The position numbers and the translations under genes were made by a program. A stretch of DNA of 64,000 bases, taken from NCBI GenBank assembly GCA_020725175.1, contig DYFM01000004.1:20015-84014 (forward strand), read 5' to 3'. The number at the start of each line of letters is the position of its first letter. Position 1 is the first letter of the stretch. Positions 1 through 64,000 of the stretch are shown one piece after another. The notes under the pieces were generated by a model. It was given only the letters and a program-made list of their open reading frames with translations. It was not told where the DNA came from and searched no databases. Source of the DNA: Candidatus Paceibacter sp. (GTDB lineage Bacteria; Patescibacteriota; Patescibacteriia; Magasanikbacterales; UBA922).

Positions 1-254
1 GGAACGTCGGTAATATGAAGAGGTGGGTGTTTGTCATCACCATCACAGGTATAGTGCGGAGGAATATAGGAATTTGGCATAAACGCCGGGCTGGTAAGTT
101 TCATCATATAGGATCGGTTAAAAAAAGTTTTTTTCTAAAAAAGAAGAAACACATGGTTGGTATATCCCTGTTTGAAATGATGTGGTACTACATCGTTGTT
201 ACTATTTTGTTACTATGTAGTATAGAGGTATACCAAAGAAATGCAAGGGAAAGA

Positions 255-1607
255 TTAGATGATATCTAATACGCAGAGCCCTTCAATGTGTGGTGTGCGA
301 GGAAAAAAATTGTACAACTTGAGAAACGAGATTTTGTAGGCTTGTCCAAGAAGTCGTATATCACGAGCATGTGTGGCAATGTCGCAGGAGAGATAAATGA
401 TGCGGGGCGGTCGTTTGATGAGAAGTTGTTTTACCACCTCTTGATGGAGTCCGGCTCGGGGTGGGTCGACAATAATCATTGTATTTTCCGCAATGATCTC
501 GGTTATCTTTTCAGCTGGTATACAGCGCGCTTCTGTGTATTGACGACGATTTAAAACAATATTTTCTTTAGCGTATTGAATCGCTTCCTCATTATTGTCC
601 ACCAAAACAGCTTGTTCACGATTGAGTGATAGTGGCAGGCTGATAGATCCGACACCGCTATAGAGGTCAATGATCGGTATGGTCGGGTGCAAAAACGCTG
701 CAATATCCTTGAGTGCCAGCTCAAAAACCGGAACATTTACTTGAAAAAAACTGAGTGCACCAAACTTGAGTGTTGTTCCTAAAAGATGTTCTGTCAAATA
801 ATCTTGTCCGGCAGAGTACAACAATTTGGTTGGTACAGACGCCGGACTTTTGTGCGTGGAATAATAGAGTTGAAAGCCTACCATTGTTTCATTCAGATTT
901 GGATAAGCATCAAAAGACAGTTCGTCTTTGATAAACAGTGCGGCAATCGTAGACCGCTTCGCATCTTTCTTTGTTAAAGAGTCAGTAGAATGATCTCCTT
1001 CTCTGCTCTGAAGCGTGTTGGGAGGTGGAGCAGGCACATCGGCACTTCGAATGATGATACTCTTCAAGCTTCGCATGGAAATTTGGTGCTGGTTGATCCA
1101 TTGTAATATTGACGTGGCTGTTTCGTTGATTTCGTTGGTAGCGAGTGCTGACCCTGAAACCGCAAATCGTTTCTTTTTTCCTCGTTCGAAAAATGCTAGT
1201 GAGATGGTACCATCATCACATTCGGTAAAACTAAATTCCATTTTGTTGCGATACCCATACATGATGTCATCGCTTGCAATTGATATATCTTGTGGACGTA
1301 AAATCAAATCACCGATTTTGGAATACGTTTCCGTGGCAATAGCTCGTTTCCAATAGTGCTCACGATCCGGGTCAAGTATTTGCCATGGACTGGTGGAGAG
1401 AAATGATGGTTCGGTGGGGGTAATTCGTTCCGGGGACGGGTTGAGAATTGTTGTCGCAACCGCCTCAATAATATTGGCTTTCTTTTTCAAAATTTCCACC
1501 TCCACCTCTTCGCCCGGCAACGCATTCCAAACAAACCATGTTTTCCCATCATGGCGAGCGAGGCCTTGGCCGCCATGAACAAGTTTTTCGATAAGAAGTT
1601 TTTGCAT
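255..1607 (-). CDS. rlmD: 23S rRNA (uracil-5-)-methyltransferase, RumA/RlmD family (TRAM domain + SAM-dependent methyltransferase)
   Basis: 450-aa ORF; N-terminal TRAM-like barrel region, SAM-binding stretch 'IIDLYSGVGSISLPL' and C-terminal 'FFPRTPHIE..CVL' typical of RumA/TrmA class; TAA stop. Confidence 0.7.
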   Translation of the reverse strand: MQKLLIEKLVHGGQGLARHDGKTWFVWNALPGEEVEVEILKKKANIIEAVATTILNPSPERITPTEPSFLSTSPWQILDPDREHYWKRAIATETYSKIGDLILRPQDISIASDDIMYGYRNKMEFSFTECDDGTISLAFFERGKKKRFAVSGSALATNEINETATSILQWINQHQISMRSLKSIIIRSADVPAPPPNTLQSREGDHSTDSLTKKDAKRSTIAALFIKDELSFDAYPNLNETMVGFQLYYSTHKSPASVPTKLLYSAGQDYLTEHLLGTTLKFGALSFFQVNVPVFELALKDIAAFLHPTIPIIDLYSGVGSISLPLSLNREQAVLVDNNEEAIQYAKENIVLNRRQYTEARCIPAEKITEIIAENTMIIVDPPRAGLHQEVVKQLLIKRPPRIIYLSCDIATHARDIRLLGQAYKISFLKLYNFFPRTPHIEGLCVLDII

Positions 1608-1734
1608 ATGTCTATCGAATATATTCTTTGGGTAAAGTATTTGATGTGTCCATCCTACCGTAGTACGCGTACTTTTTCAAGCAAGAACCATCGGCTATTG
1701 ACCGATGGTTCTTGCTGACGGGAAGGTGTGGGAG

Positions 1735-2175
1735 TTATTCATCTGTTCGAATGTCTCGTTGCAGGCGTTCCAGTAAGTTGTTGAATCTCTGAAGAGCGTC
1801 GGCACTGTTTGTGCGTACTGCCTGTTCAACTTGTTCAAACTCTTGATCGATTTCGCGAATTTCTTGACGGGTTTCAATTTGAAGTTCAACCGCTTCTGCC
1901 TGAAGTTCTGCTTGAATTTCATTGATTTCGGTGGCTATTTCATCTACATTTTCTTCAGCAACCAAACGAGCGCGAAGAGCCAGGAGTTCCAATCTCGCTT
2001 CCAAAAGAGCGGCACGAATTTGCACGGTGCGAACGGCTTCTTGAGTTTCTTGTTCAACTGTTGGAAGTACATCCTGACCAGCTCGGTTGAAGGCTGTCCA
2101 GCCGAGAATCAATGCGACAATAGCGATAATAAGCGCGATCCATGAGATGGTAGTGGTTTTGGTATCTGTTGCCAT
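1735..2175 (-). CDS. hypothetical membrane-anchored coiled-coil protein
   Basis: 146 aa; N-terminal TM helix (ISWIALIIAIVALILGW) followed by E/Q/R-rich heptad-like sequence. Confidence 0.4.
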   Translation of the reverse strand: MATDTKTTTISWIALIIAIVALILGWTAFNRAGQDVLPTVEQETQEAVRTVQIRAALLEARLELLALRARLVAEENVDEIATEINEIQAELQAEAVELQIETRQEIREIDQEFEQVEQAVRTNSADALQRFNNLLERLQRDIRTDE

Positions 2176-2301
2176 AGGCCTGTGAAAGATTAGTAAACAA
2201 AGGCGGAGGCAATTTTTTTATCTTGTGTATAGGACAAAAGACGTGTGCCTATCTATACGGTATAGTACCAGCATTAGAAAAGAAGTCAAATGAGAGAAAA
2301 A

Positions 2302-3213
2302 TCAAAAAAAGCGTTTCCGAAACTTTTCTGTCCAGGTAGCCTGTTCGGACAGAATCGGCCGTTTATTTTTTTTGGTATACACGTACAGAAATGTTGCTCC
2401 TAGAAACAACACTTGCGCGGAGTAGTAAACCCATAAAATGAGAAGAATAACTGAACCGGCGGCTCCGTAAAAAGAAATAAGATTACTGTGTGAGAGATAG
2501 AGAGACATTAGCGACTTTCCCAAAATAAACATCAGTCCGGTACCGAGTCCTCCAATCAACGCGTCTTTGAATCGTAGCGAGCTTTCGGGGAGAAGAAAAA
2601 ATAAAAAGGTAAAGAAAAAAATGATGAGGATAGAGGAGATAATGAAACTGAGCGTACTGAAAAATACCAAGGGAAGAGGAGTGGTCGTAAGAACCGATTG
2701 AGCGAGAGAAAGAATAGTTTCGGAGAGAACGGCTGTCAAAAACAATCCGCCGCCAACAAACACCATGACGCTTGATAATATTCGTGCGGCTACACGGTGA
2801 CGAACCGAGCGGTCTTTTGGTGATGCTATATGCCAAACATCATGCAAAGCTTTTTTGAGATGCCCAAACAAGGTGGTGGCAATAAAGAAGAAAATAATCA
2901 AACTTATGCTTCCGGCAATACTACTTACCTCCGGCTGTGGAAGCCTTTGGATTATTTGTTCTACGGCACTAGCTACGGTAGGGGTAATAAACGCGCTGAT
3001 TTGAGCTAATAATTGATCACGAGTAACTTGTTCGCCTAGGATAATTGCCAACAGCGAAATGAGAACAATGAGCAAGGGAGGGAGCGCTAGAATCGCATAA
3101 AACGATAGTGCACTGCCAAGACGGGAGACATTATCATCTTTCCACTTGGAATACACTGATGCAAAAAAAGTTTTACCACTGGCGAGGCGCATAGTACGTG
3201 GGGTACATATCAA
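2302..3213 (-). CDS. YihY/BrkB family inner-membrane protein
   Basis: 303 aa, 6 predicted TM segments, 'LSFYAILALPPLLIVLISL' signature of YihY/virulence-factor BrkB family; real start may be internal Met near 3189. Confidence 0.65.
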   Translation of the reverse strand: MICTPRTMRLASGKTFFASVYSKWKDDNVSRLGSALSFYAILALPPLLIVLISLLAIILGEQVTRDQLLAQISAFITPTVASAVEQIIQRLPQPEVSSIAGSISLIIFFFIATTLFGHLKKALHDVWHIASPKDRSVRHRVAARILSSVMVFVGGGLFLTAVLSETILSLAQSVLTTTPLPLVFFSTLSFIISSILIIFFFTFLFFLLPESSLRFKDALIGGLGTGLMFILGKSLMSLYLSHSNLISFYGAAGSVILLILWVYYSAQVLFLGATFLYVYTKKNKRPILSEQATWTEKFRKRFF

Positions 3214-3276
3214 ATGAAAGAAATTGCCTTTTTTGAAAGTATAGCAAAAAAAGCTGTGTTATTCCAGGATATATAC

Positions 3277-3747
3277 CTATGATACTCGATACTGGGGCAC
3301 TTGCTGTTGAAGAATTTTTGTGGCGAGTGTGTATAGATCTTGTTCATCCTTGTGTACCACATTTCCATATGTGTACATAATTGATATATTTGGTAGGTGG
3401 TCATGGAAATATCGAGATACAATGTTTTTTTCCGTGACTGGAACGGTTACAACCATATGACGGTACTCATGTTCTCTCCATAATGCAGCAGTTTGTTCCG
3501 CTACGGATTTGAAGTGGTGCTTGGCTTCTTCTTGCCAAGTCCAGTTGTCATGACTTGGTGCTCCGGCACGAACTGTGGTTCCACCGCGACCACTGGTTCG
3601 AAAAAATCCTTCATTATCAGAATACGTACTTTGGGGTTCGTGCAATTCGGTTATCTTTTGTATAGATCCTTCTTCTATGTAGTACCAGACTGCGGTATGT
3701 GTATTGGTACAGAGATATAAAATAGGATATCGAGTTACATAGCGCAT
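3277..3747 (-). CDS. hypothetical protein
   Basis: 156-aa ORF with coding-like composition, no motif recognised. Confidence 0.3.
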   Translation of the reverse strand: MRYVTRYPILYLCTNTHTAVWYYIEEGSIQKITELHEPQSTYSDNEGFFRTSGRGGTTVRAGAPSHDNWTWQEEAKHHFKSVAEQTAALWREHEYRHMVVTVPVTEKNIVSRYFHDHLPNISIMYTYGNVVHKDEQDLYTLATKILQQQVPQYRVS

Positions 3748-4313
3748 AAAAAAGATTTAGGAGAATAATGAAGTAATAGTAGGTGTATGATTGATGGATA
3801 CCTCCAAGAAAGAAAGGTGGAGTTCATGTATAAACAAAAAAAACTGCCAAATGGCATCCAATTGTCTGCATAACATGTTCTATGTACCACCTTTTCCCTT
3901 TTTCCCCATGGACTTGGGTATGTGATTGGTTTGTCCAAAAATAGAAAACAGAAGTATATGATAGTTTCATTCATTTTAGGTCGTCATAGTGGCGACAGTT
4001 TCCGGGCTGTCACCGTTATCATGAAGGCGCCCGAACCATAACTCGTGTTTACCGCAATATGTGCCTCCGCATATTGGGTAGACAGTCGTGGTCCGAGCCG
4101 CCTTCTGATAATCGGCATACCATCCTCATTCATAACGGTCTTTCATTGTGTACGATTCTCCCAGTCGGCCGAGATATAGCTCAGTGAGGTGCATCACCGC
4201 ATGCTACCTACTCAAACCTTCCAGCAAGAGGTATCAATGAAATATATTGTTTCATATCACACGGCGTACAGAAATGTTCACCGCGGTTGATATGTAAAAA
4301 GGGAAGGGGCGGT

Positions 4314-4655
4314 TCAATGCAGACCATCGGATGTGATACCGTTTCTTTCCAATACATCTTCAATCAAGATTACTGAGCGGTTGTACTCCTGTATTAAGCC
4401 TTGCCAGGCATCGTCCAACCGGTGTTTCTTGTCTATCCACTTGGTGTGATCGCGTTGACTATTCTCAAGAAGCTCATCAAGAAGTCGTTGGCGTTCTTTT
4501 CGTAGTAGGAGTATTTTTTGCAGAACCTGCGACCGCTTATCGGAGTATGAATGGAGAGTTTTTTGTTCCAACTGGTCAATTTTTTTCCCCAGATTAACCA
4601 ATTTTATCTCCATTTGTTGCCGGTAAATGTGTTCTATGGTCATAAGAAGGTTCAA
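4314..4655 (-). CDS. hypothetical coiled-coil protein
   Basis: 113-aa ORF rich in charged heptads. Confidence 0.3.
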   Translation of the reverse strand: MNLLMTIEHIYRQQMEIKLVNLGKKIDQLEQKTLHSYSDKRSQVLQKILLLRKERQRLLDELLENSQRDHTKWIDKKHRLDDAWQGLIQEYNRSVILIEDVLERNGITSDGLH

Positions 4656-4894
4656 GGTTTGTTTTTGTTGCTCAGTGTATGTACCATAACAATTCTACTT
4701 TTAGCTGTCAAGTATATATTGAAAAAGTTATACACATTTATAAATAATATCATGTAATTTATATAAAAATAGAAAAAGTTTATCTACAGGTTGGGTAAAA
4801 AAATTGATTGATTAAGTCTAAATACTGTGGTATGATTTTAATGTACCTGAGACAAGCGTTGAAGGTATGAAATTTTTACAGAACATCAACCGGT

Positions 4895-6169
4895 ATGATT
4901 CGTAGTCTTATCAATCACCACATTCTCAGTGATCTCGAAAAAGAGAGCCTTTTTATCATTCAGGGATCACGCGGAGTGGGAAAGACTGAGCTTTTGCAAG
5001 AGTTGCAGCAAACTTTTCAAGCTCAAGGCAGAACCGCTGTACTGATCGACGTGTATCGAGAACGATTTAGTCCAAAGTTTGATTCACCGGAACGTTTTTA
5101 CGATTTTTTGCGCAACAATTTTTCCATGTCAGAAAAAGAGCCGTTATATCTTCTGTTTGATAATGTCAACGCACTTGATAAAATTGCTCACTTTCTGGCG
5201 TATCTACATGATATTTTAGGGAGAACCGTAAAATTGTTTTGTACCACCTCTATTGCGCTAGGTTCGGTGGTGTTGGATGAAAAAACCAAAAAAGAAGCCC
5301 GAGTGTATACGCTTCATCCATATTCTTGGTATGAATACATGAGTGTTGTTTCCGATCATGTATATGATGTTTCTTTGCCATGGAACAATGAATCAGCTTT
5401 GCGAGACTTTTATAAAACTCACCAACGAGATCTGGAGAAGCAGTTTCCGGCATATTTGCGCTGGGGTGGATATCCGCAAGTCGTGCGAGCAAAAAATTCC
5501 GCAGCCAAGCAAGAAGCGATGCACGAGGTGATTGATAATTATTTGGAGCGAGATGCAACATACTTTTTGCGTACGCCACAGTTGAGAACCTTTTTGTCTT
5601 TTTTGCGGTTACTGGCAACAGAATCTACAGAACTGTTCAACCATGATGATGTAAGTATGCGGTTGCGATTGCACAAAAAGACGCTGGCGAAGTATGTCCA
5701 CATTGCGTCTTCTACATTTATGTTCAACTTTATTCCACCGTTTTTTACCGATGGGAGAAGAGAAATGAGTAAAATGATGAAGATTTATCCGCACGATCTT
5801 GGCCTTACTTCCACTCTATCCGGTGGAGTGCAGGTGCGTTATGGAGAAGAAGTGTTTGATGAAACCATGATAAAAAACTTTGTCTTCACTGAACTAAACA
5901 AAAATCGAACTATAAAGCAACTACAGTTTTACCGTACAATTGCAAAAGCCGAGATTGATTTTGTTGCTCATGTTGATGACAATCATGTCATGCCAATTGA
6001 AATAGCGTGGCGTCAAGGCAAGCAAAAAGCATCGGTAGCTATGAAAAATTTTGTAAAAAAATATGAAGATCGGGTGAAGCAGGTTGTAGTTTTGACCCAG
6101 GATGATTTGCGACAAGAAGGAAAATATTTGTTTGTACCGGTACTGGTACTTCCATTTTTGGAATTTTGA
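4895..6169 (+). CDS. AAA+ ATPase with C-terminal DUF4143 domain (AAA_14/DUF4143 family)
   Basis: Walker A 'GSRGVGKTEL', Walker B-like 'LYLLFDNV'; C-terminal half matches DUF4143 architecture; AT-rich upstream region; followed by bidirectional terminator. Confidence 0.7.
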   Translation: MIRSLINHHILSDLEKESLFIIQGSRGVGKTELLQELQQTFQAQGRTAVLIDVYRERFSPKFDSPERFYDFLRNNFSMSEKEPLYLLFDNVNALDKIAHFLAYLHDILGRTVKLFCTTSIALGSVVLDEKTKKEARVYTLHPYSWYEYMSVVSDHVYDVSLPWNNESALRDFYKTHQRDLEKQFPAYLRWGGYPQVVRAKNSAAKQEAMHEVIDNYLERDATYFLRTPQLRTFLSFLRLLATESTELFNHDDVSMRLRLHKKTLAKYVHIASSTFMFNFIPPFFTDGRREMSKMMKIYPHDLGLTSTLSGGVQVRYGEEVFDETMIKNFVFTELNKNRTIKQLQFYRTIAKAEIDFVAHVDDNHVMPIEIAWRQGKQKASVAMKNFVKKYEDRVKQVVVLTQDDLRQEGKYLFVPVLVLPFLEF

Positions 6170-6208
6170 ACATGTGGATAGTACGGATGGTAACGCTGAT
6201 TATGCGGA

Positions 6209-6238
6209 TAAAAAAACGAGAATAACTCTCGTTTTTTT
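6209..6238. terminator. bidirectional rho-independent terminator (A7-ACGAGA-ataac-TCTCGT-T7)
   Basis: 6-bp stem flanked by A7 and T7 tracts between convergent genes 4895..6169(+) and 6393..7604(-). Confidence 0.6.
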
Positions 6239-6392
6239 GTAATATTTTTTCGGCTTGGGTGTTCTTGGGGGTGCTGTATTGTCGATGGGAATACTATTGT
6301 AGAATGTAAATACGTATGTAGTGTAGTGGTGGAGTGATGAAATGATGTAGTGTTGTAGTGATGTAGTGGTGTAGTGTATTAGTGTTGCGGTG

Positions 6393-7604
6393 CTACTGAG
6401 TGATAATGTCATTATGCTGTAACGCTTGTGTCAACTTTGCCAGCGTGCGAACGGTGTATACAATATCTTTTTTGGTTGTCTTTTTCCCCATAGTAAAGCG
6501 AAGGGAAGAAGCTGCATCTTTGGGATTTCTTCCGATCGCAGACAGTACATGAGAAGCTTCTGGCTCTCCGGTGGCGCAAGCAGAGCCGCTGGAACAATAA
6601 ATACCGTACGCATTGAGATAGATGATGAGTGCTTCGGCATCTACACCTGGAATGAGGACATTGACATTGTTCACCAATCGTTGACCTGATTGTAATCCCG
6701 GCCCATTGTAAAGAATTGAGGGAATATGTTGTTGAAGTTGATACCAAAAATACTGTTGCAGATCAGCCAATCGGCGAACTTCTTTTGATTTATGTTTTTC
6801 CGCAAGAGCAAGAGCGGTGGCTATCCCAACAATGCCGGGAACATGTTCAGTTCCACTTCTCAGGTGCATTTCTTGTCCGCCACCATAGAGTAGTGGGGTA
6901 AGAGTTGTATGCTTTCTTTTATAGAGCACGCCAATTCCTTTTGGACCGTAGAGTTTGCTTCCATTAAACGAGAGTAAGTCTACATGTAACTTTTCAACAT
7001 CAAGTAAGAGTGTAGTGGTTGCTTGGGATGCATCAGTATGAAAGTATGGGAAGACTGTTTTGTTCTCTTTCCTGTGCTTTAAAATCATTCTTCCAATATC
7101 GGCAAGCGGATATATGGTACCAATTTCATTGTTGGCATACATGAGAGACACAAGAATCGTTTCCTTTTTCAGAGCCTTTTTCAAACTTGTTAGAGAAAGT
7201 TGACCGTCCGTATCTACCGGAAGGTATGTAACTTCAAAACCTTCGTTTTCGAGTACTCGTAGCGCTTCCAACGCAGCCGGGTGTTCTACCCGAGAAGTAA
7301 TGATGTGGTTACCGTGTTTATGGTGTGCGCGAGCGGTACCGAGTATCGCGGTATTGATAGACTCAGTTGCGCCGCTGGTAAAAAAAATACTGTACGGTTC
7401 GGTGTGAAGAATGTCTGCTATGGTGCGCCGGGCAGTTTGGATAGCGTTGCTAGCTACTACTCCAAGGGAGTGAAGTGAAGAAGGGTTACCATAGTATTTT
7501 GTAAAGTACGGCAGCATCGCTTTTACGACTTTTGGGTCCGTGGGGGTGGTGGCAGCATGGTCGAGATAGATGTGGGGGATTTTTTTTGGTTTAGGAGGAA
7601 GCAT
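6393..7604 (-). CDS. iscS: cysteine desulfurase (IscS/NifS family, PLP-dependent)
   Basis: 403 aa; 'IYLDHAATTP', 'FTSGATESIN', PLP-lysine region 'SFNGSKLYGPKGIGVLY', active-site loop 'SSGSACATG'; TAG stop. Confidence 0.85.
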   Translation of the reverse strand: MLPPKPKKIPHIYLDHAATTPTDPKVVKAMLPYFTKYYGNPSSLHSLGVVASNAIQTARRTIADILHTEPYSIFFTSGATESINTAILGTARAHHKHGNHIITSRVEHPAALEALRVLENEGFEVTYLPVDTDGQLSLTSLKKALKKETILVSLMYANNEIGTIYPLADIGRMILKHRKENKTVFPYFHTDASQATTTLLLDVEKLHVDLLSFNGSKLYGPKGIGVLYKRKHTTLTPLLYGGGQEMHLRSGTEHVPGIVGIATALALAEKHKSKEVRRLADLQQYFWYQLQQHIPSILYNGPGLQSGQRLVNNVNVLIPGVDAEALIIYLNAYGIYCSSGSACATGEPEASHVLSAIGRNPKDAASSLRFTMGKKTTKKDIVYTVRTLAKLTQALQHNDIITQ

Positions 7605-7616
7605 AAGGAGTGAAAT

Positions 7617-7656
7617 TGAGAAACGTATAAAACCGATAAAACTTGTAAAACAGATA
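7617..7656. repeat. four phased ATAAAAC/GTTTTAT heptamers (about 10-bp spacing) in iscS upstream region
   Basis: 'gtATAAAACcgATAAAACttgtAAAACagATAAAACtttt' directly upstream of the iscS start codon. Confidence 0.5.
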
Positions 7657-7838
7657 AAACTTTTATATTAGAAAAAGAAGTTTTATAATAGGGGTTCGTA
7701 TGAATTGGTGTATGTTCTGAATTGTACGATAATTTGGCACTATCATAACATGGAGTGAATGGAAGTTCAATTTTTCTTTTCATGATGAAAAAACCGACCA
7801 AGCGGTGGTCGGAAGTAGGAGGGTAGACAGGTGGTTTT

Positions 7839-8300
7839 TTATTGTTCTGTACTTAGGAGTGAATCAATGGTAGTGGCAATTTCTTCCGGTTTGGTGATAA
7901 GTGCTTCCGGGTTTGATTGATTGAGAAGGTACCGATCTTCCATTCCCCAGGTTACCGCAATACTTCGGACATTGATGCGATGGGCAGCCTCAACATCAAC
8001 ACGTCTGTCAGTAACAAAAAAGGCATGATCTTTGGCAACGTGATAGAGGTCGAGCGCGTGTTGCATTTGTTCGGCTTTGGTTACTCCAGCTTCGTAGCCG
8101 ACAACATCAGCAAAGCAAGAGAGGAGATGGTGTTCTCTCAGTACATCTTGAATAGCTTCTCTTGTGGTGGAGGAAATAATAATGAGCGTAAATTGTTTAC
8201 TGAGTTCTCGGATCGATTCTTCCATTCCTTCAACAACAGCACCTCGAACAACAATGGTACCGGCGTAGTCAAAAAAAATGATAGGGCGACCGAGGGGCAT
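7839..8300 (-). CDS. HAD-superfamily hydrolase (phosphatase-like)
   Basis: 153 aa; motif I 'IFFDYAGTI', motif II 'IIISSTT', motif III/IV 'FFVTDRRVDVEAA' typical of HAD subfamily IA; terminator hairpin at 7790-7815. Confidence 0.65.
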   Translation of the reverse strand: MPLGRPIIFFDYAGTIVVRGAVVEGMEESIRELSKQFTLIIISSTTREAIQDVLREHHLLSCFADVVGYEAGVTKAEQMQHALDLYHVAKDHAFFVTDRRVDVEAAHRINVRSIAVTWGMEDRYLLNQSNPEALITKPEEIATTIDSLLSTEQ

Positions 8301-8413
8301 AGAAAAGTGCTTGTCATGAATAAAAAAAGTCGATAGGACTAAAAAGTAAACAAGACTATGTGTTAGATTCTATCGTAAACTATTTTTTTTCAATTGGCAA
8401 CAGTTTGGATGTA

Positions 8414-8920
8414 TTATGATAAAGAAAGAGCGAACGTAAATAGATCATCTCCTTTTTGGTAAAAGTGTTTAATACGCCCTACTTCTTTAAAACCAAGTTT
8501 CTGATACACCGTCCTAGTGCGGCGATAGTGAGGGGTGCCGGAGGTTTCGGCACGGAGCACGAGTGCACCTTTTGGTTGTAATGTAGCGATAAGGGAATTG
8601 AGGAGTTGGCGCGCTATTCCTTGTCCTTGAAATTTGGGATGAACAGCGAGCCAGTAGAGATCATAGGTGGTTTTGGTAAGTGGTGTTGGTCCAAAACAAA
8701 CATAACCAACAATGTGTTGATTATGTTTGGCTACTAACACATGATATCCATGTTTACGACTATCTTTGAGAGCAAGGCGGATGAGATCACAGGCCACTTT
8801 TTTTTCTGAACTGGAAAACTCAGAAATGCTGTCAATCAAACTGTATAGAGCTCGACGGTCAGCCGGTTTTGCGTTGGTGGTATGAAAGATTTGTGATGAG
8901 CGAAGTGGTGTGTGTTTCAT
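8414..8920 (-). CDS. GNAT-family N-acetyltransferase
   Basis: 168 aa; acetyl-CoA binding 'LAVHPKFQGQGIARQLL' (Q/RxxGxG/A) motif. Confidence 0.75.
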   Translation of the reverse strand: MKHTPLRSSQIFHTTNAKPADRRALYSLIDSISEFSSSEKKVACDLIRLALKDSRKHGYHVLVAKHNQHIVGYVCFGPTPLTKTTYDLYWLAVHPKFQGQGIARQLLNSLIATLQPKGALVLRAETSGTPHYRRTRTVYQKLGFKEVGRIKHFYQKGDDLFTFALSLS

Positions 8921-10110
8921 AAAGCAGGAATGGGTGATGTGTTTGTGTTTGGAAGCTGATTTGGTTCTGTAAGTGAAAGTAACAGGTCTAGAAAATTATG
9001 AAAGTGACCCATGCGTTTGCTCGGTACGCGTGCGGCGATACCTGCTTCAATAATTTCACCAATAAGTTGCCGATAGGACATTCCGTTTCGAGCGGCGGTT
9101 TTGGCAAGTCCAGCTTCAGGATCGAGATCGCAGTTTGGGTTGACATCAATAACATATGGCGTACCGGTGTTATCGAGTCGTATATCAATGCGACTGTAAC
9201 CAGTAAGAAACATTGCTTTGGCTACTGCTTTTGCTGTGTGTTCAATCTGTGCTTGCTCGGTCTTAGTCAGTTGGGCCGCTTCAGACACCGTTCCTTCGTA
9301 TTCCGGAGAACCCGGTACCCATTTACTGGCGTAGGTGACAATTTTTGGAAGATGCGCATGAAGTTTTGAAAAGTTTATTTCTCCTATACCGAGTATTTTT
9401 ACTTGTTTGTGTCCGAGAAGTGAGACAGAAATTTCTCGACCGTCAATAAATTCTTGTACTAGGGCTGCTTGGTTGCATTCTTTCAAAATTTTTTTTACTT
9501 GCTGTTCAAGTTCGTGCTGTGAATATACAACGGAAGCTGATTCAATTCCGGTAGATCCGTCTTCTCGATTAGGTTTGACGATTCGGGGAAATGATTCATA
9601 AACTGGCAATTGTTTCAGCTTTCTTATGAGGTCGGAATGTGGAACAGTGACGTCGTGTTTACGAAGTCTTTCTGTTGTTCGAAATTTGTTGAGACACAGA
9701 GATAGTGTACGAGGATGATTGCCGGTGTAGGGAATATTTGAAGCATGAAGGAGAGAGGCAACACGAGCTTCAAAGCGGGCATCCTTGTTGAGAGACTCAC
9801 ATAAATTAAAAATAAGCGAAGAAGAATTCGCTTGTTGTTTGAGGCATTGTTTTACATCATCGAGAGTTTGAACCGGAACAAGAGAGGTGTTCAGTCCGCA
9901 AATATTTGTCAGAACATCGGAAATATGTTGGGCTACCGAGAGGACACTGGCGCGGGCCGTTTCCCCTTGAAGTATGTCGGACGAACTAAATGGATCTTCC
10001 GGCTCATTTGGTATGTCTGTTGAAGAAGTTGATACGTCAAAATCTTGATTGTACAAGATGGTTACATGAGTTGGATTTTGAATAGACTGAGAGGTGGGTA
10101 CAGGTGACAT
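8917..10110 (-). CDS. ATP-grasp enzyme of the D-alanine--D-alanine ligase superfamily with about 130-aa N-terminal extension
   Basis: 397 aa; 'IVKPNREDGSTGI', 'EFIDGREISVSLLG', 'YVIDVNPNCDL' ATP-grasp signature; 4-nt overlap (ATGA) with downstream GNAT gene. Confidence 0.65.
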   Translation of the reverse strand: MSPVPTSQSIQNPTHVTILYNQDFDVSTSSTDIPNEPEDPFSSSDILQGETARASVLSVAQHISDVLTNICGLNTSLVPVQTLDDVKQCLKQQANSSSLIFNLCESLNKDARFEARVASLLHASNIPYTGNHPRTLSLCLNKFRTTERLRKHDVTVPHSDLIRKLKQLPVYESFPRIVKPNREDGSTGIESASVVYSQHELEQQVKKILKECNQAALVQEFIDGREISVSLLGHKQVKILGIGEINFSKLHAHLPKIVTYASKWVPGSPEYEGTVSEAAQLTKTEQAQIEHTAKAVAKAMFLTGYSRIDIRLDNTGTPYVIDVNPNCDLDPEAGLAKTAARNGMSYRQLIGEIIEAGIAARVPSKRMGHFHNFLDLLLSLTEPNQLPNTNTSPIPAL

Positions 10111-10351
10111 AGGGTGCCCATCAGGGCAGATAGAATTGGTGTAAAAAATAATAACCGTATTGTAACACGTCGGTAAGCGCTGTCAAGGAGAAAAGTGTTA
10201 TAAAACTTATAAAACTATACCTCCTTCATGTCGGTAAAAAAAGTTTCCTTTGTTTACTGTAGAAAGTGTGTCTCCGTTGTTTTTTCTGTGTGATAGTTTT
10301 ATCTGTTTTGTATGCTTTATCTACTGCTTAGTCCTATGCGTTTTGCATGCT

Positions 10352-11488
10352 TTATACATTGTTTGCTACCACCAACTGCCCACACGCCGCCGCAATATCG
10401 TCTCCCATGGTTTTTCTTTGGGTGACGGTGAGTCCGTGTCGGCGGAGGATGGATTTGAATGTATCAATTCGATCTTGGTGGCTGCGTTCAAATGATTTTC
10501 CCATTACCGGGTTGAGTGGGATGACGTTAATTTTACTCACCGCCGTTTTTTTAATGTATGTTGCCAATTCCTCCGCCAGTTCCGGCGTGTCATTTACCTC
10601 ATTGATAAGTGTATATTCGTAGGTAATGTGATGTTTGCGATTGCCATGTGTTTTATGATATTCATGTGACCAAGCAGCCAATTGCTTCAAAAATTCCGGC
10701 ACAGTGGTCGGTACGATTTCTTCGCGCTTTTTTTGATTGGCACTATGTAAAGAAATGGCAATCCGCACGTCCGGCCACTCCGGATCGGTAAGAAGTTTGG
10801 TAAGTTGGGTTAATATTCCAACTGTGGAGATGGTGATTTTTGTTTTACCGAGGTCGGTATAGGTAAGCCAAGTATGAATAGTTTGTTTTACGTTTTCATA
10901 ATTCGCCAGTGGTTCACCCATTCCCATAAAGACGATGTTCGAGATACGGGTTGATTGAACCTCCCCCAACCCCTCCTTCGAAAGGAGGGGGGATTTGTTT
11001 GTTGGTAAAAGGCTCTGTAGACTCCTCCCCTTGCGAAGGAGAGGATGGGAGTGGTTTCCGTTCAAAAAATACATCCAAAACCGATACTGATCAATAATCT
11101 CATCAGCCAGTAAACTACGTTTCAATCCCATGGTTCCGGTAGCGCAAAAAGTGCAGCGCATGGCACAGCCGATTTGTGAGGAAACACAGATTGTCCACTG
11201 GCCTCTTTTATTGGCCATGAGAACAGTTTCAAAATATTTCCCATCAATGGATTTCAGAATTGCTTTATAAGTATCGTGATTTTTGCTTTCGTAAAGCTTG
11301 AATAAACTTACACTGATCCAAGGTACTTTTTCTTCTAGTTTTTCACGCATTGGTTTGGAAAGTGTTGTAATGTCAGTCCAACTTGTTTTAGTGGGCTCAA
11401 AGAAAGCTTGATTGATTTGTTTCAAACGAAAAGCCGGTTCGGTTGGGAAGAGGTCTTTGATTTGTTGTTCTCGGGAGATGGGTTTCAT
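10352..11488 (-). CDS. rlmN: 23S rRNA/tRNA (adenine-C2)-methyltransferase RlmN (radical SAM), carrying an about 30-aa in-frame insertion derived from a palindromic repeat
   Basis: 378 aa; 'CVSSQIGCAMRCTFCATG' CxxxCxxC radical-SAM motif, 'VFMGMGEPLAN', C-terminal 'MGDDIAAACGQL'; insertion 'PLLRKGRSLQSLLPTNKSPLLSKEGLGEVQ' encoded by repeat at 10960-11052. Confidence 0.85.
   Translation of the reverse strand: MKPISREQQIKDLFPTEPAFRLKQINQAFFEPTKTSWTDITTLSKPMREKLEEKVPWISVSLFKLYESKNHDTYKAILKSIDGKYFETVLMANKRGQWTICVSSQIGCAMRCTFCATGTMGLKRSLLADEIIDQYRFWMYFLNGNHSHPLLRKGRSLQSLLPTNKSPLLSKEGLGEVQSTRISNIVFMGMGEPLANYENVKQTIHTWLTYTDLGKTKITISTVGILTQLTKLLTDPEWPDVRIAISLHSANQKKREEIVPTTVPEFLKQLAAWSHEYHKTHGNRKHHITYEYTLINEVNDTPELAEELATYIKKTAVSKINVIPLNPVMGKSFERSHQDRIDTFKSILRRHGLTVTQRKTMGDDIAAACGQLVVANNV
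10960..11052. repeat. Family A double-hairpin miniature repeat (copy 1, inside rlmN)
   Basis: two hairpins 'cccctccttcgaaaggagggg' and 'tcctccccttgcgaaggagagga' separated by 'atttgtttgttgg'; related copies at 15781-15895, 29436-29480, 31662-31712. Confidence 0.7.
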
Positions 11489-11511
11489 GTTAAGTTAACA
11501 GTGAAGTATCT

Positions 11512-11724
11512 TTAGTGAGTAGGTTTTTTGGGCGCCTTTGATAGTACACTATAAGAATCAGCTTCTAGTTGTTGAAGATTATTAATTTGTTTTTTTAATT
11601 CCACAAGATTTTCTCCTATACGAATAAAAATGTCCAGCTTGCGGTTTATATTTTCACGAAGCTGTTGCGTTACAGAAGAAAAAACAGTGCTTTCTTTTAA
11701 CTGTTCCTGCTGTTCTGTGGACAA
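11512..11724 (-). CDS. hypothetical coiled-coil protein (TTG start in track; frame stays open upstream to about 11870 without ATG)
   Basis: 70-aa ORF; in-frame upstream extension YLQNEAKKLGEQVIELKSQLNIL with no ATG; weak. Confidence 0.25.
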   Translation of the reverse strand: MSTEQQEQLKESTVFSSVTQQLRENINRKLDIFIRIGENLVELKKQINNLQQLEADSYSVLSKAPKKPTH

Positions 11725-11885
11725 AATGTTTAGCTGACTTTTTAGTTCAATAACCTGTTCGCCGAGCTTCTTTGCTTCATTTTGAAGATAGGTGAACCGC
11801 TCAATGAGATGATCTATTTGTTCTTGATAGGCTGAATAGTATTTTGGCTTTTCTGGGTTTATATATTTTTGTTATCAGTGTTATT

Positions 11886-13640
11886 TTACCACCCTCCACC
11901 TCCACCGCCACCCCCGCCACCACCAGAGAATCCACCGCCACCGGAACCGGATTTTGGAGAGACAGAGGATGAGATAGAGGAGCTGAGTGAACTTATTGAT
12001 GAGGAGAATGTATCAAGGGAAAATTCTCGACCGGGAACTCCCGTAAACCAGACCGGGTGGTAGTTTTGAATAAATTCTTTGCCGTAGATTTGTTTCATAG
12101 CTTTGATCCACTTTTTGGTCATGTCAAACATGATAGCATATGGAAGCAATTCTTCAAACAGTCCCTCTTTTTCAAAAAATATTTGTCTATGTTTCTCGGC
12201 TGTATTCATAAACATTTTGAACCCTTTTCCTTTCCACTCAAGTTCCGCTCCATAGAGAGTCTTTTTTGGCATGATAATTGAAATAACTAAAAATATCAAC
12301 GCCGAAACAAAGCCACTGCCGATGATCAAAAATGGTTGGTCATCACCAAAAAAAACCGTCGAAAAGATTGTGATAAAAAAGAGAAACACAGCTATGACGG
12401 CCGAAATAATTTGCCAACGAAAGCCGGACGCTTCAAAGATGTTTTTTTGTTTTAGTTCTTTTTTTACCTGTGTTTGAATAGCGGAAACAGTTGAAGTGAG
12501 TTTGGTTGAAGAGCCGGATATTGAGACGGTCGCTTTGTTTCCGAATAGTTTTTCGATAAGAGTCGTTTCAGCACTCGTAGTGTTTTTTTGGCTTACATTT
12601 TCAGTACGAGTAAACGTGTAGCTTCCTTTTTTCTTTTGTTCAGTAATGGTTATGATGCCGCGGCGAGCTAGATCAATAATCGTGGCGGTGACAAACCGAT
12701 GGTGGAGCTTTCCATTTTCCATGATCATTCCGAGTTCTAGTGGTGGTAATTGTTCGGGGGGTTCGTATTCGGGGATAATCGGTTTTCTCAGATTGGGATC
12801 ATCACCATACCGTTTCCATATCACAAGACAGATAATAATACTAAGCAAAGGTAAAAGAAGCCAAAGATATTGCCCGTATAATTGCCACCAGGTAAACTGA
12901 TACGGTGTGACAATTCCTTTTGGCATGGTCACTGAAACAGTAATACCTTCACGAACTGTCAGTGGTCGAGTCGCGGTAACCTCGAGAGTGTCAGTATCAA
13001 TCCAGCGGAAGTTGGCGAGAGAATTCATGTTGTCCCCATACTGCCCACTGTAAAGATTTACTTCGCTCCCTTCGTTTTTAAAGCCGGAAGGAAAGTTGAT
13101 GGTGGCGGTAAAGGCATCAGTTTCAATATCCCAAAAGTTGCCGTTTAGGTTCCAAAAAAATTCATCAAATGTATCACTGTCGGTTCGAATAACATTACCA
13201 ACAGTATAGTGAATACGATATTTGTTTTCTCCTTGCACAGTCTTATCCGGAGAGCCAATTTTCCAGGTGATGGTTCCGGGATTTTTTATAGTTGAGTAGG
13301 GATGAGTATGTTCACTGAAGTCTGTGATTGTGTGAAGTTTTATGGGTGTTTGTACTATTGTTCCTTCGATATTCATTTGAGTGGGTAGAATGCGAAAAAT
13401 GCCGTGTTTATCCGGGAGTGTTCCAGCGTTTGCGATAATGTGTTCTGTAATCGTGGCTGTAGAATTTGGGTGGAGGTCAATGGTTGTCTCAAAATCTTTA
13501 ATATACCAATCGGAAATTACTGTTCTTTCTGCAGATACTGGTTTCCAGATGAATAGACTCGCACCAACAAGTATAGACAGTGTGAGGAGGTGAGATATTT
13601 TCATATTAGTCGGTGTCGGGTAAAGAGATGGATGCGACAA
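11886..13640 (-). CDS. DUF2207-family membrane protein with C-terminal polyglycine tail
   Basis: 584 aa; signal peptide, extracellular domain, TM helix, second TM pair, C-terminal 'SGSGGGGFSGGGGGGGGGGGW' typical of DUF2207. Confidence 0.65.
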   Translation of the reverse strand: MSHPSLYPTPTNMKISHLLTLSILVGASLFIWKPVSAERTVISDWYIKDFETTIDLHPNSTATITEHIIANAGTLPDKHGIFRILPTQMNIEGTIVQTPIKLHTITDFSEHTHPYSTIKNPGTITWKIGSPDKTVQGENKYRIHYTVGNVIRTDSDTFDEFFWNLNGNFWDIETDAFTATINFPSGFKNEGSEVNLYSGQYGDNMNSLANFRWIDTDTLEVTATRPLTVREGITVSVTMPKGIVTPYQFTWWQLYGQYLWLLLPLLSIIICLVIWKRYGDDPNLRKPIIPEYEPPEQLPPLELGMIMENGKLHHRFVTATIIDLARRGIITITEQKKKGSYTFTRTENVSQKNTTSAETTLIEKLFGNKATVSISGSSTKLTSTVSAIQTQVKKELKQKNIFEASGFRWQIISAVIAVFLFFITIFSTVFFGDDQPFLIIGSGFVSALIFLVISIIMPKKTLYGAELEWKGKGFKMFMNTAEKHRQIFFEKEGLFEELLPYAIMFDMTKKWIKAMKQIYGKEFIQNYHPVWFTGVPGREFSLDTFSSSISSLSSSISSSVSPKSGSGGGGFSGGGGGGGGGGGW

Positions 13641-14364
13641 GTGGTAAATGATCTGAGACGTCTATATCTAGGCAGGCTGCGGAATGAACTGTAAGAGTGG
13701 GACTGGTAAATAGCATATCTACTGCCGCGTCGGCAAAGCCTGGATGCGTCTTTTGCCTCATGTTGAAGGTTGATTTGAGTGTTTCGCCAAAAACACTTGG
13801 TAATACTGCGTCAATACGTTTGGCCGATTCCGTATGTGGTTTCATATTGGTGTCTCCGGACAGAATGACATGTGGTTTATCTTGTATCTCATTGATAATC
13901 GTTTCACTCATCTGAAGGCGACGCGGGTTGTCTTCACCGTCAACTCCCCAAATCCCATGCCAACTGTAGACAAAAAGTTGTTTCGTGTTTATCGCAACTT
14001 CGGCCCGGCACATGTTTCTAGGGAAAAATTCCGCATCCTCCACGGTGCTGCTTGAAACCCCAAATGGGACATCAAAAAAGACAGGGGAATGGGACGTGAT
14101 TGGAAAACGGGAAAATACCGCATTACCCATTTCTGTATTAGATTTTTTATCAATAGCTGCCGGAGCAAATACCGCTTGGTGGTCAGGAAAAAGTTTTTGC
14201 AGTTCGTCAAAAGAACGTAATTGTTTACTAGAACTGAGGTCATGTCCATCGTACACTTCTTGAAATGCCATAATGTCGGCATTTTGTTCTAGGAGAAATT
14301 CGATCATGGTATCCCAAAGCTTTCCTCCGAGCCAAATATTCAACGAAAGATAAGAAATTTTCAT
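13606..14364 (-). CDS. endonuclease/exonuclease/phosphatase (EEP) family protein
   Basis: 252 aa; 'LSLNIWLGG', 'DIMAFQEV', C-terminal 'SDHLPLVASI' catalytic His motif. Confidence 0.7.
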   Translation of the reverse strand: MKISYLSLNIWLGGKLWDTMIEFLLEQNADIMAFQEVYDGHDLSSSKQLRSFDELQKLFPDHQAVFAPAAIDKKSNTEMGNAVFSRFPITSHSPVFFDVPFGVSSSTVEDAEFFPRNMCRAEVAINTKQLFVYSWHGIWGVDGEDNPRRLQMSETIINEIQDKPHVILSGDTNMKPHTESAKRIDAVLPSVFGETLKSTFNMRQKTHPGFADAAVDMLFTSPTLTVHSAACLDIDVSDHLPLVASISLPDTD

Positions 14365-14453
14365 ATACAGAAACAGTTAGAGTACTTCCAATGGTAGTAT
14401 ATCACGGTTTTGGAATAAGAAACAAAAACCGCCGATAAACGGCGGCTTTGGGG

Positions 14454-15392
14454 TTAGTCGAGGAGAGGGGTAGGTTTCTCTCTCTCTTTTGGATATAGGT
14501 CCGGATCAATGGTGCGCTCAAAACAGTGTCTTCCGGCCGGATGATCCCAATTTGCTTGGTAGGGATCAAAATAAATAGGACGAGGGGCGGTCGGAGATTT
14601 TTCAGCTACATTTCGTTCATGAGTAAAAGTAGCACAGAGTTCAAAGGTGAGCGGCTCTATTACTGTATATTCATATGCATTCCCTGTTTCCGGATCGGTT
14701 GGTGGTGTAAAACCGGTGATAGAATTTTTCAGATCTGAAAGTTGTTCGGGAAGAGTATCTTTTTGATTCCAGTACCCAATAATTTCACTTTGGAGCATTT
14801 GCAAATCTTGTACACGTTGTTCGTCAAGGCGTTTGGCGCGTTGTTCTCCCGGCGTGCCAATGATAAAAAAACCAGCCACAATAGCAATAAGAATGAAAAG
14901 GGAGGTGGTAATACCAAATATCTGATTAATGTTGCGAGACAGCCCGTTTTGTTTGATGTCAGAAAGATAATATCCAAACACACCAACCGCTACAATGAGA
15001 ACACTAAGGACTTTGAGAGAAAAGCGCATGGTCAGCTCGCCACCAAGAAAATTGTAGAGAAGTGAAATGAGATCGATGATAATCGTAACCGCTGCGACAA
15101 AAAGGGTGAGATAGGTGAGCCATTTACGAATTTTCAAATCGCGTTTTTCCGGCTCTTTACGAGTTTCTTTGTTCAGTTGCCAAGTAAGAAAAAGAAAAAC
15201 CGGCCAAGCAATGATGAGTGAAGCCATAGAACGACGTATCGTGTCGGTGGTACTAATGTATGAGTAGTACAGCTGGTCCGGATAGAGCGCATTGACGTAT
15301 TGAAATAATAAAGCAATAAAACTAATAACACCGATGTAGAGAGTGACAAACGTGAGAAGATACATGAAGACGTCTTTGGGGGTGGATTTCAT
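14454..15392 (-). CDS. hypothetical integral membrane protein (DUF5671-like, common in CPR)
   Basis: 312 aa; 4-5 TM helices in N-terminal two-thirds, soluble C-terminal domain. Confidence 0.45.
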   Translation of the reverse strand: MKSTPKDVFMYLLTFVTLYIGVISFIALLFQYVNALYPDQLYYSYISTTDTIRRSMASLIIAWPVFLFLTWQLNKETRKEPEKRDLKIRKWLTYLTLFVAAVTIIIDLISLLYNFLGGELTMRFSLKVLSVLIVAVGVFGYYLSDIKQNGLSRNINQIFGITTSLFILIAIVAGFFIIGTPGEQRAKRLDEQRVQDLQMLQSEIIGYWNQKDTLPEQLSDLKNSITGFTPPTDPETGNAYEYTVIEPLTFELCATFTHERNVAEKSPTAPRPIYFDPYQANWDHPAGRHCFERTIDPDLYPKEREKPTPLLD

Positions 15393-15624
15393 ACTTCAAA
15401 GGCTTATGAGGCTTCCTAGGCTTACAAGGCCTACGAGGCACTTTAAATACGTATTGAATGTAGTTTGAGATATTGAAAAATAGAAACTTGAAATGTGGGT
15501 TTTTGAATAACAAGTCAACTTGTTACCCTGCCAACTTGTAAACTTTTCAACGTAGGTATCATAACAAATTGCGGAGGAAAATAAAACGGCTATTCAGGAA
15601 TGTTGGGATCGTTCTTTGGGTTTT

Positions 15625-15750
15625 GGGTTTTACAGTGGACTGATGAATTGAGCCGAGGCGAAATTCGTCTGGTATTACTTTGTTTATTTTATTGACGAAT
15701 TTCCTTGTGACTCAATTCGTCATTCCCTTGGTTTCTATTAGTATGTATAC
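15625..15750. repeat. Family F TIR-bearing miniature element (copy 1)
   Basis: terminal inverted repeats 'tgatgaattgagccgagg' / 'gtgactcaattcgtcattcc'; second copy at 20295-20440 with TIR 'gtgacgaattgagtcgag' / 'gacgaatttcac...gtcattcc'. Confidence 0.55.
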
Positions 15751-15780
15751 GTTTTATGGTGGTGGTTGGTAACAAGGAGA

Positions 15781-15895
15781 TGTTTGACACATCACCCTTG
15801 CCCTTTCCTAAAAGGAGAGGGAATTGAGGTGAAGTGTCAGTCCCCTTCTCCTTTTAGGAGAAGGGGCGAGGGGATGAGGTGTCAATCCCATTCTT
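15781..15895. repeat. Family A double-hairpin miniature repeat (copy 2, full length with terminal inverted repeats)
   Basis: 'tgacacatcaccc..ccctttcctaaaaggagaggg..ccccttctccttttaggagaagggg..gggatgaggtgtca'; overlaps the last 14 codons and stop of the GH1 gene. Confidence 0.7.
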
Positions 15896-17095
15896 CCGAA
15901 TTATCTCTCGATACAAATACGCCGACGGTCTTGGTTTTCGCTCCAGCGTCTCATAATCAATCTCAACCAATCCAAATCGCGGCCAAAACCCTTCGGCCCA
16001 TTCGAAGTTGTCCATAAATGACCAGTGGAGATACCCACGAACATCTGCACCGTCTTGAATGGCACGGTGCACTTGCTTTAGTGATTCTACGAGAAACCAA
16101 GGTCGTTTTTCGTCTGTTCTGTCAGCCAATCCATTTTCGGTGATGTAGATTGGTTTGTTATATCTTTTAGCGATCATGAGCACATGATACATGGCTTCCG
16201 GATAGAGCTCCCAACCTAGGTCAGAAGTTTTTTTATTTTCATTATCAGGAGTGAATAAACTACCATTGATTCGGTGGTGAAAATAATGGTTGACGCCAAT
16301 GAAATCTTGGTGGGGTTTAATTTGGTTGAGAAAAAATGTGTTGCTCCACCAGTTGGCAAGTTTTGAGAGAATGAGATTGAGCGGTTTATGGTTGGCGGGT
16401 TCGATAAATTGCATGTTGTGCGCAATACCAACCTGAGATTTGTGATTTATTGTTTTGATAGTTTGATAGGCAACTTTGTGGGTGGCAATGAGGCGACGTT
16501 TAACTCTCAAGTATGAAAGAATATTTTTTTCTTCCGGAGGCCAAATACCTTGTTGATGAGAAAGCGCGGAAATGATAGTGGGTTCGTTGAGGGTGATCCA
16601 AAACGTAACATCATCTTTGAGGTACGATACGACTTTTTCAACATACCGATTGAAATACCCAACACTTTTTTTGTGTTTCCATCCACCTTGTTTGTCGAGC
16701 CACAATGGAATTGGCCAATGATAGAGTGTAACAAATGGTTCCATGCCGTGTTGCCGCAAGGTTTTTATGACGTCTTTATAATGTTCGAGTTCAAATTCAT
16801 TGAAGACCCCTTCTTCTGGTTCAATCCGGGACCATTCAATAGAAAAACGATGAGCCATGTGGCCGAGTTCTTTGGCGAGGGCAAAATCTTCCTTGTATCT
16901 CGTGTAGTGATCGCACGCAACGTCGGACAAAAAATTCTCATAGCCGTGTTTGTCGATATGACCTTGATCGTGAAGAAATTGTTTGCGCTTGGCCGAGCGT
17001 TCCCATTCGGTCCAGTTGTTGCAGAGGTTTCCCTCTACTTGGTGGGCGGAGGTAGAGGCGCCCCAGAAAAATCCTGTGGGGAAGTTTAAAGGCAT
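15854..17095 (-). CDS. glycoside hydrolase family 1 (beta-glucosidase / 6-phospho-beta-glucosidase)
   Basis: 413 aa; N-terminal 'FPTGFFWGASTSAHQVEG', acid/base 'TLNEP', nucleophile 'YITENG'; C-terminal 14 residues and the stop are supplied by the Family A repeat. Confidence 0.85.
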   Translation of the reverse strand: MPLNFPTGFFWGASTSAHQVEGNLCNNWTEWERSAKRKQFLHDQGHIDKHGYENFLSDVACDHYTRYKEDFALAKELGHMAHRFSIEWSRIEPEEGVFNEFELEHYKDVIKTLRQHGMEPFVTLYHWPIPLWLDKQGGWKHKKSVGYFNRYVEKVVSYLKDDVTFWITLNEPTIISALSHQQGIWPPEEKNILSYLRVKRRLIATHKVAYQTIKTINHKSQVGIAHNMQFIEPANHKPLNLILSKLANWWSNTFFLNQIKPHQDFIGVNHYFHHRINGSLFTPDNENKKTSDLGWELYPEAMYHVLMIAKRYNKPIYITENGLADRTDEKRPWFLVESLKQVHRAIQDGADVRGYLHWSFMDNFEWAEGFWPRFGLVEIDYETLERKPRPSAYLYREIIRKNGIDTSSPRPFS

Positions 17096-17176
17096 AATTG
17101 TAAAGTTTAAAGTTGGTGGTTTAGAGTGAGTACCAATATTAATATCATCTTTTGACTTTTATATCGGCATAGGAAC

Positions 17177-17242
17177 CTACCAACTTTCTAACTTGCCAAC
17201 TTGCCAACTTGTCAACTTGTAAACCTGCTAACTTACCAATCA
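17177..17242. repeat. Family C octamer microsatellite (ACTTGCCA)n, degenerate
   Basis: 'aacttgccaacttgccaacttgtcaacttgtaaacctgctaacttaccaa'; other arrays at 15520-15545, 27128-27185, 29196-29226. Confidence 0.6.
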
Positions 17243-17485
17243 ACTCAACTCCTTCCCACTATCGTCTACCACATGAATACATGATACCGGGCAATGAACG
17301 GCGGCGTCAACGTTTTCTTCGACGTCTTCCTCGATGATAGCTTGAACATGAGTCTTGCCTTTGAGCTGACCTTTTTTGAGTACTGCCTTACCGAGGCTGT
17401 CGTTCAGCTCCCAATAATTTGGGGCATAGAGAGGGCAGGAGCCACAGCCGATGCAGTCGTCTTGGTAGTGGAGGATTTTGGGCAC
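17240..17485 (-). CDS. 4Fe-4S ferredoxin
   Basis: 81 aa; 'CIGCGSC' and 'CPVSCI' cluster ligand motifs. Confidence 0.75.
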   Translation of the reverse strand: MPKILHYQDDCIGCGSCPLYAPNYWELNDSLGKAVLKKGQLKGKTHVQAIIEEDVEENVDAAVHCPVSCIHVVDDSGKELS

Positions 17486-17575
17486 ATTGATTGTTGTTAA
17501 TAGACCGCGGATTAGACGGATGAAACGGATAACAACTGATCCGTTTGTATTCGTCCAATTTGTTAGATCTGCGGT

Positions 17576-18829
17576 CTATTTTGTTTCTTGAATACGAGGA
17601 ATTTTGACAAAAACTTGATCTTTTTTGCGGACGGGAGTACTCACTGGAATGGTGACAATTGTGCCTTTTTTTCCAGTGTCGACGGATTGTTCCTCGAAAT
17701 AAATACTTTCGACTTTCGATTCAACAACTCCGGTGGTTTTGCCGATGACAAGAAGATCTTGACCGACTGAGACATCATTGTCATGAAGCATGATTTCAGC
17801 AATACCAGCTTTTTGGAAATAGTTGGTAACGACCCCGACCATGAGTTTTTCCTTGACTGATTTTGATCCGTATTCACCACTCCATTCACCGAGTTTTTTG
17901 CCGAGGTAATAGCCACCGTGCCAGAAGCCACGGTTGTAGACGGTTTCGAGTTCTTTGGTCCAGGCTTCTTTTTTTTCATCCGTGTATGTTCCGTTCAAGA
18001 CTGCATCAGCTGCTTCTCGATAACAACGAGTGACGGTTTTTACATAATCTGCTGAACGACCGCGGCCTTCGAGTTTGAGAACGGAGACTCCGGCACCGAT
18101 AATTTGATCCAAAAATTTAATGGTACAGAGATCTTTTGGTGACATGATATATTCATTTTCGAGCACCAGTTCTTCACCGGTTTCTTCGTCAATCACCCGA
18201 TATGAGCGACGACAGTTTTGCACGCAGGCACCACGGTTGGCAGAGGCATTTTGAGTGGCGAGACTCATGTAACATTTCCCGGAAATAGCAACACATAGAG
18301 CTCCATGCGCAAATAGTTCAATTCCGACCAGGTTTCCACTTGGTCCTTTGATTTGTTCTTTTTCAATGGTGGTGCAAATGAGCTGAATATCTTTCAGAGT
18401 CAGTTCGCGCGCAAGCACAATGACATCAGCAAACGCGGCAAAAAATTTCACTGCTTCAACATTTGAGACGTTTTGCTGGGTAGAGATGTGGACTTCTATT
18501 CCAATGGAGCGGGCGTAGGAAATCGCTGAAATGTCACTCGCGATAATAGCTGTCACACCGGCATCTTTTACCGCGTCACAGAGTTTCTTCATGATCACCA
18601 TGTCGTGATTGTAGAGGACGGTGTTGAGGGCGAGGTAGGTTCGGACATTGTGTTCATTGCATTGACGGACGATTTCCGGGAGATCGGTGAGCTTAAAATT
18701 GTTGGCGGCCCGAGCACGCATGTTGAGTTGTTCAACGCCAAAATAGACAGAGTTGGCTCCACCCTGGATGGCGGCGGTCAGGGATTCAAATGACCCGGCG
18801 GGGGACATGATTTCGATGGTTTTTGGCAT
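17576..18829 (-). CDS. peptidase U32 family protein (RlhA/TrhP-like)
   Basis: 'MSPAGSFESLTAAIQGGANSVYFG' N-terminal U32 signature, conserved Cys-rich central region; start chosen at Met 18829 (track start 18856). Confidence 0.8.
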   Translation of the reverse strand: MPKTIEIMSPAGSFESLTAAIQGGANSVYFGVEQLNMRARAANNFKLTDLPEIVRQCNEHNVRTYLALNTVLYNHDMVIMKKLCDAVKDAGVTAIIASDISAISYARSIGIEVHISTQQNVSNVEAVKFFAAFADVIVLARELTLKDIQLICTTIEKEQIKGPSGNLVGIELFAHGALCVAISGKCYMSLATQNASANRGACVQNCRRSYRVIDEETGEELVLENEYIMSPKDLCTIKFLDQIIGAGVSVLKLEGRGRSADYVKTVTRCYREAADAVLNGTYTDEKKEAWTKELETVYNRGFWHGGYYLGKKLGEWSGEYGSKSVKEKLMVGVVTNYFQKAGIAEIMLHDNDVSVGQDLLVIGKTTGVVESKVESIYFEEQSVDTGKKGTIVTIPVSTPVRKKDQVFVKIPRIQETK

Positions 18830-18965
18830 ATGTTGAGAGATTGAGACTAAGATCAAGATTACGTTTGAAACCGAGTTCGTACTATAGCAAAATGGAGGGG
18901 AAAATCAAGGGGGGAGGTCATTTTTACAGAAATATACAAATTATGTATAAGTAAACTTTACAAAT

Positions 18966-20080
18966 TTGTACAAATTTGAAAAGATTGACTATATGTATAT
19001 TCAACGTGATATAGAAAAAGTACTCAAGGAACGACTTTTTGGCGGGAAAGTTCTTATTTTGTATGGTCCAAGACAGGCGGGAAAAACTACGGTTATCAAG
19101 CAGTTGGTTTCTCCTTACGGAAGCGATGTTCGTTTTATTGATTGTGAATTGTTGGAAAATAGAGAATTATTGACCACTGCTCGTTCAGCTGATTTGTTTT
19201 CCCTGGTGGAGCAGTACAAAATTGTCGTATTTGATGAAGCACAGGTTATTCCCAACATCGGATCAGTACTTAAAACGTTACATGATCATCGTCCCGACAT
19301 CCAATATATTACCACCGGTTCATCGTCATTTGACTTGGCAAACGTGATTTTGGAACCACTGACCGGTCGATCTTTGGAATTTATCTTGTATCCTTTATCA
19401 TTGACCGAATGCGTATCAAACGCATTTGACGCGGAGCAGTACTTACAAATATTCTTACGTTTTGGTGGATATGCCGATATACGAGATATTAGCGAAGAAG
19501 AAAAAAAATTGCGTTTAAAACATTGGTCTCACAATATCTTTATAAGAATGTATTATCAGTGGGAGGAATCAAAAAACCCACTATTATGACGCAGTTAGTG
19601 ACATTGTTGGCCTATCAAATTGGCAGTGAAGTGTCCTACAGTGAAATCGCGCGACAATTGAAAACTAGCCAGCAGACGGTTGATCGATACATTGATATTT
19701 TAGAGAAAAATTTTGTGCTTGTACGACTACCTTCGTTTGCAGGAAATATGCGCAACGAAGTAGTTCGCGCTAAAAAAATATATTTTGTGGACTTAGGGAT
19801 TCATAATGCCATTATCGATGCGTTTGCGCCGATTGATACTGTGCGTCGACCGGACGTGGGTGCGTTGTTTGAAAATGGCATGATAATGGAACGACTAAAA
19901 TGGTTAGCACATCAGGGGCGTAATCATGAAGTGCAGTCTTTTTTTTGGCGAACCTTTTCACAGCAGGAAGTGGATTATATTGAACTGTCCGGAGACTTGA
20001 CGCGCGCGGTTGAATTCAAATGGAATGTGAAAAAAATTATTCGTTCCCTTCTTCATTTGTACAACACTATCCTGATATAA
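18966..20080 (+). pseudogene. AAA_14/DUF4143 ATPase interrupted by +1/-1 frameshift near 19500-19590 (homopolymer A8 at 19501-19508)
   Basis: track ORFs 18966..19589 (Walker A 'GPRQAGKTT', Walker B 'VVFDEAQ') and 19523..20080 (DUF4143-like 'LLAYQIGSEVSYSEIARQL') are the N- and C-halves of one protein in different frames; paralog of 4895..6169. Confidence 0.6.
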
Positions 20081-20149
20081 CTACTCGGTTGGTGACGCCA
20101 CGAGAGGCGTATCCGTTTGTGATTGGTGAGAGTATATAAAATTATTCCT

Positions 20150-20275
20150 TATTCGAGCACGCATGTTGCGTTGCTCTATGCCAAAGTAGATGGAGTTGGC
20201 TCCACCTTGAATAGCGGTAGTGAGGGATTCAAATGACCCGGTGGGGGGACATGGTTTCGATGGTTTTTTGTTGAG
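20150..20275 (-). pseudogene. truncated, frameshifted duplicate of the 5' end of the U32 peptidase gene
   Basis: about 85% identity to 18700-18830; minus-strand translation 'MSPHRVI*' versus parental 'MSPAGSFESL...'; second matching block 20436-20476 ~ 18866-18908. Confidence 0.6.
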
Positions 20276-20294
20276 CCATAGTGGTTTTTTTGAG

Positions 20295-20440
20295 TATATA
20301 GTGGTAACAAAGTGCAGTGGAGTGACGAATTGAGTCGAGACGAAATTTGTTACGTAAGAGGAGTTAGTAGGTGTTATTGGTGGGTTACATACACCCGGAC
20401 GAATTTCACTGCGGTTCAGTTTGTCATTCCAGTGAGTATT
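20295..20440. repeat. Family F TIR-bearing miniature element (copy 2) splitting the duplicated segment
   Basis: 'cagtggagtgacgaattgagtcgagacgaaatt ... ggacgaatttcactgcggttcagtttgtcattccag' homologous to 15625-15750. Confidence 0.55.
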
Positions 20441-20726
20441 GGGTTCGTACTATAGCAGAATGTGGGGGAAATCAAGAGTCTATAAAGGTGCTTGTTTTAT
20501 GGATGTTATGACAATAAATTACAGTTTTTTGTTACAATTTTAGTATTGTAGGGTTTTTTATAGCTCTTTGTCATTGGTGGTGGTGTGTAGTGCAGGGTGC
20601 ATATGTTTCTTAATATATATTCTATTGCAGTTTCTTTTTTTTGATTAAAGAAATCCTGAAGTTTGATCTGTTTGCGCATTAAAAAATTGCGTATGGTAGG
20701 TAAAGTATATTAGATACAGTGAAAAA

Positions 20727-20762
20727 AAAGTTATAACATCTATAGTTATAACTTTTTTTAAA
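20727..20762. terminator. bidirectional rho-independent terminator (A8-AAGTTATAAC-atctata-GTTATAACTT-T7)
   Basis: perfect 10-bp stem flanked by A and T tracts, just downstream of stop of 20782..21438(-). Confidence 0.65.
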
Positions 20763-20781
20763 TGAACATTGTGTGCTGAGA

Positions 20782-21438
20782 TTACTTACGGCTCGGTTTA
20801 GTTTCCGGTATGTTTTCTTTTGGTGGTGTAGTTTTATTAATTTCATTTTTACCCCTTGGCTCTGTTAATTCATCCAAACGTTTTTCACAATATTTTTCTA
20901 AACTATTCATTTGTGCTTCAATGTGACTGATGACACTAAAAACAATCGATTCTGAGTATGTATTATTGCTACACACATCAATCATTTTTTTTAACCAAGT
21001 AGATACTTCCCGAAAATACGCGTACCACTGAGTTTCAATGGTTTCATCTTCTTCTCTACTTCCAAATTCATCCCCAGGCTCCGAGAGGTTCAAGGATGTG
21101 CGTATCTCCATTAGTTCTGTCAATATTTGTTGTTTTTTCTTGTTAATAGAAGTTACTCCATCCGGCAAAGGAGCAGGTTCGTAACGTGATAATCCTGAGT
21201 ATGCACTATTTACGGCTATATCCCAGTCCGCCTTTGTTAAGGTCTGATTTTGAATTGATGTATCCTTAAGAAGCGTAATTAATCCTGATATGATCTTAGT
21301 GTCTATCCATTCTGTTACATGGGTAGGTTCTTCGTGAAAAATAGTACTAGCATTTGGATAATGTTTATTCTCAAGTAAACTCATAAAAAGAGAATGCAGT
21401 CTATCTTCTAAATTGTTATGTCTTGAATCATTACTCAT
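20782..21438 (-). CDS. hypothetical protein (track ORF extends to 21579 across a repeat; likely start Met at 21438 'MSNDSRHNN')
   Basis: acidic alpha-helical 218-aa product; the N-terminal 47 track residues are translation of Family B repeat. Confidence 0.4.
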   Translation of the reverse strand: MSNDSRHNNLEDRLHSLFMSLLENKHYPNASTIFHEEPTHVTEWIDTKIISGLITLLKDTSIQNQTLTKADWDIAVNSAYSGLSRYEPAPLPDGVTSINKKKQQILTELMEIRTSLNLSEPGDEFGSREEDETIETQWYAYFREVSTWLKKMIDVCSNNTYSESIVFSVISHIEAQMNSLEKYCEKRLDELTEPRGKNEINKTTPPKENIPETKPSRK

Positions 21439-21477
21439 AATAAAGTAAAAAAATTTAATTAAATTTAAATGTGGTTT

Positions 21478-21700
21478 ATCTCTCGATTTGAATCCGCCCA
21501 CAGCCCCCACCTCCACCCCCACCCGAGGCGGGTAAACAAGGCGGGTAAACAAGGCTGACAAGCAAGGTGTGCAAAGCAAGGCGGACGAGGGTTTTATTCC
21601 CTCCCGATATTATCGGGAAAAACTACCTATAGCGATACCTCGTCAGCTTCCACCCTCCACCCTAGGCGGACAGGTAAGGCGGACACGTGCGGCGGGGACA
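21478..21700. repeat. Family B gene-upstream repeat (long variant)
   Basis: 'cccacccgaggcgggtaaacaaggcgggtaaacaagg ... ggcggacaggtaaggcggacacgtgcggcgggga'; shorter copies 21993-22082 and 32815-32868. Confidence 0.6.
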
Positions 21701-21992
21701 TTCATTATTATGAGTTTAATAAACTATTTTTACCAAGACATGTATGATAAAATGGATTAAGTTTTTTTTTGTTTCTGCCATTGTTCGCCTGTCTGATTAA
21801 GGCGTGGAGTTGGACAGACGTCGTAGAACAGGTGTAAAAAAACAATTGTTCTGTGTGATTGTGGGGGTGGAAGTACTTACCCAATATTGATTATTATAGC
21901 ATAAATGTTATCTTTTGTCAAAAATAAAAGCTGCCATGGTCGAGGGCAAGATGAATAAAGAACCTTGAATAATTTTGGAAACCAGTTTTGTT

Positions 21993-22082
21993 TAATCCGC
22001 CCCCACCCCCACCCGAGGTGGGTAAACAAGGCGGGTAAACAAAGTGGACAGGTAAGGCGGACACGTGTGGCAGGGAAATTCA
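21993..22082. repeat. Family B gene-upstream repeat (core copy)
   Basis: 'ccgcccccacccccacccgaggtgggtaaacaaggcgggtaaacaaagtggacaggtaaggcggacacgtgtggcagggaaattcat'; contains hairpin cccacc-cga-ggtggg, tandem 14-mer GGCGGGTAAACAAG x2, palindrome gacacgtgtc. Confidence 0.6.
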
Positions 22083-22201
22083 TTTAAAAAAACGTTGCTG
22101 GAAAGGAATAGACCACCAATTGTCGGATTGAACGGGTAATAACGGATTCTTCTTTGTTATGTTTCTATTTCGTTTCATCTGTGGTCTATTTCTTACTTCA
22201 C

Positions 22202-24082
22202 TTATGTTTGTTCAATAAACTCCCCCGACTGGTGTCCCCACAAGGTCGCATATAATGCCGGTTGCTGAATAAGCTCCTCGTGTGTTCCGTCTTGCACAAT
22301 TTTTCCTTGATCGAGTACTATGATGCGGTCAAGATGTTTGATGGTGGAAAGTCGATGTGCAATCACAAGAGCGGTTTTATTTTTCATGAGTTTTTTGAAT
22401 CCATCCTGTATATATTTCTCCGACTCAGAATCGAGCGCACTGGTCGCTTCGTCGAGAATGAGAATGGGGGCGTTTTTGAGGAGCGCACGAGCAATGGCGA
22501 CTCGTTGACGTTGACCTCCACTCAGCTTTATTCCTCGTTCGCCGACCAAGGTATCATATCCATCCGGTAAGTCAACGATAAAATCGTGAGCATGAGCTAA
22601 TTTTGATGCTCGCAGGATTTCTTTCTCGGTGGCTTTTTCATTTCCATACGCAATATTTTCTCGCATCGATCGATGAAAGAGTAGTGGTTCCTGAGGAACA
22701 TAAGCAATATGCTCTCGAAGAGACTTTTGTGTGACAGATTTGATATTTTGTCCGTCTATAGAAATCGCACCCTGCTGGACATCAATAAATCGAAGGAGAA
22801 GTCGTGTAATAGTTGTCTTACCACTACCACTCGGACCCACCAACCCAACTTTTTGGTTGGCAGGAATGGTGATATTGAAGTCATAAAGAAAGGCATCTTT
22901 GCGGTTGCTGTCTTGGTAACCAAAATGTACACCAGTAAATTGAATTGCGGCCCGTTTAACCGATAGTTTTTTGGCTTTTGGTTTGTCTTGAATGATGGTC
23001 GGGGTAAGAAACAGTTCGGTAAATTCAGCGGCCTCTGTGATTGATGATTCGATATTGCGGTAAATGCGATTGATCTCCCAAAAAATCCTTGTTACCTGAG
23101 AGTAGTAAGAAAACACGACTACGAGTGCGCTCGCCGGTAAGGCAAGTGTTTCAGCGAAGAAGACGGTAAAGAGAAGTCCAATCACGTTACTGGTGACGTA
23201 CAATGGTGAGATACTGATATCAAACCGCAAATTTTGAAAGTTGGCTGCTTTGGTAAAGGCATCAGTATATCGGGCGGTATAGGTGGAATAGACGTTTTTT
23301 TCCTGTTCTTCTTTGGCAAACGACTTAATGGCCGGCATATTGGTAAGTGCGTCCGAAAGACGGCCAACCATTTGACTACTTGCATCATGCCGAGCTGTGA
23401 CGAGACGGGACCGCTTTCGAATGAGGGGGATGGCAACCGCCACAACAATACCAAGACAAAAGAGGAGGAGAATAGGGATGAGTGGAGAGTATCGCCAGAG
23501 GATAATAAAAGCGAACAGGAGAGGGAGAATGTTGGTAATAATGTTAAAAGAAAGTGTATCGGTAAATATTTCGAAGCTTCGGGCAAAGGCAGCGGCTTTT
23601 TTGGCGAGCGATCCAACAAAATTGTTGGTATAAAAATCATAGTCACGGTCAGTGAGACGTTCAAATGCTAGGTTGCTAAGTGCATGTACTCCGGCAGCTT
23701 CCAGTTTTATGAGATAATGAAGACCGATTCTCCAGAATACTTCACCTAGGAGCCATGACCCGGCAAACAACACGATTAGACTGCCGGCGGAGGAGAGGGT
23801 GACTCCATTGTTTAAAATGTATGTGTCAATGAGTTTGGCTACGATGAGTGGTGGGATGTAAAAAATAAGGATGGTTCCAATCCCGGGAGTTACAAATGAA
23901 ATCAACGTCCACCATCGGTGGGTTTTGTAGAGTTGCCAATAGTCATGGAGTACTTGTTTAATGGCTGGTGAGGAAGTTGTTTGTTTCATGTTGGGGTCTA
24001 AATGAAAAAAGTGATTGTATATTAGCAGATTTTTTGGTTTTTGGATAGAAAAATACACGCTCTTGGCGTGTTTTTTGGACAA
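22202..24082 (-). CDS. ABC transporter, fused permease/ATP-binding exporter (MsbA/ABCB-like)
   Basis: 626 aa; 6 N-terminal TM helices, Walker A 'GPSGSGKTT', signature 'LSGGQRQRVAIARAL', Walker B 'ILILDEATSALD'. Confidence 0.85.
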   Translation of the reverse strand: MSKKHAKSVYFSIQKPKNLLIYNHFFHLDPNMKQTTSSPAIKQVLHDYWQLYKTHRWWTLISFVTPGIGTILIFYIPPLIVAKLIDTYILNNGVTLSSAGSLIVLFAGSWLLGEVFWRIGLHYLIKLEAAGVHALSNLAFERLTDRDYDFYTNNFVGSLAKKAAAFARSFEIFTDTLSFNIITNILPLLFAFIILWRYSPLIPILLLFCLGIVVAVAIPLIRKRSRLVTARHDASSQMVGRLSDALTNMPAIKSFAKEEQEKNVYSTYTARYTDAFTKAANFQNLRFDISISPLYVTSNVIGLLFTVFFAETLALPASALVVVFSYYSQVTRIFWEINRIYRNIESSITEAAEFTELFLTPTIIQDKPKAKKLSVKRAAIQFTGVHFGYQDSNRKDAFLYDFNITIPANQKVGLVGPSGSGKTTITRLLLRFIDVQQGAISIDGQNIKSVTQKSLREHIAYVPQEPLLFHRSMRENIAYGNEKATEKEILRASKLAHAHDFIVDLPDGYDTLVGERGIKLSGGQRQRVAIARALLKNAPILILDEATSALDSESEKYIQDGFKKLMKNKTALVIAHRLSTIKHLDRIIVLDQGKIVQDGTHEELIQQPALYATLWGHQSGEFIEQT

Positions 24083-24121
24083 AGTTCGAACATTTTTTGA
24101 GCAAAACCTCCAATGAGGAAG

Positions 24122-24280
24122 CTAGTCCCGCCACTGCTCGATAAGCTCGCCACACCACAGAAAAATACTCTTTGCTCTTTTCATTTTGCGCCCGCCCGCC
24201 TTTTTCTTCTTTTAATGAAAAGAGTATTTTTCTGTGGTGTTCTGCCTTCCAAGTATTCATGCAGGTGGCGGGACTAATGC
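24122..24280. other. long (about 160 nt) imperfect palindrome / extended hairpin in IGR
   Basis: outer stem agtcccgccac/gtggcgggact, asymmetric internal loop, inner 32-bp near-perfect stem (cacaccacagaaaaatactc..ctcttttcatt / aatgaaaagag..gagtatttttctgtggtgt), GC-rich 27-nt apical loop 'ttgcgcccgcccgcctttttcttctttt'. Confidence 0.5.
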
Positions 24281-24455
24281 GGACGAAGTTTTGATAAAAC
24301 TCTTTTTTGGGAAAGGATTTGCTAAAATTTCGGCTGATTTGTTTTTGAATTCGGGTGTCGCAAATGGAAAAGGAGGGGTTTGGCGAGGAATTTTCCACTT
24401 GCTCCGCTGATTTCTTTTGGCAAAATTCGGGCGGGCAATTTCAAATTGCGTAGGA

Positions 24456-25274
24456 CTAATTTTTCAAAGCTCGCTTCGTTTCTCTACCAACTGAAAAGAA
24501 CTCGATAATTTTTATCTTTTTCTTTTCAACAAAAACAACAATAAGGTTAAACAACAAAGCGAGCAACACAAGGTATACGCCTCCTGCGAATACCGACGGA
24601 ATGTCATATAACGAACCTGAACGAATCATAAAATGTCCGAGTCCTTGGTTTGAGGAAATAAACTCTCCAATAAACGCACCAAGAAGTGCAAAACCGACAT
24701 TGAGTTTCATTGAAGCAAGAACCCAAGAAAGCGAGGACGGAAAAATGACTTTTTGAAAAATTTGAAAGCGTGTTGCACCAAAAATTTTCAATAGACGAAA
24801 TTCCTCAACATCAATACTTTTTGCCCCCTCATATGCTTGCGTAAGAGCGACAAGAAAAGCACCAAGTGTCGCCATCGCGATTTTCATACTCAAACCAATA
24901 CCGAACCAAACGATGACCATAGGTGCGAAAGCGAATATCGGAATTGCACCCAAAATCACGATGTATGGCCTAAATACACGCGCTACAAACGGCGAATACC
25001 AGAGAATGAACCCCGCTGTAGTACCGAAGATTACGCCGAAAACGAAGCCGGTTAATGCCTCAAAACCAGTTATGAAAAAGTCGCTTACGAGAAGCCCGCT
25101 TGCGGTATTTTGCAGAAGTGATGCCCAAATTTCCGAAGGTGAGCCGAAAAGAAAATTGAATCGTGGAAATTGAGAAGCAAACACTTGCCACACTGTAAGT
25201 ATGATGATAAAAAGTAAAAATGGTGAGATTATATAAAGAATTTTTTTCATATTTGTTTGCTCATCAATTTCCAA
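24456..25274 (-). CDS. ABC transporter permease (SsuC/TauC/NitT family)
   Basis: 272 aa, 6 TM helices, EAA-like loop 'ATRFQIFQKVIFPSSL'. Confidence 0.8.
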   Translation of the reverse strand: MEIDEQTNMKKILYIISPFLLFIIILTVWQVFASQFPRFNFLFGSPSEIWASLLQNTASGLLVSDFFITGFEALTGFVFGVIFGTTAGFILWYSPFVARVFRPYIVILGAIPIFAFAPMVIVWFGIGLSMKIAMATLGAFLVALTQAYEGAKSIDVEEFRLLKIFGATRFQIFQKVIFPSSLSWVLASMKLNVGFALLGAFIGEFISSNQGLGHFMIRSGSLYDIPSVFAGGVYLVLLALLFNLIVVFVEKKKIKIIEFFSVGRETKRALKN

Positions 25275-26032
25275 ATCCGCTCAAAAAGTTCTTGGAAATC
25301 TTTACTTTTTCGCACATTGACCGGATCGCGGTATTCGTCGTGAATATTAATATCTGTTTGATAAACAATCTTTGCTGGTCTTTCGCTGAACACGACCAGT
25401 TTATCGGATATTGCGATTGCCTCCTCAATATTATGCGTGACAAAAATAGCAACTTTTTGAGCGGATACAATATATGAGCGAATTTCTTTTACTAACTGCA
25501 AACGAGCGTCAAAATCTATTGCAGAAAATGGTTCATCAAAAAGCACAATATCGGAATCTTGAACCAAGGTTCGCATGAGAGAAACTTTTTGCCTCATTCC
25601 GCCGGAAATTTCTGATGGATAAGATTTTTCAAATTGCGCTAATCCATTCTTTTGCAATAAATCTCTCGCCTTGATGACAGACGTTTTTAAATTTCTTTTT
25701 TGTATTTCGGCGGGAAGCAAAATGTTTCCTATGAGCGTTCGCCACGGAAGAAGTAAATCTTTTTGTGGAACATATCCGACTGAACCATGTGCAGAAATTT
25801 CTCCAGTTGTTGTTTTTTCAAGACTGCTAATGATATTGAGAAGTGTTGTTTTTCCCGAACCACTTCTACCGACAATAGCAAGAATTTCACCCGCTTTTAC
25901 ATCAAGCGAAATATTTTCTAGAACAGATAAAACACTTCCGTTGGAGGAAAATTGTTTTGAAACATTTTCTGCTTTTATATAAGCAGCACTACTTTGTTTG
26001 TTCTGAGAATTTTGTGATGACATAGTTTTCAT
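25247..26032 (-). CDS. ABC transporter ATP-binding protein (SsuB/TauB-like)
   Basis: Walker A 'GRSGSGKTT', signature 'ISGGMRQKVSLMRTL', Walker B 'IVLFDEPFSAID'. Confidence 0.85.
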   Translation of the reverse strand: MKTMSSQNSQNKQSSAAYIKAENVSKQFSSNGSVLSVLENISLDVKAGEILAIVGRSGSGKTTLLNIISSLEKTTTGEISAHGSVGYVPQKDLLLPWRTLIGNILLPAEIQKRNLKTSVIKARDLLQKNGLAQFEKSYPSEISGGMRQKVSLMRTLVQDSDIVLFDEPFSAIDFDARLQLVKEIRSYIVSAQKVAIFVTHNIEEAIAISDKLVVFSERPAKIVYQTDINIHDEYRDPVNVRKSKDFQELFERIWKLMSKQI

Positions 26033-26969
26033 AAGATGCGGGTTTCTTCAGATCACCAACATCCAAACGAGCTTGGATAGCAGTATCCCAACCGGCCTTA
26101 GTGATAACTGTATCACTCGGAAAGACCCCCGCCTTTATCATGTTCTGAACAGCGTTCTTGGCGATGTCTTTCGGCACATCAGGGAATTTTGTAATGAGAA
26201 AGTCGGCTACTTCGTTTGGGTGTTGGCGAATGTATGTCATCGCCTTTTGAAGTGCGTTTACCGCTTTTTGTGTTATTTCGGGATTTTGCTCAACATAACT
26301 TGGTAATGCAGTCATACCCGTAATCGCAAATTCTGGATAGTAGTCGTTGAGTGAGTAGACAACATGGTCGCCATTTTTTACTGCCGTAGATACATTCGGT
26401 TCTAACTCCAAAGCGATGTCTACTGCTCCGGTATCAAGCGCAACAAGCAAAGAACCAAATGCTGTTTCTTTAATGTTTGATTTTATGTTTGCCGCTTGAA
26501 ACATTTTCTTCTGCAAAACATACGCGGTTGATGGCGATGGGAAAGTTGCAACACTGTATCCATTCAAACCAGATGGCGTTGAAATTGTTCCAATGCTTGG
26601 TTTTTTTGCAACGCCCCAAAACGGAACGCCACGAAGTACAGCGGCAACAACTTTTCCGGGCTGACCTTTTTCGCCGGAAACGGCGACAAAGGTTGGATCG
26701 CCTACAGCGAATTGAGCGTCTCCGCTCAAAAGTGCGGCAAACGCCTTTTCGTCTCCACCAGCCGTTGTGATGTTTACATCAAGTCCTTCGTCTTTGAAAA
26801 ATCCTTTTTCTTGAGCGACATATAAAGGCGCATATAAAAACACCTCGAATGCTTGTGCGATTGTAACTTTTTGCAAAGTTTGTGGCTGTTTCGACTGCTG
26901 TTGATAAGCGAAAAAGCCGACAACCGCTAACACGAGTACTCCAACAATACTCAAGGTTACTCTATTCAT
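25989..26969 (-). CDS. ABC transporter substrate-binding protein (NMT1/SsuA-like); start set at Met 26969
   Basis: 'MNRVTLSIVGVLVLAVVGFFAYQ' signal anchor followed by periplasmic-binding fold; track N-terminal extension (to 27089) runs through the tRNA-Ser gene and is rejected. Confidence 0.7.
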   Translation of the reverse strand: MNRVTLSIVGVLVLAVVGFFAYQQQSKQPQTLQKVTIAQAFEVFLYAPLYVAQEKGFFKDEGLDVNITTAGGDEKAFAALLSGDAQFAVGDPTFVAVSGEKGQPGKVVAAVLRGVPFWGVAKKPSIGTISTPSGLNGYSVATFPSPSTAYVLQKKMFQAANIKSNIKETAFGSLLVALDTGAVDIALELEPNVSTAVKNGDHVVYSLNDYYPEFAITGMTALPSYVEQNPEITQKAVNALQKAMTYIRQHPNEVADFLITKFPDVPKDIAKNAVQNMIKAGVFPSDTVITKAGWDTAIQARLDVGDLKKPASYENYVITKFSEQTK

Positions 26970-27004
26970 AGTATTGTTAATTTTAATTTCGCTGAATGAA
27001 AAAC

Positions 27005-27095
<91 letters not shown>

Positions 27096-27202
27096 ATTGT
27101 GGGGTTAGTTTAGCAGAATTGAGGGAAAAATCAAGTTGAGTTGGCAGGTTAGCAAGTCTGCATGTTGGCAAGTTTGTGGCATGTGTATGTGTGTTATCAA
27201 GC

Positions 27203-27230
27203 CTAAAGGCATGAGTTACAAGTTTCGAAA
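27203..27230. repeat. Family D repeat 'GCCTAAAGGCMTGAGTTACARG'
   Basis: 'caagcctaaaggcatgagttacaagtttcg'; second copy 31573-31602 'caggcctaaaggcctgagttacagggtg'. Confidence 0.5.
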
Positions 27231-27294
27231 ATAAAAAGACGAACTTCCGTTCGTCATTCTTAGAAATTAGATATTAGACATTAGACATTCCCAC

Positions 27295-28020
27295 TCACTT
27301 CGTTCCTTCCATAATCTCTAACACATCGCTCGCCGACGCTTCACCAACAATTTCTTCATAGAGATTTAGATTATCAAGGTCGCGGAGGAGGAGCATGACG
27401 AAGATGACGGCAGTAGCAAAAATTCCTTTGAAGATTGCGTCAAGAATAGGAACCTCGGACAGTGGGAGTATTGAAAGGGTGCAGAGCATGAGAATGGCCA
27501 GAACATAAATGAGGAGCCATTGGAAAATTGGTATTCGTTCTTGCTTCATGGCAATCATGTGTTTTCGAACGGTTTGGACAATGGTAAGTTCGTTGAGTAT
27601 TTGTTGCAGTGAAAGAAATTGGAGATTACTCAATCGTTTTTTCCCAATTTCATCATGTATCACGCGATGGATAGAAGATACGGTTTCCGATTTATGGGTA
27701 AAGTGCCAATCCCAGGTTTTTTTGTTCAACATCGTTTGGTAGTGAGCTTCAATAATATCATGAATTTGGTGAGTAAATCGTTTTGAGATATGTCGACTTT
27801 CTCGAAAAATAGAAGTCATGGCACCGTCATATTGTGCAATGAGATCTCGGATGGTGGTGTATCGTTTTTCCTGTCGAGAAATAAAAAATCCGGTAAAAAT
27901 AGCAAATAAAAAACTCGCTACGGTCAAAAAGATCTCGTACGAGCCAATTTGATCAAACGCGAAAATGAAATATACAATTGCCAGAAGAATGAAGAGCGTG
28001 AGCGGAAAATATTTTTTCAT
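27295..28020 (-). CDS. hypothetical membrane protein (2 N-terminal + 2 C-terminal TM helices)
   Basis: 241 aa; coding-like, no motif recognised. Confidence 0.4.
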   Translation of the reverse strand: MKKYFPLTLFILLAIVYFIFAFDQIGSYEIFLTVASFLFAIFTGFFISRQEKRYTTIRDLIAQYDGAMTSIFRESRHISKRFTHQIHDIIEAHYQTMLNKKTWDWHFTHKSETVSSIHRVIHDEIGKKRLSNLQFLSLQQILNELTIVQTVRKHMIAMKQERIPIFQWLLIYVLAILMLCTLSILPLSEVPILDAIFKGIFATAVIFVMLLLRDLDNLNLYEEIVGEASASDVLEIMEGTK

Positions 28021-28243
28021 AGTGACAGGACTTTTATGAGTTGCTTTTAGTATAACATACTTTGATGTTTTCTAGGAGATGGTGATGGGGATAACAAAAT
28101 AAATTCCAAGATACAAGAAACAATTTCCAAACAAATTCCAAATAATAAATATTAATTTCCAAAATTGTTTGGTTTTTAAAGATTACATATTGGATATTGT
28201 TTGGAAATTGTAACTTGAAATTTGCGATTTACTGCCATGCAGT

Positions 28244-28876
28244 TTATTGTTTTCCCTCAATTCCGCCGAGGAGAACTAACGCAATCAAACCAAGACGGCG
28301 ATCGAGATTTTTTCCCGGATCTTGAGAAAAGTCAGCATCGATGGTGATGAGAAAGGGGTTGAAACGGTGTTTGAGTTGGCCAACAACTTGTCCTTGGTGA
28401 GTAACTGTATATGATTGCGGAATAAGGTTTGTGATGAAGCGACGAAGTAGCGCGAGTACCGTGCTATCTTCGATGAATTTCCCAATTTCCTGATCTTGAG
28501 CATCAAGAATGAGCCATTCATCTTTGAAGAGTGCGGCTTGAATACCTTTGCGTCGAAAAGCGCCAATTTTTTCATTTGATTTGCTGTCAAATACATCATA
28601 CACCGCATTGAGGTCAATGATTTGTCGAGCATGAATGCGCAGTAGTTCTTCGGTTTTCGATTTATTATTATATAGACGAATATCTTCACGTAGTTTGAAT
28701 GCTTTCATTTCTCCATAGAGTACCTCGGTATTTGTTTGGTCAAATATACGAAACTCAGCGCCGAAAAGTTTCCAGAATTTACGTTTGAGAGTGAATGTTT
28801 GGGAGTCGAAATTCATAAGTCTAAAGTCTAAAGTAGTTGTATTGAATGGATTTTTTTTAGAGAAAACTTGCAGCAA
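28244..28876 (-). CDS. LURP-one-related (LOR/DUF567, tubby-like) family protein
   Basis: 'KRKFWKLFGAEFRIFDQTNTEVLYGEMKAFKL' matches N-terminal LOR pattern (KxxFWSLGDxFxIxDxxG..KAF); probable start Met at 28816. Confidence 0.5.
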   Translation of the reverse strand: MLQVFSKKNPFNTTTLDFRLMNFDSQTFTLKRKFWKLFGAEFRIFDQTNTEVLYGEMKAFKLREDIRLYNNKSKTEELLRIHARQIIDLNAVYDVFDSKSNEKIGAFRRKGIQAALFKDEWLILDAQDQEIGKFIEDSTVLALLRRFITNLIPQSYTVTHQGQVVGQLKHRFNPFLITIDADFSQDPGKNLDRRLGLIALVLLGGIEGKQ

Positions 28877-29779
28877 TTATACGGTAAACGATGCAGTGCG
28901 GTCAAATCCTGAAAGATCTTTTTTGATGGTGACTGTTGCTTTTGGGAAGTAATTGGTGATGAGTGGTTTAATGAGTTCTGATTGGTCAGGATCGATTTCG
29001 AAGTAGCACATAACACGTATCACATAACACGTATCACCCGATAGCCATTCTTGGAGTTGTTTTAATAACTCTTCATATAAAGCCAGACCCTTGTTCTCAG
29101 CTACTAATGCGGATCTGGGTTCGTGTTGGATGCTTGGTTCAGATTGAAATTGTTCTGCTGTGAGGTAGGGAAGATTGGCGGTGATGAAAAGATGACAAGT
29201 TGGCAAGTTGGCAAGTTGGCAAGTGTTGATGAATGGTGTGAGGAGATTGCCGTGGAGGAAGGTGATTGGTGTGTTATGTTTAGCAGCGTTTTTTTGAGCA
29301 ACTTTAAGAGCTGGTTTGGAAATATCGGTGGCGTAGGTTGGAACTGTTACATTGTTATATTGCTGTATTGTTTTTTGGATTGATATGGGAATGCAACCGG
29401 AGCCGGTGCCGATGTCGATAAGGGTGATTCTATTCAACACCTCACCCCTGCCCTCTCCTAAAAGGAGAGGGGGTTGTTTGATTTGTTTGATTACTTCTTC
29501 TACTAGAATTTCTGTATCAGGTCGCGGAATAAGTGTGTGTTTATTGACCAAGAAATCAAGGCCAAAGAATTCTTTATGGCCGGTGAGGTAGGCGAGGGGA
29601 ATGCCTCGTTTTCGTTTTTTGGTAAGATAGCTAAAGTGAAGTGAGGTAAAAACCGAAACAGATTCTTTTTCGTGGATCAAAAGATACTCGCGGGGTTTTT
29701 TTAGTACATGCGCGAGGAGAAGTTCGGCATCAAGTCGGTCGATGTTGTTGGTTTGTTTGAGGAGGGTTTTGATAGTCAT
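28877..29779 (-). CDS. prmC: release-factor glutamine N5-methyltransferase PrmC/HemK, with three repeat-derived in-frame insertions and an NLPY variant of the NPPY motif
   Basis: 'LIDIGTGSGCIPISI' SAM motif I, 'ITANLPYL' (NPPY position), C-terminal 'EPRSALVAENKGLALYEEL'; insertions from repeats at 29436-29480, 29196-29226, 29011-29040. Confidence 0.7.
   Translation of the reverse strand: MTIKTLLKQTNNIDRLDAELLLAHVLKKPREYLLIHEKESVSVFTSLHFSYLTKKRKRGIPLAYLTGHKEFFGLDFLVNKHTLIPRPDTEILVEEVIKQIKQPPLLLGEGRGEVLNRITLIDIGTGSGCIPISIQKTIQQYNNVTVPTYATDISKPALKVAQKNAAKHNTPITFLHGNLLTPFINTCQLANLPTCHLFITANLPYLTAEQFQSEPSIQHEPRSALVAENKGLALYEELLKQLQEWLSGDTCYVIRVMCYFEIDPDQSELIKPLITNYFPKATVTIKKDLSGFDRTASFTV
29011..29040. 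repeat. tandem 15-mer (cacataacacgtat)x2 inside prmC
   Basis: 'gcacataacacgtatcacataacacgtatcaccc' translated in-frame as 'CYVIRVMCY'. Confidence 0.6.
29436..29480. repeat. Family A half-element (single hairpin) inside prmC
   Basis: 'acacctcacccctgccctctcctaaaaggagagggggttgtttgatttgtttg'; translated in-frame as 'PLLLGEGRGEV'. Confidence 0.65.
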
Positions 29780-29919
29780 GGGAGAAGGGAAGTGTAGTTG
29801 ATATGAGAAACAAGCTTAGGTTACGCTGTTGTGATGCAATGCTCTCTGAACAGCATACTTGACAAAATGTAAAAAGTATTTTACTCTAAAATGAGAATTA
29901 AGTAAAACTTGTTTTACAT

Positions 29920-30123
29920 ATGCCGATAATCATCAGTAATCTGAAAGAATTGCGAACGGCGAAAAAAATGACGCAAGAAGAGTTGGCGAAGATATTGGGG
30001 GTAACACGACAAACGATAAATGCTATAGAACAGGGAAAATATCAGCCCACGTTGTTTCTGGCGTATAAATGCGCCGAGTTGTTTCATGTCAAAATTGAAG
30101 ATATTTTTCGTTTTATTCCATAA
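29920..30123 (+). CDS. XRE-family helix-turn-helix transcriptional regulator
   Basis: 67 aa; 'LRTAKKMTQEELAKILGVTRQTINAIEQGKYQPTL' Cro/C1-type HTH. Confidence 0.8.
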   Translation: MPIIISNLKELRTAKKMTQEELAKILGVTRQTINAIEQGKYQPTLFLAYKCAELFHVKIEDIFRFIP

Positions 30124-30132
30124 TACATACGT

Positions 30133-31056
30133 ATGAATAATCTTTTTTGGTTTTTACATAAGCCGGTGGATGAACGGGAGAGGTTGTTATATCTCAGAGC
30201 TTATCAGAGAGTGTTGGGCTTTTGGTCATTGTTGTTATTGGTGGGCTTTGTTCTTTTTTCTGTTCCGGTATTTGGGAAAGAACTTACGCTACGGCCAAAA
30301 ATGATCGCGCTCGGTATTGAATTGTTGCTATATATTTCAGTTATCGTGGGTTGGACGGCACTACGGAAAGACGAGTTAGAAATTCAGACAGCTCCCGAGA
30401 AAGAAGTTCGACCAAAGATTTCTACTCTAGTTGCCACATATCTTCTGATCTTAGTAAATACTGTTCTTGTTCTTCGGCTTTTTCCGCAGTACTATCTCTT
30501 CATTCTTTTTATCGCAGTGTTTGGTGGGTGGGCGATATATATCTTGTATGCGTGGCGAGCGTCTCGACACATGTTACTGCCGATTCGAATACTTCTTTGT
30601 TGTACTGTGCCAATAATCGTACTGGTGTATGTTCACATGTCTCACCGAACTTCGGTCGTAGTTCGTGTTATTAAAAGTTTATTGGTGAGTTGGGTGCTAC
30701 TATTTGTTATTGCAATTTCATCTGCGGTTGGTATCACTCTGGGAGGAACCAGTTCCTATTATATTCAAACCGATCACTTCGCGCCAGATGTTCCCAAGCA
30801 AAGTCGCGTATTTGCTACGAGATCGTTTCAAGAGCTTGTTCCGGGTGATTACGTCATATACCTGCATTATCAAGACGAATCTGGACGACCAACACTAGGA
30901 AAAGTATTATCTCAAGAAGGTGAGGAGATAACTATTGAGCATTCAACCGGTGAAGAAACAGTTTCAGTGGAGCGCATAATAGCAAAAGTGATTGAGTTGA
31001 AAGGATTGCGTTGGGAAAAAATGGAGCGGTTTCTTACGAGTGTGTGGACGGAATAA
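30133..31056 (+). CDS. hypothetical polytopic membrane protein with soluble C-terminal beta-rich domain
   Basis: 307 aa; 6 TM helices then 'GDYVIYLHYQDESGRPTLGKVL..' domain; 9 nt downstream of XRE gene (likely co-transcribed). Confidence 0.5.
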   Translation: MNNLFWFLHKPVDERERLLYLRAYQRVLGFWSLLLLVGFVLFSVPVFGKELTLRPKMIALGIELLLYISVIVGWTALRKDELEIQTAPEKEVRPKISTLVATYLLILVNTVLVLRLFPQYYLFILFIAVFGGWAIYILYAWRASRHMLLPIRILLCCTVPIIVLVYVHMSHRTSVVVRVIKSLLVSWVLLFVIAISSAVGITLGGTSSYYIQTDHFAPDVPKQSRVFATRSFQELVPGDYVIYLHYQDESGRPTLGKVLSQEGEEITIEHSTGEETVSVERIIAKVIELKGLRWEKMERFLTSVWTE

Positions 31057-31079
31057 AAGCTTGATGAATTATTATACTT

Positions 31080-31559
31080 CTACTTTTTTGAAAGTAGTGG
31101 ACACAATTTATGAATTACATCATCAGTTTTCAGATTGGTGGTGTCAAACAGATTTGTTGTTTTTACCCTCATTACCATATCATAGACATACCTGGTAGCA
31201 TCTTCGCCATATGACTTTTTTCGTTCAGCGTCTCTCTGTATACAGCTTTCAATATCACAGGTAAGGGTAATGATTATGTGGTCATTTGGAAACTGGCGTA
31301 TTAAATCATCTAATTGTTTTTGGTAGTAAAAGTTGCCGTCAACGATTGTGGGTGTATTATGTTGGCGAATCTGATTTACAATGACTTTATTTGCTTTGAG
31401 AAAGTGTTCTACGGGGATTCCATTTGTTGTATCTAGATGAAGTTGATCCAGGACCTCATCAACCGAAATGTATTCGACAGAATGTATTTCAGCGAGACGT
31501 TTGGCAATGGTTGTTTTTCCGACACCAAGTGGACCGCGGATGATGGTAAGAGTGTTCAT
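31080..31559 (-). CDS. P-loop NTPase / AAA_33-type small kinase
   Basis: 159 aa; Walker A 'GPLGVGKTTIAKRL'. Confidence 0.6.
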   Translation of the reverse strand: MNTLTIIRGPLGVGKTTIAKRLAEIHSVEYISVDEVLDQLHLDTTNGIPVEHFLKANKVIVNQIRQHNTPTIVDGNFYYQKQLDDLIRQFPNDHIIITLTCDIESCIQRDAERKKSYGEDATRYVYDMVMRVKTTNLFDTTNLKTDDVIHKLCPLLSKK

Positions 31560-31661
31560 GGTGAGTGGTTTTCAGGCCTAAAGGCCTGAGTTACAGGGTG
31601 ATTATTCTTGTACCTTTACCAATTTTGTTACAGATTCATGGCATTTGTTCTTCGGTGCAAC

Positions 31662-31712
31662 CTATCCCCCCGTCCCCCTTTCCTTAAAAAGGAAAGGGGG
31701 AGGTTGGTATTT
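31662..31712. repeat. Family A half-element (single hairpin) in IGR
   Basis: 'cccccgtccccctttccttaaaaaggaaagggggaggttggtatttgatttttgattt'. Confidence 0.6.
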
Positions 31713-31725
31713 GATTTTTGATTTA

Positions 31726-32787
31726 TTATTTTTCACCTTCCATCTTTTCATAATCTGCTGCCCGTAGTTTTTCAATGACGTCAAATAAATCTCCATTCAA
31801 AATATTCTCAATGGTATTCCAGCTTTCGTGAATTCGGTGATCAGTAATACGATCTTGGGGAAAGTTGTAGGTACGGATTTTTTCACTGCGATCACCGGTT
31901 CCAATCTGACTCTTTCGTTTGGCGTCGAGGGCGGATTGTTGTTTTTCCTGGTTAGCTTCAAAAAGACGAGCGCGCAGAACGTTCATCGCTTTAATTTTGT
32001 TTTGTAATTGACTGCGCTCATCCTGACACTGAGCTACTACGCCGGTAGGAATATGGGTAATTCGTACGGCACTTTTTGTTGTGTTTACACTTTGACCGCC
32101 TTTTCCTCCGGCACAAAAGGTATCAATCCTGAGATCGTTGGGATTAATGTCAAGTTCCGTTTCTTCAATTTCCGGCAGGACGGCGACACTAGCGGTGGAA
32201 GTGTGAATGCGTCCGGCTTTTTCGGTTTCCGGTACACGCTGCACTCGATGAACTCCCATTTCATACTTCATGTCTTTGTATACGTTACTGCCTTTGATAG
32301 CAAATATCACTTCTTTGTACCCACCAATACCAATTTGATGTTCATCGATGAGTTCGGTTTTCCATCCTTTTTTATCAGCATACTTCATGTACATTCGCAT
32401 GAGGTCGCCGGCAAAGAGGGCTGCTTCATCACCACCGGCTCCGGCCCGGATTTCCACAATGACATCTTTTTTATCATGTGGATCGGTCGGCATGGTGTCA
32501 AACTTGAGTTCGGTTTCGAGTGCTTCTTTTTTTTGGCCCAGCTCTTCAATGTCAGATTCAATCATCTGTTTCATGTCAGTCTCTTGTTCGGTTTCTAAGA
32601 GCTGTCTATTTTCCTCAAGTTGTTTTTCAGTTGTTTCGAGTGAAACAATTTTTTCGTACACCGGTTTGAGTTCAGAAAATTCTTGCGAGACGGTTTTTAG
32701 TTTATTCTGATCAGCAATAACTTGAGGGTCTTGGAGATCCTGTTCGAGTTTGAGGAATTTCGTTTTGAGGTCGAGGTATTTTTGTAA
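31726..32787 (-). CDS. prfA: peptide chain release factor 1
   Basis: '[20 protein letters not shown]' GGQ motif, '[14 protein letters not shown]' PxT-type codon-recognition tripeptide (PET), start set at '[11 protein letters not shown]' (track start 32835 lies in Family B repeat). Confidence 0.9.
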
Positions 32788-32814
32788 CATACAAATAGAT
32801 ACTTTACAGATTGC

Positions 32815-32868
32815 TCTACCCCCACCTCCACTCAAGGTAGGTAAACAAGGTGGATAGGTGATAATACA
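32815..32868. repeat. Family B gene-upstream repeat (short copy) in prfA 5' region
   Basis: 'ctacccccacctccactcaaggtaggtaaacaaggtggataggtgataa'. Confidence 0.5.
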
Positions 32869-33067
32869 AAGGTAGAGATGATTGATCGAAATAACGAAAT
32901 AAAGAAATAGCGAAATTTTGCAATAAAGAATGGTGTACGATTTATTTCTTCATTTCTTTGTTTCGTTATTTCGAAAAACAAATATCCGTAACTTCGTATT
33001 ATCCGTAATCCGTAAGGCTAATAAAAAGCAGACCAGAAAACCGGCCTGCTTGTGAAGATGTACATCG

Positions 33068-33352
33068 CTATTTTGTTTCGTCTGCTTTGGCTTTTTTGTT
33101 GGCAGCTTTCGCGGCTCGTTTATCTTTTTTGCTTCGTACAGCTGTTTTAGCTTGGGCTTTGGCAAGTTTTTCTTCAAATTTTTCTACTCGGCGCGCAGTG
33201 TCAACAAACTTTTGTTTTCCGGTGTAAAACGGATGGCACTGATTGCAAAGCTCAACACGCAGTTCGTCTTTTGTTGAACCGGTTTCAAATGAGTTCCCGC
33301 AGGCGCAGGTAACCGTAATCTGATGATAGGTCGGATGGATTTGTTGCTTCAT
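33068..33352 (-). CDS. rpmE: 50S ribosomal protein L31 with Lys/Ala-rich C-terminal tail
   Basis: '[40 protein letters not shown]' with CxxC...CxxC zinc ribbon; terminator hairpin at 33022-33060. Confidence 0.85.
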
Positions 33353-33509
33353 AAAAGTGAGTAACGCTTGTAAAACGTGATGAGTATAGCATGGGTCGGA
33401 AGTTTTGTCAATGGCCATTGTTTGGAACGTTTGGAGCACTGTCTAGTGGATAGTTTTCCATGATTAATTTGATAAATATCAGTTATTCTAGCAAAAATTA
33501 TCCACCATA

Positions 33510-33539
33510 TTGACTTTTGTTGATTTTTCATGGTATACT
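33510..33539 (+). promoter_or_regulatory. sigma70-like promoter for secG (TTGACT-18 nt-TATACT)
   Basis: -35 TTGACT 33510-33515, -10 TATACT 33534-33539, 43 nt upstream of start codon. Confidence 0.5.
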
Positions 33540-33582
33540 GCTAGCGTTTTATTTTCAAGGACAGCCTTGTATTGACTCTTGT

Positions 33583-33801
33583 ATGATTTACGCATTGACT
33601 ATCGTTCAGGTAATTATCGCCGTACTTTTAACGATTGCTATTTTGTTGCAACAAAAGAGTGGAGGGCTCGGAGCGGCATTTGGTGGCTCTACTACGGTAT
33701 ATACTACCAAACGGGGAGCTGATCTTATCTTATTTAAGGCAACAATCGTGTTGTCTGTCCTCTTTTTTGGCTTGGCCTTGGTCAATGTTATTTTGGCGTA
33801 A
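33583..33801 (+). CDS. secG: preprotein translocase subunit SecG
   Basis: 72 aa from Met 33583; 'LLTIAILLQQKSGGLGAAFGG' SecG signature, two TM helices. Confidence 0.8.
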   Translation: MIYALTIVQVIIAVLLTIAILLQQKSGGLGAAFGGSTTVYTTKRGADLILFKATIVLSVLFFGLALVNVILA

Positions 33802-33944
33802 TTGACCACATCCACCTTCATCACGGACGAGAAAATATTTCTCATATATAATTAAAGAATACCCAACCTATTTGTATACCCAATAGTAGTTGGTGTATAT
33901 CCGTGATTTTGCGTCTATTATCGATAGGGTAACTATACTCTCTT

Positions 33945-35990
33945 GTGCGTTTCTCATCTTTTTTGGGGTGGTTTCGACGGCTCATAACACGCCGTCGGCC
34001 ATCTCCGCTTATCTCTCATACCAAAGACCTCCATCTCGTGCGTCGTTTGCGTGGTCGAACCATGCCTACCTGGACTCAGTGGTTGCATGTTGGGCTCATT
34101 CTTTCACGGACAGAACGATTGTTTTTTCGTATTGGTGTAGGAATGTTTGCTATGGGTATTGTGTGGCTCGGTATTGTTGGGGTGGGATATGCCATGGAAC
34201 GCGCCCCGCAAGTCGGCGGAGAATATATTGAAGCAATTGTTGGTTCGCCGGAATTTATCAATCCGCTTTTTGCGCCGGCCAATGATGTGGATCGTGATAT
34301 CAGTAGCCTCGTGTTTTCCGGGCTGATGCAATATGATAAGGATCAGCGATTGATTCCGGATTTAGCAGTGAATTATTCCGTAAGCGATGACAAAAAAATG
34401 TATACATTTACGTTGAGAGAAGATGTGGTTTGGCATGATCAAGAACCCTTTACCGCCGAGGATGTGGTCTATACGATCGAAACGATTCAGAATCCAAATG
34501 TCAATAGTCCACTTAGGGCAAGTTTTGAAGGAATTACTGTTGAGGCATTGGATGATCACACGGTACAGTTTACGTTACCAGAAGTCTTTGCACCGTTTTT
34601 ATCCAGCCTTACTGTTGGTATGTTACCTGAACATGTGTGGTCTGAGGTTACTCCGGAAAATATTCGTCTTCGCAAGGAAAATCTCCAACCTATCGGTACG
34701 GGACCATATGCTTTTGATACCTTTATCAAGGACGAAAGTGGTTTTATTGTAAAATACTCCCTCAAGCGGTTTGAACGGTACTATCAACAGGTACCATATA
34801 TCCAGACATTCTCGTTTCGTTTTTATGCTGAATATGATAATCGAACCGGTGCAATCGTGGCTCTAAAAGAAGGAAAAGCCGATGGAATTCACTTTGTTCC
34901 ATATGAGTTTCGCTCAGCGGTAGAACGAAAACATATCGCACTGCATACGCTTCAGTTGCCTCAATACACCGCGCTATTTTTGAACCAAGGATCACAAACG
35001 TTGTTGGGGCAAGTTTCAGTGCGTCAGGCATTGACTCAGGCAGTAGACAAAGAACGATTGGTAAAAGAAGTATTAAAAGGAGAGGGGCAAATTATTGATG
35101 GACCGGTTTTGCCAGGATACCCCGGGTATTCAAGTGAAATTGGTGTATCAACTTATTCAGTAGAGGAAGCGAATACACTGCTTGATAAAGATTGGGAGCG
35201 CATGAGCTCCGAAACATTTCGAGCAGAACGGCGCGCGGAGCTTATGAAAAATTGGGAAACGCAAATTGAAGCTGCGAAAGAGCAAGCTATCGCTGAAGCC
35301 GCCGCCGCTGATGCCGAAGAAAGCACAACGAGTACCCCAGCTACTACTGCTCCTGTTTCCATACCTGATTTTGATGAAGCGGCACTGAGATTTGAAGCTG
35401 AAAGACAAGTTGATGAGCAGCTGAGTCAGGAATTGCATGCCGCGCAAACGTTTTACCGAAAAAATAAAGAAGGCAAAATATTGGAACTAACTATTACTAC
35501 TGTAGGTACATTGCAATACAAAAAGGCCGCGGAACTCGTAGCCGGTTTTTGGCAGGATATAGGAGTAAAAGTCAATCTACGATTTTTAACTCCAAAAGAA
35601 ATTGATCGAGAAGTTTTGAAACAGCGAGCGTATGATGTGCTATTGTACGGTGCGATTATTGGTGGAGATCCAGATCAATATCCCTTGTGGCACTCAAGTC
35701 AAGCCAACTATCCGGGGTTGAATTTGGCCGGATACAAAAATAGAAATGTTGACGCGCTCCTTGAAAAAGCCCGAGAGGTGACCGATGAACAAGAGTTGTC
35801 AAATATATATAAAGAGTTTCAGGAATATGTAGCCAAAGATCGTCCGGCAATTTTTCTTTACATGCCAACCTATACGTATGCAATGGGGGATGATGTATAT
35901 GGATTTGATGTTGATAGAATTTTTACTCCATCGGATCGGTTTGCCAATGTGTCTGAATGGTATGTTAAGACCAGAATAAAGTGGAGATAA
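33945..35990 (+). CDS. ABC transporter substrate-binding protein, family 5 (oligopeptide/nickel-type), orphan, with inserted Ala/Glu-rich segment
   Basis: 681 aa; SBP_bac_5-like core; low-complexity insert 'EAAKEQAIAEAAAADAEESTTSTPATTAP'; no partner permease genes in window. Confidence 0.7.
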   Translation: MRFSSFLGWFRRLITRRRPSPLISHTKDLHLVRRLRGRTMPTWTQWLHVGLILSRTERLFFRIGVGMFAMGIVWLGIVGVGYAMERAPQVGGEYIEAIVGSPEFINPLFAPANDVDRDISSLVFSGLMQYDKDQRLIPDLAVNYSVSDDKKMYTFTLREDVVWHDQEPFTAEDVVYTIETIQNPNVNSPLRASFEGITVEALDDHTVQFTLPEVFAPFLSSLTVGMLPEHVWSEVTPENIRLRKENLQPIGTGPYAFDTFIKDESGFIVKYSLKRFERYYQQVPYIQTFSFRFYAEYDNRTGAIVALKEGKADGIHFVPYEFRSAVERKHIALHTLQLPQYTALFLNQGSQTLLGQVSVRQALTQAVDKERLVKEVLKGEGQIIDGPVLPGYPGYSSEIGVSTYSVEEANTLLDKDWERMSSETFRAERRAELMKNWETQIEAAKEQAIAEAAAADAEESTTSTPATTAPVSIPDFDEAALRFEAERQVDEQLSQELHAAQTFYRKNKEGKILELTITTVGTLQYKKAAELVAGFWQDIGVKVNLRFLTPKEIDREVLKQRAYDVLLYGAIIGGDPDQYPLWHSSQANYPGLNLAGYKNRNVDALLEKAREVTDEQELSNIYKEFQEYVAKDRPAIFLYMPTYTYAMGDDVYGFDVDRIFTPSDRFANVSEWYVKTRIKWR

Positions 35991-36014
35991 AAAAAGCATT
36001 CCCTAAAGGTGAGG

Positions 36015-36096
36015 GCCGATGTGGTGAAACTGGTAGACACGCACGCTTCAGGTGCGTGTGTCGCGAGACATGTGGGTTCGAGTCCCACCATCGGCA
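36015..36096 (+). tRNA. tRNA-Leu (anticodon CAG), type II, CCA not encoded
   Basis: GCCGATGTGGTGAAACTGGTAGACACGCACGCTTCAGGTGCGTGTGTCGCGAGACATGTGGGTTCGAGTCCCACCATCGGCA; 7-bp acceptor, anticodon loop UUCAGGU, long variable arm. Confidence 0.85.
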
Positions 36097-36388
36097 CTGA
36101 TCTTTGGGGGAGAAATCTCTCTGTTCAGAATATCTCATTTGCCAGAGTCATTTCTATTGGTTACGATAGAAAGAGATGGTATGAGGTGTATTGAGGAGAT
36201 AGTTGTCTCAGACCAACCGTTTTGGGGTGGTAACGCGTTTCTTCTTCTTTGCGTTCCTACTTTTGTCAATTCAGTGTGTTGGTATGACTCACAATTATGG
36301 CGGATGTACCTGAACCATCTTCAGTGTAGCCGCGTTGCTTGTGTTCTCTTCGAGCAGCACTTTTTATATCTTAAAGAGATAAAAATGT

Positions 36389-38314
36389 ATGATGGTAACA
36401 GCAGCACGGACCTATGGTGTCCGTCGAAACAGTGGTCGAAACGGCATGTCATCACGTCAACCGTTTGGCGCAAACAAACCTCGTCGTGATCGACAAGGGA
36501 CAGACCAACCGGAACGGCAACATGGATCGCAACAGGGACAACGCCCACAACGGTCGTATCAAGGACAAAATGGATTTTCTCATAGTGGTCAAAGATCTCG
36601 AGGGAGAAAACGCTTTCACCAAGCTTCGAGTACAACAGGAGCTCAGGAAGCGGATGTACTTCGAATTATTCCAATTGGCGGGTGTGAAGAGGTAGGAAGA
36701 AACATGACCGTGTTTGAGTACGGAAACGATATCATTATTTTGGATATTGGCGTTCAGTTTCCCGAAGAAGATATGCCGGGTATTGATTATATTATTCCCA
36801 ATACAAAATATCTGGAAGGAAAAGAAGATCGGATTCGGGGAGCAATTTTTTCTCATGGACATCTTGACCATATTGGAGGTGCGCCGATTGTTCTCGAAAA
36901 ACTGGGTAATCCGCCGATTGTAGCTCGTCCATTGACTTTGGCACTTATTAAGCATCGGCAAGAAGATTACAAAAAAGGTACGGCGAGTAAATTGAAAATT
37001 ATCAACGTGAAAAACCTAAACGACGTGGTACAACTTGGAGCCTTTAAAGTCCGGTTTTTCCAAGTAGAGCATTCCATAATGGACTCAATGGGAGTCATTC
37101 TTGAAACTCCAAACGGAACAATTATTCATCCGGGAGATTGGACGATGGAGCGTGATGAGCAGGGGGTAACGCACTTAAACTATCACCATTTATCCCAATT
37201 GCCACGCCCAACTTTTTTGCTCTTGGAAAGCTTGGGGGCGACCAATAGTAAACGTCATGGTACTTATCAAGAGATGTATAATAATCTTCAAACAATTCTC
37301 TCTCAGGCACCAGGGAGAGTGGTGCTCGCTACATTTAGTTCTCAGGTGGAACGGGTAAAGTGGATTTTACAGGCCTCAAGTTCACTCGGAAAAAAAGTGG
37401 CGCTTGATGGATACAGTATGAAGATGAATATTGAGATTTCGAAGGAACTCGGTTATATTGATATTCCCAAGGGGGTACTTATTGATATTAAAGAGATCGA
37501 TCGTTACCCAGACAATAAAGTAGTGGTAGTCTGTACTGGGGCACAGGGAGAAGATAGAGCGGTACTCAATCGAATTACTGTTGGAGATCACCGATTTGTT
37601 AAGTTACGAAAAAATGACACGGTTATTTTTTCTTCTTCTATTATCCCAGGAAATGAACGGAGTATTCAAAGACTGAAAGATAATATTTATCGCCAATGTG
37701 ACAATGTGGTTCATGGAGATCTTATGGATGTCCATGTGAGTGGTCATGGTACCCGGCAAGACATTCTCGATATGCTTGATCAGGTGCGGCCGGATTATTT
37801 TGTGCCGGTATATGCCAATCACTATTTTCTCAAAGAAGCAAAAAATTTGGCGGTACAGCACGGATTCCAACCGGACCGCGTGTTTGTTCCGGACAATGGC
37901 TCAGTCATTGAAGTGCGAAAAGACGGGGTAAAAATGCTTGAGAAAAAAGTACCGTCTGATTACGTGTTTGTTGATGGGCTTGGGGTGAGTGATTCACAAC
38001 ATATTGTCCTTCGTGATAGACAAGTCTTGGCGGAAGATGGTATGGTAGTAGTAATCGCAACTGTGCATTCTAAGACCGGAAAGCTGGCGCAAAATCCGGA
38101 TATTATCTCCCGCGGATTTGTGTTCTTGAAAGATAATAAAGAAATTATCGAAGGAATTCGTAACAAAGTAAAGAAACTGGTGATTGAATCAGACCCGTTG
38201 ACCTGGACGGATACGAACCAGATTAAAAACGAAATTCGAGACAAGATTGGACAGTTTGTGCTCAGTAAAACAGATAAACGACCGATGGTATTGCCGGTAG
38301 TGATTGAAGTGTAA
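36389..38314 (+). CDS. rnj: ribonuclease J (metallo-beta-lactamase/beta-CASP) with Arg/Gln-rich N-terminal extension
   Basis: 'HGHLDHIGG' MBL motif, beta-CASP region, C-terminal domain; N-terminal about 90 aa low-complexity R/Q/G-rich. Confidence 0.85.
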   Translation: MMVTAARTYGVRRNSGRNGMSSRQPFGANKPRRDRQGTDQPERQHGSQQGQRPQRSYQGQNGFSHSGQRSRGRKRFHQASSTTGAQEADVLRIIPIGGCEEVGRNMTVFEYGNDIIILDIGVQFPEEDMPGIDYIIPNTKYLEGKEDRIRGAIFSHGHLDHIGGAPIVLEKLGNPPIVARPLTLALIKHRQEDYKKGTASKLKIINVKNLNDVVQLGAFKVRFFQVEHSIMDSMGVILETPNGTIIHPGDWTMERDEQGVTHLNYHHLSQLPRPTFLLLESLGATNSKRHGTYQEMYNNLQTILSQAPGRVVLATFSSQVERVKWILQASSSLGKKVALDGYSMKMNIEISKELGYIDIPKGVLIDIKEIDRYPDNKVVVVCTGAQGEDRAVLNRITVGDHRFVKLRKNDTVIFSSSIIPGNERSIQRLKDNIYRQCDNVVHGDLMDVHVSGHGTRQDILDMLDQVRPDYFVPVYANHYFLKEAKNLAVQHGFQPDRVFVPDNGSVIEVRKDGVKMLEKKVPSDYVFVDGLGVSDSQHIVLRDRQVLAEDGMVVVIATVHSKTGKLAQNPDIISRGFVFLKDNKEIIEGIRNKVKKLVIESDPLTWTDTNQIKNEIRDKIGQFVLSKTDKRPMVLPVVIEV

Positions 38315-38439
38315 TTTGGAAAGCAGAATAGGTTTGTCGGCAGGGTAAGTAGATTAGGTTCGATATCTATCAGCTACTTCAAAACTTACTTTGCTTACTC
38401 TGCTTACTCTGCATAATCTACTTGCTAACTATAAATTCT

Positions 38440-38658
38440 ATGAAAAAACTCTATCGATCAAAAAAAGAAAAAATCATTGCCGGAGTTTTGGGTGGTATTG
38501 CTGAGTATCTGAACACTGATCCCACGATTGTGCGGTTGGTGTTTGTGATTCTCTTGATAGCTACCGGACTATTTCCATTTGGGATCGCGTATCTTATTGC
38601 CGCGATTGTGATACCGTATCGCAATGAAAAAGATGAAGGGGTGGTATCGGAGCAGTAG
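38440..38658 (+). CDS. PspC-domain membrane protein
   Basis: 'MKKLYRSKKEKIIAGVLGGIAEYLNTDPTIVRLVFVIL' canonical PspC N-domain, one TM helix. Confidence 0.75.
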   Translation: MKKLYRSKKEKIIAGVLGGIAEYLNTDPTIVRLVFVILLIATGLFPFGIAYLIAAIVIPYRNEKDEGVVSEQ

Positions 38659-38790
38659 GGCATTGAAAGTATTGATTCCGCAGATTAAAATGGATTACTC
38701 GGAATGATTTGATTTGCATTGATTACACAGAATTAAAAGGATTACACTGATTTTTTGTTGAACAATTATTTGAGCTTTTTTTCTATCCAC

Positions 38791-38816
38791 AGCCGTCAAT
38801 TGACGGCTGTTTTTTA
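38791..38816 (+). terminator. rho-independent terminator (agccgtcaattgacggct + T6)
   Basis: 8-bp stem, downstream of PspC-domain gene. Confidence 0.65.
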
Positions 38817-38836
38817 TTGTGTTACGGTGGAAACAT

Positions 38837-38905
38837 ATGAAAAAGAGAATTCCCCAAACGAATGCATGGTGGTGGACATTGCAGAGCGGCAATGTCATGT
38901 TTTGA
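38837..38905 (+). CDS. putative Trp-rich leader peptide (22 aa, MKKRIPQTNAWWWTLQSGNVMF) of a trpS attenuator
   Basis: three consecutive TGG codons at 38867-38875; GGTGGA 6 nt upstream of ATG; immediately followed by alternative hairpins and an intrinsic terminator. Confidence 0.5.
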   Translation: MKKRIPQTNAWWWTLQSGNVMF

Positions 38906-38930
38906 TACCTTCATACGTTTTGAACTATTC

Positions 38931-38965
38931 AAACCTCTCGACATTGCCGAGAGGTTTTTGTTTTG
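38931..38965 (+). terminator. attenuator terminator (AAACCTCTCG-acattgc-CGAGAGGTTT + TTGTTTTG)
   Basis: 10-bp stem + U-tract; loop sequence GACATTGC(CG) duplicates segment 38875-38882 and is complementary to 38887-38896, giving 1:2 / 2:3 / 3:4 alternatives. Confidence 0.6.
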
Positions 38966-39039
38966 ATGTATGTTTCTCTTCATGAAATATTCACCAGCGC
39001 AAAACCTTCAACAACCGCGCTGGAAAAGGAGAACTTGCC

Positions 39040-39207
39040 ATGGCAATTCGGTGGATCCACAACGGTGGCTGGGATCCGCACCCGGAGCCCATTGAGGTTT
39101 CGGATGAGGAGGAGAAGAAGGTGAACGAGCAGCCGGCTGAGGACGCTCAGTCTGCTCCCACGTCGTCTCCCGACGACTGGGACGACTTCACCTGCTTCTT
39201 ATCCTAG
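39040..39207 (+). CDS. GC-rich (about 60% GC, GC3-biased) small acidic ORF, 55 aa (MAIRWIHNGGWDPHPEPIEVSDEEEKKVNEQPAEDAQSAPTSSPDDWDDFTCFLS)
   Basis: AGGAG Shine-Dalgarno 8 nt upstream of ATG; strong codon-third-position G/C bias unlike host genes; followed by 13-bp GC hairpin 39215-39245; below 60-aa cutoff of the ORF track. Confidence 0.45.
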   Translation: MAIRWIHNGGWDPHPEPIEVSDEEEKKVNEQPAEDAQSAPTSSPDDWDDFTCFLS

Positions 39208-39308
39208 TCATCTAGGCCGAGTGCTCAACATCTGAGCGCTCGGCCACCATCATTGCTTGTCATTATTGATAAAATACGCTATTCTACAGCTAACTAATCA
39301 AATTTTTT

Positions 39309-40310
39309 ATGATCAAACCAACCATTCTCTCTGGTATTCAACCAACCGGCAATCTCCATATTGGAAACTATTTGGGTGCCTTGAAGAACATTATTAATTT
39401 ACAAAATTCGGGGGAATACGACATGTATATTTTTATTCCCGATCTACATTCACTCACCGGAAGTCGTACGGCCAACGAAAGGCGAGAGATTATCGCAATT
39501 TTGGCAGTGGAATTTTTGGCAGCCGGACTTGATCCGGAAAAAGTTACTTTTTTTGCTCAGTCACATGTACCTGAGCACGCGGAACTGGGTTGGATATTCA
39601 ATTGTATTACTCCGATTGCCGAGTTGGAACGGATGACTCAATATAAAGACAAAGCGCAACAGCAAGAAAAAAATATCAATGCCGGATTGTTTACTTACCC
39701 GGCTTTGATGGCGGCCGATATTTTGCTTTATCATGCTACTCAAGTTCCGGTCGGAGAGGACCAAATTCAACATGTAGAACTAACTCGAGATATTGCGCGC
39801 TGGTTCAACAATCGTTATCCATCGGCAAATCACCCTGAAGGATATTTTGCCGAACCAAAAGTACTGCTTACTGATTTGCCAAAAGTAAAAAGTCTATTAG
39901 AGCCAACCAAAAAAATGAGTAAGAGTAAAGGTGAGGGTCATGTTATTGAGCTGGCAGATGAACCGGATGTCATTGAAAGAAAACTTAAAAAAGCGGTGAC
40001 TGCAAGTGAAGGCGGGATTGGTGCGCCGGGAGTAGAAAATTTACTTTTGCTTTTGAAGAATTTTGGTAATGCCGAGCTTTACCGGCAGTTTAGTGCTGCG
40101 GAAAAAGACGGTTCAATTCGTTACGGGGATCTCAAAATAGAAGTCGCTCATTCAATTTCGGAATATTTTGTTGATTTTAGAGAAAAGAGAAAAGAATTAT
40201 TGGCTCGGCCAAATGAGATAAAAAATATTTTGTCTACCGGAGCTGAAAAGGCCAGAATAGTGGCCAATAAAACTATGAACGATGTACGAAAGTTGGTTGG
40301 GATATCCTAA
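39309..40310 (+). CDS. trpS: tryptophan--tRNA ligase
   Basis: 'ILSGIQPTGNLHIGNYLGAL' (HIGH-class motif), 'KMSKS' present; 333 aa. Confidence 0.9.
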   Translation: MIKPTILSGIQPTGNLHIGNYLGALKNIINLQNSGEYDMYIFIPDLHSLTGSRTANERREIIAILAVEFLAAGLDPEKVTFFAQSHVPEHAELGWIFNCITPIAELERMTQYKDKAQQQEKNINAGLFTYPALMAADILLYHATQVPVGEDQIQHVELTRDIARWFNNRYPSANHPEGYFAEPKVLLTDLPKVKSLLEPTKKMSKSKGEGHVIELADEPDVIERKLKKAVTASEGGIGAPGVENLLLLLKNFGNAELYRQFSAAEKDGSIRYGDLKIEVAHSISEYFVDFREKRKELLARPNEIKNILSTGAEKARIVANKTMNDVRKLVGIS

Positions 40311-40454
40311 ATCAGTAAACTCACATATCCTGCACCATAATGCCGATGCTTTTAGTCCGCTTTAGACAAAATTACTTGATTTTTTTTACCTTTAGGTTTA
40401 ATTCTTGTGTTCTACGTTTAAATTATACTTTCAAAAAATTTTCTTAAGATAAAA

Positions 40455-40490
40455 AATCACCAAAAACATTGACGGTGATTTTTTGTTATA
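40455..40490 (+). terminator. rho-independent terminator of trpS (aatcacc..ggtgatt + T5)
   Basis: 7-bp stem, 12-nt loop, U-tract. Confidence 0.55.
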
Positions 40491-40690
40491 GCATACTCGG
40501 CATAATCTTGCGTGATATTTACAAAAAATGTTTATTACCAAAAATTATACGGTGTAAGATCAAGAGGGTTATTTGCACTTTTGTATTTCAATAAAAAAGC
40601 TGGGGTGTATCAATCCACCCGTGGCGGACAGGTTGCTCTGCTGCTTCTATCAAATAGGAACTTATTTCTTCGCAATTTTTCCGAAATAAT

Positions 40691-40726
40691 GTTCCGTTCC
40701 GCCCCTCGCGAGGGGCGGAACGGAAC
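40691..40726. promoter_or_regulatory. 36-bp perfect palindrome GTTCCGTTCCGCCCCTCG|CGAGGGGCGGAACGGAAC upstream of the 1275-aa hydrolase gene
   Basis: perfect 18-bp arms, no following T-tract; GC-rich within AT-rich IGR. Confidence 0.5.
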
Positions 40727-40785
40727 ATCTTTCGGGGAATTGCGTCAGAAAATGTTCGGCAGTGGCTGAATAGTATCTAAAGCAA

Positions 40786-43700
40786 TTGGCACACAATAGT
40801 GATTTGTTGATTTCAAAAGCGTATATAACGCTAATAATTATTACACCTAAGAAAACAAACATAAAAATAAATCCGATATCAACTCAGTGGTATCTTATTG
40901 TAAATACTTTAGTCAATTTTGTCTGTCGATTGACCGCAGTAATTTTATTCACCATCCTCATTATATATTCTATGCCCCAGCCTCTAGCTATAGCCCGAGC
41001 GATGCCAGTGTCGACTCGAGTTGTTTGTTCATTTATGAGTGTGCTTATTGCACTCTCACCTTTATTTTTTCTTTTTCCAAATCCAGCCACTGTAAACGCG
41101 GCCGGAGAATCAACTTGTGTCGAAACAGTCCAAGCAAATGCTCCACTTGTGTCTTCTGGTACAGTTTCGAATGCTCTCTCCTCTACTACAAAAGTTAATG
41201 ATAGCAGTTATCAAATCAAACTTGGCGCGTGGAGCTCGACTGATCAAGCTTACGCGCGATTTGATTTTTCTCCAGAAGTTGACCTTACAAAATATACGCA
41301 TCTCGAGTTTCAGTTGCAGACAGTAGAAAAAACAGGATTGACCGGAAGTGAACCATTGCTTCTCCAGTGGTATGATAACAATTGGACAGCGGGTGCTTCC
41401 AAAGAAGTGTCTGTTTCAAACGCATTATCCGGAACTCAGATGACGGTGCGTATTCCTATGGCAGATTTTACCGGTACGGCATTTAATCCGGCCAAAGCAC
41501 GATTTTTGTTTTTGCGTTTACCAAAAGTTGGTAAGGTGACAGCCAATCTAAATCTCGCAAATCTGACGGTGAAGAAAATTGTTTGTGAAACTCCAACACC
41601 GGCAGTTCCTGCACCAACTCCGACTCCCTCTCCTGAGCCGGTTGAGCAATGTACCACTGAAGACACGATGACAGCACTTGCTTTACCAACCCGTATTGCT
41701 ACCAATCGGTTGTCAAGTTATTCGATCATAAATAGCAAGCTGGGAGCTTTTGGTGCCAACTTGTATGCCTGGAACGCGTCAGATGAAGGGTATATCCAAC
41801 TCGGATATCCGGCAAACATGGATGTGAGTGGTTATGACGCGCTTGAGCTCAAGTTGAAAGCAAAGATCTTGAGCGGAAACTTGAGTAGTAACCCACTCGT
41901 CATTCAAATGTATGACAATAAGTGGACCGGTGGAAAGTCTAGTGCTGTCAATGTGGGTCCAAGTATTTTGTCCGGTACTGATGTGACGGTGAGAATTCCA
42001 ATGAAAGATTTCAACGCCTCATCTTTTAATCCAAAAGCGGTTCGAAATGTATTTTTCAAATTACCTAAAACCGGTAAGAATCGATTGGAGCTGACGGTTT
42101 CGAGCATGAATTTTGTGAAGTCAACAACGACTTGTACTATTACAAATCCGGTGCCGACTCCAACGCCAACACCTGAACCGGAGCCAACACCCGAGCCAAC
42201 GCCCGTGCCGACTCCTGAACCGGAACCTACTCCAACTCCAGTTCCAACTCCAGAACCAACACCAACACCGGATCCAATAACTCCACCCCCGACAACTAAC
42301 CCGGGTTCAAACATGATTATCGATGCCAACTCGACCAAGGTGCCGTTTGTCGATCGCGGAATCTTGGGTGGAAACACGGTGGACGATCGGACAGCTGATT
42401 ATTTTTCACTTGATCTGTACAAACAATTAGGTGGAACGGGTACGTCAAATGGAACGAGTATGAATCGTCCAATGTGGCGCGTGCATATGATCGACGCCGG
42501 ACAGCCAAAAAATCAGATGATGTGGAATCCAACTGCGATCAAGGGTTACAAATGTTTGAACAACCCAATGATTCCGCAACAATATGGTGAATCGAATTGG
42601 GCAAGTCAGTGGCCGGAACCACTCATGAACGGACAAGTGGTGTGTAACGGCGGAAATTATTATGAAGTAGAATGGTTTGATCAGTCACCAACTTATAGTG
42701 ATCGACACAATCGTCATGCTGTGAGCTTCACAAAAAAGCCTGGTTCAACCATTACCCGATATCGAGCCTTCAACAAAGAAAACCCAAGTGGAAATGCATT
42801 ATTAAACCAGGACAATTATCTTCGTTTTGATATCAAACTCTCATCACAAGTTCCGTTTTCTATAAAAAACGAAACAATTATCATGAGTGCAAATAAATTC
42901 CGTGTATATCTCAAAGCGGATAAATCTCTTGAAGTGCGTGGCGGTAGTGGATTTACTACAGTATTAAAAACATTAGCACCGCTACAATTGGACAAGTGGT
43001 ATAGTGTGGAAACCAAAATTGCCGGTGGACTAGGATCCGAAGAAATTCAGCTGGGTGTTTTGGCTGATGATAGTGCGATGGGAATTGGTGGCTACGGAGT
43101 CTCGGCCTCAGCTATTGTAAATGATTCGTTCAAATATGCGATTGATGAAATAGAAGTGCGAACCAAGTCAATGGGAACGAGTCCAAGTTATCCGTTTGCG
43201 TCTTCTGACAATAGTAAAAAGTTTTTACCAGAAGTTGTGATGTTGCATCACTTTGATAATGGAAACATGACTTGGCTTGATTATGGTGAGATGGCGGAAG
43301 ACTTGAATCTCGAGCTCGTGATTCAATTGCCACATCCGGCGGAAACAAAATATGGAAGTGCCGTTGATCAATGGGCCAATGATCCCATGTTTAAAGAACT
43401 CTTTAGTGTCGAAGGGCATCGTGCCTTGATGGAATATATGGTCGGTACTGCAGACGCGGATTATATGCAAAAAGTACAAAACATTATCAATACCAATGAC
43501 TGGACGATAACAAAACATAATTGGGCAAACTTACGTGCCTATCATGGACGAGTAGAGCCATTCAAATTGAAATTTGTGGAAGTAGGAAATGAGCCATACT
43601 ATTACAATAAAACGGTCAATGGTTTGTCGGCAAGTTTCCTCGGAAACGAAGCCGGATTTGCGACCTGGTTTGTCGAAGCCTGTGAAGCGGTGAAGTCGGT

Positions 43701-44613
43701 GCAAAATAGTTTGCAGTGTGGAATTCCCGCCAATACATCTGGTGGTTTCAAATTCGAAAAAGTGATGCAGGCAATTGGTGCCAAAGGGAAAGGCCACTTG
43801 GTCGATGCCTATGCGATGCATCATTATGTCTCGCATCCGGGAGACAGATTGACGGCTTACCCATTCAAGACCATGGCCGGATCGTATGCCTACAAAGTCC
43901 ATTTTGCCGGTGGCGCAGATTACAACGCGATGCAAAACTTTATTGATACCAAGAGTTTTGAGCAAAAGTACTTTGCCGGTCAAGCCTCACCAAACAAGCG
44001 AACCTATTGGTTTACTGAGTTCAACAGTGTGCTCGCCAACTATAAGTACACCCCAACTGATCAAGCACTAGACGCGATCTACTACGCAACCCAACTTCAG
44101 TACATGCTCGAAAATGGTTTCAATGCCGGAGCTTACTTCTTCTGGAACGGTTCAACGTGGGGAGAAAACTGGCGTGTGGGTGTGACCGGTGAATACAGCG
44201 GTACTCCACAGGTGAATTTGAACGGGCAAATTGCCAAAACTATTGCTGATTCTGTACCGTGGGGAGGAAAAGTTCTCTATGTAAATTATGATTCCAAAGA
44301 CGCAGACACAGAAATCAATGAAGGCAATGGTATTTGGAAAGCGCCAAAAGTAACTTCGGTCGCAACCAAATCAGCGGATGGTAAGAAAATTACCGTAGTG
44401 GTTGTAAATCGTGATTCAGTAAATCATAGTTATAACGTACAACTCCAAAACTTCACGCCAAACAGTACTGCCACGGTATCTGTACTGGACGCAAGTACTG
44501 TCAAAGAAACGCATCAGACGATTGGTATGAACAAACAGACGATTACTGCTTCTAGTGCTATGAACTATAGTTTCCCGGCGATGTCGGTGACGGTGATGGA
44601 GTTTGTGCAGTAA
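40786..44613 (+). CDS. secreted multidomain glycoside hydrolase: signal peptide, two tandem about 200-aa CBM-like domains, Pro/Thr/Glu linkers, C-terminal clan GH-A (TIM-barrel) catalytic domain
   Basis: repeated 'W/MYDNxWTxG..VTVRIPMxDF..FNPKA' modules; linker 'PTPTPTPEPEPTPEPTPVPTPEPEPTPTPVPTPEPTPTPDP'; 'FVEVGNEPYYY' (NEP acid/base) and 'YWFTEFNS' (TE nucleophile); true start probably an internal Met preceding signal peptide 'MSVLIALSPLFFLFPNPATVNA'. Confidence 0.75.
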   Translation: MAHNSDLLISKAYITLIIITPKKTNIKINPISTQWYLIVNTLVNFVCRLTAVILFTILIIYSMPQPLAIARAMPVSTRVVCSFMSVLIALSPLFFLFPNPATVNAAGESTCVETVQANAPLVSSGTVSNALSSTTKVNDSSYQIKLGAWSSTDQAYARFDFSPEVDLTKYTHLEFQLQTVEKTGLTGSEPLLLQWYDNNWTAGASKEVSVSNALSGTQMTVRIPMADFTGTAFNPAKARFLFLRLPKVGKVTANLNLANLTVKKIVCETPTPAVPAPTPTPSPEPVEQCTTEDTMTALALPTRIATNRLSSYSIINSKLGAFGANLYAWNASDEGYIQLGYPANMDVSGYDALELKLKAKILSGNLSSNPLVIQMYDNKWTGGKSSAVNVGPSILSGTDVTVRIPMKDFNASSFNPKAVRNVFFKLPKTGKNRLELTVSSMNFVKSTTTCTITNPVPTPTPTPEPEPTPEPTPVPTPEPEPTPTPVPTPEPTPTPDPITPPPTTNPGSNMIIDANSTKVPFVDRGILGGNTVDDRTADYFSLDLYKQLGGTGTSNGTSMNRPMWRVHMIDAGQPKNQMMWNPTAIKGYKCLNNPMIPQQYGESNWASQWPEPLMNGQVVCNGGNYYEVEWFDQSPTYSDRHNRHAVSFTKKPGSTITRYRAFNKENPSGNALLNQDNYLRFDIKLSSQVPFSIKNETIIMSANKFRVYLKADKSLEVRGGSGFTTVLKTLAPLQLDKWYSVETKIAGGLGSEEIQLGVLADDSAMGIGGYGVSASAIVNDSFKYAIDEIEVRTKSMGTSPSYPFASSDNSKKFLPEVVMLHHFDNGNMTWLDYGEMAEDLNLELVIQLPHPAETKYGSAVDQWANDPMFKELFSVEGHRALMEYMVGTADADYMQKVQNIINTNDWTITKHNWANLRAYHGRVEPFKLKFVEVGNEPYYYNKTVNGLSASFLGNEAGFATWFVEACEAVKSVQNSLQCGIPANTSGGFKFEKVMQAIGAKGKGHLVDAYAMHHYVSHPGDRLTAYPFKTMAGSYAYKVHFAGGADYNAMQNFIDTKSFEQKYFAGQASPNKRTYWFTEFNSVLANYKYTPTDQALDAIYYATQLQYMLENGFNAGAYFFWNGSTWGENWRVGVTGEYSGTPQVNLNGQIAKTIADSVPWGGKVLYVNYDSKDADTEINEGNGIWKAPKVTSVATKSADGKKITVVVVNRDSVNHSYNVQLQNFTPNSTATVSVLDASTVKETHQTIGMNKQTITASSAMNYSFPAMSVTVMEFVQ

Positions 44614-44677
44614 AGGCCGGAGAAGCTTGAAATGCCGGAGAGGCTGGAAAGGCTATTGATGATTGAAATTGAGAAAA

Positions 44678-44708
44678 GGCGGCTCGAAAGAGTCGTCTTT
44701 TTTTGTTG
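44678..44708 (+). terminator. rho-independent terminator (GGCGGCTC-gaaa-GAGTCGTC + T8)
   Basis: 8-bp stem with two G-U pairs, GNRA loop, long U-tract. Confidence 0.6.
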
Positions 44709-44742
44709 ATTTTTTGTCGAATTTATGCTATAGTATCTACAT

Positions 44743-45009
44743 ATGACGATACATGATTTTATAAAACAACGCCCATATCTGATTTGGTGGGTGAAAAATT
44801 ATGATAGGTTGAGTGCCGAATCTATTGTTGAGGCTACTCTCAATTATGGTGATTGGGATGAAGATGTGATAACTTTATTCAAGATTATGGGCCTCAAAAA
44901 AGTGGCCAAGATTTTTCGAGAAAAATCCGAGCCGTCGAAAATGGGGAGGCAGAATTATGATGAGAAAACGAAGCTATTTTTTACTCGATATTTCAATAAG
45001 TATGCATAA
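44743..45009 (+). CDS. small protein overlapping AbiEii gene start (candidate cognate antitoxin)
   Basis: 88 aa; stop TAA overlaps toxin ATG in ATGCATAATGA (8-nt overlap), typical of coupled TA operons; no recognisable HTH. Confidence 0.4.
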   Translation: MTIHDFIKQRPYLIWWVKNYDRLSAESIVEATLNYGDWDEDVITLFKIMGLKKVAKIFREKSEPSKMGRQNYDEKTKLFFTRYFNKYA

Positions 45010-45616
45010 TGAGATTTTGTCCGAAGATCAGAAAAAATTACTGCCTTTGGTGAAAAAATTTTCCAAGCAGTTTTTTTTGGTTGGAGGAACAGCCATTGCG
45101 CTTCATATTGGGCATAGAGAGTCAATTGATTTTGATTTGTTTTCGTTTGATGAATTTGATAATAATAAGATACGAAGTGTTATTAAGCGATTTGGCAGGA
45201 ATATTGGTCAGGTGTATAAAGATGAAGATGGTCAATTTACTTTTTTCATCGGTACCGTGCAACATACTTTTTTTCACTACCCATTTAGTTTTGAGGTTAC
45301 AGAAATGCTCAATGACGTGATTCGAATGCCGGATTTGCTGACCTTGGCAGCGATGAAAGCCTATGCACTTGGGAGGCGAGCAAAGTGGAAGGATTATGTA
45401 GATTTGTATTTTATTATGCGCGATTATCATTCTCTTGATGAGATTGTAGTTCGAGGAAAAGAAATCTTTGCCGGGGAATTCAATGGGCGTATTTTTCGTG
45501 AGCAATTAGGGTATTTTGACGATATTGATTATACGCAAGAAGTTGTTTTTTCGCCGGGATACGAGGTTAGTGAAAAAAAGATCAAAAAAGAACTCATCGA
45601 ATTTAGTTTATCTTAA
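45002..45616 (+). CDS. nucleotidyltransferase of AbiEii/AbiGii (DUF1814) type IV toxin family
   Basis: 'FFLVGGTAIALHIGHRESIDFDLFS' NTase signature (GG[ST]A..L..G.R.S.D.D) and C-terminal 'DYVDLYFIM' motif. Confidence 0.7.
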   Translation: MHNEILSEDQKKLLPLVKKFSKQFFLVGGTAIALHIGHRESIDFDLFSFDEFDNNKIRSVIKRFGRNIGQVYKDEDGQFTFFIGTVQHTFFHYPFSFEVTEMLNDVIRMPDLLTLAAMKAYALGRRAKWKDYVDLYFIMRDYHSLDEIVVRGKEIFAGEFNGRIFREQLGYFDDIDYTQEVVFSPGYEVSEKKIKKELIEFSLS

Positions 45617-45638
45617 CCTACATCCTCAATTCCTCTCT

Positions 45639-46166
45639 ATGCCTCTCAATATCCATCCCATGTTCGTTCATTTTCCCATTGCCTTTCTTACGGTCTATGG
45701 TGGGCTAGAACTTCTTAGGTTCAAAAAAATTCTTTCTCAACCGTGGTGGTTTTATGTAAAGATGTCTTTTGTTGTTTTTGGTTTCCTAGGTGCCTTGCTA
45801 GCCTTACAGACGGGGGGACTGATTGAAGATGAGTTCGAACGAAGTTCACTGGGTCCTTTGATGGAAACACATGCCAGCTTTGCGACAGCTACTACTGTTG
45901 TCTTTGGAATTTTGGCAGGACTTTATTTGCTAACGTGGTTTAAGCTAGTTTCTGATAGTCAAGCCTGGTTGAAGAAGAACGGTATTCGTCAGCTTTGGCA
46001 ATTGCTCATTACGACTCATCAAGTATTCTACAAACCATGGTTTTTGATTTCGTCTGCCTTTGCTGGTCTCGTCTTGATTACGATTACCGGTGCCCTTGGT
46101 GGCGCTTTGGTGCATGGTCCGGAGGTAGATCCGGTGGTATCAGCCATATATCACTTATTTTTTTAA
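45639..46166 (+). CDS. DUF2231-like membrane protein
   Basis: 'MPLNIHPMFVHFPIAFL' conserved HFP motif, 4 TM helices. Confidence 0.5.
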   Translation: MPLNIHPMFVHFPIAFLTVYGGLELLRFKKILSQPWWFYVKMSFVVFGFLGALLALQTGGLIEDEFERSSLGPLMETHASFATATTVVFGILAGLYLLTWFKLVSDSQAWLKKNGIRQLWQLLITTHQVFYKPWFLISSAFAGLVLITITGALGGALVHGPEVDPVVSAIYHLFF

Positions 46167-46401
46167 AAATATATTTGAGCGTTTTGCTGAGGTTAAACGA
46201 CTGGTATGGTCGTTTTTTCTTTTTGAAAATTTATCCACATTTTCTAAATCAATAAGCGACCAAAACCTAGGGAATTTCAAAAAAATATGATATACTTTCT
46301 GTGATATTTATGCCGAACCAAAAGACATTTTTTTATACACAGAAAAAAGGCATAAATGAAAAGCGGGGTATTGACTTTAGCTATTTTTTTGTATTTTAAA
46401 T

Positions 46402-49400
46402 TTGGTTATCATGGGAAAAATAATCAAAAGACATTGGCACAAAACACTCCTTCTCGTCCTGCTGGTTTCAGTAGCAGGATTTTTTGGGTTGTTTGGATCA
46501 CGTTATGGTTTTAAGACCGATGTGGTAAAAGCAGATTCACGGACGATTACTTGTAATGGAACCAGTAGAACACTTACGGTTGGTGCATATACCGATGCGG
46601 CAGGAACGACTTTTGAATCAGGATCGGATCTTATTTTGGATCAGGGGAGTGGGGCTTGTACGTTTACGTTGAATGGGACTGTTTCCCTTGCTTCTTTGAA
46701 TGTGGGGAGTGGGGTGACGTTGACGCATAGTGATAATACTACAGCGCAAACATATACATTGGTGTTGAATGTTACTGGGGACGTCACTGTGTCAGGCTCT
46801 ATCGACGTGTCGGGAAAAGGATTTAGCCCTGGCTATGGAAGTGGTGCAGGAATGAATTATAGTGCCGGAAACATGAGTGGTGCTGCATACGGTGGATATG
46901 GTGGAAGCGGTGGGTGGTCATCAAGTTATACAAAAGCCGTTTCATATGGCAGTGCTTTGGCTCCAGCAGAAATCGGTTCTGGAGGTGGAAATGGATATGC
47001 AGCTACCACAGGTGGAGATGGAGGAGGGCATGTGAAGATTACTGCAACCAACCTGACTGTTTCTGGATCAATTTTAGCAAACGGAAATTCGGGTACTATT
47101 TCAGGAGGATATGGAGGCTCTGGTGGATCTGGCGGGAGTGTTTATTTGCTTGTAAGTAGTACAGTGAATTTAACTGGTGCTACCCTGACAGCAAACGGTG
47201 GGAATGGAGCAAATGGAACAGTCAATAATACGTCTGCGGATGGAGGTGCAGGTGGTGGAGGTCGTATTGCTATTGTGAACTACGCGTCATATTCTGCCCC
47301 CACTACGCTCAGTGTTTATGGTGGAACAGCTTATCTCAATGCTCAGGATGGTGGAGCCGGTTCAATATATATCAAAGAAAATGGGACAAATGGGACATTG
47401 ACATATGATAATAATAGTTCTGCCGATAGTATTGGTAGTCGAATTACCGATTCAGCAAACTATACGATCGATGAGTTGGTGTTAAAAAATGGTACTTCAC
47501 TTACTATTCCGTCCGGAGTTACCATCAACTCAAGCCAATCCACTTTTAATAATACTGGGACAAACACTTTAACTCTCGTAGGGATATTCAATCTTACAAA
47601 TACAGAATTTACTTTTCCATCCAACTTAACTTTTTCAGCAAGTGGTAATGCTTCAATCGGAACATCAATTACTTCTTCCACTATTGCAGGCACTGTTACA
47701 TTTACTTATGGGATGACACAGAATCTAAGTAGCCTATCTACTGTAAGGGTGGCATCTGGCGGCACACTTTTTCTTTCTTCATATACTACGTCAAATGCAT
47801 TGACAATAGATACGTTGACTGTAGAAGGTACTTTAACCCACACTGATAATACGACCGCACAAACTCATATAATAAATGTCGTGGCTTCGGACGTCACTGT
47901 CTCCGGTTCAATCAACGTCAACGCCAGAGGATTTGCCGGTGGTGCCACTGGTTCCCATGGGAGTGGAAACGTAAATGGCTATGGTATTGGATATTCAAAC
48001 GGAAATAGTGGTGGGGCTGCATACGGAGGTTATGGCGGAGCCGGCGGATATAACGGAGGGGCAAATGGTAAAGCGACTGCCTATGGGGATGCCCTTGCTC
48101 CGACAGATCTTGGTTCAGGTGGTGGGGGTGGATACAATTCAGCTGGTGGAGATGGTGGAGGAACTATTAAAATTACCGCAACAAACTTGACGGTTACCGG
48201 TTCAATTGTAGCCAATGGCGAAACAGGAAAAACAACAGGTACATACGGTGGAGGTGGGGGATCTGGTGGGAGTATATATTTGGTAGTTAGTAGCACGGTA
48301 GATTTCACTGGGGCAACAATTACTGCTAATGGTGGTAATGGAGGGGATGGAAGTGGTAATGATACATCTGCTAACGCAGGCGCCGGAGGGGGTGGTCGTA
48401 TCGCGATCGTCAACTATAGCTCGTATACGGCACCAACTACCCTGACAGCCTATGGTGGTATTGGACCGACCAATGCCTCTGATGGTGGGGCTGGTTCAAT
48501 TTATATTAAACAAACAGGTACCAACGGCATATTGACATACGATAATGCTGTTTCTGTTGATGGTACCGGGTCAATTATCACCGCTTCTGCCAACTATACC
48601 ATCGATGAACTGGTCTTAAAAAATGGTGCTGCATTGACTCTGCCTTCAGGCGCAACAATCACCTCAAATCAAACAACGTTCAATAATATTGGGACGCCAA
48701 ATCCTACTTTTGTCATTAGTGGAACCTTTAACCCGGGCAACACAAGTTTTATTTTTCCCTCCTCATTTACTACTACTTTTGGCAGCACAGGGGTTTTGAG
48801 TACTGTAACGTCTTCTACACTGCAGGGAACAGCAGGTTGGACATACGGGTTTACGCATAGTTTGTCAAATCTTACTATAGACAGTGGATCGACAGTGACA
48901 CTTTCTTCTTTTACGACATCAAATGCACTCTCCATAGCTACAATTATAATTAATGGGACCCTTACTCATACCGATAATACGACCGCACAAACGCATGTTA
49001 TCAATTTATCGGCAACAGATCTAACTATTGGTGCTTCGGGGTCTATTAGTGGTAATGCTAAAGGATATACCGGCTCATCTGCTGGTACTGTCGGAAACGG
49101 AACCGGTGGAGGTACCTATGCCGGTGGAGCTGGGGGAGCTTCTCATGGGGGTGTTGGTGGGGCAGGAACAAATAGCTCGCAAAAAGCAGCATATGGCAGT
49201 GCATCATTGCCTGTTACCATAGGTTCTGGAGGAGGAGGGGGTTCGGGATGGGGTGGTGGTGATGGTGGGGGGTATGTAAAGGTCCTTGTCTCTAATCTTA
49301 CATTGGCGGGGTCAATTAGTGTCAATGGCGCGGGTGGGACATCCAATGGGTCTTATTCTGGTGGTGGAGGATCTGGAGGCGGAGTTTATTTGAATATTTC

Positions 49401-52400
49401 CGGATCATTTAGTGGTGCAGGTTCTATCTCGGCGGATGGTGGTGATGGTGGGGGTGGTAGTGCTTCCTATGATGGTGGAGGAGGCGGTGGGGGCCGTATT
49501 GCCATTGTTCCTCTTGAAGGATCTCTATCATACACAGGTACAATTACCGTAGATGCAGGTGTTGGTCCGGACGCAGCACAAGATGGTGGTACAGGTACAA
49601 TTTATATTTTACCGAACTCTTCTTTTACTCTTGATGCTTCATATACATCGGCTGCTTGGCCAGGTACAATTTCAGGTACTTCAACCGACCATGATGTGAG
49701 TGTTGCGCAAGTCGATCTCAAGATTCAACGTTTTTCTGATAGTTATTACTGGAACGGTTCAGACTGGACAGCGAGTGAAACCTGGGTGACCTCAACCGGT
49801 ACGAGTACCTGGAGTTATAGTTTTTCGGGTGGTAATATGACTGATGGTACCTATACCGTCACTTCAAGAGCAACGGATAGTGATGGTGAGGTGGAAGCAG
49901 TATTGACTAGTGATAGCTTTACATTTTCTTCCATAGCCAGTGCTCCTCCTGTTGCCGGCGTTCCTGCTTACGCTTCTCAAGCGAGTGATGGTTCCGGTTA
50001 TGTCACAATTACAGCCGAAGTCTCAGACCCAAATTTTGATTCTCTTAAACTTCGAGTTGATTATTCCGATAATGGAGGTATCAATTGGTATGATCCGGAT
50101 TTGGTGAGTGTTAGCGCGTCGGTAGGTACGAATCCGGATCTAGATGATGCTAATGTGTATCAAATTGGAACAGTTAGTAATATCTCTACGGCCTCGAGTA
50201 ATACACTGTCAATTGTGTGGAATACCAAGTCAGCGTCAAATGGGAATGGGGCAATTGCCGGTCGCCAGACTGATATAATGGTTCGTGTTCTTCCAAATGA
50301 TATTATCGGTGAAGGAGATGGAACCTATGCGACTTCTACAGCATTTACGGTAGACAATTCGGCCCCGAGTGGTCCGGGAACTGCCTCTGCCTCATTTTCC
50401 GGCTTAAATGCTTCTATTTTTTGGACTGCAGTGACTGAAGATGAGTTTAGTCGATATGAAATATGGTATGGAACAAGCCAGAGTGATGTAGAAGGGAGGA
50501 CCGGCGCGGCACAACCATACACGACAAGTTCTGATCCTAATCTTTCGAGTACTTCAACCATAAACGTGACTATTTCAAGCTTGTCTCTTGGGCAAATTTA
50601 CTATTTTCAAGTTTTTGCTTTTGATGCTTATGGAAATTATAGTACGTCTACTGTAGTTTCAGGGACGGTGCCTGGCACCCCGCCTACGGTTTCCACACCA
50701 ACCCTTACACAACAATTGTCTGATGGGACGGGTTATATAACATTTACTACTCAAGTTCATGATACTGATACCGAAGATCTTTCGCTTCGAGTTGAATTTT
50801 CCGAAGATGGGAGCGCCTGGCGGAAGGCATATATTGTTACTTCATCGGTCAATTACGGTACCTCTACTATTTTTAATGTAAATACAAATCAAATCAGTGT
50901 TGATCGTTTGAGGGCCAATAATGGCTCTTTGTATTCCGATCTGGTCGCGCATTATGATTTTGATACAGATACCTCGACACTTGCTGATATTACTGGAAAT
51001 GGGTATAACGGTTTTTGGAGTACCGGTGCTGCTTCGCTTACCATCGGTAGATATGACAGTGCCGGGGATTTTGGTGCTCAATATGTACAAGTTAATACTC
51101 CAATATTAAATGACCCGCCTTTTTCTGTTTGTTTGTGGGCCAAACCAGACTCTCTTTCGCCAAGTTCTAATGATTATATTATTGCAAATGGCGCCCATAC
51201 TTCAGCAAAGGGTTTTAGTTTGTATTACAATACAAGTGGATGGAATTGGGTAGTCAAAAATATTTCATACAGCAAAACTCAGGTATTGAGCGCTTCTTCA
51301 GGGTGGAGTTTTTTATGTGGAACTTGGGATGGCACAGATACTGCTGGTGCAGTAAAATTTTATATAAATGGATCAGAAAATTCTACTACTGCAGTTGGTG
51401 GAGGAAGTAGTGTGAGTCAAGATTTAAGAATTGGAGAAGCAAGTGATGCTACAGGATATAGATTTGAAGGCTTAATTGATGAAATTTCAATATTTAATCG
51501 TATCCTTTCGTCTGACGATGTGCTCGAGTTAATGAATGCTCCGTATCCTTCAGGTTCAACCACTACACTCACCATTGTTTGGGATCCCACCTCTGCCTCC
51601 AATGAAGGTGGTGCTCTCACCGGTGAACAAAGTGACATTCAAGTTCGAGTGCGAGCGAACGACAGCTTGCAAAATGGGGAGTACGTAACTTCATCGGAAT
51701 TTAGCGTGGATGTGCAGGCGCCGACCGGCTTAGCAAATCTTGCCGTTACCGCTACTAGTACCAATGGCACGGTGGATCTCTCTTGGAGTGTAACAAGTGA
51801 TACCAATTTCAACCGTTATGAAATTTGGTACGGCTCAAGCAGTTCTGATGTGTCTTCTCGCTCCGGATCAGCCACTCGTTGGACGACCAGTTCTGATAGC
51901 AATCTCTCTAGCGGGGCTACTACCAGTTCTACTCTTACCGGTCTCCCTGGCGGTACCTTGTACTATAGTGTGTTTGCTATTGATGATTATGGAAATACGG
52001 CCACCACGACACAAGTGTCAGCGACTATTGTGCGAGATTTTGTGTCTACTCAAACTGGCAACTGGAATGTAGGTACCACTTGGGGCGGAGCATGTTCTTC
52101 TTCGTGTACTGCCGGAACCGATTTCCCAACCTCTACTGACACCGTGGTAGTTACCAGTACTCATGTGGTTACTATTCCGGCCTCAACCAGTGCCAGCTTC
52201 AATAGTCTTAATATCCGTGGTACTGCCACGGTAAAAATGGTGGGAAACATTGGTACCGGTACGGATATTACCATCGAAAACGGGGCGACATTACAACAAG
52301 AAAATACCTCTCTGCAAACAATTTCCGGAACACTTACCGTGGAGAATGGGGGAACCTTTACACATACTGCCCAAACCGATACATCTTCAAGTGGTGGCTG

Positions 52401-55400
52401 GACTACTCTTTCAAACATTCATTTTTCTGCGGATACAATTCTCATTAATTCTGGAGGGGCGATTACCGCCTCGCAAAAAGGATTTGCCGGAAGTCCTGCG
52501 GCTACAAACGCTTCCGATCTTGCAGCGCAAGGGTATGGTCCGGCCGGAGGATATAAAGCATCCGGGGGAGCGTCTCATGCTGGAACAGGAGGAGCTTCTT
52601 CTTGGAGCGGGGGCGCACAAAATACTACTTATTGTACAAAAACCCTTCCTGCTACGATGGGTTCCGGAGGGTCAGCAGCCCAAGGCACCAGCCCAAATGG
52701 TGATGGTGGAGATGGAGGTGGCTTGATTCAATTATATGCAAATCAAATAACAGTAACTGGTTCAATTTTATCTTTGGGAGGTGATGGAACCGCGGGGTCA
52801 GCTTCCGGTTCAGGGGGTGGTTCTGGTGGAGGAGTATTTGTTTCTACAACAGTCATCAGTGGTTCAGGTACTATTTCTGTCAATGGAGGAAATGGCTACA
52901 GTTATGGAAACTTTAATGGTGGTGGTGGAGGGGCTGGGTGTGTATCCATTATCGGTACAGAAGGGTCACTCTCCGGTTTTAGTGGATCAATCAATAAAAC
53001 CGGGGGTGTGGGGCCTGGTGCCGCTGGTGATGGTGGGGCAGGTACCCTCTACATCCGTCCCGACTCATCAATCACCAGTCTCACCACGAGTTCATACACA
53101 AACTTTTCTTGGTCGGGCACTATCTCCGGTACGTCAACTGATCATGATGATTCTGTTTCAAATGTTCACCTGAGAATTCAGCGAGGCAGTGACTCTCAAT
53201 ACTGGGACGGCAGTACCTGGACGGCGAGTGAAACTTGGGTTACCAGTACCGGAAACACATCGTGGAGTTATGATATCGCGGCCGGAAATTTTACTGATGG
53301 AGTGTCCTACACCATATCATCACGCGCGACCGATTCTGAGTCGGAAGTGGAAAGTGTATATGATACCGCCACTTTTAGTTTCTCAACCGAAGCCAACACA
53401 GCTCCGACCGCTACGGCTCTGAGTGTTTCACAAATTGCTTCTTCCACTGCCAGAGGAATAGTGTATGCCACTACCACGGTTTCGGATTCAAACTTGCAAG
53501 ACACCAGTCTTTACATTGATTACTCGCTTGACAATGGAGTGAATTGGACTTCTTCTACCATTGATGTCTTCAGTATTTCCGGACAAACAAATGGTTACAG
53601 TACCTCGACCGGTCAAATAAGTGGGATCGATTCTTCGGCTGGAGAAAAAACCGTTACCTTTATCTGGTATGCTTACACTGATGCCGGAGCGATTGACATC
53701 TCTTCCGCTCAGCTCAGAGTTACCCCAAACGATGGTACCGTAAACGGCAGTATCCAAACCTCGGCTTCCTTCAATCTCGACACCAATCCACCATCCGGTC
53801 TCGGCTCTTTCACTGTTTCAAGTTACACCTCTGAGCAAGTTCACCTCACTTGGGCGTCTACCACTGATACCAACTTTGATCATTACGAAATCTGGTATGG
53901 TACCAACCAAAATGATGTTCAAAATAGACAAAATACCGCCATCGAATGGGATACGACTGATGATGCTGATCTTGCTATCGCCGGTACCGCCTCGACTACC
54001 ATCACCGGGCTTACTCCTGACACGTACTATTTCAAAATCTTTGCAATTGATAGCTACTACAACGAATCTACTGTCGCCGACATCAATACCACCAACTCAA
54101 ACACGGCACCGACTTCAACCATTTCTGTCCAACCATCCCAAACCACCAACGGCACACAAACAATTTCGTTCACGGCCACCATTCAAGATACCGACGCCAC
54201 GCAAACGAGCATGATCGTGGAACATTCCACTGACGGATCTAGTTGGACTTCTTCTACTATTCTTTCTGTTACCCCGGACTTTGGTTCTGTCACCACATCC
54301 ATCGGACAGATCACCTTAATTGATACCGATCTAGCAGACAACAACACCGTCTCGCTTGCCGTGACTCTGTCTGCTAGTGTCAATTTTCCTAATACCAGCG
54401 ATGATACTGTCTACATCCGCCTTACTCCTCAAGATTCATACGCCAACGGATCAAGTCTCACTAGTTCCGCATTCATTGTCGACACTATCAACCCTACGAC
54501 ACCGGGTTCATTTACGGTTTCAACTTCAACGACATCAACAATTACATTTACATACGGCAGTGCTTCAACTGAGGATCATTTTAGCCAATACAAAGTATAT
54601 TACACCCAAGCAAGTAGTGGGGTTACCATCAACGATACCGAGATAAGCAGTTCTACGGTATCGGCGCTTGGCTCGCGAACTTTCAACGGCGAAACTACCT
54701 TTACTCTTGCGAGTCTTTCTCCAAACCTTCCTTATACCATTACCATCAAGGCTTTTGATAGCTACGGAAATGTTTCCAGTCTAGCAACCGAAACAACCGC
54801 CTATACCAACCCAACCATTCCAATCAGTCTGGCGGTATCTTCTCTCAACGAAACCACGCTGCAGCTTTCTTGGAATGCAAATTCCAATCCATCCGGATCA
54901 ATCTATTACCTTGCCTACAGTGACAATACCTTTATTGCCACCACTACCGCGACCAGTACCAATGTCACCATTGAAACTCCGGGACAAGAATATACCTTTA
55001 AAGTACGAACACAATACGCCAATTCCACAACGACGTATTCTGATTATTCTGCTACTGCAAGCGGGTCGACTACTATCAATCCTCCAAACGCTCCAACCGG
55101 AGTAACACCAGCAAGTGTATCAACATCCACCCTTACGCTTTCATGGACAGATACCAATTCCTACGAAGATAATTATTTTGTATACCTTGATACGACGGAA
55201 GGGGAGAGTGATACGCTGGTTACCACTACAGCATCAAACGTTACTTCAACTGCTATCTCGGGACTAACTCCAAATACCACTTACTACTTCACTGTTGTCG
55301 CTTCCAACACGGCCGGTACTGCAACATCTACTCAATCTAGCACAACAACAATTTCACTGTCACCTGATGCTCCGACAGATCTTACGGTAACAAACATTCA

Positions 55401-58400
55401 ATCAACCTCACTTACATTGAGTTGGACGGATAACACCAGTGGTACCAACGCGGAAGATAATTTTATTGTGAAGTATGGGACCAGTACCGGATCATATTCC
55501 ACCACTGCCACGACGACTCAAGCCAATACCACCTCAAGCACAGTTACCGGTCTTACTCCCAACACCGAGTATTTCTTTGTTGTCCTGGCAACGAACGAAG
55601 CTGGTACCGCTACCTCAACCGAATTTTCAACCACCACACTTGATTCCGCTCCTACCGCTCCAACCAATCTTACTGTTTCAAATAAATCAACTTCAACACT
55701 TACCCTCTCATGGGATGACAATGCCAACAATGAAACATCGCAGACCGTTCTTTACGATACGGACAACAATTCATTCAACAATAGTTCATCTCAATCTGCC
55801 AACACTACTTCAACATCAATTACCGGTCTTACTCCTAATACTCAATACTATTTCAAAGTGAGAAGTACCAACGCCGGTGGTTCAAACGATTCAACAGTCA
55901 CTACTACCTACACCACTGCCAACGCACCGACTATTTTGTCTATTACTGCTGTTTCCTACGATCGTATTTCTCTGAGCTGGAACGCAAACACGAACCCAAG
56001 TGGTACGGTATATGAAGTGACTCGAGTTAATGGTGAAGATATACTACTCGCCACTACAACCGAAACCAGCTACACGGTTACCGGCCTTGACGTCGAAACC
56101 ACCTACACCTTCAAAGTTCGGGCGATCAATGCGGATGGCTCTGGGTACTCCAATTATTCTGACCCCGAGGCAGAGGCAACAACGAGTATCGATCCTCCTA
56201 CCGCCGCCTCAGGACTTAGCTTTAGTTCTGTTGCGAGTAGTTCCCTGGTTATTTCCTGGACAGACAATTCCACTGGTTCAGCCGAAGAAACCTCTTTTAG
56301 TGTCAAGTATGGTACTGCTTCTGGAACCTATTCAAACACTGCTACCACCACGGCTGCCAATGTTACCTCAAGTACTGTCACCGGTCTATCTCCAAGTACG
56401 ACGTACTACTTCGTGGTCATCGCAAGCAACAGTTCCGGTTCAACCACTTCTACCCAGGCAAGTACTTCAACCGTTATTTACGCGCCAGCCGCACCAAGTG
56501 GGGTAACGATTCTTTCTACCACGGCGGACACCCTCAGTCTTTCGTGGACAGACAATAGTAGTGGTGATACCCAAGAAGCGGACTTTTTGATTGAATATGG
56601 TACTGATGGTGTGAGTTTCCCAAGTAGTACAACCGTCGCCGCCAACGAAACAACGGCGCTCCTGACGAGTCTTACTCCAAACTCGACCTATTATGTTCGA
56701 GTAACTGCGAGAAACAGTGCCGGATCGGCAACCAGTGATAGTGTTTCATCAGCCACCAGTATTGGACTTCCGCCAAAACCAAGTAGTCTCACCTTTAGCG
56801 CTGTCTCTACCTCTTCTCTGACGATCACATGGACCGACAATTCTTCCGGAGATTATCAAGAAGCATCTTTCACGGTTGCCTACACTACCGACGGCTCTAC
56901 CTATACCACCGCCACTACCACTGCTCCAGACACCACGAGCGCGAGTGTGGATAGTCTCACTCCAAACACCACCTATGTTTTCAAAGTTACCGCGACCAAT
57001 GCCAGTGGTTCGGGTATTTCTGATACCGAAACAACTACCACACTTCCTTTGGCTCCGGCAGCAGCGAGTGGGCTGAGTGTGGCCAGTACCACTCCAAGTT
57101 CAGTTACACTCACCTGGACTGACAATACGGGAAGCACTGATAATGAAGAATACTTTACTATTGAATATGGAACTGACGGAGTCTCCTTCAACAATTCTCT
57201 CATTGCTATTAAAGACACCACTTCGCGAACGGTGAGTGGGCTTTCTCCAAGTACTACCTACTACTTTAGAATTGCCGCTAATAACAGTGCCGGTTCAAGC
57301 ACCTCAGACGTGGTATCAGCTACTACCAATGTGGGGGCTCCAATGGTACCGGGAAGTTTGACAGCGGTTTCAGTCACTACCTCAACCGTTTCACTGACTT
57401 GGGTAGACAACAGTAGTGGAGAAAATGAAGAAGATAATTTTATTGTGAAGTACGGAACAGACGGTGTAAACTATGGCACTACTGCCACCACCACCGGTCA
57501 ACACGTGCAGGCCGCGACCGTTACAGGTTTAACACCAGGTCTCCGCTATTACTTCATCGTCGAAGCACGTAATACCACTGATGCGGCGGTGTCCCAAGAT
57601 GTTATCGTTACCATGTTGCCAAATGCTCCTGGTGCGCCAACTCTCGAAAGCGCGAGTGCTACGTCGATTCAATTGAGTTTTGCTGCCAATGGGAACAATG
57701 CTGAGGTGGATTATGCTATTTATAATGAAACAACTGGTAAGTACATCAATACAGTTAGCAATGAACCAAGTCTCTCGGCTGGATGGCAAACAGCCGCACA
57801 GTGGGGAAGTCCGATCACTGTTTCCGGTCTAGCGCCAAACACGAGTCATGTGTTCAAAGTTCGCGCACGGAATGCCAACGGAGACTTTTCGGAATATTCA
57901 GCAACGTCTAGTCTCTATACGCTTGCGGCGACCCCTACCCGCCTGAGTGCCAGTGTGGCGTCTGCTACGAGCATTACGGTTTCTTGGAATGCCAATAGTA
58001 ATCCTAGTGGCACGGTGTATGAAATCTATGACTACACCAATACTACCGTTCTCACAACCACCACGGAAACCAGTTATTCTCTTACCGGACTCGGGATCAA
58101 TACCGGGTATCGGTTTCAAGTCCGGGCCGAACATGCCGGAAGCCCGGGGACTTATTCCGATTATACTTCTCCACCAAGCACTCTGCTATACACCCTTGCC
58201 ACCGCGCCAAACCCGGCTGTCGTGAGTAGTGTCTCCACTTCATCGTTTACTATCCTCTTTAGTGATAGTGATACCAATCCAAGTCACACCAAGTACGCGA
58301 TTCGAATTGGTGATAGTCAATATCTTCAAGCTGATGGATCATTGAGTGCTAGCACGCTTTACCAAACCGAGACGGTGTGGAATTCTCCAAGTTACGTGGG

Positions 58401-60411
58401 TCTCTCTCCAAATACGCAGTACTCGATCACTCTACGCGCGCAAAACGGCAACAATATTCCAACCGCTTTTTCTGATACGACAAGTACGTATACGTTAGCG
58501 GAAATCCCAACTAGCTTGGCCACCTCTTCGGTCGCACAAACCAGTATCACACTCACCTGGAACGGCGGTTCTAATCCGGGGACAACGGTCTATACCCTTG
58601 CCACCGGTTTGGGGACTACGATTGCGACGACAACTGCCGAAACGTACACCTATTCCTCATTGACCTGTAACACAGAATACACCTTCAAAGTGAAAGCAAG
58701 TAATGCCGATGGTATTGATACCGATTGGTCTGATACTCTTACCCAAACCACCAGTGCCTGTGACGCTGAAGATCCGGGAGATGGGGGAGGGGATGATGGG
58801 GATAATGGTGGAAATGATGTCGGAAACAATGAACAACCCTCCAGTGGAGCGGCTCCACCACCATCTGTCTCAATTCCTCTGCCAATTTCACTATCTGTCA
58901 ATGGACAAACCGTCAATATCGATACCAGTGAACAAACCACGACCGGTGGTGATTTATTGGTAGAAGCAGATATCATTGAAGCCAAACTCAAACCAAAGAC
59001 TGGCTTCAAATTGCCAATTCAAAATCAAACGCACACGGTTCAACTGATTGACATTGCCGACAAAACTGCGATTCTTGAAGTTCGCTCCAAACCGGTTCGG
59101 GTGGCCTTGAAACAAAAACAAGAAGCAGTGGTTGATACCGATGAGGATCAGATTCCGGATCTCCATATTTATCTCAAAGACATCTCACTCTTTCAGTCCA
59201 AGGCAACTGCGGTTGTTACGAATCTTCACAAGTTGCCGATTTCTCTCAACAACAATCTTTCTGAAACAATGAGTAGAGACATTCTTGTTCGACTGATTGA
59301 GTTGCCAAAAGTAAGTCATGTCGCACTTTCTGAAGACAAAAACTTTACCGGTGTTTCGTACGTGCCATTTGAGCGTTTGCGAGGGTTTACGTTATCAAGT
59401 GGTTATGGCAAAAAAACCGTTTATGTCAAATTTCGCACGTCTCAAGGCGCAGAGGCTGTCACTGCCGCAAGCATCACTCTCGTTAAAGGTACAGAACTGG
59501 ATCAGCGTACCGCATGTCCGCTCACTCCACAATTAGCGTACAAGACAGCAAACCACCCGGCCGTCTACTACATCACAGAAACCTGCACCAAACGTCCATT
59601 TAGTCGCTCGGATGTGTTCTTTACCTATTTCACCAACTGGAACCAGGTTAAGATTATCGATGACAAAACACTTCAATCTATACCAACAGATACCCTTGGT
59701 TTTATGCCATGGGGACCACTCTATGATCCGCAGTACGGGGCTTTGGTGAAAACTGTTACTGATCCAAAAGTCTATCTTCTATTGGGAAATGAAAAATATT
59801 GGATTACTGATGAGAAGGTCTTTAATGCTCTCAACTACCAATGGAACTGGATTGAAGATGTGGATCAACGTCTCCTTGATGCATATGTTATTGGCTCAGA
59901 AATCAACTATACCGATCGTCATCCGAACTATACTCTCATCAAGTACCAACATAGTCCAAAGGTTTATCGATTAGAACCCTCATCCGAGGGGGCACAAATC
60001 AAACGTCATATCAGCAATGAAGCAGCCTTCATCTCACTCAATTTCCGTTTTGATAGAATTGTCACGATTCCGGAGACAGAAACATATCCTGACGGAGAAC
60101 CGTTGCAGGGAACAAGCGGGTCGTTGCAAATGGTTTATACTTCGAAACTACGAAATAGCGAAACAGCGAAACAATCGCAGAATTCTTCTTCATACCAATT
60201 TACCAAAACGTTGCAACTAGGGGATTATGATCCGGACGTGATTGAACTTCAAACCAAACTCAAAGAACTTGGATACTTCCATCATCTCCACATTACCGAC
60301 TACTTTGGTCCAGTTACTGAAGAAGCTGTGAAAGCCTTTCAACGAGATCGCGGTCTTGATCCAATTGGAATTGTTGGTCCGGGGACGAGAGGTGTGCTGA
60401 ATGATTTGTAA
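46402..60411 (+). CDS. giant (4669 aa) cell-surface protein: signal anchor, three Gly-rich beta-helix-like modules, LamG/ConA-like lectin domain, more than 25 fibronectin-III-like repeats, C-terminal peptidoglycan-binding domain
   Basis: uninterrupted 14-kb ORF; repeated 'TLTHTDNTTAQTH..VTVSGSI..GGxGGxG..GGGRIAIV' modules; LamG-like block about 50880-51540; many 'SWT/WTDN..YxV' FN3-like units; C-terminal 'LQLGDYDPDVIELQTKLKELGYF..VTEEAVKAFQRDRGL' PG_binding_1 motif. Confidence 0.85.
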   Translation: MVIMGKIIKRHWHKTLLLVLLVSVAGFFGLFGSRYGFKTDVVKADSRTITCNGTSRTLTVGAYTDAAGTTFESGSDLILDQGSGACTFTLNGTVSLASLNVGSGVTLTHSDNTTAQTYTLVLNVTGDVTVSGSIDVSGKGFSPGYGSGAGMNYSAGNMSGAAYGGYGGSGGWSSSYTKAVSYGSALAPAEIGSGGGNGYAATTGGDGGGHVKITATNLTVSGSILANGNSGTISGGYGGSGGSGGSVYLLVSSTVNLTGATLTANGGNGANGTVNNTSADGGAGGGGRIAIVNYASYSAPTTLSVYGGTAYLNAQDGGAGSIYIKENGTNGTLTYDNNSSADSIGSRITDSANYTIDELVLKNGTSLTIPSGVTINSSQSTFNNTGTNTLTLVGIFNLTNTEFTFPSNLTFSASGNASIGTSITSSTIAGTVTFTYGMTQNLSSLSTVRVASGGTLFLSSYTTSNALTIDTLTVEGTLTHTDNTTAQTHIINVVASDVTVSGSINVNARGFAGGATGSHGSGNVNGYGIGYSNGNSGGAAYGGYGGAGGYNGGANGKATAYGDALAPTDLGSGGGGGYNSAGGDGGGTIKITATNLTVTGSIVANGETGKTTGTYGGGGGSGGSIYLVVSSTVDFTGATITANGGNGGDGSGNDTSANAGAGGGGRIAIVNYSSYTAPTTLTAYGGIGPTNASDGGAGSIYIKQTGTNGILTYDNAVSVDGTGSIITASANYTIDELVLKNGAALTLPSGATITSNQTTFNNIGTPNPTFVISGTFNPGNTSFIFPSSFTTTFGSTGVLSTVTSSTLQGTAGWTYGFTHSLSNLTIDSGSTVTLSSFTTSNALSIATIIINGTLTHTDNTTAQTHVINLSATDLTIGASGSISGNAKGYTGSSAGTVGNGTGGGTYAGGAGGASHGGVGGAGTNSSQKAAYGSASLPVTIGSGGGGGSGWGGGDGGGYVKVLVSNLTLAGSISVNGAGGTSNGSYSGGGGSGGGVYLNISGSFSGAGSISADGGDGGGGSASYDGGGGGGGRIAIVPLEGSLSYTGTITVDAGVGPDAAQDGGTGTIYILPNSSFTLDASYTSAAWPGTISGTSTDHDVSVAQVDLKIQRFSDSYYWNGSDWTASETWVTSTGTSTWSYSFSGGNMTDGTYTVTSRATDSDGEVEAVLTSDSFTFSSIASAPPVAGVPAYASQASDGSGYVTITAEVSDPNFDSLKLRVDYSDNGGINWYDPDLVSVSASVGTNPDLDDANVYQIGTVSNISTASSNTLSIVWNTKSASNGNGAIAGRQTDIMVRVLPNDIIGEGDGTYATSTAFTVDNSAPSGPGTASASFSGLNASIFWTAVTEDEFSRYEIWYGTSQSDVEGRTGAAQPYTTSSDPNLSSTSTINVTISSLSLGQIYYFQVFAFDAYGNYSTSTVVSGTVPGTPPTVSTPTLTQQLSDGTGYITFTTQVHDTDTEDLSLRVEFSEDGSAWRKAYIVTSSVNYGTSTIFNVNTNQISVDRLRANNGSLYSDLVAHYDFDTDTSTLADITGNGYNGFWSTGAASLTIGRYDSAGDFGAQYVQVNTPILNDPPFSVCLWAKPDSLSPSSNDYIIANGAHTSAKGFSLYYNTSGWNWVVKNISYSKTQVLSASSGWSFLCGTWDGTDTAGAVKFYINGSENSTTAVGGGSSVSQDLRIGEASDATGYRFEGLIDEISIFNRILSSDDVLELMNAPYPSGSTTTLTIVWDPTSASNEGGALTGEQSDIQVRVRANDSLQNGEYVTSSEFSVDVQAPTGLANLAVTATSTNGTVDLSWSVTSDTNFNRYEIWYGSSSSDVSSRSGSATRWTTSSDSNLSSGATTSSTLTGLPGGTLYYSVFAIDDYGNTATTTQVSATIVRDFVSTQTGNWNVGTTWGGACSSSCTAGTDFPTSTDTVVVTSTHVVTIPASTSASFNSLNIRGTATVKMVGNIGTGTDITIENGATLQQENTSLQTISGTLTVENGGTFTHTAQTDTSSSGGWTTLSNIHFSADTILINSGGAITASQKGFAGSPAATNASDLAAQGYGPAGGYKASGGASHAGTGGASSWSGGAQNTTYCTKTLPATMGSGGSAAQGTSPNGDGGDGGGLIQLYANQITVTGSILSLGGDGTAGSASGSGGGSGGGVFVSTTVISGSGTISVNGGNGYSYGNFNGGGGGAGCVSIIGTEGSLSGFSGSINKTGGVGPGAAGDGGAGTLYIRPDSSITSLTTSSYTNFSWSGTISGTSTDHDDSVSNVHLRIQRGSDSQYWDGSTWTASETWVTSTGNTSWSYDIAAGNFTDGVSYTISSRATDSESEVESVYDTATFSFSTEANTAPTATALSVSQIASSTARGIVYATTTVSDSNLQDTSLYIDYSLDNGVNWTSSTIDVFSISGQTNGYSTSTGQISGIDSSAGEKTVTFIWYAYTDAGAIDISSAQLRVTPNDGTVNGSIQTSASFNLDTNPPSGLGSFTVSSYTSEQVHLTWASTTDTNFDHYEIWYGTNQNDVQNRQNTAIEWDTTDDADLAIAGTASTTITGLTPDTYYFKIFAIDSYYNESTVADINTTNSNTAPTSTISVQPSQTTNGTQTISFTATIQDTDATQTSMIVEHSTDGSSWTSSTILSVTPDFGSVTTSIGQITLIDTDLADNNTVSLAVTLSASVNFPNTSDDTVYIRLTPQDSYANGSSLTSSAFIVDTINPTTPGSFTVSTSTTSTITFTYGSASTEDHFSQYKVYYTQASSGVTINDTEISSSTVSALGSRTFNGETTFTLASLSPNLPYTITIKAFDSYGNVSSLATETTAYTNPTIPISLAVSSLNETTLQLSWNANSNPSGSIYYLAYSDNTFIATTTATSTNVTIETPGQEYTFKVRTQYANSTTTYSDYSATASGSTTINPPNAPTGVTPASVSTSTLTLSWTDTNSYEDNYFVYLDTTEGESDTLVTTTASNVTSTAISGLTPNTTYYFTVVASNTAGTATSTQSSTTTISLSPDAPTDLTVTNIQSTSLTLSWTDNTSGTNAEDNFIVKYGTSTGSYSTTATTTQANTTSSTVTGLTPNTEYFFVVLATNEAGTATSTEFSTTTLDSAPTAPTNLTVSNKSTSTLTLSWDDNANNETSQTVLYDTDNNSFNNSSSQSANTTSTSITGLTPNTQYYFKVRSTNAGGSNDSTVTTTYTTANAPTILSITAVSYDRISLSWNANTNPSGTVYEVTRVNGEDILLATTTETSYTVTGLDVETTYTFKVRAINADGSGYSNYSDPEAEATTSIDPPTAASGLSFSSVASSSLVISWTDNSTGSAEETSFSVKYGTASGTYSNTATTTAANVTSSTVTGLSPSTTYYFVVIASNSSGSTTSTQASTSTVIYAPAAPSGVTILSTTADTLSLSWTDNSSGDTQEADFLIEYGTDGVSFPSSTTVAANETTALLTSLTPNSTYYVRVTARNSAGSATSDSVSSATSIGLPPKPSSLTFSAVSTSSLTITWTDNSSGDYQEASFTVAYTTDGSTYTTATTTAPDTTSASVDSLTPNTTYVFKVTATNASGSGISDTETTTTLPLAPAAASGLSVASTTPSSVTLTWTDNTGSTDNEEYFTIEYGTDGVSFNNSLIAIKDTTSRTVSGLSPSTTYYFRIAANNSAGSSTSDVVSATTNVGAPMVPGSLTAVSVTTSTVSLTWVDNSSGENEEDNFIVKYGTDGVNYGTTATTTGQHVQAATVTGLTPGLRYYFIVEARNTTDAAVSQDVIVTMLPNAPGAPTLESASATSIQLSFAANGNNAEVDYAIYNETTGKYINTVSNEPSLSAGWQTAAQWGSPITVSGLAPNTSHVFKVRARNANGDFSEYSATSSLYTLAATPTRLSASVASATSITVSWNANSNPSGTVYEIYDYTNTTVLTTTTETSYSLTGLGINTGYRFQVRAEHAGSPGTYSDYTSPPSTLLYTLATAPNPAVVSSVSTSSFTILFSDSDTNPSHTKYAIRIGDSQYLQADGSLSASTLYQTETVWNSPSYVGLSPNTQYSITLRAQNGNNIPTAFSDTTSTYTLAEIPTSLATSSVAQTSITLTWNGGSNPGTTVYTLATGLGTTIATTTAETYTYSSLTCNTEYTFKVKASNADGIDTDWSDTLTQTTSACDAEDPGDGGGDDGDNGGNDVGNNEQPSSGAAPPPSVSIPLPISLSVNGQTVNIDTSEQTTTGGDLLVEADIIEAKLKPKTGFKLPIQNQTHTVQLIDIADKTAILEVRSKPVRVALKQKQEAVVDTDEDQIPDLHIYLKDISLFQSKATAVVTNLHKLPISLNNNLSETMSRDILVRLIELPKVSHVALSEDKNFTGVSYVPFERLRGFTLSSGYGKKTVYVKFRTSQGAEAVTAASITLVKGTELDQRTACPLTPQLAYKTANHPAVYYITETCTKRPFSRSDVFFTYFTNWNQVKIIDDKTLQSIPTDTLGFMPWGPLYDPQYGALVKTVTDPKVYLLLGNEKYWITDEKVFNALNYQWNWIEDVDQRLLDAYVIGSEINYTDRHPNYTLIKYQHSPKVYRLEPSSEGAQIKRHISNEAAFISLNFRFDRIVTIPETETYPDGEPLQGTSGSLQMVYTSKLRNSETAKQSQNSSSYQFTKTLQLGDYDPDVIELQTKLKELGYFHHLHITDYFGPVTEEAVKAFQRDRGLDPIGIVGPGTRGVLNDL

Positions 60412-60464
60412 AAAATGTACCTCATGTCTTCAGATTATAGTAACAACACTATAAACATATTTCT

Positions 60465-60650
60465 ATGAATGAAGATAAATTGACTTTGTCAGTAGTACAA
60501 TTACCAGAAGACATGAGTGAGGTAAAAAAGACGACGGTGATAAAAGACAAATTATCAGAGCAAACTTCAAAAATTTATGATACTTTAGATGAAATTTTAA
60601 AAGTAGTAAAAGATACTAAACAAGAAATGGTCATCATGAGACCGGCATGA
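60465..60650 (+). CDS. hypothetical small acidic protein
   Basis: 61-aa ORF, coding-like, no motif. Confidence 0.3.
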   Translation: MNEDKLTLSVVQLPEDMSEVKKTTVIKDKLSEQTSKIYDTLDEILKVVKDTKQEMVIMRPA

Positions 60651-60765
60651 ATAAAAGCAAAACAAAACAGACACACATGAAAAAGATACTCAAAGGATAA
60701 ACCCCACGTCGAAATTCATGATAAAATTCATCTCAAAACCGTCGTTTCGCAGGCGGTTTTGTATT

Positions 60766-60794
60766 TTGACAACACCCAATTTCAAAGGTATACT
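60766..60794 (+). promoter_or_regulatory. consensus sigma70-type promoter TTGACA-17 nt-TATACT
   Basis: -35 TTGACA 60766-60771, 17-nt spacer, -10 TATACT 60789-60794; precedes PAS-sigma gene. Confidence 0.6.
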
Positions 60795-60842
60795 GAAACT
60801 TCACAGACTATAGTTTTTCCAGCCTTTCAAGCATTTTCTCAC

Positions 60843-61913
60843 ATGTTCAACAATTTCTCTGGCACCATCATCATTACCGACCCAAACGCGGTGATTCTCT
60901 ATGCCAATCCGTCGGTAGAAGAACGGACCGGTTTTTCGGTTGCGCAAGCAGTAGGAAAACGACCGGGAGAATTGTGGGGTGGACACATGCTGCGAGAGTT
61001 TTATGATCGGATGTGGCAGACGATACGTGAGGAAAAACGCCCGTTTGTTGGTGAAGTAAAAAATAAGCGCACAGACGGTACGTTTCGGCGTATGGGGCTC
61101 CATATCGCACCGATTATCAATCGTCGAAATGAGGCAGAATACTATATCGCTATTCATCCGGCAGTGACAACTGACGTGGAAGAACGACAATTTCAACAGG
61201 AGTTTGCTGAGGTATTTGCACCATGGCATGTTTCTACTTCTTCGGAAACAATTGCTTGGTTGGCGCGTTGGACCAAAGGCGAAGCCAAATTGACGCTTGA
61301 CGAAGGAGGTGTACTCCACAAAACACATCTGGTTGATATGGTCTCCTTTTTTCGTACGGAACTCATCAACCCGATTGCCGAAAAGTTTCAAGAGCGAAAG
61401 GCTGATGCAGAATTGGTACGATTGGCACAAGAAAAACCAAGCAAGTTCCATTTGTTATATGAAAAGTATCAGGCATCAGTTGAACAGTATTTTTTGCGCC
61501 GGTTAGGAGGGGATGTTATGTTGGCGGAAGAGTGTACACAAGAAACGTTTATTCGTGCGTTTCGATTTTTACCGCAGTATCATATTACCAATGCTTCGTA
61601 CCAAACTTACCTTATGCGTATTGCTCACAATTTACTAGTAAGTCATTATCGCAAACAAGCTCCACTGTCTCTTGAAGAGCAAGAAGGAACATTGGTCAGC
61701 GAAGATAATTATGAGGGTATTTTTGACCAAGAAGAATTGCGACAATTATTAGAAACTGTTTCGGATGTTGAACGAGATATCTTAACGATGAAATACATTG
61801 ATGAATTATCTATTCGTGACATTGCCGTAACCCTCGGAAAAACAGAAAATGCCGTGAAACTTATGTTGTCGAGAACAAGGAAAAAATTGAGAAATAGGGA
61901 AATAACGAAATAG
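60843..61913 (+). CDS. PAS-domain fused to sigma-70/ECF-type sigma factor (sigma2 + sigma4 regions)
   Basis: N-terminal PAS fold 'IIITDPNAVILYANPSVEERTGFSVAQAVGKRPGELWGG'; sigma region 2 'YFLRRLGGDVMLAEECTQETFIRAFRFL'; sigma region 4 HTH 'ILTMKYIDELSIRDIAVTLGKTENAVKLMLSRTRKKL'; start set at Met 60843 downstream of promoter (track start 60759 overlaps promoter). Confidence 0.75.
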   Translation: MFNNFSGTIIITDPNAVILYANPSVEERTGFSVAQAVGKRPGELWGGHMLREFYDRMWQTIREEKRPFVGEVKNKRTDGTFRRMGLHIAPIINRRNEAEYYIAIHPAVTTDVEERQFQQEFAEVFAPWHVSTSSETIAWLARWTKGEAKLTLDEGGVLHKTHLVDMVSFFRTELINPIAEKFQERKADAELVRLAQEKPSKFHLLYEKYQASVEQYFLRRLGGDVMLAEECTQETFIRAFRFLPQYHITNASYQTYLMRIAHNLLVSHYRKQAPLSLEEQEGTLVSEDNYEGIFDQEELRQLLETVSDVERDILTMKYIDELSIRDIAVTLGKTENAVKLMLSRTRKKLRNREITK

Positions 61914-62215
61914 GGAAATAACGAAATGTGTTTCCCTCTATCAGGGGGACGCAAGGGGGTCGTTCAGAGGTAGAGTGTTTGGAACTTGGATAGTGCTTTT
62001 ATGTTAGCCCTTTGCTAGCTAACTAAGGAATAACAGACGACCCAAGGGGAGTGTGTTGGAATGTACAATACACACTAAATAATAACTTTAAACACAAAGA
62101 GAGAAAATAAATTGTCAAAAACAGTAGATCTGAACAGCTATGGTTGATTGAAATAGGTGAAAAATGTGATTTCTTAATCAGTAAAATAGCAAACGCCAGA
62201 TTTTCCCAAAAACAA

Positions 62216-62256
62216 AAAACCGTATCTGCAAGAACCAGTACGGTTTTTTTATTTCC
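62216..62256. terminator. bidirectional rho-independent terminator (A6-CCGTATCTG..CAGTACGG-T7)
   Basis: 8-bp stem with one bulge flanked by A and T tracts. Confidence 0.65.
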
Positions 62257-62317
62257 ACGTTTCGCCCTTCGGTAGGCTCAGGGCTCATCAGTCCCGATCA
62301 TCAATCGGAAGACGTGG
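62255..62317 (-). ncRNA. type III hammerhead self-cleaving ribozyme
   Basis: minus-strand RNA 5'-CCACGUC^UUCCGAUUGAUGAUCGGGA-CUGAUGA-GCCCUGAGCCUACCGAAGGGC-GAAA-CGUGG-3': open helix III (6 bp), closed helix I (7 bp, loop UGAUG), core CUGAUGA, closed helix II (5 bp, 11-nt loop), GAAA, GUC cleavage triplet; all invariant core positions present. Confidence 0.8.
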
Positions 62318-62350
62318 TCCCCGGCGCGAGCGCTGGGGAGCACGCCGGGG

Positions 62351-62485
62351 CTAACGCATCAGGTGTCCGATGCATGAGCCCACCCCTCCCGCCACCGCCA
62401 GAGCAAACAGCTGCTCTGGCGTGTGGCCCAGGAACAGGCCCATGGCGGCGCAGGTCAGCGCCGCCACGATGTAGGACTCCGTCAT
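62351..62485 (-). CDS. GC-rich (about 66% GC) 44-aa hydrophobic two-helix peptide (MTESYIVAALTCAAMGLFLGHTPEQLFALAVAGGVGSCIGHLMR)
   Basis: strong GC3 bias (ACG GAG TCC TAC ATC GTG GCG GCG CTG ACC TGC GCC GCC ATG GGC CTG...) in a 38% GC genome; small-residue Gly/Ala zipper-like helices; followed by 8-bp GC hairpin, hammerhead and terminator; frame differs from track ORF 62301..62501. Confidence 0.45.
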   Translation of the reverse strand: MTESYIVAALTCAAMGLFLGHTPEQLFALAVAGGVGSCIGHLMR

Positions 62486-62813
62486 AAAAAAACCCCATCA
62501 AACACCTGCACCACGCAGATGTGAGGGGTCCTCCTACAAAAAAACTACCAGAGAGAGAGAGTTAAAAGTCAATAATAAATCGCTCTACAACCACCTTGTT
62601 CCTTGCCACTTACCTCTGACACCTTTTCCCTATTTCTGCGTTTATTAATATAGAGTACCCGCCCTGGGCGGAAAAAGTAAAACAACAAAACAATAAAACA
62701 ATAAAGCAATTTAGCAATGTGACAATATAACAATCAAACATTTTATACATTAGTTCAATTCAATGAGCCTTCGAAGCCTTGTAAGCTTCGGGGACCTCGT
62801 AAGCCTTTCAACT

Positions 62814-64000
62814 ATGCCTATCTACAAAATTCAAAAACGTAACGGCACTATCGTCAACTTTGAATTGAGTAAAATTGAACATGCGGTGCGGCAAGCAGCG
62901 AAGTCGGTCAATCAATTGGACGAGGGAATCCCTCCTACGGTAGCCAAGGAGGTGTTGGTTCAACTTGAAGATTTGTATCAAGACACAATTCCAACCGTAG
63001 AACAAGTGCAGGATGTGGTGGAGGAAGCATTGATCAAATTTGATTACGCGGAAATTGCCAAGGCATATATTTTGTATCGTCAAAAACGTAATGAAGTCCG
63101 TGAAGAAAAAAGTGTGGTGGTAGAAGTGGGAAAAACCATTGATGAATATCTTGGGCACCTAGATTGGCGCATTAACGAAAATGCAAATATTGGGTATTCT
63201 ATCGGGGGGTTGATTTTAAAAAATTCCGAAAAAATTGTCGCCAACTATTGGTTGAGTCACATTTATCCAAAGGCTGTAGGTGAAGCGCACCGAAACGGGG
63301 ATTACCACATTCATGATCTCGGTATGTTTACCGGGTACTGTGCCGGTTGGAGTCTGCGGGCACTTCTTGAAGAAGGATTCAATGGTGTGCAAGATAAAGT
63401 AGAGTCCGGCCCACCAAAGCATTTGAGTTCGGCCGTGGCACAAATGGTAAATTTTCTGGGTACCCTCCAAAATGAATGGGCAGGCGCACAAGCATTCTCC
63501 AGTTTTGACACGTATTTGGCACCCTATGTAAAAAAATACGAAATGGAACTTGAGCAAGAAATCGACGAACACGGGATGCAGTTTTTAACAGAAGAAGCGA
63601 AGCAGTTGTATATTGACGAAAAGACGTATCAGTATGTGTTTCAAAATATGCAGTCGTTTGTGTTCAACTTAAATATTCCATCTCGCTGGGGAACACAAAC
63701 ACCATTTACCAATATTACGCTTGACTTGCAATGTCCGGAAGATTTGAAAGATAAACGGTTGTTGCTTGGAGGAAAACCATTTGAGTTTACGTATGATCAA
63801 TTGCAAAAAGAAATGAACATGATCAACCGGGCGTATATTGAAGTGATGAGCCAAGGTGATTCCAAAGGACGTACGTTTACTTTTCCTAGTCCGACGTACG
63901 ACATTACCAAAGATTTTGATTGGGATAATCCAGCCTATGAGCCATTATTTGAAATGACGGCCAAATACGGTACCCCATACTTTCAAAATTTTGTGAACTC
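62814..64000 (+). CDS. nrdD: anaerobic ribonucleoside-triphosphate reductase (class III RNR), N-terminal part; runs off window
   Basis: N-terminal ATP-cone 'MPIYKIQKRNGTIVNFELSKIEHAVRQAAK', downstream class III RNR core ('FTFPSPTY'); no stop within window. Confidence 0.85.
   Translation, partial: MPIYKIQKRNGTIVNFELSKIEHAVRQAAKSVNQLDEGIPPTVAKEVLVQLEDLYQDTIPTVEQVQDVVEEALIKFDYAEIAKAYILYRQKRNEVREEKSVVVEVGKTIDEYLGHLDWRINENANIGYSIGGLILKNSEKIVANYWLSHIYPKAVGEAHRNGDYHIHDLGMFTGYCAGWSLRALLEEGFNGVQDKVESGPPKHLSSAVAQMVNFLGTLQNEWAGAQAFSSFDTYLAPYVKKYEMELEQEIDEHGMQFLTEEAKQLYIDEKTYQYVFQNMQSFVFNLNIPSRWGTQTPFTNITLDLQCPEDLKDKRLLLGGKPFEFTYDQLQKEMNMINRAYIEVMSQGDSKGRTFTFPSPTYDITKDFDWDNPAYEPLFEMTAKYGTPYFQNFVN

Follow-up and report, generated by a model that had tools for sequence, protein, structure and literature searches.

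The palindromic element that recurs in the window, as we call the whole 64,000-nt stretch of DNA analysed here, is by its sequence a member of the BoxC/PIT/TM family of intrastrand-triplex repeats. The first-pass annotation had described it as an unknown mini-element; it does not represent a new family. Copies of it lie in frame inside rlmN and prmC. They are probably non-autonomous selfish repeats of the TM type, which were inserted at the DNA level, are tolerated in loops of the host proteins and have a cassette with a DUF559 nuclease gene as their putative parent. This reading is based on direct observations: the family membership, the insertion relative to orthologues, the location in loops, the intact motifs of the host proteins and the conservation at the nucleotide level.

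The intragenic, in-frame position of the copies appears to be new. The same seems to apply to the recurrence of the element in one loop of PrmC in several lineages, to the conservation of synonymous sites inside the element while sites of the host genes are near saturation, and to the bracketing of a DUF559 gene by inverted copies of a two-hairpin module in other bacteria.

The hairpin units and their family

BoxC and PIT are the earlier names of repeats that Holder et al. (2015, Nucleic Acids Res 43:10126; PMC4666352), reviewing both, call TM. Described from E. coli and Synechocystis as well as from more than 260 genomes, the family ranks with the most widely distributed short repeats of bacteria; it reaches hundreds of copies in some cyanobacteria and has been linked to genome instability. 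Its consensus is CCCTCNCCC-N3-6-GGGNGAGGG-N3-GGGNGAGGG. In E. coli the copies are "always" intergenic; they have no mobility gene nearby and no established function. According to earlier studies, to the extent that they are cited there, the repeats act in vivo neither as promoter nor as terminator and have no effect on polymerases. Footprinting by the authors themselves, again in vivo, did not favour stable triplexes, and purine-motif triplexes are stated not to form in RNA (PMC4666352).

The window, part of a Patescibacteria contig assembled from a metagenome (42.6% GC), holds six hairpin units at four loci: an in-frame doublet in rlmN, an in-frame single unit in prmC, a doublet spanning the stop codon of a GH1 gene and one unit past prfA. 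The degenerate pattern CCYYYYCY-loop-RGRRRRGG matches at 10970-90, 11024-44, 15801-20, 15842-64, 29451-70 and 31676-97, where the expectation by chance is 0.02 on average and 1 at most (100 dinucleotide-preserving shuffles). A covariance model (R1), trained on 50 foreign copies and 8 from the window or its relatives, was run over the whole window with filters off and returned the four loci and no other match. The window units scored 26-49 bits, rlmN unit b being weaker (13 bits, E = 0.08). In 9.7 kb of further contig beyond the start of the window, only a doubtful remnant was seen (L257:13934-13954). The units and their host genes are the following.

10352..11488, minus strand: rlmN, 378 aa, assigned from homologues and alignments
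10957-11056: full extent of the rlmN doublet, an inverted pair of units, 100 nt
10957..10989, minus strand: rlmN unit a; R1 34.4 bits; 9/9 Watson-Crick pairs, 9/9 allowed triads
10990..11022, minus strand: spacer between the two rlmN units, encoding ...SLQSLLPTNK
11023..11056, plus strand: rlmN unit b, inverted relative to unit a and more decayed; 9/10 Watson-Crick pairs, 9/10 triads
15786..15839, scored on both strands: GH1 unit a; R1 39.0 bits (minus) and 24.6 bits (plus)
15842..15885, plus strand: GH1 unit b; R1 39.7 bits; 11/11 Watson-Crick pairs, 11/11 triads
15854..17095, minus strand: GH1 gene (family 1 glycoside hydrolase), homologous to solved GH1 enzymes up to residue 406 of 413
28877..29779, minus strand: prmC, 300 aa, assigned from alignments and matches to HemK structures
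29439..29471, minus strand: prmC unit, single; R1 49.2 bits; 9/9 pairs, 9/9 triads
31659..31712, minus strand: intergenic unit, 14 nt past the prfA stop; R1 26.3 bits (minus) and 22.3 bits (plus)

A unit consists of a pyrimidine arm, a short variable loop, a purine arm, about 3 nt and a mirror purine block; in this order it would fold as a hairpin or, in single-stranded DNA, as an intrastrand purine-motif triplex. In rlmN unit a the pyrimidine arm CCCCTCCTT (10989-10981) is followed by the loop tcg, the purine arm AAGGAGGGG (10977-10969), the loop ttg and the mirror block GGGGAGGTT (10965-10957); it encodes SPLLSKEGLGEV. Unit b reads TCCTCCCCTT gcg AAGGAGAGGA t GGGAGTGGTT, the gene strand giving NHSHPLLRKGR. 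The prmC unit, CCCTCTCCT ttt AGGAGAGGG cag GGGTGAGGT, encodes PPLLLGEGRGEV. GH1 unit b reads CCCCTTCTCCT ttt AGGAGAAGGGG cga GGGGATGAGGT(GTCA); GH1 unit a has the hairpin CCCTTTCCT aaa AGGAGAGGG (15801-15821) with purine/pyrimidine side blocks, TGACACATCACCC to the left and GAGGTGAAGTGTCA to the right. The intergenic unit, CCCCCTTTCCTT ttt AAGGAAAGGGGG acg GGGGGATAGGTT, carries a partial block, GAGGTTGG, on the opposite side. When G.G-C, A.A-T and T.A-T triads and loops of 1-6 nt were allowed, the five units tested (prmC, rlmN-a, GH1-b, intergenic and, with 9/10 + 9/10, rlmN-b) had the block arrangement of a triplex, the counts of pairs and triads in the complete ones ranging from 9/9 (prmC, rlmN-a) to 12/12 each (intergenic). 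A stable triplex of the isolated G-rich strand in vitro (by CD and NMR) belongs to the description of the family; with such folding the window copies are compatible in sequence.

Among the copies the third block covaries with the stem, as a mirror repeat does. What had been taken for terminal inverted repeats of the GH1 copy are these third, mirror-image purine blocks, and a flanking "ACCTCACCCC box", considered as a fixed protein-recognition sequence, was dropped, since it covaries with the stem and is better read as part of the mirror repeat. The doublets of rlmN and GH1 are predicted to fold into one long hairpin each (-45 and -62 kcal/mol, respectively); as RNA, the units give hairpins of -18 to -62 kcal/mol. 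Around the four loci no obvious direct repeats were found, and the ends of the element are not precisely defined. The hairpins lie where the first-pass annotation had placed them and its view that the copies form one family holds: they share the pattern and the three-block layout, and a single covariance model recovers all four loci.

The likeness to BoxC/PIT/TM is extensive. Pyrimidine arm and complementary purine arm are separated by a loop of 3-6 nt, and about 3 nt further on follows the mirror purine block; the sequences are similarly rich in G/C (CCCTCNCCC / GGGNGAGGG / GGGNGAGGG in E. coli, CCCTCTCCT / AGGAGAGGG / GGGTGAGGT here); stems are conserved above loops, strand bias is lacking, and inverted pairs and a wide phyletic spread are common to both. 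As befits dispersed repeats, four loci fall within 64 kb, their loops less conserved than their stems and some units arranged as inverted doublets. R1 also detects a TM-like unit beside E. coli ycjD (24.7 bits). There are differences, too. While copies in E. coli K-12 were described as always intergenic, three of the four window loci overlap coding sequence, those of rlmN and prmC being internal and in frame and that of GH1 spanning the stop codon. A link to phages, plasmids or mobility genes was denied for the family, yet related copies are common on phage contigs and a DUF559 nuclease gene is repeatedly bracketed by units. The host here belongs to the Patescibacteria, a group absent from PMC4666352.

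Copies in coding regions

The rlmN ORF reads through the doublet as ...HPLLRKGRSLQSLLPTNKSPLLSKEGLGEVQ... and reaches the conserved VFMGMGEP motif immediately thereafter. That some 30 amino acids are added in frame before this motif, as had been proposed, is confirmed by the ORF and by the loops of the orthologues; the extent of the element had to be corrected from 10960-11052 to 10957-11056. The insert corresponds to residues about 143-178 and lengthens a loop that comprises 12 residues in 90 of 111 homologues to 42. The radical-SAM cysteines and the C-terminal cysteine are intact (C108, C112, C115, M188-P193 and C369 are invariant in alignments). Solved RlmN structures match the protein with E = 1e-49 to 1e-51, the match splitting at residues 134 and 181, i.e., at the insert. 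In the AlphaFold2 model (mean pLDDT 90.2) the insert, with values of 50-69, is predicted to be a low-confidence loop between helix 128-142 and strand 182-187. All six frames are open across the element itself, the two stops that the printed stretch contains belonging to its flank. The nearest relative of this RlmN, L005 (80% identical), has an insert unit at the same site, the interior of its doublet differing from the window spacer by greater length and nested palindromes. In species-representative genomes, a set that does not contain the source genome, RlmN relatives are at most 65% identical and almost devoid of elements.

In prmC, the ORF across the unit reads ...QPPLLLGEGRGEVLN..., and three of the six frames are without a stop. 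The insert covers residues about 102-114, that is 12-13 residues and not 11 as first annotated; its presence in frame stood the check. The loop has 31 residues in the window protein and typically 20-24 in homologues, and T. maritima HemK structures (E = 1e-20) show a 12-residue gap exactly there. The motifs GxGxG and N-L-P-Y are preserved, D122, G124, G126 and N202-L203-P204-Y205 being invariant in the alignment. With a mean pLDDT of 93.4, AlphaFold2 gives the insert block 66 and places it between helix 89-101 and strand 118-123. Both proteins had thus been correctly perceived as carrying insertions relative to most orthologues, which landed in frame and left the catalytic motifs undamaged. 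Precomputed Pfam matches are merely "faint" for the window RlmN and lack the methyltransferase domain for PrmC.

The PrmC loop is a recurrent site. At least three PrmC lineages carry the element there in the same orientation and frame, among them a clade whose members are just 62-87% identical. The first-pass annotation had considered that the same residues in unrelated lineages would argue against an insertion. Other PrmC lineages do carry them and most orthologues do not; the residues recur because the same element family occupies the same loop. Inheritance of the inserts from a common ancestor, with multiple precise losses, is the less likely history. Independent insertion in the window and clade proteins is more likely, because intervening lineages are without the insert and the differences between the two extend in concert over all three blocks.

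The GH1 gene uses the element differently: it reads it in another frame than rlmN and prmC and receives from it its last ~9 codons (DTSSPRPFS) and the stop, the TAA (15854-15856) being made by the loop of the second hairpin. That the gene ends inside the element had been noted correctly; the 14 codons then ascribed to it are about 9 plus the stop. The intergenic copy, likewise annotated before, is real and lies downstream of prfA. Among the peptides encoded by in-frame copies are SPLLSKEGLGEVQSTR and QPPLLLGEGR.

A coding copy would survive only if it adds a number of nucleotides divisible by three, if the reading frame used is free of stops and if the site is a solvent-exposed loop off the catalytic face. 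In RlmN the site is the loop that leads from a helix into strand 2 of the radical-SAM barrel, in PrmC the one that precedes strand 1 of the Rossmann fold. The composition of the tracts leaves most frames free of stops and yields a linker peptide rich in Pro, Leu, Gly and Glu (PLL-x-GEG-x-GEV).

A precedent for such behaviour are the Rickettsia palindromic elements (RPE; Ogata et al. 2000, Science 290:347, via PMC10969869). They too are palindromic repeats lying in frame in unrelated housekeeping genes, where they add a conserved peptide and are judged not to conflict with the host protein's fold, and they too occur in host-dependent bacteria with small genomes. The RPE are about 100-150 bp long, restricted to Rickettsia and free of a triplex-type third block, whereas the units here measure ~35-40 nt (doublets ~100 nt) and belong to a family that crosses phyla. 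The window element may therefore be called RPE-like by description, which implies no membership.

Conservation of the copies and competing explanations

Some copies are decayed (P0127, P0142, rlmN unit b). The synonymous-site conservation and the retention in the PrmC clade fit a purely neutral passenger poorly. Unit a of rlmN and its counterpart in L005 agree in 33 of 36 nt; of the four-fold sites, 7/9 agree inside the element, as compared to 35% identity elsewhere in the gene. In the PrmC clade, 67-100% of four-fold sites are conserved inside the element versus 35-59% in the host gene. The PrmC hairpin and its third block are preserved by changes that compensate each other: the window has T-A, the clade C-G and L253 T.G. 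The copy persists in this diverse clade although two members, L251 and L255, have no further copy within 21 kb of flanks. These observations, together with the repeated choice of one PrmC loop, orientation and frame, would suit cis-acting DNA elements under selection, be it as triplex or cruciform pause sites, recombination hot spots or factor binding sites. We nevertheless consider this unlikely. Most orthologues do well without the insert, the decayed copies speak against it, and so does the in vivo work on BoxC/PIT/TM referred to above, on promoter, terminator and polymerase effects as on stable triplexes. Moreover, the synonymous sites are few (6-9 per pair), and gene conversion or recent re-insertion could mimic their conservation.

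That the hairpins act in mRNA, as 3' stabiliser, terminator or translational pause site, is improbable, although they are very stable, two of the four loci lie at 3' ends of genes and many copies on phage contigs are found 9-60 nt past stop codons. Orientation relative to genes in phage contigs is unbiased (33 same sense, 36 opposite, in 69 cases with single-strand neighbourhoods), and the window copies lack a trailing U-tract. The covariation of the mirror block follows the logic of a purine triplex in DNA and has no rationale in an RNA hairpin; according to PMC4666352, purine-motif triplexes are not an RNA structure. Rfam 15, searched with five multi-copy loci at E <= 1, returned a chance gyrA match alone and no RNA family, and the earlier experiments, as far as cited in PMC4666352, had revealed neither terminator nor promoter activity. 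The RNA-level function initially suggested is disfavoured accordingly.

About as remote is the idea that the encoded peptide, PLL-x-GEG-x-GEV, is itself useful to the host proteins, which would have adopted it as a protein module, e.g., for a linker or for a patch that makes contacts. FPPLLGEGQG(G/E)V is indeed conserved throughout the PrmC clade, and RlmN and PrmC use the same orientation and frame. The segment, however, is predicted with low confidence and almost without regular structure; unrelated proteins share the peptide solely via the same DNA; most orthologues dispense with it; GH1 uses another frame and gains just a stop; and selection at the protein level cannot account for conserved four-fold sites.

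Artefacts of assembly or gene calling, or pseudogenisation of the hosts, can practically be dismissed: the source was assembled from a metagenome and GC-rich palindromes are prone to mis-assembly, yet an artefact in rlmN is unlikely because gene calling in four independent samples, which come from two sources, gave the identical 378-aa protein with its insert, and the ORFs are intact, all invariant catalytic residues are present and the 80%-identical relative has a unit at the same site.

DUF559 genes and the spread of the repeats

Beyond the window the repeats are abundant. The bare hairpin pattern matches viral contigs at least 131 times, and in 100 of the 131 matches listed a one-sided block is present, although it is no part of the pattern. 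On contigs with several copies, loops are similar within one contig and differ across contigs. A strict subfamily pattern finds metagenomic contigs with a GC content of 0.32-0.73 among the matches listed. Other searches were unproductive: blastn of a 51-nt consensus against plasmids, too insensitive for this purpose, gave 3 marginal matches, and full-text literature searches with the DNA strings GGGGTGAGGT and CCTCACCCC or with peptides (GEGLGVR and others) returned primers or nothing.

Within 600 nt of elements (148 ORFs), the top Pfam family is DUF559, with 5 members plus 2 of MTES_1575; Y1_Tnp is absent from the 25 most frequent Pfam families near the 148 + 148 neighbouring ORFs. In 776 kb of element loci there are six DUF559 genes, four of which are bracketed on both sides in the arrangement block-hairpin / gene / hairpin-block. 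Another is accompanied by a strong unit on just one side, and the remaining one has a doublet to either side. An independent sample of 18 plasmid or chromid loci, picked by similarity of the DUF559 protein alone, contained four with units to the left and right of the gene in inverted orientation (Pseudanabaena, two loci of Synechocystis, Deinococcus aetherius). At an Azospirillum locus a strong match lies on one side, and several others show weaker ones. In E. coli, TM-like units follow immediately downstream of ycjD, which is a DUF559 gene. A 4.8-kb ORF on a Pseudanabaena plasmid is a proposed example of colonisation by the element or the cassette.

In L319 and L392 the inverted module that brackets the DUF559 gene is of the two-hairpin type seen at GH1: a block, a CCCTCTCC-type hairpin, a CCCCTTCTCC-type hairpin and a GGATGAGGT block. 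The GH1 doublet thus has terminal inverted repeats in common with a putative gene-carrying parent, as a MITE would. Because the same module brackets DUF559 genes elsewhere, we infer that the cassette with inverted modules is the autonomous form and that the window doublets are its gene-less derivatives.

The initial comparison with REP sequences and MITEs was reasonable in so far as doublets fold as one hairpin and loops resemble each other on one contig and diverge between contigs. With REP/REPIN and RAYT systems (Bertels & Rainey 2011, PMC3116915; Ton-Hoang 2012, PMC3333891) the repeats share the form of short palindromes that are rich in GC and have a conserved block beside them, singlets besides inverted doublets that form a long hairpin, and a single-copy gene between inverted repeats. 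The flanked gene, however, encodes a Vsr-like nuclease of the DUF559 family instead of a Y1 HUH transposase, and REPs are species-specific in sequence, whereas the window family is nearly uniform from 30% to 73% GC. An identity with REP/RAYT was rejected: no window unit has a GTAG or CGTC tag, a mirror repeat of purines taking its place at the flank.

A model for the gene may be the Vsr-like homing endonucleases, which Steczkiewicz et al. (2012, PMC3424549) list with DUF559 and Vsr in clade 58; the nuclease fold family is shared and has a precedent for selfish self-propagation. The known examples are housed by group I introns or inteins, their targets being long exon sequences; the candidate cassette has palindromic, triplex-type ends and gene-less derivatives. 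In it, a DUF559 endonuclease (Vsr-like, PD-(D/E)XK) would lie between two inverted two-hairpin modules; the window doublets would be MITE-like derivatives that have lost the gene, and single units would be solo ends. The nuclease might drive movement by homing-type repair copying or by cut-and-paste at extruded structures.

Some findings do not favour our reading of the copies as selfish TM-type repeats with such a parent. DUF559 is a nuclease fold and not a recognised transposase, its candidate role being derived from gene context, and elements and DUF559 genes may merely share insertion hot spots. In about 74 kb of the source genome, comprising the window and the extra 9.7 kb, there is no DUF559, transposase or RAYT gene. 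The closest RlmN relative, at 80% identity, already has the insert, and the E. coli copies were reported as strictly intergenic and devoid of mobility genes (PMC4666352). The wider proposal that BoxC/PIT/TM repeats in general are the ends and derivatives of a small DUF559 cassette, readable in frame, colonising coding DNA and leaving copies that are long held at the nucleotide level, is accordingly tentative; it is conceivable, but we would not rely on it.

BoxC/PIT/TM has been an orphan family for about 30 years, without known origin or means of spread. Its repeats are now seen to live in frame inside essential genes of an organism with a very small genome, where they repeatedly hit the same permissive loops and, once in place, appear to be conserved beyond the needs of the protein. 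In practice, such inserts break profile-HMM matches, as with the Pfam models of PrmC and RlmN, and can generate spurious "hypothetical proteins". The link to DUF559, if true, would provide the first concrete candidate for what moves TM repeats and the first proposed role for a large family of small nuclease genes, including ycjD of E. coli.

The repeat units and their family

The window is part of a contig of 132,845 nt with 42.6% GC (JGI 3300029893, Ga0246236_1000063), and its proteins point to Patescibacteria, near Magasanikbacteria and Peribacteria. Related GC-rich hairpins lie at four loci:

10352..11488, minus strand: rlmN ORF, which reads through two GC-rich hairpins
15854..17095, minus strand: GH1 gene, related hairpins spanning its stop codon
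28877..29779, minus strand: prmC ORF, containing a related hairpin
14 nt after the prfA stop: intergenic unit, a related hairpin

The first-pass annotation had placed its hairpins here, with small corrections rightly so: six hairpins at four loci in the window match a degenerate pattern, against a mean of 0.02 in 100 dinucleotide-preserving shuffles. A covariance model of the unit (R1), trained largely on copies from unrelated contigs and run on the entire window with filters off, detected no locus beyond the four. It scored prmC with 49 bits, the GH1 units with 39.7 and 39.0, the rlmN units with 34.4 (rlmN-a) and just 13 (rlmN-b), and the intergenic unit with 26.3. Both doublets, those of rlmN and GH1, can be folded as single long hairpins (-45 and -62 kcal/mol). 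The RlmN protein with its insert is recorded identically from four independent samples, and the insert is therefore not an assembly artefact.

In IMG/VR viral contigs, the bare hairpin pattern had at least 131 matches. Among those listed, 100 of 131 had a one-sided flanking block like that of the window copies, although the block is absent from the pattern; when the block served as the anchor, the stem came out almost invariant. Read on the G-rich strand, the family has the consensus CCCCTCTCC, a 3-5-nt loop, GGAGAGGGG, a further 2-4 nt and finally GGGGTGAGGTT. Rfam has no family matching the element. The lead came from an E. coli copy: the window units are BoxC repeats, later named PIT (potential intrastrand triplex) elements or TM motifs. 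The E. coli TM consensus is CCCTCNCCC-N3-6-GGGNGAGGG-N3-GGGNGAGGG, and K-12 carries 23 copies, “always located intergenically”. TM motifs have no strand bias, their stems are more conserved than their loops, five inverted pairs are known, and they form a triplex in vitro; their copies are spread over >260 genomes and are especially numerous in cyanobacteria, and no mobility genes are reported near them (Holder et al. 2015, PMC4666352). In contrast to the described intergenic location, three of the four window loci overlap coding sequence.

The defining rule of the family is that the third block is the mirror image of the purine arm, and so it is in the window units. Watson-Crick pairs and allowed triads amount to 9/9 and 9/9 in both prmC and rlmN-a, 11/11 and 11/11 in GH1-b, 12/12 and 12/12 in the intergenic unit, and 9/10 and 9/10 in rlmN-b. 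The third block also covaries with the stem between copies. What had been taken for terminal inverted repeats are these third, mirror-image blocks.

Phage contigs, recognised by terminase, portal and capsid genes, often carry members of the family, which contradicts the published statement that BoxC/PIT/TM repeats are not associated with phages. One IMG/VR contig (3300028586_000777; locus L223, 10425-11881) has five tandem repeats of ~335 bp, each with two units in opposite orientation.

Other repeats in the window and its surroundings

Further repeats and features were recorded:

15508-15561, 17173-17242, 27139-27173, 29182-29232: tandem 8-nt repeat family, AACTTGCC (other strand GGCAAGTT)
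7613-7678, 10277-10321, 32880-32974, 60144-60172, 61883-61927: intergenic tandem 8-9-nt repeats, GATAAAAC and GAAATAAC types
21494-21567, 21997-22057, 32816-32876: three-copy repeat of a C-rich run (CCACCCCCACCC), GAGGTGGG and tandem GGTAAACAAGG units
40689-40728: perfect 19-bp GC-rich hairpin, ATGTTCCGTTCCGCCCCTC gc GAGGGGCGGAACGGAACAT
28100-28231: AT-rich inverted repeat with 64-nt arms, just downstream of ORF 28244..28876
46402-60411: giant ORF (4669 aa) containing several families of internal repeats

Copies of the 8-nt family are mostly intergenic. In prmC, three perfect units (29198-29224) stand in frame and encode CQLANLPTC, which lies in a second variable loop of PrmC (alignment A2, columns ~280-300). 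For the GATAAAAC/GAAATAAC-type repeats, a role as protein-binding iterons or as promoter-region repeats is possible; two stretches upstream of prfA (32886-32916 and 32944-32974) form an inverted pair, 87% complementary. The three-copy repeat is probably a different family, since the triplex-motif model scores it only weakly (6-11 bits). The giant ORF, which has ~285-nt FN3-like units at 55.2-58.4 kb and ~1.1-kb Gly-rich duplications at 47.0-48.7 kb, probably encodes a cell-surface protein; the ORF upstream of it has a Pro/Thr/Glu-rich linker at 41.6-42.3 kb.

On the same contig, ~2.1-2.3 kb beyond window position 1, locus L257 holds a possible decayed remnant of the triplex motif (13934-13954; CCCCTCTCC aacata GGAAGGG, 14 bits) beside an intergenic cluster of other small hairpins (13700-13800; GAGGCTTTAGCCTCA, GAGGCTAAAGCCTCA, CCCAGCTAAAGCTGGG).

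Possible movement and the DUF559 genes

Among the listed matches on phage contigs, the orientation of the element relative to genes is unbiased (33 same sense, 36 opposite), and its loops are similar inside a contig and different between contigs. Both features favour DNA-level copying within genomes.

The listed matches to a strict pattern of the “ACAC” subfamily come from metagenome contigs of 32-73% GC. In the 148 ORFs within 600 nt of these elements, DUF559, a Vsr-like PD-(D/E)XK endonuclease, is the commonest Pfam family (five members); the related MTES_1575 has two. With a local HMM, six DUF559 genes were detected in the 776 kb of loci from the listed “ACAC” matches; the same HMM had no hit in the window, in 689 kb of Patescibacteria loci or in 1.86 Mb of viral loci. 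Four of the six are bracketed on both sides in the order block-hairpin, gene, hairpin-block; a fifth has a strong score on one side only, and the sixth lies between two doublets. For an independent test, DUF559 genes were chosen by protein similarity alone from a plasmid collection (33 records), and 18 loci were fetched. Four are flanked on both sides by inverted units (Pseudanabaena galeata, two Synechocystis B12 plasmids, Deinococcus aetherius), one flank of the Azospirillum lipoferum locus carries a strong unit, several more loci have weaker units or arrays, and six have no unit at E <= 0.05. The left flank in Pseudanabaena reads block1, hairpin1, hairpin2, block2', and the right flank is its exact inverse; the same two-hairpin module is found in the GH1 doublet and at L319, another locus with a DUF559 gene. 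E. coli ycjD is a DUF559 gene as well, with TM-like units just downstream. It presumably adjoins fabI (envM), the site where BoxC was first noticed.

Two independent samples thereby support a DUF559 nuclease cassette as the proposed autonomous form of the family. The units would be the ends of this small cassette, the doublets gene-less derivatives and the single units solo ends; the proposal draws on association and geometry, and mobility is part of what is proposed. By title and abstract, none of 25 papers on record that mention DUF559 appears to connect it with repeats, and PMC4666352 does not mention an endonuclease. The available ~74 kb of the source genome showed no DUF559 gene.

Individual loci deserve mention. 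In Pseudanabaena galeata plasmid pPg_02 (NZ_CP112876.1, 152116-154382; L392) a single annotated 4.8-kb CDS (OA858_RS24335) contains the entire cassette, with the nuclease and its two double-hairpin modules, so that translation of a large host ORF apparently continues through the cassette in frame. A DUF559 gene separates transhydrogenase subunit genes in Sphingomonas (L380), and another, in Synechocystis B12 (L385), comes after a short DUF1156 ORF that is possibly what remains of the 5' part of a split gene. Triplex-motif-like arrays lie downstream of DUF559 in Neisseria gonorrhoeae (L386, 1438-2140, period ~281 nt) and Photobacterium (L382, 1319-2203, period ~150 nt, alternating orientation). 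A relation to neisserial intergenic mosaic elements is conceivable.

Insertion into loops of RlmN and PrmC

The RlmN loop DQYRFW-RISNVV has 12 residues in 90 of 111 homologues with a recognisable loop, 42 in the window and 76 in the closest relative (L005, 80% identity). The PrmC loop RPDTE-DIGTG typically has 20-24 residues, in the window 31. Alignment with orthologues, as the first-pass annotation had advised, thus reveals both inserts as extra length. When aligned with solved structures, RlmN matches in separate parts, divided at residues 134 and 181, and the HemK alignment leaves a 12-residue gap in PrmC exactly at PPLLLGEGRGEV. AlphaFold2 models have a mean pLDDT of 90.2 (RlmN) and 93.4 (PrmC), which falls to 50-69 in the inserts only. 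The RlmN insert, whose mapping had likewise been suggested, is a low-confidence loop between helix 128-142 and strand 182-187; that of PrmC lies between helix 89-101 and strand 118-123. Such helix-to-strand loops in radical-SAM barrels and Rossmann folds are N-terminal strand ends, opposite the cofactor-binding face, and both inserts would be placed there. The invariant catalytic residues are all intact in both proteins. In GH1, homology to solved enzymes extends to residue 406 of 413. The element does supply the 3' codons and the stop, which is made by the hairpin loop, yet it contributes only the last ~9 codons, not 14 as first annotated.

Between the window and L005, rlmN four-fold sites are 35% identical (151 sites), versus 33/36 nt and 7/9 four-fold sites in the element core; in the PrmC clade described below the values are 67-100% in the element versus 35-59% in the remaining gene, the numbers being small in each comparison and mutually non-independent, the direction consistent. 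By these sequence comparisons, the copies appear more conserved than protein function alone would demand.

Eight of 120 PrmC homologues carry the element in the same loop, orientation and frame. With the loop masked from the tree, six of the eight group in one clade, and their pairwise identities of 62-87% point to vertical retention over a long time. The window PrmC falls into a different clade, the other members of which lack the insert, and the PrmC P0127 represents a third. Each of the three blocks differs between window and clade copies, and does so in a coordinated manner: the window has T-A and the clade C-G, with a T.G intermediate at locus L253. We read this as at least two independent insertions, probably three. 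Repeated precise loss of the insert is a possible alternative.

Two further rlmN loci may be added. The ~190-nt insert of L005 (2541-2745), in the same RlmN loop, ends on the right with the shared triplex unit and on the left with a half unit (AACCTCCCCCAACCCCTCC); the other nested palindromes in between, e.g., GTTCGGCTGAGGCTTC...GAGCCTCAGCCGAAC and GAGGCTTCGAAAGCC, suggest that elements have landed repeatedly within an earlier insert. In a member of Peribacteria (L019, RlmN 58% identical) the sole strong copy in 18 kb (6574-6620, 28.9 bits) lies ~70 nt upstream of the rlmN start.

Of the initial interpretation, an in-frame repeat family that behaves like REP, MITE or RPE elements holds; the family is, however, a known one, and an RNA-level role is unlikely. 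BoxC/PIT/TM repeats behave like Rickettsia palindromic elements in essential genes of a Patescibacteria bacterium: the likeness is the repeat inserted in frame, to which recurrent use of the same loop is added here. In other Patescibacteria, RlmN (P0076, P0086, P0092) and PrmC (P0202, P0173, P0126) have unrelated repeat-derived peptides in the same two loops, which stem from other palindromic families (DPRFREDD, SAKGGSAFGG, GGFVTPSRVTLSSP). These loops are therefore general landing pads, and their in-frame colonisation by palindromic repeats looks general in Patescibacteria.

Follow-up and report, generated by a model that had tools for sequence, protein, structure and literature searches.

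The element described here resembles E. coli trpL, in which a short ORF carries tandem Trp codons that overlap segment 1 of an RNA with 1:2, 2:3 and 3:4 pairing alternatives, transcription terminates by default, and stalling of a ribosome at the Trp codons leads to read-through. In B. subtilis, rtpLP encodes a very short leader peptide and, with three Trp codons in a row, senses the charging of tRNA-Trp; it precedes a ~53-residue protein in the anti-TRAP operon and acts on rtpA translation, alongside a T-box. Attenuation of Streptomyces trpRS1 has reportedly been the subject of experimental work, and the attenuated gene there is an auxiliary, antibiotic-resistant second TrpRS. CPR/Patescibacteria have small genomes with few recognizable regulators, their gene regulation is poorly known, and we know of no standard genetic systems for them. 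Upstream of Streptomyces trpS and leuS, attenuators of the classical kind have been predicted, and a pheST attenuator has been described in gamma-proteobacteria (PMC1262725). In the accessible part of a preprint on mycobacteria, leaderless polycysteine sORFs are presented as amino-acid-responsive attenuators of downstream genes (bioRxiv 10.1101/834739).

Positions 38837-38965 of the 64,000-nucleotide stretch of Candidatus Paceibacter sp. DNA analyzed here (the window, to which all coordinates refer) probably hold a classical ribosome-mediated leader-peptide attenuator that would sense charged tRNA-Trp and control read-through towards trpS. Its sequence features, energetics, footprint geometry and conservation with covariation are direct observations, and the constellation of features is beyond chance expectation. 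An initial annotation of this DNA had proposed Trp attenuation of trpS through a leader ORF with TGG TGG TGG, two segments pairing as a 1:2 hairpin, a 10-bp terminator with a T-rich tail, and a 10-bp pairing of segment 2 and its flank with a copy inside the terminator. Each of these elements was recovered, the terminator at the sequence level and the last pairing as a perfect complement, and the proposal as a whole is well supported by folding, rarity and conservation in the closest relative, L166.

The leader ORF (38837-38905, + strand) runs from an ATG at 38837 to a TGA at 38903-38905 and encodes the 22-codon peptide MKKRIPQTNAWWWTLQSGNVMF, with TGG TGG TGG, three tandem Trp codons, as regulatory codons 11-13 (38867-38875, + strand). 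Three consecutive Trp residues occur in one of the 868 ATG-started sORFs of 10-40 codons on the two strands of the window, and that one is the trpS leader. The run of three UGG codons matches the amino acid of the proposed regulated gene, trpS, and the ORF lies upstream of it on the same strand. Segment 1 (GACATTGC, 38875-38882), whose first base is the last base of the third Trp codon, pairs with segment 2 (GCAATGTC, 38889-38896), which is located inside the leader ORF. The resulting 1:2 hairpin (38875-38896, + strand; 8 bp, 6-nt loop, -10.2 kcal/mol) is followed by AUGUUUUGAU and constitutes an anti-antiterminator overlapping the regulatory codons. It was flagged as terminator-like by a consensus scan, and this flag, together with the AUGUUUUGAU behind it, would fit a possible role as a pause site.

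A predicted 3:4 intrinsic terminator (38931-38965, + strand), also listed by the consensus scan, sits between the leader and trpS, 26 nt after the leader stop codon, and consists of a 10-bp stem with a 7-nt loop and then UUGUUUUG. Its arms, AAACCTCTCG and CGAGAGGTTT, span 38931-38957 and are followed by the tail TTGTTTTG, with a folding energy of -13.7 to -14.0 kcal/mol. In the 2:3 antiterminator (38887-38949, + strand), CGGCAATGTC (38887-38896) pairs with GACATTGCCG (38940-38949) over 10 perfect bp, a helix that occupies three stem positions of the terminator along with its loop and runs across the rest of the stem in a pseudoknot-type arrangement. Judged from this pairing topology, the 2:3 and 3:4 structures are mutually exclusive, as their coexistence would need a sterically impossible pseudoknot; because the antiterminator overlaps just three terminator stem positions and the loop, the exclusion is topological and no whole arm is sequestered. 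The window and ~1.1 Mb of related loci contain 111 strict terminator-like hairpins, of which this alone has a perfect 10-nt complement in the 100 nt before it; the typical length of such a complement (the mode) is 5 nt.

Constrained folds, in which the ribosome was assumed to cover about -15 to +12 nt relative to the A-site codon, show how occupancy of the leader shifts the balance between these structures. In the ribosome-free ensemble, the probability of the 1:2 hairpin is 0.99, that of the 3:4 terminator about 1 and that of the 2:3 antiterminator about 1e-5. Under a stall at Trp codon 2 or 3, 2:3 becomes the minimum-energy fold (through 38957) at -21.2 kcal/mol with a probability of 0.91, and the best terminator-containing folds reach -19.2 and -18.2 kcal/mol, an advantage of only 2-3 kcal/mol for 2:3. 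Under a stall at Trp codon 1, the values are -21.7 kcal/mol for 2:3 and -22.4 kcal/mol for the terminator, which is marginally ahead at equilibrium. When the transcript ends at 38949 and the terminator 3' arm is absent, 2:3 is the minimum-energy fold for every Trp-codon stall tested (-20.1 kcal/mol). A ribosome at the stop codon covers segment 2, leaving the terminator as the one structure able to form (-14.0 kcal/mol). Across states, 2:3 ranges from -19.9 to -21.2 kcal/mol and terminator states from -14 to -19 kcal/mol. The expectation in the initial annotation that a stall at the Trp codons would free segment 2 to block the terminator therefore holds for codons 2 and 3, where masking of segment 1 leaves the terminator disfavored by 2:3, and its companion claim, that a ribosome at the UGA would mask segment 2 and allow termination, agrees with the terminator-only fold obtained at the stop codon. 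The fold z-score of the whole region (38830-38970) is just -1.7.

A search of 5.8 billion proteins yielded, as the closest relative, the TrpS P0005 (76% identity), encoded on L166, a 1,883-bp Logan contig. In L166, the 277 nt that precede trpS include a palindromic terminator as in the window with equal spacing to the ATG, and the leader that follows is a 20-codon ORF encoding MKQTFRQSNTWWWTLQIGNV, homologous to the window ORF and likewise keeping the Trp triplet. Segments 1 and 2 are identical in the two sequences, with all eight 1:2 pairs unchanged, and the L166 terminator, AAACCTCTTGGCATTGCCAGGAG followed by T7, is homologous to that of the window. Constrained folding of L166 gave a ribosome-dependent switch as in the window. 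The comparison of trpS upstream regions that had been suggested with the initial annotation thus found a WWW leader with the 1:2, 2:3 and 3:4 segments directly upstream of trpS in a second genome. Since the terminator U-tract of L166 ends ~55 nt before the trpS ATG, the attenuator there is a trpS leader.

The differences between the two sequences are themselves informative. Positions 38887, 38949 and 38939 read C/G/C in the window and U/A/U in L166, a concerted triple change through which both antiterminator and terminator pairs are kept. All 10 of the 2:3 pairs are preserved in L166, with one compensatory change (38887:38949, C-G to U-A) and one wobble change; the latter, A38941 to G, retains the 2:3 pairing as a wobble and adds an extra G-C pair to the terminator, in which pair 38939:38949 also changes from C-G to U-A in a compensatory manner. 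As the comparison covers two sequences, the window and this single close relative, and the shuffle control is without power, the covariation is supportive and statistically not strong. Identity between the window and L166 is 91% in the block of upstream terminator and promoter, 93% across the WWW codons and the 1:2 hairpin, 78% in the terminator, 50% in the spacer and 73% in the trpS coding sequence, a conservation profile (78-93% in the functional blocks) that fits a regulatory RNA. Across leader codons 1-10, nucleotide identity is just 64% and non-synonymous changes predominate, which indicates that the leader peptide itself is not conserved.

The region ahead of the leader suggests how its transcript may begin. 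Terminator T1 (38789-38816, + strand), a 22-nt perfect palindrome (ACAGCCGTCAATTGACGGCTGT) followed by TTTTTT, probably ends the transcript of the PspC-domain gene, whose stop codon lies at 38658. In a putative leader promoter (38800-38828, + strand), the -35 element, TTGACG (38800-38805), falls within the 3' arm of T1; a spacer of 17 nt and an extended -10 element, TGtTACGGT (38820-38828), follow, and the leader ATG is located 8 nt past the -10 element. The block from T1 to the -10 is the one that is 91% identical in L166. The arrangement TTGACR-N15-TGnTACRGT-N8-ATG is common to the trpS leaders of the window strain, L166 and two further genomes described below (L086 and L170), and this 40-nt pattern has no other occurrence on either strand of the window or of ~1.2 Mb of loci. 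In these four genomes the 8-nt gap between the extended -10 and the ATG is constant in length and variable in sequence, a fixed distance that suggests a leaderless or near-leaderless sORF; the start of the leader mini-gene probably coincides with the 5' end of its transcript or lies only a few nt from it. A GGAG, GAGG or AGGA motif is present upstream of one of 35 window genes, trpS being among those without, and the GGTGG ahead of the leader ATG is not kept in L166. Across 111 genes, -10-like hexamers ahead of the start show a weak peak at 6 nt. Another promoter candidate, TTGAAA-17-TAAAAT (38663-38691), was set aside, as it lies upstream of T1 and the scan that produced it found 3 sites where 2.7 would be expected from shuffled sequence.

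In the mechanism that we propose, transcription would start just ahead of the leader ATG, from the promoter with its -35 in the 3' arm of T1. With Trp-tRNA plentiful, the ribosome would reach the UGA at 38903 and cover segment 2, upon which the 3:4 terminator would form and transcription would stop; without translation, the 1:2 hairpin would sequester segment 2 and the terminator would form too. With Trp-tRNA scarce, a ribosome stalled at the UGG codons (38867-38875) would cover segment 1, and the freed segment 2 would pair with 38940-38949 before the terminator 3' arm is made, so that no terminator would form and RNA polymerase would continue. Read-through would pass directly into trpS in L166, and in the window it would cross a 279-nt GC-rich segment, with a small ORF (ORF55) and a hairpin free of a U-tract, before reaching trpS. 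The transcription start, the actual termination and read-through, and the coupling of transcription to translation in this organism are steps that we infer.

The gene at the end of this path, trpS (39309-40310, + strand), encodes a 333-aa tryptophanyl-tRNA synthetase (Pfam tRNA-synt_1b, E = 4.8e-67) whose relatives are annotated as tryptophan--tRNA ligase. Among the window ORFs scanned with Pfam, no other aminoacyl-tRNA synthetase gene or Trp-related gene was found. The initial annotation was correct in naming trpS, at 39309, as the next housekeeping gene; the 344-nt gap between terminator and trpS, with its insertion and orphan ORF, went unmentioned there. In the alignment with L166, 279 nt of this gap (38980-39258, + strand; 56% GC, compared with 43% for the window) are absent from the relative. 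We read this segment as a lineage-specific insertion between the attenuator and trpS, deletion in L166 being the alternative, and as an acquired small-gene cassette that read-through transcripts would have to cross. Within the window it ranks second among GC-rich islands, with 200-nt windows reaching 61% where the mean is 43%, and a short CTT repeat flanks it; on the + strand it is predicted to be highly structured (fold z-score -6.8). No similar DNA was found in the window, related loci, phages or plasmids, and the segment has no Rfam match; a T-box-like reading of it, based on GGUGG motifs, was dropped when covariance models gave it no support.

Within the segment, ORF55 (39040-39207, + strand) has 55 codons and an AAGGAG 7 nt upstream, and its GC content at codon positions 1/2/3 (0.60/0.44/0.76, compared with 0.53/0.35/0.35 for trpS) gives it a composition that appears coding-like and foreign. 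Among 5.8 billion proteins its only match was itself; an exhaustive HMMER search added two matches to proteins of over 1,600 aa that were judged unconvincing, and ORF55 was found neither in viral contigs nor in any Pfam family. A GC-rich hairpin (39215-39245, + strand; 13 bp, -27.3 kcal/mol) begins 7 nt after the ORF55 stop and, having no U-tract and being absent from the terminator scan list, is not a canonical intrinsic terminator. Further downstream, a conserved trpS-proximal region (39257-39308, + strand) contains a promoter-like site made up of TTGTCA (39257-39262), a 17-nt spacer and TATTCT (39280-39285), which lies 24 nt ahead of trpS. Its counterpart at this location in L166 is TTGTCT-17-TATTCT, and the 25 nt that come next are likewise conserved. 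The stretch 39259-39308 is 76% identical to L166, with the last 30 nt near-identical. This element may serve as a basal promoter for trpS or in the initiation of translation. As it is conserved in L166 and lies downstream of the attenuator, trpS may have some attenuator-independent transcription, and if the site is a promoter, the attenuator would be an added inducible component, not the sole control. Together, the insertion and the possible proximal promoter may weaken the link between attenuator and trpS in the window lineage.

Beyond L166, two further Magasanikbacteria, L086 (69% TrpS identity) and L170 (70%), have 20-codon sORFs upstream of trpS, encoding MIKQNKPQKHYLWMRNHLCW and MNKQPAQRMHYLWMRRHFSW, respectively, and each is followed by a terminator and then by a conserved 57-codon ORF. 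Both carry Trp at aligned codon 13; leader length and promoter geometry are shared with the window, and peptide sequence is not. Their predicted antiterminator differs, being a 14-15-bp helix between the end of the sORF (last UGG plus stop) and the interior of the terminator, which a ribosome at the stop would disrupt and a stall at codon 13 would leave intact. The sole downstream component present in all four leader-bearing genomes is trpS. In a separate observation, the 33-nt repeats at 38671-38750 show weak similarity to the trpS-proximal region of L086 (p about 0.005, uncorrected, in 13 comparisons).

Many relatives retain the gene order RNase J, optional PspC, trpS, with very short gaps before trpS, and no Trp leader was found in short-gap relatives, where there is no room for one (22 nt in L004, 33 nt in L006), or in the 229-nt gap of L001, a member of the same TrpS clade. 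Two others of that clade, L174 and L175, have 41-51 nt before trpS and no room for a leader. Scans anchored on TrpS across genome and metagenome contigs placed the window in Candidatus Magasanikbacteria (CPR/Patescibacteria), with best matches of only ~70% identity, and found no WWW leader in these relatives at or below 70%, the TGGTGGTGG matches in those relatives being out-of-frame and within the RNase J gene, and a search with the N-terminal 100 aa of TrpS, aimed at contig-end fragments, returned nothing closer than 69%. In contigs of the same strain (L081-L085), the intergenic region is identical and thus uninformative. From this distribution, the leader element appears to be dispensable and patchy among Magasanikbacteria. 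On balance we favor, with less assurance than the attenuator itself, the view that these leaders are the first recognized family of ribosome-mediated, probably leaderless, amino-acid-sensing attenuators in CPR bacteria, a fast-evolving one that has been gained, lost and interrupted by insertion between close lineages. If so, it would comprise two types, one with WWW and one with a single Trp and a different antiterminator design, and bacteria with reduced genomes and few Shine-Dalgarno sites would link transcription to translation and adjust TrpRS to the charging of tRNA-Trp.

The insertion behind the element bears on whether the attenuator, while real, has been uncoupled from trpS in this lineage, so that it would mainly gate ORF55 or persist as a relic and trpS would rely on its own proximal promoter. 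The L166-conserved TTGTCA-17-TATTCT 24 nt upstream of trpS would serve such an arrangement, ORF55 is the first ORF past the terminator, with a strong AAGGAG and coding-like codon-position GC, and a 13-bp hairpin follows it. That hairpin has no U-tract, however, and read-through into trpS is to be expected. Every attenuator element is intact and matches L166, where the element abuts trpS, and trpS is the one downstream component that the four genomes with the leader have in common; no relative of the orphan ORF55 was detected, and a Trp-starvation-induced protein with three Trp in 55 residues makes little sense. We therefore regard uncoupling as unlikely and retain control of read-through towards trpS as the preferred reading.

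Two explanations that dispense with attenuation fare worse. The 22-codon ORF could encode a functional Trp-rich micropeptide with its own terminator, the hairpins being incidental: it starts with ATG, a terminator lies 26 nt past its stop, and the WWWTLQ-GNV part is kept in L166. Yet this conserved part of the peptide corresponds exactly to RNA segments 1 and 2, whereas the N-terminal 10 codons diverge, mainly by non-synonymous changes, and the concerted changes keep RNA pairing outside the ORF as well. The leaders of L086 and L170, moreover, share length, promoter geometry and the codon-13 Trp with the window leader, not its peptide sequence, and a micropeptide is on these grounds very improbable. 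It is hardly credible that the element is a chance ORF beside a pair of ordinary terminators, or else a small RNA or riboswitch that works without translation. TGGTGGTGG does occur nine times in the window, counting both strands, and the modest fold z-score of 38830-38970 would suit such an explanation, but this is the sole WWW sORF of 868, its 10-nt complement is unique among 111 terminators, the element is conserved with covariation and always upstream of trpS, and there is no Rfam match, T-box and Trp_leader included.

The element also stands apart from known families at the level of covariance models. At gathering thresholds, Rfam matched only two tRNAs in the whole window, and a search of 38600-39400 at E <= 10 gave chance-level matches driven by terminators, with neither Trp_leader (RF00513) nor T-box (RF00230) among them. 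The relatives L166, L170 and L086 likewise gave no Trp_leader match and no T-box (E <= 1). In the collection of literature searched, no paper joins CPR or Patescibacteria with attenuation. If the attenuator reading is true, CPR organisms would monitor tRNA charging through the speed of translation, their transcription and translation would be coupled tightly enough for attenuation despite the near absence of Shine-Dalgarno sites, and attenuator leaders could begin at the 5' end of an mRNA. The compact 130-nt element could be tested in heterologous or cell-free systems and could provide a search motif for leaders in metagenomes.

Compared with E. coli trpL, the proposed target here is trpS instead of the Trp biosynthesis genes, the leader has one Trp codon more (three, not two), segment 2 is contained in the ORF, and the antiterminator engages the loop of the terminator plus three positions of its stem; there is no Shine-Dalgarno site and probably a leaderless start, the host is a CPR bacterium, and the two elements share no sequence or covariance-model similarity. 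With the predicted attenuators of Streptomyces trpS and leuS and that of E. coli pheST, it has in common leader-peptide attenuation of an aminoacyl-tRNA synthetase gene through codons for the cognate amino acid. These are the closest known systems in their targets, although phylum and sequence are unrelated, and in contrast to Streptomyces, the gene here is the single trpS seen in the window. The T-box (RF00230) of Firmicutes trpS similarly raises TrpRS when tRNA-Trp is uncharged by way of a terminator/antiterminator choice, but it binds the tRNA directly and does not need translation. The small ORF that follows the terminator in the window recalls the position of the anti-TRAP protein behind its three-Trp leader, yet ORF55 does not resemble anti-TRAP, contains just one Cys and belongs to no Pfam family. 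As far as the accessible part of the preprint describes them, the mycobacterial polycysteine sORFs are alike in being short ORFs at or near the transcript 5' end with consecutive codons for one amino acid; they differ in using Cys instead of Trp and in their downstream genes, and the leaderless start is in the present case suggested by promoter spacing. Given that the mechanism is a textbook one and has a trpS precedent in Streptomyces, the advance lies in taxonomic reach and detail, not in principle. What would set this attenuator apart from those described before is its CPR host, its probable leaderless start and an antiterminator aimed at the terminator loop.

[quoted passage not shown] GTTTTGA-type units are present after the 1:2 hairpin (38899-38916), in the spacer (38917-38934) and after the terminator (38960-38971), and segment 1 with its flank, GACATTGCAGAGCGG (38875-38889), is found again as GACATTGCCGAGAGG (38940-38954). 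Because both the units and the segment recur, the sequence suggests that the attenuator originated by local duplication. Further upstream, between the PspC-domain gene and the intrinsic terminator T1, a 33-nt direct repeat with GATTAC motifs occurs twice (38671-38703 and 38718-38750; the copies are 79% identical). The second copy is alike at 23 of 27 nt to the trpS-proximal region of L086, a Magasanikbacteria locus with a related leader (p ~0.005 before multiple-test correction), and the repeat may be a relic promoter or protein-binding site.

Between the attenuator and trpS, the window carries a GC-rich segment of 279 nt (38980-39258) that is missing in L166, the closest relative contig. The segment has very strong predicted RNA structure (z = -6.8) and contains a hairpin (39215-39245) as well as an orphan acidic ORF of 55 codons (39040-39207), with a foreign-like GC3 of 0.76, preceded by a strong AAGGAG site of a kind almost never used in this genome. 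Among the 35 longest ORFs of the whole window, only one has a GGAG, GAGG or AGGA motif 4-20 nt before its ATG (1/35), which argues that translation initiation in this organism is largely Shine-Dalgarno independent. Of the four genomes with such a leader, three have a small ORF between its terminator and trpS, and these ORFs are unrelated; the one in L086 (2705-2878) and L170 (1166-1339), two Magasanikbacteria with a related 20-codon leader, is a conserved 57-codon ORF (MNP.SKTIE...FELVVVVVKNVGEIVYIALKFVEKYVF) with no Pfam family.

Two further GC-rich islands were found in the window. The richest (62184-62590, up to 68.5% GC) encloses a hydrophobic minus-strand ORF of 44 codons (62351-62485; MTESYIVAALTCAAMGLFLGHTPEQLFALAVAGGVGSCIGHLMR) with hairpins on its flanks, possibly encoding a small membrane peptide or, alternatively, forming a toxin-like cassette whose composition is foreign. 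The other, intergenic island (21467-21718), upstream of the minus-strand ORF 20782-21438, carries repeated (A)CAAGG(C/T)G-type units along with C-rich and G-rich runs and had no Rfam match at the gathering threshold. The window also encodes an AbiEii-family toxin (44957-45616), a 4,669-codon ORF (46402-60411) and a fusion of a PAS domain with an ECF-type sigma factor (60759-61913).

In other genomes, the surroundings of trpS take several forms. At the RNase J stop codon of three different genomes (L001, about 2770-2840; L092 and L095, immediately before trpS) sits a hairpin element, GGCCGRCTTGCCCCG...CGGGG, after which the final RNase J codons (VVIEV*) are repeated. The arrangement resembles that of a small insertion element that has duplicated its target. 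In some Magasanikbacteria (L088, L089) trpS is immediately preceded by a stretch that, read from the sequence, resembles the end of trpB, and in another lineage (L167/L168, 447-716) a Trp_repressor-family gene (PF01371) lies 2.3 kb upstream of it. The putative trpB end and the Trp_repressor gene are alternative Trp-linked contexts for trpS within the group.

What the first reader, a model, noticed from the sequence alone, without database searches (positions are those of the whole stretch)
39025..39245. Second GC-rich micro-ORF with GC hairpin sits between the Trp attenuator and trpS
About 60% GC over 39040-39245, against about 38% in the flanks. A perfect AGGAG Shine-Dalgarno lies 8 nt before the ATG. 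The ORF is 55 aa, strongly GC3-biased and very acidic (SDEEEKK..DDWDDF). It is immediately followed by a 13-bp GC stem (ggccgagtgctca-acatc-tgagcgctcggcc) with no U-tract. It has the same architecture as the 62.4-kb cassette (GC-rich small ORF plus GC clamp), here without a ribozyme. It appears to have been inserted into the trpS leader downstream of the attenuator, so it would be co-regulated by Trp availability. Two such islets in 64 kb suggests a family of small foreign, possibly selfish, mini-genes.
Basis: seen in the sequence. Interest (0 to 1): 0.6.

Follow-up and report, generated by a model that had tools for sequence, protein, structure and literature searches.

The report
GC-rich structured mini-gene before trpS

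Summary
Window 38992-39248 is one of only two strong GC outliers in 64 kb (59.7% GC against 42.6%). It contains AGGAG 8 nt before an ATG, a 55-codon acidic ORF with GC3 of 0.75 (host 0.39), and a 13-bp hairpin (-27 kcal/mol) with no U-tract. The sequence is identical in at least five independent assemblies, so it is not a chimera.

- **Coding signal.** The three-base GC periodicity is significant (p=0.0006). The ORF length alone is not: 21% of shuffles give an ORF that long.
- **Ribosome-binding motif.** The host almost never uses one (3 of 28 called genes).
- **No relatives.** Searches of 5.8 billion protein clusters and 1.84 billion representatives, plus Pfam, PHROGs, PADLOC, NCBIfam, PDB and Rfam, found nothing.
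- **RNA structure.** The RNA folds better than the protein and codon usage require (synonymous-shuffle z=-3.4). The ORF strand folds best.
- **Relatives.** Those available (TrpS 70% identical or less) lack both the islet and the upstream WWW leader-peptide attenuator.
- **Second islet.** The 62.4-kb islet shows the same signatures more strongly and has a near-threshold hammerhead, but the two share no sequence.

Best reading: a promoterless, foreign-type small-ORF cassette fixed in the trpS leader and co-transcribed with it. The "selfish family" idea is unsupported, because each islet is single-copy and shows no mobility signature. Function is unknown.

The parts
38992..39248 (+). GC-rich islet (257 bp): a 48-nt 5' untranslated stretch, the ORF and the 3' hairpin
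   Evidence: Boundaries come from the cumulative GC walk. It is one of two GC outliers at 2.8 sd or more in 64 kb.
39027..39031 (+). Shine-Dalgarno motif AGGAG, 8 nt before the ATG
   Evidence: Only 3 of 28 called host genes have any SD-like 4-mer.
39040..39207 (+). 55-codon ORF for an acidic peptide predicted to be disordered, with no homologue found
   Evidence: ORF listed. GC1/2/3 is 0.59/0.43/0.75 and the periodicity has p=0.0006. No homologues and no family hits. AlphaFold2 gives mean pLDDT 62 with no secondary structure.
39101..39212 (+). Long-range helix inside the ORF (arms 39103-39125 and 39187-39212) enclosing two small hairpins. The EEEKKV codons pair with the FTCFLS codons and the stop codon.
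   Evidence: Inverted repeats I2 and I3. MFE structures. ORF MFE is -78 kcal/mol against -61.9 +/- 4.7 for synonymous shuffles, with 0 of 200 folding as well.
39215..39245 (+). 13-bp GC hairpin starting 7 nt after the stop codon, with no U-tract
   Evidence: -27.1 kcal/mol on the + strand with one G.U pair, which would be a C.A mismatch on the - strand. The scan did not call it a terminator.
38992..38996 (.). Left copy of the 5-bp direct repeat CACCA at the islet boundary. The right copy is at 39245-39249.
   Evidence: Read. It could be a microhomology or target-site scar, but the chance probability is only about 0.05.
39245..39249 (.). Right copy of the direct repeat CACCA
38838..38906 (+). 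Upstream 22-codon leader ORF with three consecutive Trp codons (38868-38876)
   Evidence: Part of the attenuator that sets the islet's transcriptional context.
38875..38957 (+). Attenuator RNA. Segment 1:2 is 38875-38896. Antiterminator 2:3 is 38887-38896 paired with 38940-38949. Terminator 3:4 is 38931-38957, followed by TTTTTGTTTTG.
   Evidence: I5, I8, I14, D3; -11.6, -21.2 and -14.3 kcal/mol.
39309..40310 (+). trpS (tryptophanyl-tRNA synthetase), with host-like composition and no SD
   Evidence: Pfam PF00579, E=4.8e-67. GC3 is 0.35.
62255..62534 (-). Second GC-rich islet (280 bp). In order on the minus strand: AGGAGG, a hairpin, a 44-codon hydrophobic ORF (62351..62485), a GC hairpin, and a hammerhead type III-like motif (62254-62318).
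   Evidence: It resembles the 39-kb islet in architecture but not in sequence.

Best explanation
The islet is a genuine, fixed, about 255-bp promoterless mini-cassette of foreign type, lodged in the 5' leader of trpS in one Magasanikbacteria (CPR) population.

**Contents**
- A ribosome-binding site.
- A 55-codon ORF for an acidic, disordered peptide with no homologue found.
- A U-tract-less GC hairpin immediately after the stop codon.

**How it most likely works**
1. It is transcribed on the + strand by polymerases that read through the upstream Trp-codon attenuator. Its level would therefore rise when charged tRNA-Trp is scarce. This step is inferred.
2. The RNA folds into a very stable, largely closed domain. 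This step is shown computationally.
3. The 3' hairpin is not an intrinsic terminator, so transcription continues into trpS. The hairpin and the structured body would act in cis as a stable block or end-protecting stem-loop within the leader. This step is inferred.
4. The ORF can be translated from its own SD. This step is plausible but not shown.

**Origin of the GC excess**
It has two compatible sources. One is origin in an SD-using, higher-GC donor. The other is selection on synonymous sites to strengthen RNA pairing.

Nothing shows the cassette to be mobile or selfish.
For: - **Real and fixed.** The sequence is identical in at least five assemblies.
- **Foreign-type.** GC3 is 0.75 against 0.39 in the host, above every host 55-codon window. 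It has an SD in a host where 3 of 28 genes have one. Its hairpin lacks the T-run that the host terminators at 38789-38810 and 38931-38957 both have. Sharp GC boundaries coincide with a 5-bp direct repeat. The islet is absent from 28 relatives' trpS loci, whose rnj/pspC-trpS spacer ranges from about 20 nt to about 550 nt and carries different inserts.
- **Coding signature.** Periodicity has p=0.0006. The antisense frame that shares the wobble position is broken by three stop codons.
- **Structured RNA on the ORF strand.** z=-6.2 for 39000-39260 and z=-7.3 in a 388-nt context. The ORF alone gives z=-5.6 against codon permutation and z=-3.4 against synonymous shuffles, whereas host gene segments give z of about 0 to +1. 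The + strand has more pairs and more G.U pairs than the - strand.
- **Transcriptional context.** The scan called no terminator between the attenuator and trpS, and the trpS start region is not sequestered in the predicted fold.
Against: - There are no homologues and no sequence variation, so neither the ORF nor the structure can be tested by conservation or covariation.
- An ORF of this length arises by chance in 21% of shuffles.
- A host that does not use SD motifs may not translate an SD-led ORF any better than other ORFs.
- If the islet came from a sampled donor, a protein homologue would be expected among 15 billion proteins. None was found.
- No expression data exist, and the promoter feeding the leader is unclear. 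A strong terminator at 38789-38810 lies only 28 nt before the leader ATG.
- The cis role proposed for the hairpin is inference only.
Confidence: 0.4

Rival explanations
1. It is neutral foreign DNA. A roughly 250-bp fragment of a higher-GC genome or element was captured by microhomology-mediated illegitimate recombination. CPR bacteria are thought to take up environmental or host DNA. The ORF, the SD and the hairpin are relics of the donor with no present function.
For: Foreign-type GC3 and SD. Sharp boundaries with a 5-bp CACCA direct repeat. The ORF has no homologue and its product is predicted to be disordered. The rnj-trpS spacer is a variable region in relatives. A second unrelated islet lies in the same 64 kb.
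Against: No donor homologue exists at protein level for this ORF, the 62.4-kb ORF or the L011 GC-rich ORF. The excess RNA structure is strand-specific and exceeds what the codon and amino-acid content give, which is unexpected for a random gene fragment. The sequence is intact and identical across samples.
Confidence: 0.25
2. It is a non-coding cis-regulatory RNA of the trpS leader, for example a sensor that binds tRNA-Trp or TrpRS. On this reading the ORF is incidental and the sequence is GC-rich only because it is highly structured.
For: Very strong, strand-specific predicted structure forming a closed domain directly upstream of trpS. The ORF length is not significant by itself. Another lineage, L016, has a different GC-rich and highly structured block (z=-5.7) at the same place, with its own promoter and a terminator just before trpS.
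Against: No Rfam family matches, T-box included, even at E up to 10. The three-base GC periodicity (p=0.0006) and the well-spaced SD point to coding. The predicted fold does not sequester the trpS start, and no terminator follows it. The attenuator upstream already provides Trp control. The L016 block shows no similarity by blastn, tblastx or nhmmer and gave no hit to the islet covariance model.
Confidence: 0.17
3. It belongs to a class of selfish small-ORF RNA modules, like type I toxin-antitoxin loci or DNA-encoded viroid-like units. Such modules are about 260-280 bp, GC-rich and highly structured, with the 62.4-kb hammerhead-bearing islet as a second member.
For: The two islets have similar size (257 and 280 bp) and similar layout: SD, small ORF with high GC3, then a GC hairpin right after the stop. 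Both show excess structure on the ORF strand. The 62.4-kb ORF is hydrophobic, as type I toxins are, and is followed by a hammerhead-like motif.
Against: The islets share no sequence, and the covariance-model hit is weak and appears on both strands. ORF55 is acidic and disordered with no membrane segment, so it is not toxin-like. The 39-kb islet has no ribozyme. Each islet is single-copy, with no inverted terminal repeats and no polymorphism. No antisense promoter was detected.
Confidence: 0.13
4. It is an assembly chimera or contamination.
For: Only the abrupt shift in composition.
Against: Sequence and junctions are identical in five independent assemblies from different samples and pipelines.
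Confidence: 0.02

Closest known systems
Horizontally acquired compositional islets carrying small genes with no homologues
   Same: Sharp GC and GC3 deviation from the host, an atypical translation signal, absence from relatives, and location in a variable intergenic spacer.
   Different: It is only about 257 bp. It has no donor homologue, no integrase, no tRNA target and no other mobility gene. Its RNA structure exceeds what a random coding fragment would show.
Classical ribosome-mediated attenuators upstream of trpS (predicted in Streptomyces, PMC1262725) and of pheST in gamma-proteobacteria
   Same: The upstream element (38838-38957) fits this scheme: a short leader ORF with WWW and mutually exclusive 1:2, 2:3 and 3:4 hairpins ahead of an aminoacyl-tRNA synthetase gene.
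   Different: The islet ORF itself is not such a leader. It has 55 codons, its three Trp codons are dispersed, no antiterminator/terminator pair overlaps it, and its hairpin has no U-tract.
mRNA-stabilising 3' stem-loops and U-tract-less ('I-shaped') hairpins described after genes in high-GC bacteria (recalled from memory, not tested here)
   Same: A long GC stem placed a few nucleotides after a stop codon with no U-run.
   Different: Function is untested here. The host's own terminators in this region do have T-runs.
Type I toxin mRNAs such as hok and tisB (PMC7708055 describes the structured tisB mRNA)
   Same: A small ORF embedded in a very stable mRNA fold, with the first codons paired to a distal segment.
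   Different: ORF55 is acidic and soluble, not a membrane peptide, and no antisense RNA gene was identified. The comparison fits the 62.4-kb islet better.
Integron gene cassettes (a promoterless ORF plus an attC palindrome)
   Same: A promoterless small ORF followed directly by an imperfect palindrome.
   Different: There is no paired R''/R' core: one RYYYAAC sits inside the stem and no GTTRRRY lies at the 3' end. There is no cassette array, and no integrase among the gene calls.

Membership tests
Leader peptide of a ribosome-mediated attenuator (role proposed for ORF55) | Short ORF (usually under 35 codons) with clustered codons for the regulating amino acid | tested here: not met
   ORF55 has 55 codons, with Trp at codons 5, 11 and 47 only. 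By contrast, the upstream 22-codon ORF has WWW.
Leader peptide of a ribosome-mediated attenuator (role proposed for ORF55) | Mutually exclusive antiterminator and terminator hairpins overlapping or following the ORF, with a U-tract on the terminator | tested here: not met
   The scan called no terminator after the ORF. The hairpin 39215-45 is followed by ACCATCATTGC.
T-box riboswitch (RF00230) | Match to the T-box covariance model (Stem I with specifier, and the T-box antiterminator sequence) | tested here: not met
   Rfam cmscan of 38650-39350 with permissive filters gave no T-box hit at E up to 10. There was none at gathering threshold in the whole window either.
Intrinsic (Rho-independent) terminator | GC-rich stem-loop | tested here: met
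   13-bp stem, -27.1 kcal/mol.
Intrinsic (Rho-independent) terminator | Run of U immediately 3' of the stem | tested here: not met
Integron cassette / attC | Inverse core R'' (RYYYAAC) and core R' (GTTRRRY) at the two ends of the palindrome | tested here: not met
   Only one GTTRRRY match (minus strand, 39223-39229) lies inside the stem, with no partner at the 3' end.
Miniature or IS-derived mobile element | Multiple dispersed copies | tested here: not met
   No second copy in the window, in 160 related loci, in IMG/VR, phage or plasmid collections, or as a protein among 15 billion sequences. Whole-genome nucleotide collections were not searched with the islet itself.
Miniature or IS-derived mobile element | Terminal inverted repeats and a target-site duplication | tested here: inconclusive
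   A 5-bp direct repeat CACCA lies at both GC boundaries (chance about 0.05). No terminal inverted repeats were found at the boundaries.
Type I toxin-antitoxin | Small hydrophobic, membrane-active toxin peptide | tested here: not met
   ORF55 has a net charge of about -11, is predicted to be disordered, and has no hydrophobic segment.
Type I toxin-antitoxin | Cis- or trans-encoded antisense RNA antitoxin | tested here: inconclusive
   No promoter-like site on the minus strand entering the islet. Consensus scans are weak evidence, and the promoter type of this host is unknown.
Self-cleaving ribozyme cassette (as in the 62.4-kb islet) | Match to a ribozyme covariance model | tested here: not met
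   No ribozyme family at E up to 10 in 38650-39350. The 62.4-kb islet does have Hammerhead_3 at 34.4 bits, E=2e-5, below the gathering score of 48.5.
Horizontally acquired islet | Composition and signals atypical of the host | tested here: met
Horizontally acquired islet | An identifiable homologue in a plausible donor | tested here: not met

The most novel reading that the evidence does not exclude
The 39-kb and 62.4-kb islets, and perhaps the L016 block, represent a so far undescribed class of about 260-300-nt modules in CPR genomes. They would be GC-rich, extremely structured and carry a small ORF. One member bears a type III hammerhead. Two readings are possible: DNA-encoded viroid-like or type I-toxin-like RNA elements, or dual-function structured mRNAs whose synonymous sites have been driven to G/C by selection for RNA folding rather than by foreign origin.
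Probability: 0.12. Interest if true: 0.8.

Novelty: new variant of a known kind. Interest (0 to 1): 0.45.

Why it matters
CPR bacteria have tiny genomes and short spacers, so a 650-nt leader holding an attenuator and a foreign-looking structured mini-gene ahead of an essential synthetase is unusual.

If the cassette is expressed, it would be an example of a small gene that has come under amino-acid-starvation control.

If the RNA structure is the selected feature, the case shows how selection for folding can mimic the compositional signature of horizontal transfer. That would be a caveat for methods that detect islands by composition.

Together with the hammerhead-bearing islet 23 kb away, it gives a concrete pair of targets for metatranscriptomics in Magasanikbacteria.

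Tried and rejected
- **Protein homology.** A word-indexed search of 5.8 billion clusters returned only the ORF itself. Exhaustive phmmer against 1.84 billion representatives gave two further hits, both inflated by internal repeats in 1647-aa and 1799-aa proteins. The best local matches were 8 of 15 and 8 of 20 residues, and both were rejected.
- **Family and structure libraries.** Pfam, PHROGs, PADLOC, NCBIfam and PDB sequences gave nothing. AlphaFold2 predicted disorder, so no fold search was run.
- **Nucleotide similarity.** Nothing in phages or plasmids. The hairpin and the ORF are absent from IMG/VR. There is no similarity to the 62.4-kb islet or to anything else in the window.
- **Relatives.** The genome contigs and metagenome-contig scans with TrpS returned nothing closer than 70% identity. 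An empty-site comparison was therefore impossible. Neither the islet nor a WW leader was found in those loci.
- **Known RNA families.** No Rfam family matched at E up to 10.
- **Covariance model.** A single-sequence model of 39064-39247 found only the 62.4-kb islet, at 16.3 bits on one strand and 13.6 on the other. I judged this compositional, not homology.
- **attC cores.** Absent.
- **Paired versus unpaired GC.** This was tried as a test of structure-driven GC enrichment, but shuffles show the same bias, so it is uninformative.
- **Codon-position register of base pairs.** Only mildly skewed, so it was not used as evidence.
- **Extending the contig.** Only the downstream side could be extended. 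The one further GC-rich spot found there has no ORF and no excess structure.

Full report
**1. What is there**

The window comes from a Candidatus Magasanikbacteria (CPR/Patescibacteria) genome. The closest TrpS loci are Magasanikbacteria MAGs at 62-70% identity. The same contig exists as JGI Ga0246236_1000063 and as NCBI GCA_020724605.1.

The local gene order is rnj (RNase J), a pspC-domain gene, a 650-nt spacer, then trpS.

- **GC content.** Inside the spacer, 39040-39245 is 59.7% GC, against 42% and 33.5% in the flanks and 42.6% for the window.
- **Outlier status.** With 150-nt windows, only two segments of the 64 kb exceed the mean by 2.8 sd: 39011-39250 and 62231-62540.
- **Boundaries.** A cumulative GC walk delimits the islet at 38992-39248, which is 257 bp.

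**2. Is it an artefact?**

No. The region is 100% identical, junctions included, in two JGI assemblies from different samples and in Logan assemblies of SRR5011273 and SRR13164376. The same genome was also deposited as an NCBI MAG. No assembly lacks the islet, so there is also no presence/absence polymorphism.

**3. Coding or not?**

*Against taking the ORF at face value*
- A complete ORF of 55 or more codons appears in 21% of shuffles of this GC-rich block.

*In favour of coding*
- **Periodicity.** GC by codon position is 0.59/0.43/0.75. A spread that large occurs in 0.06% of permutations.
- **GC3 against the host.** GC3 exceeds every one of 2662 host 55-codon windows, whose maximum is 0.655.
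- **Antisense frame.** The antisense frame that would share the GC-rich wobble position is interrupted by three stops.
- **Ribosome-binding motif.** It is correctly spaced, in a genome where only 3 of 28 called genes have any SD-like 4-mer. One of those three is this ORF and another is the abiEii toxin gene (cruder count of 6 of 44).

*The product*
- It has a net charge of about -11 and is predicted to be disordered (pLDDT 62, no secondary structure).
- It has no homologue. The only other hits in an exhaustive search of 1.84 billion representatives are artefacts of internal repeats. No curated family matches.

**4. RNA structure**

The block folds far better than shuffles.
- z=-6.2 for 39000-39260.
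- z=-3.9 without the terminal hairpin.
- z=-7.3 in a 388-nt context, where the block forms a self-contained domain and leaves the trpS start region free.

The excess is not a by-product of the encoded peptide or its codon usage.
- The ORF's MFE is -78 kcal/mol.
- Permuting codon order gives -57.5 +/- 3.7 (z=-5.6).
- Shuffling synonymous codons, which keeps the protein and the codon counts, gives -61.9 +/- 4.7 (z=-3.4; 0 of 200 fold as well).
- Host gene segments give z between -0.4 and +1.3 in the same tests.

Other features of the fold:
- **Central helix.** It pairs the EEEKKV codons with the last six codons and the stop, so the odd hydrophobic tail FTCFLS may be dictated by the RNA.
- **Strand preference.** The ORF strand gives -113 kcal/mol against -104, and 10 G.U pairs against 4. 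The terminal hairpin contains a G.U pair that would be a C.A mismatch on the other strand.

I conclude that the + strand RNA is the relevant molecule and that both a coding signature and a structural signature are present.

**5. Context**

*The attenuator*
- **Position.** A textbook attenuator lies 80 nt upstream of the ORF.
- **Leader ORF.** It is a 22-codon ORF with WWW.
- **Segments.** Segment 1 overlaps the last Trp codon. Segments 1 and 3 are 87% identical and compete for segment 2. The 2:3 helix (10 perfect pairs, -21.2 kcal/mol) occupies the loop and inner stem of the 3:4 terminator (-14.3 kcal/mol plus a T-run).
- **Precedent.** Classical attenuators ahead of trpS were predicted in Streptomyces (PMC1262725).
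- **In relatives.** None of 28 relatives has a WW leader.

*Where transcription starts and stops*
- **Downstream of the attenuator.** The scan called no terminator between the attenuator and trpS, so read-through polymerases should transcribe the islet and trpS. This is inference.
- **Promoter.** It is unclear. A strong terminator ends 28 nt before the leader ATG, and the best promoter-like site (38663-38691) lies upstream of that terminator.

*Relatives*
- The rnj/pspC-trpS spacer is about 20-35 nt in L006 and L008.
- In other relatives it holds different lineage-specific inserts:
  - L007 has a 99-aa ORF with its own promoter and terminator.
  - L083 has small ORFs.
  - L016 has a 300-nt GC-rich, wobble-periodic, highly structured block.
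- None resembles the islet by blastn, tblastx, nhmmer or the covariance model.

**6. The claimed sister islet**

The 62.4-kb islet (62255-62534, minus strand, 280 bp) has, in order:
- AGGAGG;
- a hairpin;
- a 44-codon hydrophobic ORF with GC3 of 0.82-0.84;
- a GC hairpin starting at the stop codon;
- a hammerhead type III-like motif with an intact CUGAUGA...GAAA core (34.4 bits, E=2e-5 in a 1-kb scan, below Rfam's gathering score);
- a terminator.

Its RNA is even more over-structured: z=-7.1 against codon permutation and -3.7 against synonymous shuffles, with 19 G.U pairs on the ORF strand against 2 on the other. Its ORF also has no homologue.

The architectural parallel is therefore real. 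There is no sequence similarity, however. The covariance model of the 39-kb islet hits it only at 16.3 bits on one strand and 13.6 on the other, which I attribute to composition.

**7. Interpretation**

The most economical reading is a promoterless, foreign-type small-ORF cassette fixed in the trpS leader.

*For a foreign origin*
- The SD and the GC3.
- The terminator-less hairpin.
- The sharp boundaries with a CACCA direct repeat.
- The absence from relatives.

*Against a simple transfer from a sampled donor*
- Three of three GC-rich small ORFs tested have no homologue among 15 billion proteins: this one, the 62.4-kb ORF and the L011 ORF.

The synonymous-site structure signal raises an alternative or additional source of the GC excess. 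Selection for RNA folding acts most freely on wobble positions, and it would produce exactly a GC3 > GC1 > GC2 profile.

I cannot separate these two sources without divergent copies. Nor can I show translation, or a cis effect on trpS. Both remain inference.

Mobility or selfishness has no support:
- each islet is single-copy;
- no terminal inverted repeats;
- no attC cores;
- no ribozyme in this islet;
- no nearby recombinase;
- no polymorphism.

**8. Verdict**

- **Observation:** confirmed.
partly supported. The foreign-looking composition, the position in an attenuator-controlled leader and the architectural twin hold up. The idea of a selfish family does not.
- **Novelty:** a new variant of a known kind, namely a compositional islet or small-ORF cassette with an unusual, statistically robust RNA-structure component.
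- **Interest:** moderate (0.45). It would be higher if the two islets prove to be a class of structured small-ORF RNA modules in CPR genomes.

Noticed in passing
window 62254-62318 (minus strand): A hammerhead type III-like motif (RF00008, 34.4 bits, E=2e-5 in a 1-kb scan, below the gathering score of 48.5) with an intact CUGAUGA...CGAAAC core. It lies directly after a 44-aa hydrophobic ORF with no homologue (62351..62485) and a GC hairpin, inside a 280-bp GC-rich and extremely structured islet.
   Followed up: partly
window 38838-38968: A classical Trp attenuator ahead of trpS: a 22-codon leader with WWW and competing 1:2, 2:3 and 3:4 hairpins plus a T-run. It is absent from 28 related trpS loci. 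Its promoter is unclear, because a strong terminator (38789-38810) ends 28 nt before the leader ATG.
   Followed up: partly
window 38671-38703 and 38718-38750: Two 33-nt direct repeats (79% identical, 47 nt apart). They overlap the best promoter-like site (38663-38691) upstream of the leader and could be a protein-binding operator.
   Followed up: no
window 40660-40757: A near-perfect palindrome of about 100 nt, with an 18-bp perfect core at 40689-40728, in the AT-rich spacer downstream of trpS. One Logan contig breaks at its centre.
   Followed up: no
L003 3772-3830; L089 about 2890-2950; L092 about 2870-2960: In three related lineages a GC-rich hairpin element (AGGCCGRCTTGCCCCG...CGGGG) sits exactly at the rnj stop codon and is followed by a duplicate of the last roughly six rnj codons (VVIEV*). 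This looks like a site-specific palindromic insertion.
   Followed up: no
L016 3565-3900: Between rnj and trpS in another CPR genome lies a 300-nt block that is 62-65% GC. It has a TTGACA-17-GATACAAT promoter, an intrinsic terminator, wobble-periodic GC (0.55/0.60/0.76) and excess RNA structure (z=-5.7; synonymous shuffle z=-3.9). It has no Rfam family and no similarity to the window's islet.
   Followed up: partly
L011 1780-2085: A GC-rich (58% against 37.5%) ORF of 91-101 aa with no homologue, preceded by an AGGAGGAG SD and flanked on both sides by ATTCCCGC-N4-GCGGGAAT palindromes. It shows no excess RNA structure.
   Followed up: partly
L169 17726-17928 (about 68.5 kb in window coordinates, beyond the window end): A 200-nt spacer of 59% GC between the ATPase and permease genes of a znu-like ABC operon. 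It has no ORF, no Rfam hit and no excess structure (z=-1.3).
   Followed up: yes
window-wide gene starts (L001 and L169 gene calls): The host essentially lacks Shine-Dalgarno motifs: 3 of 28 called genes have one. The exceptions are the islet ORF, abiEii and a 61-aa ORF.
   Followed up: yes
L007 3613-3878: A small ORF of about 83-99 aa between rnj and trpS, with its own promoter and terminator. A strong AAAGGAGGTG motif lies 7 nt before an in-frame ATT codon, so it may use an ATT start.
   Followed up: no
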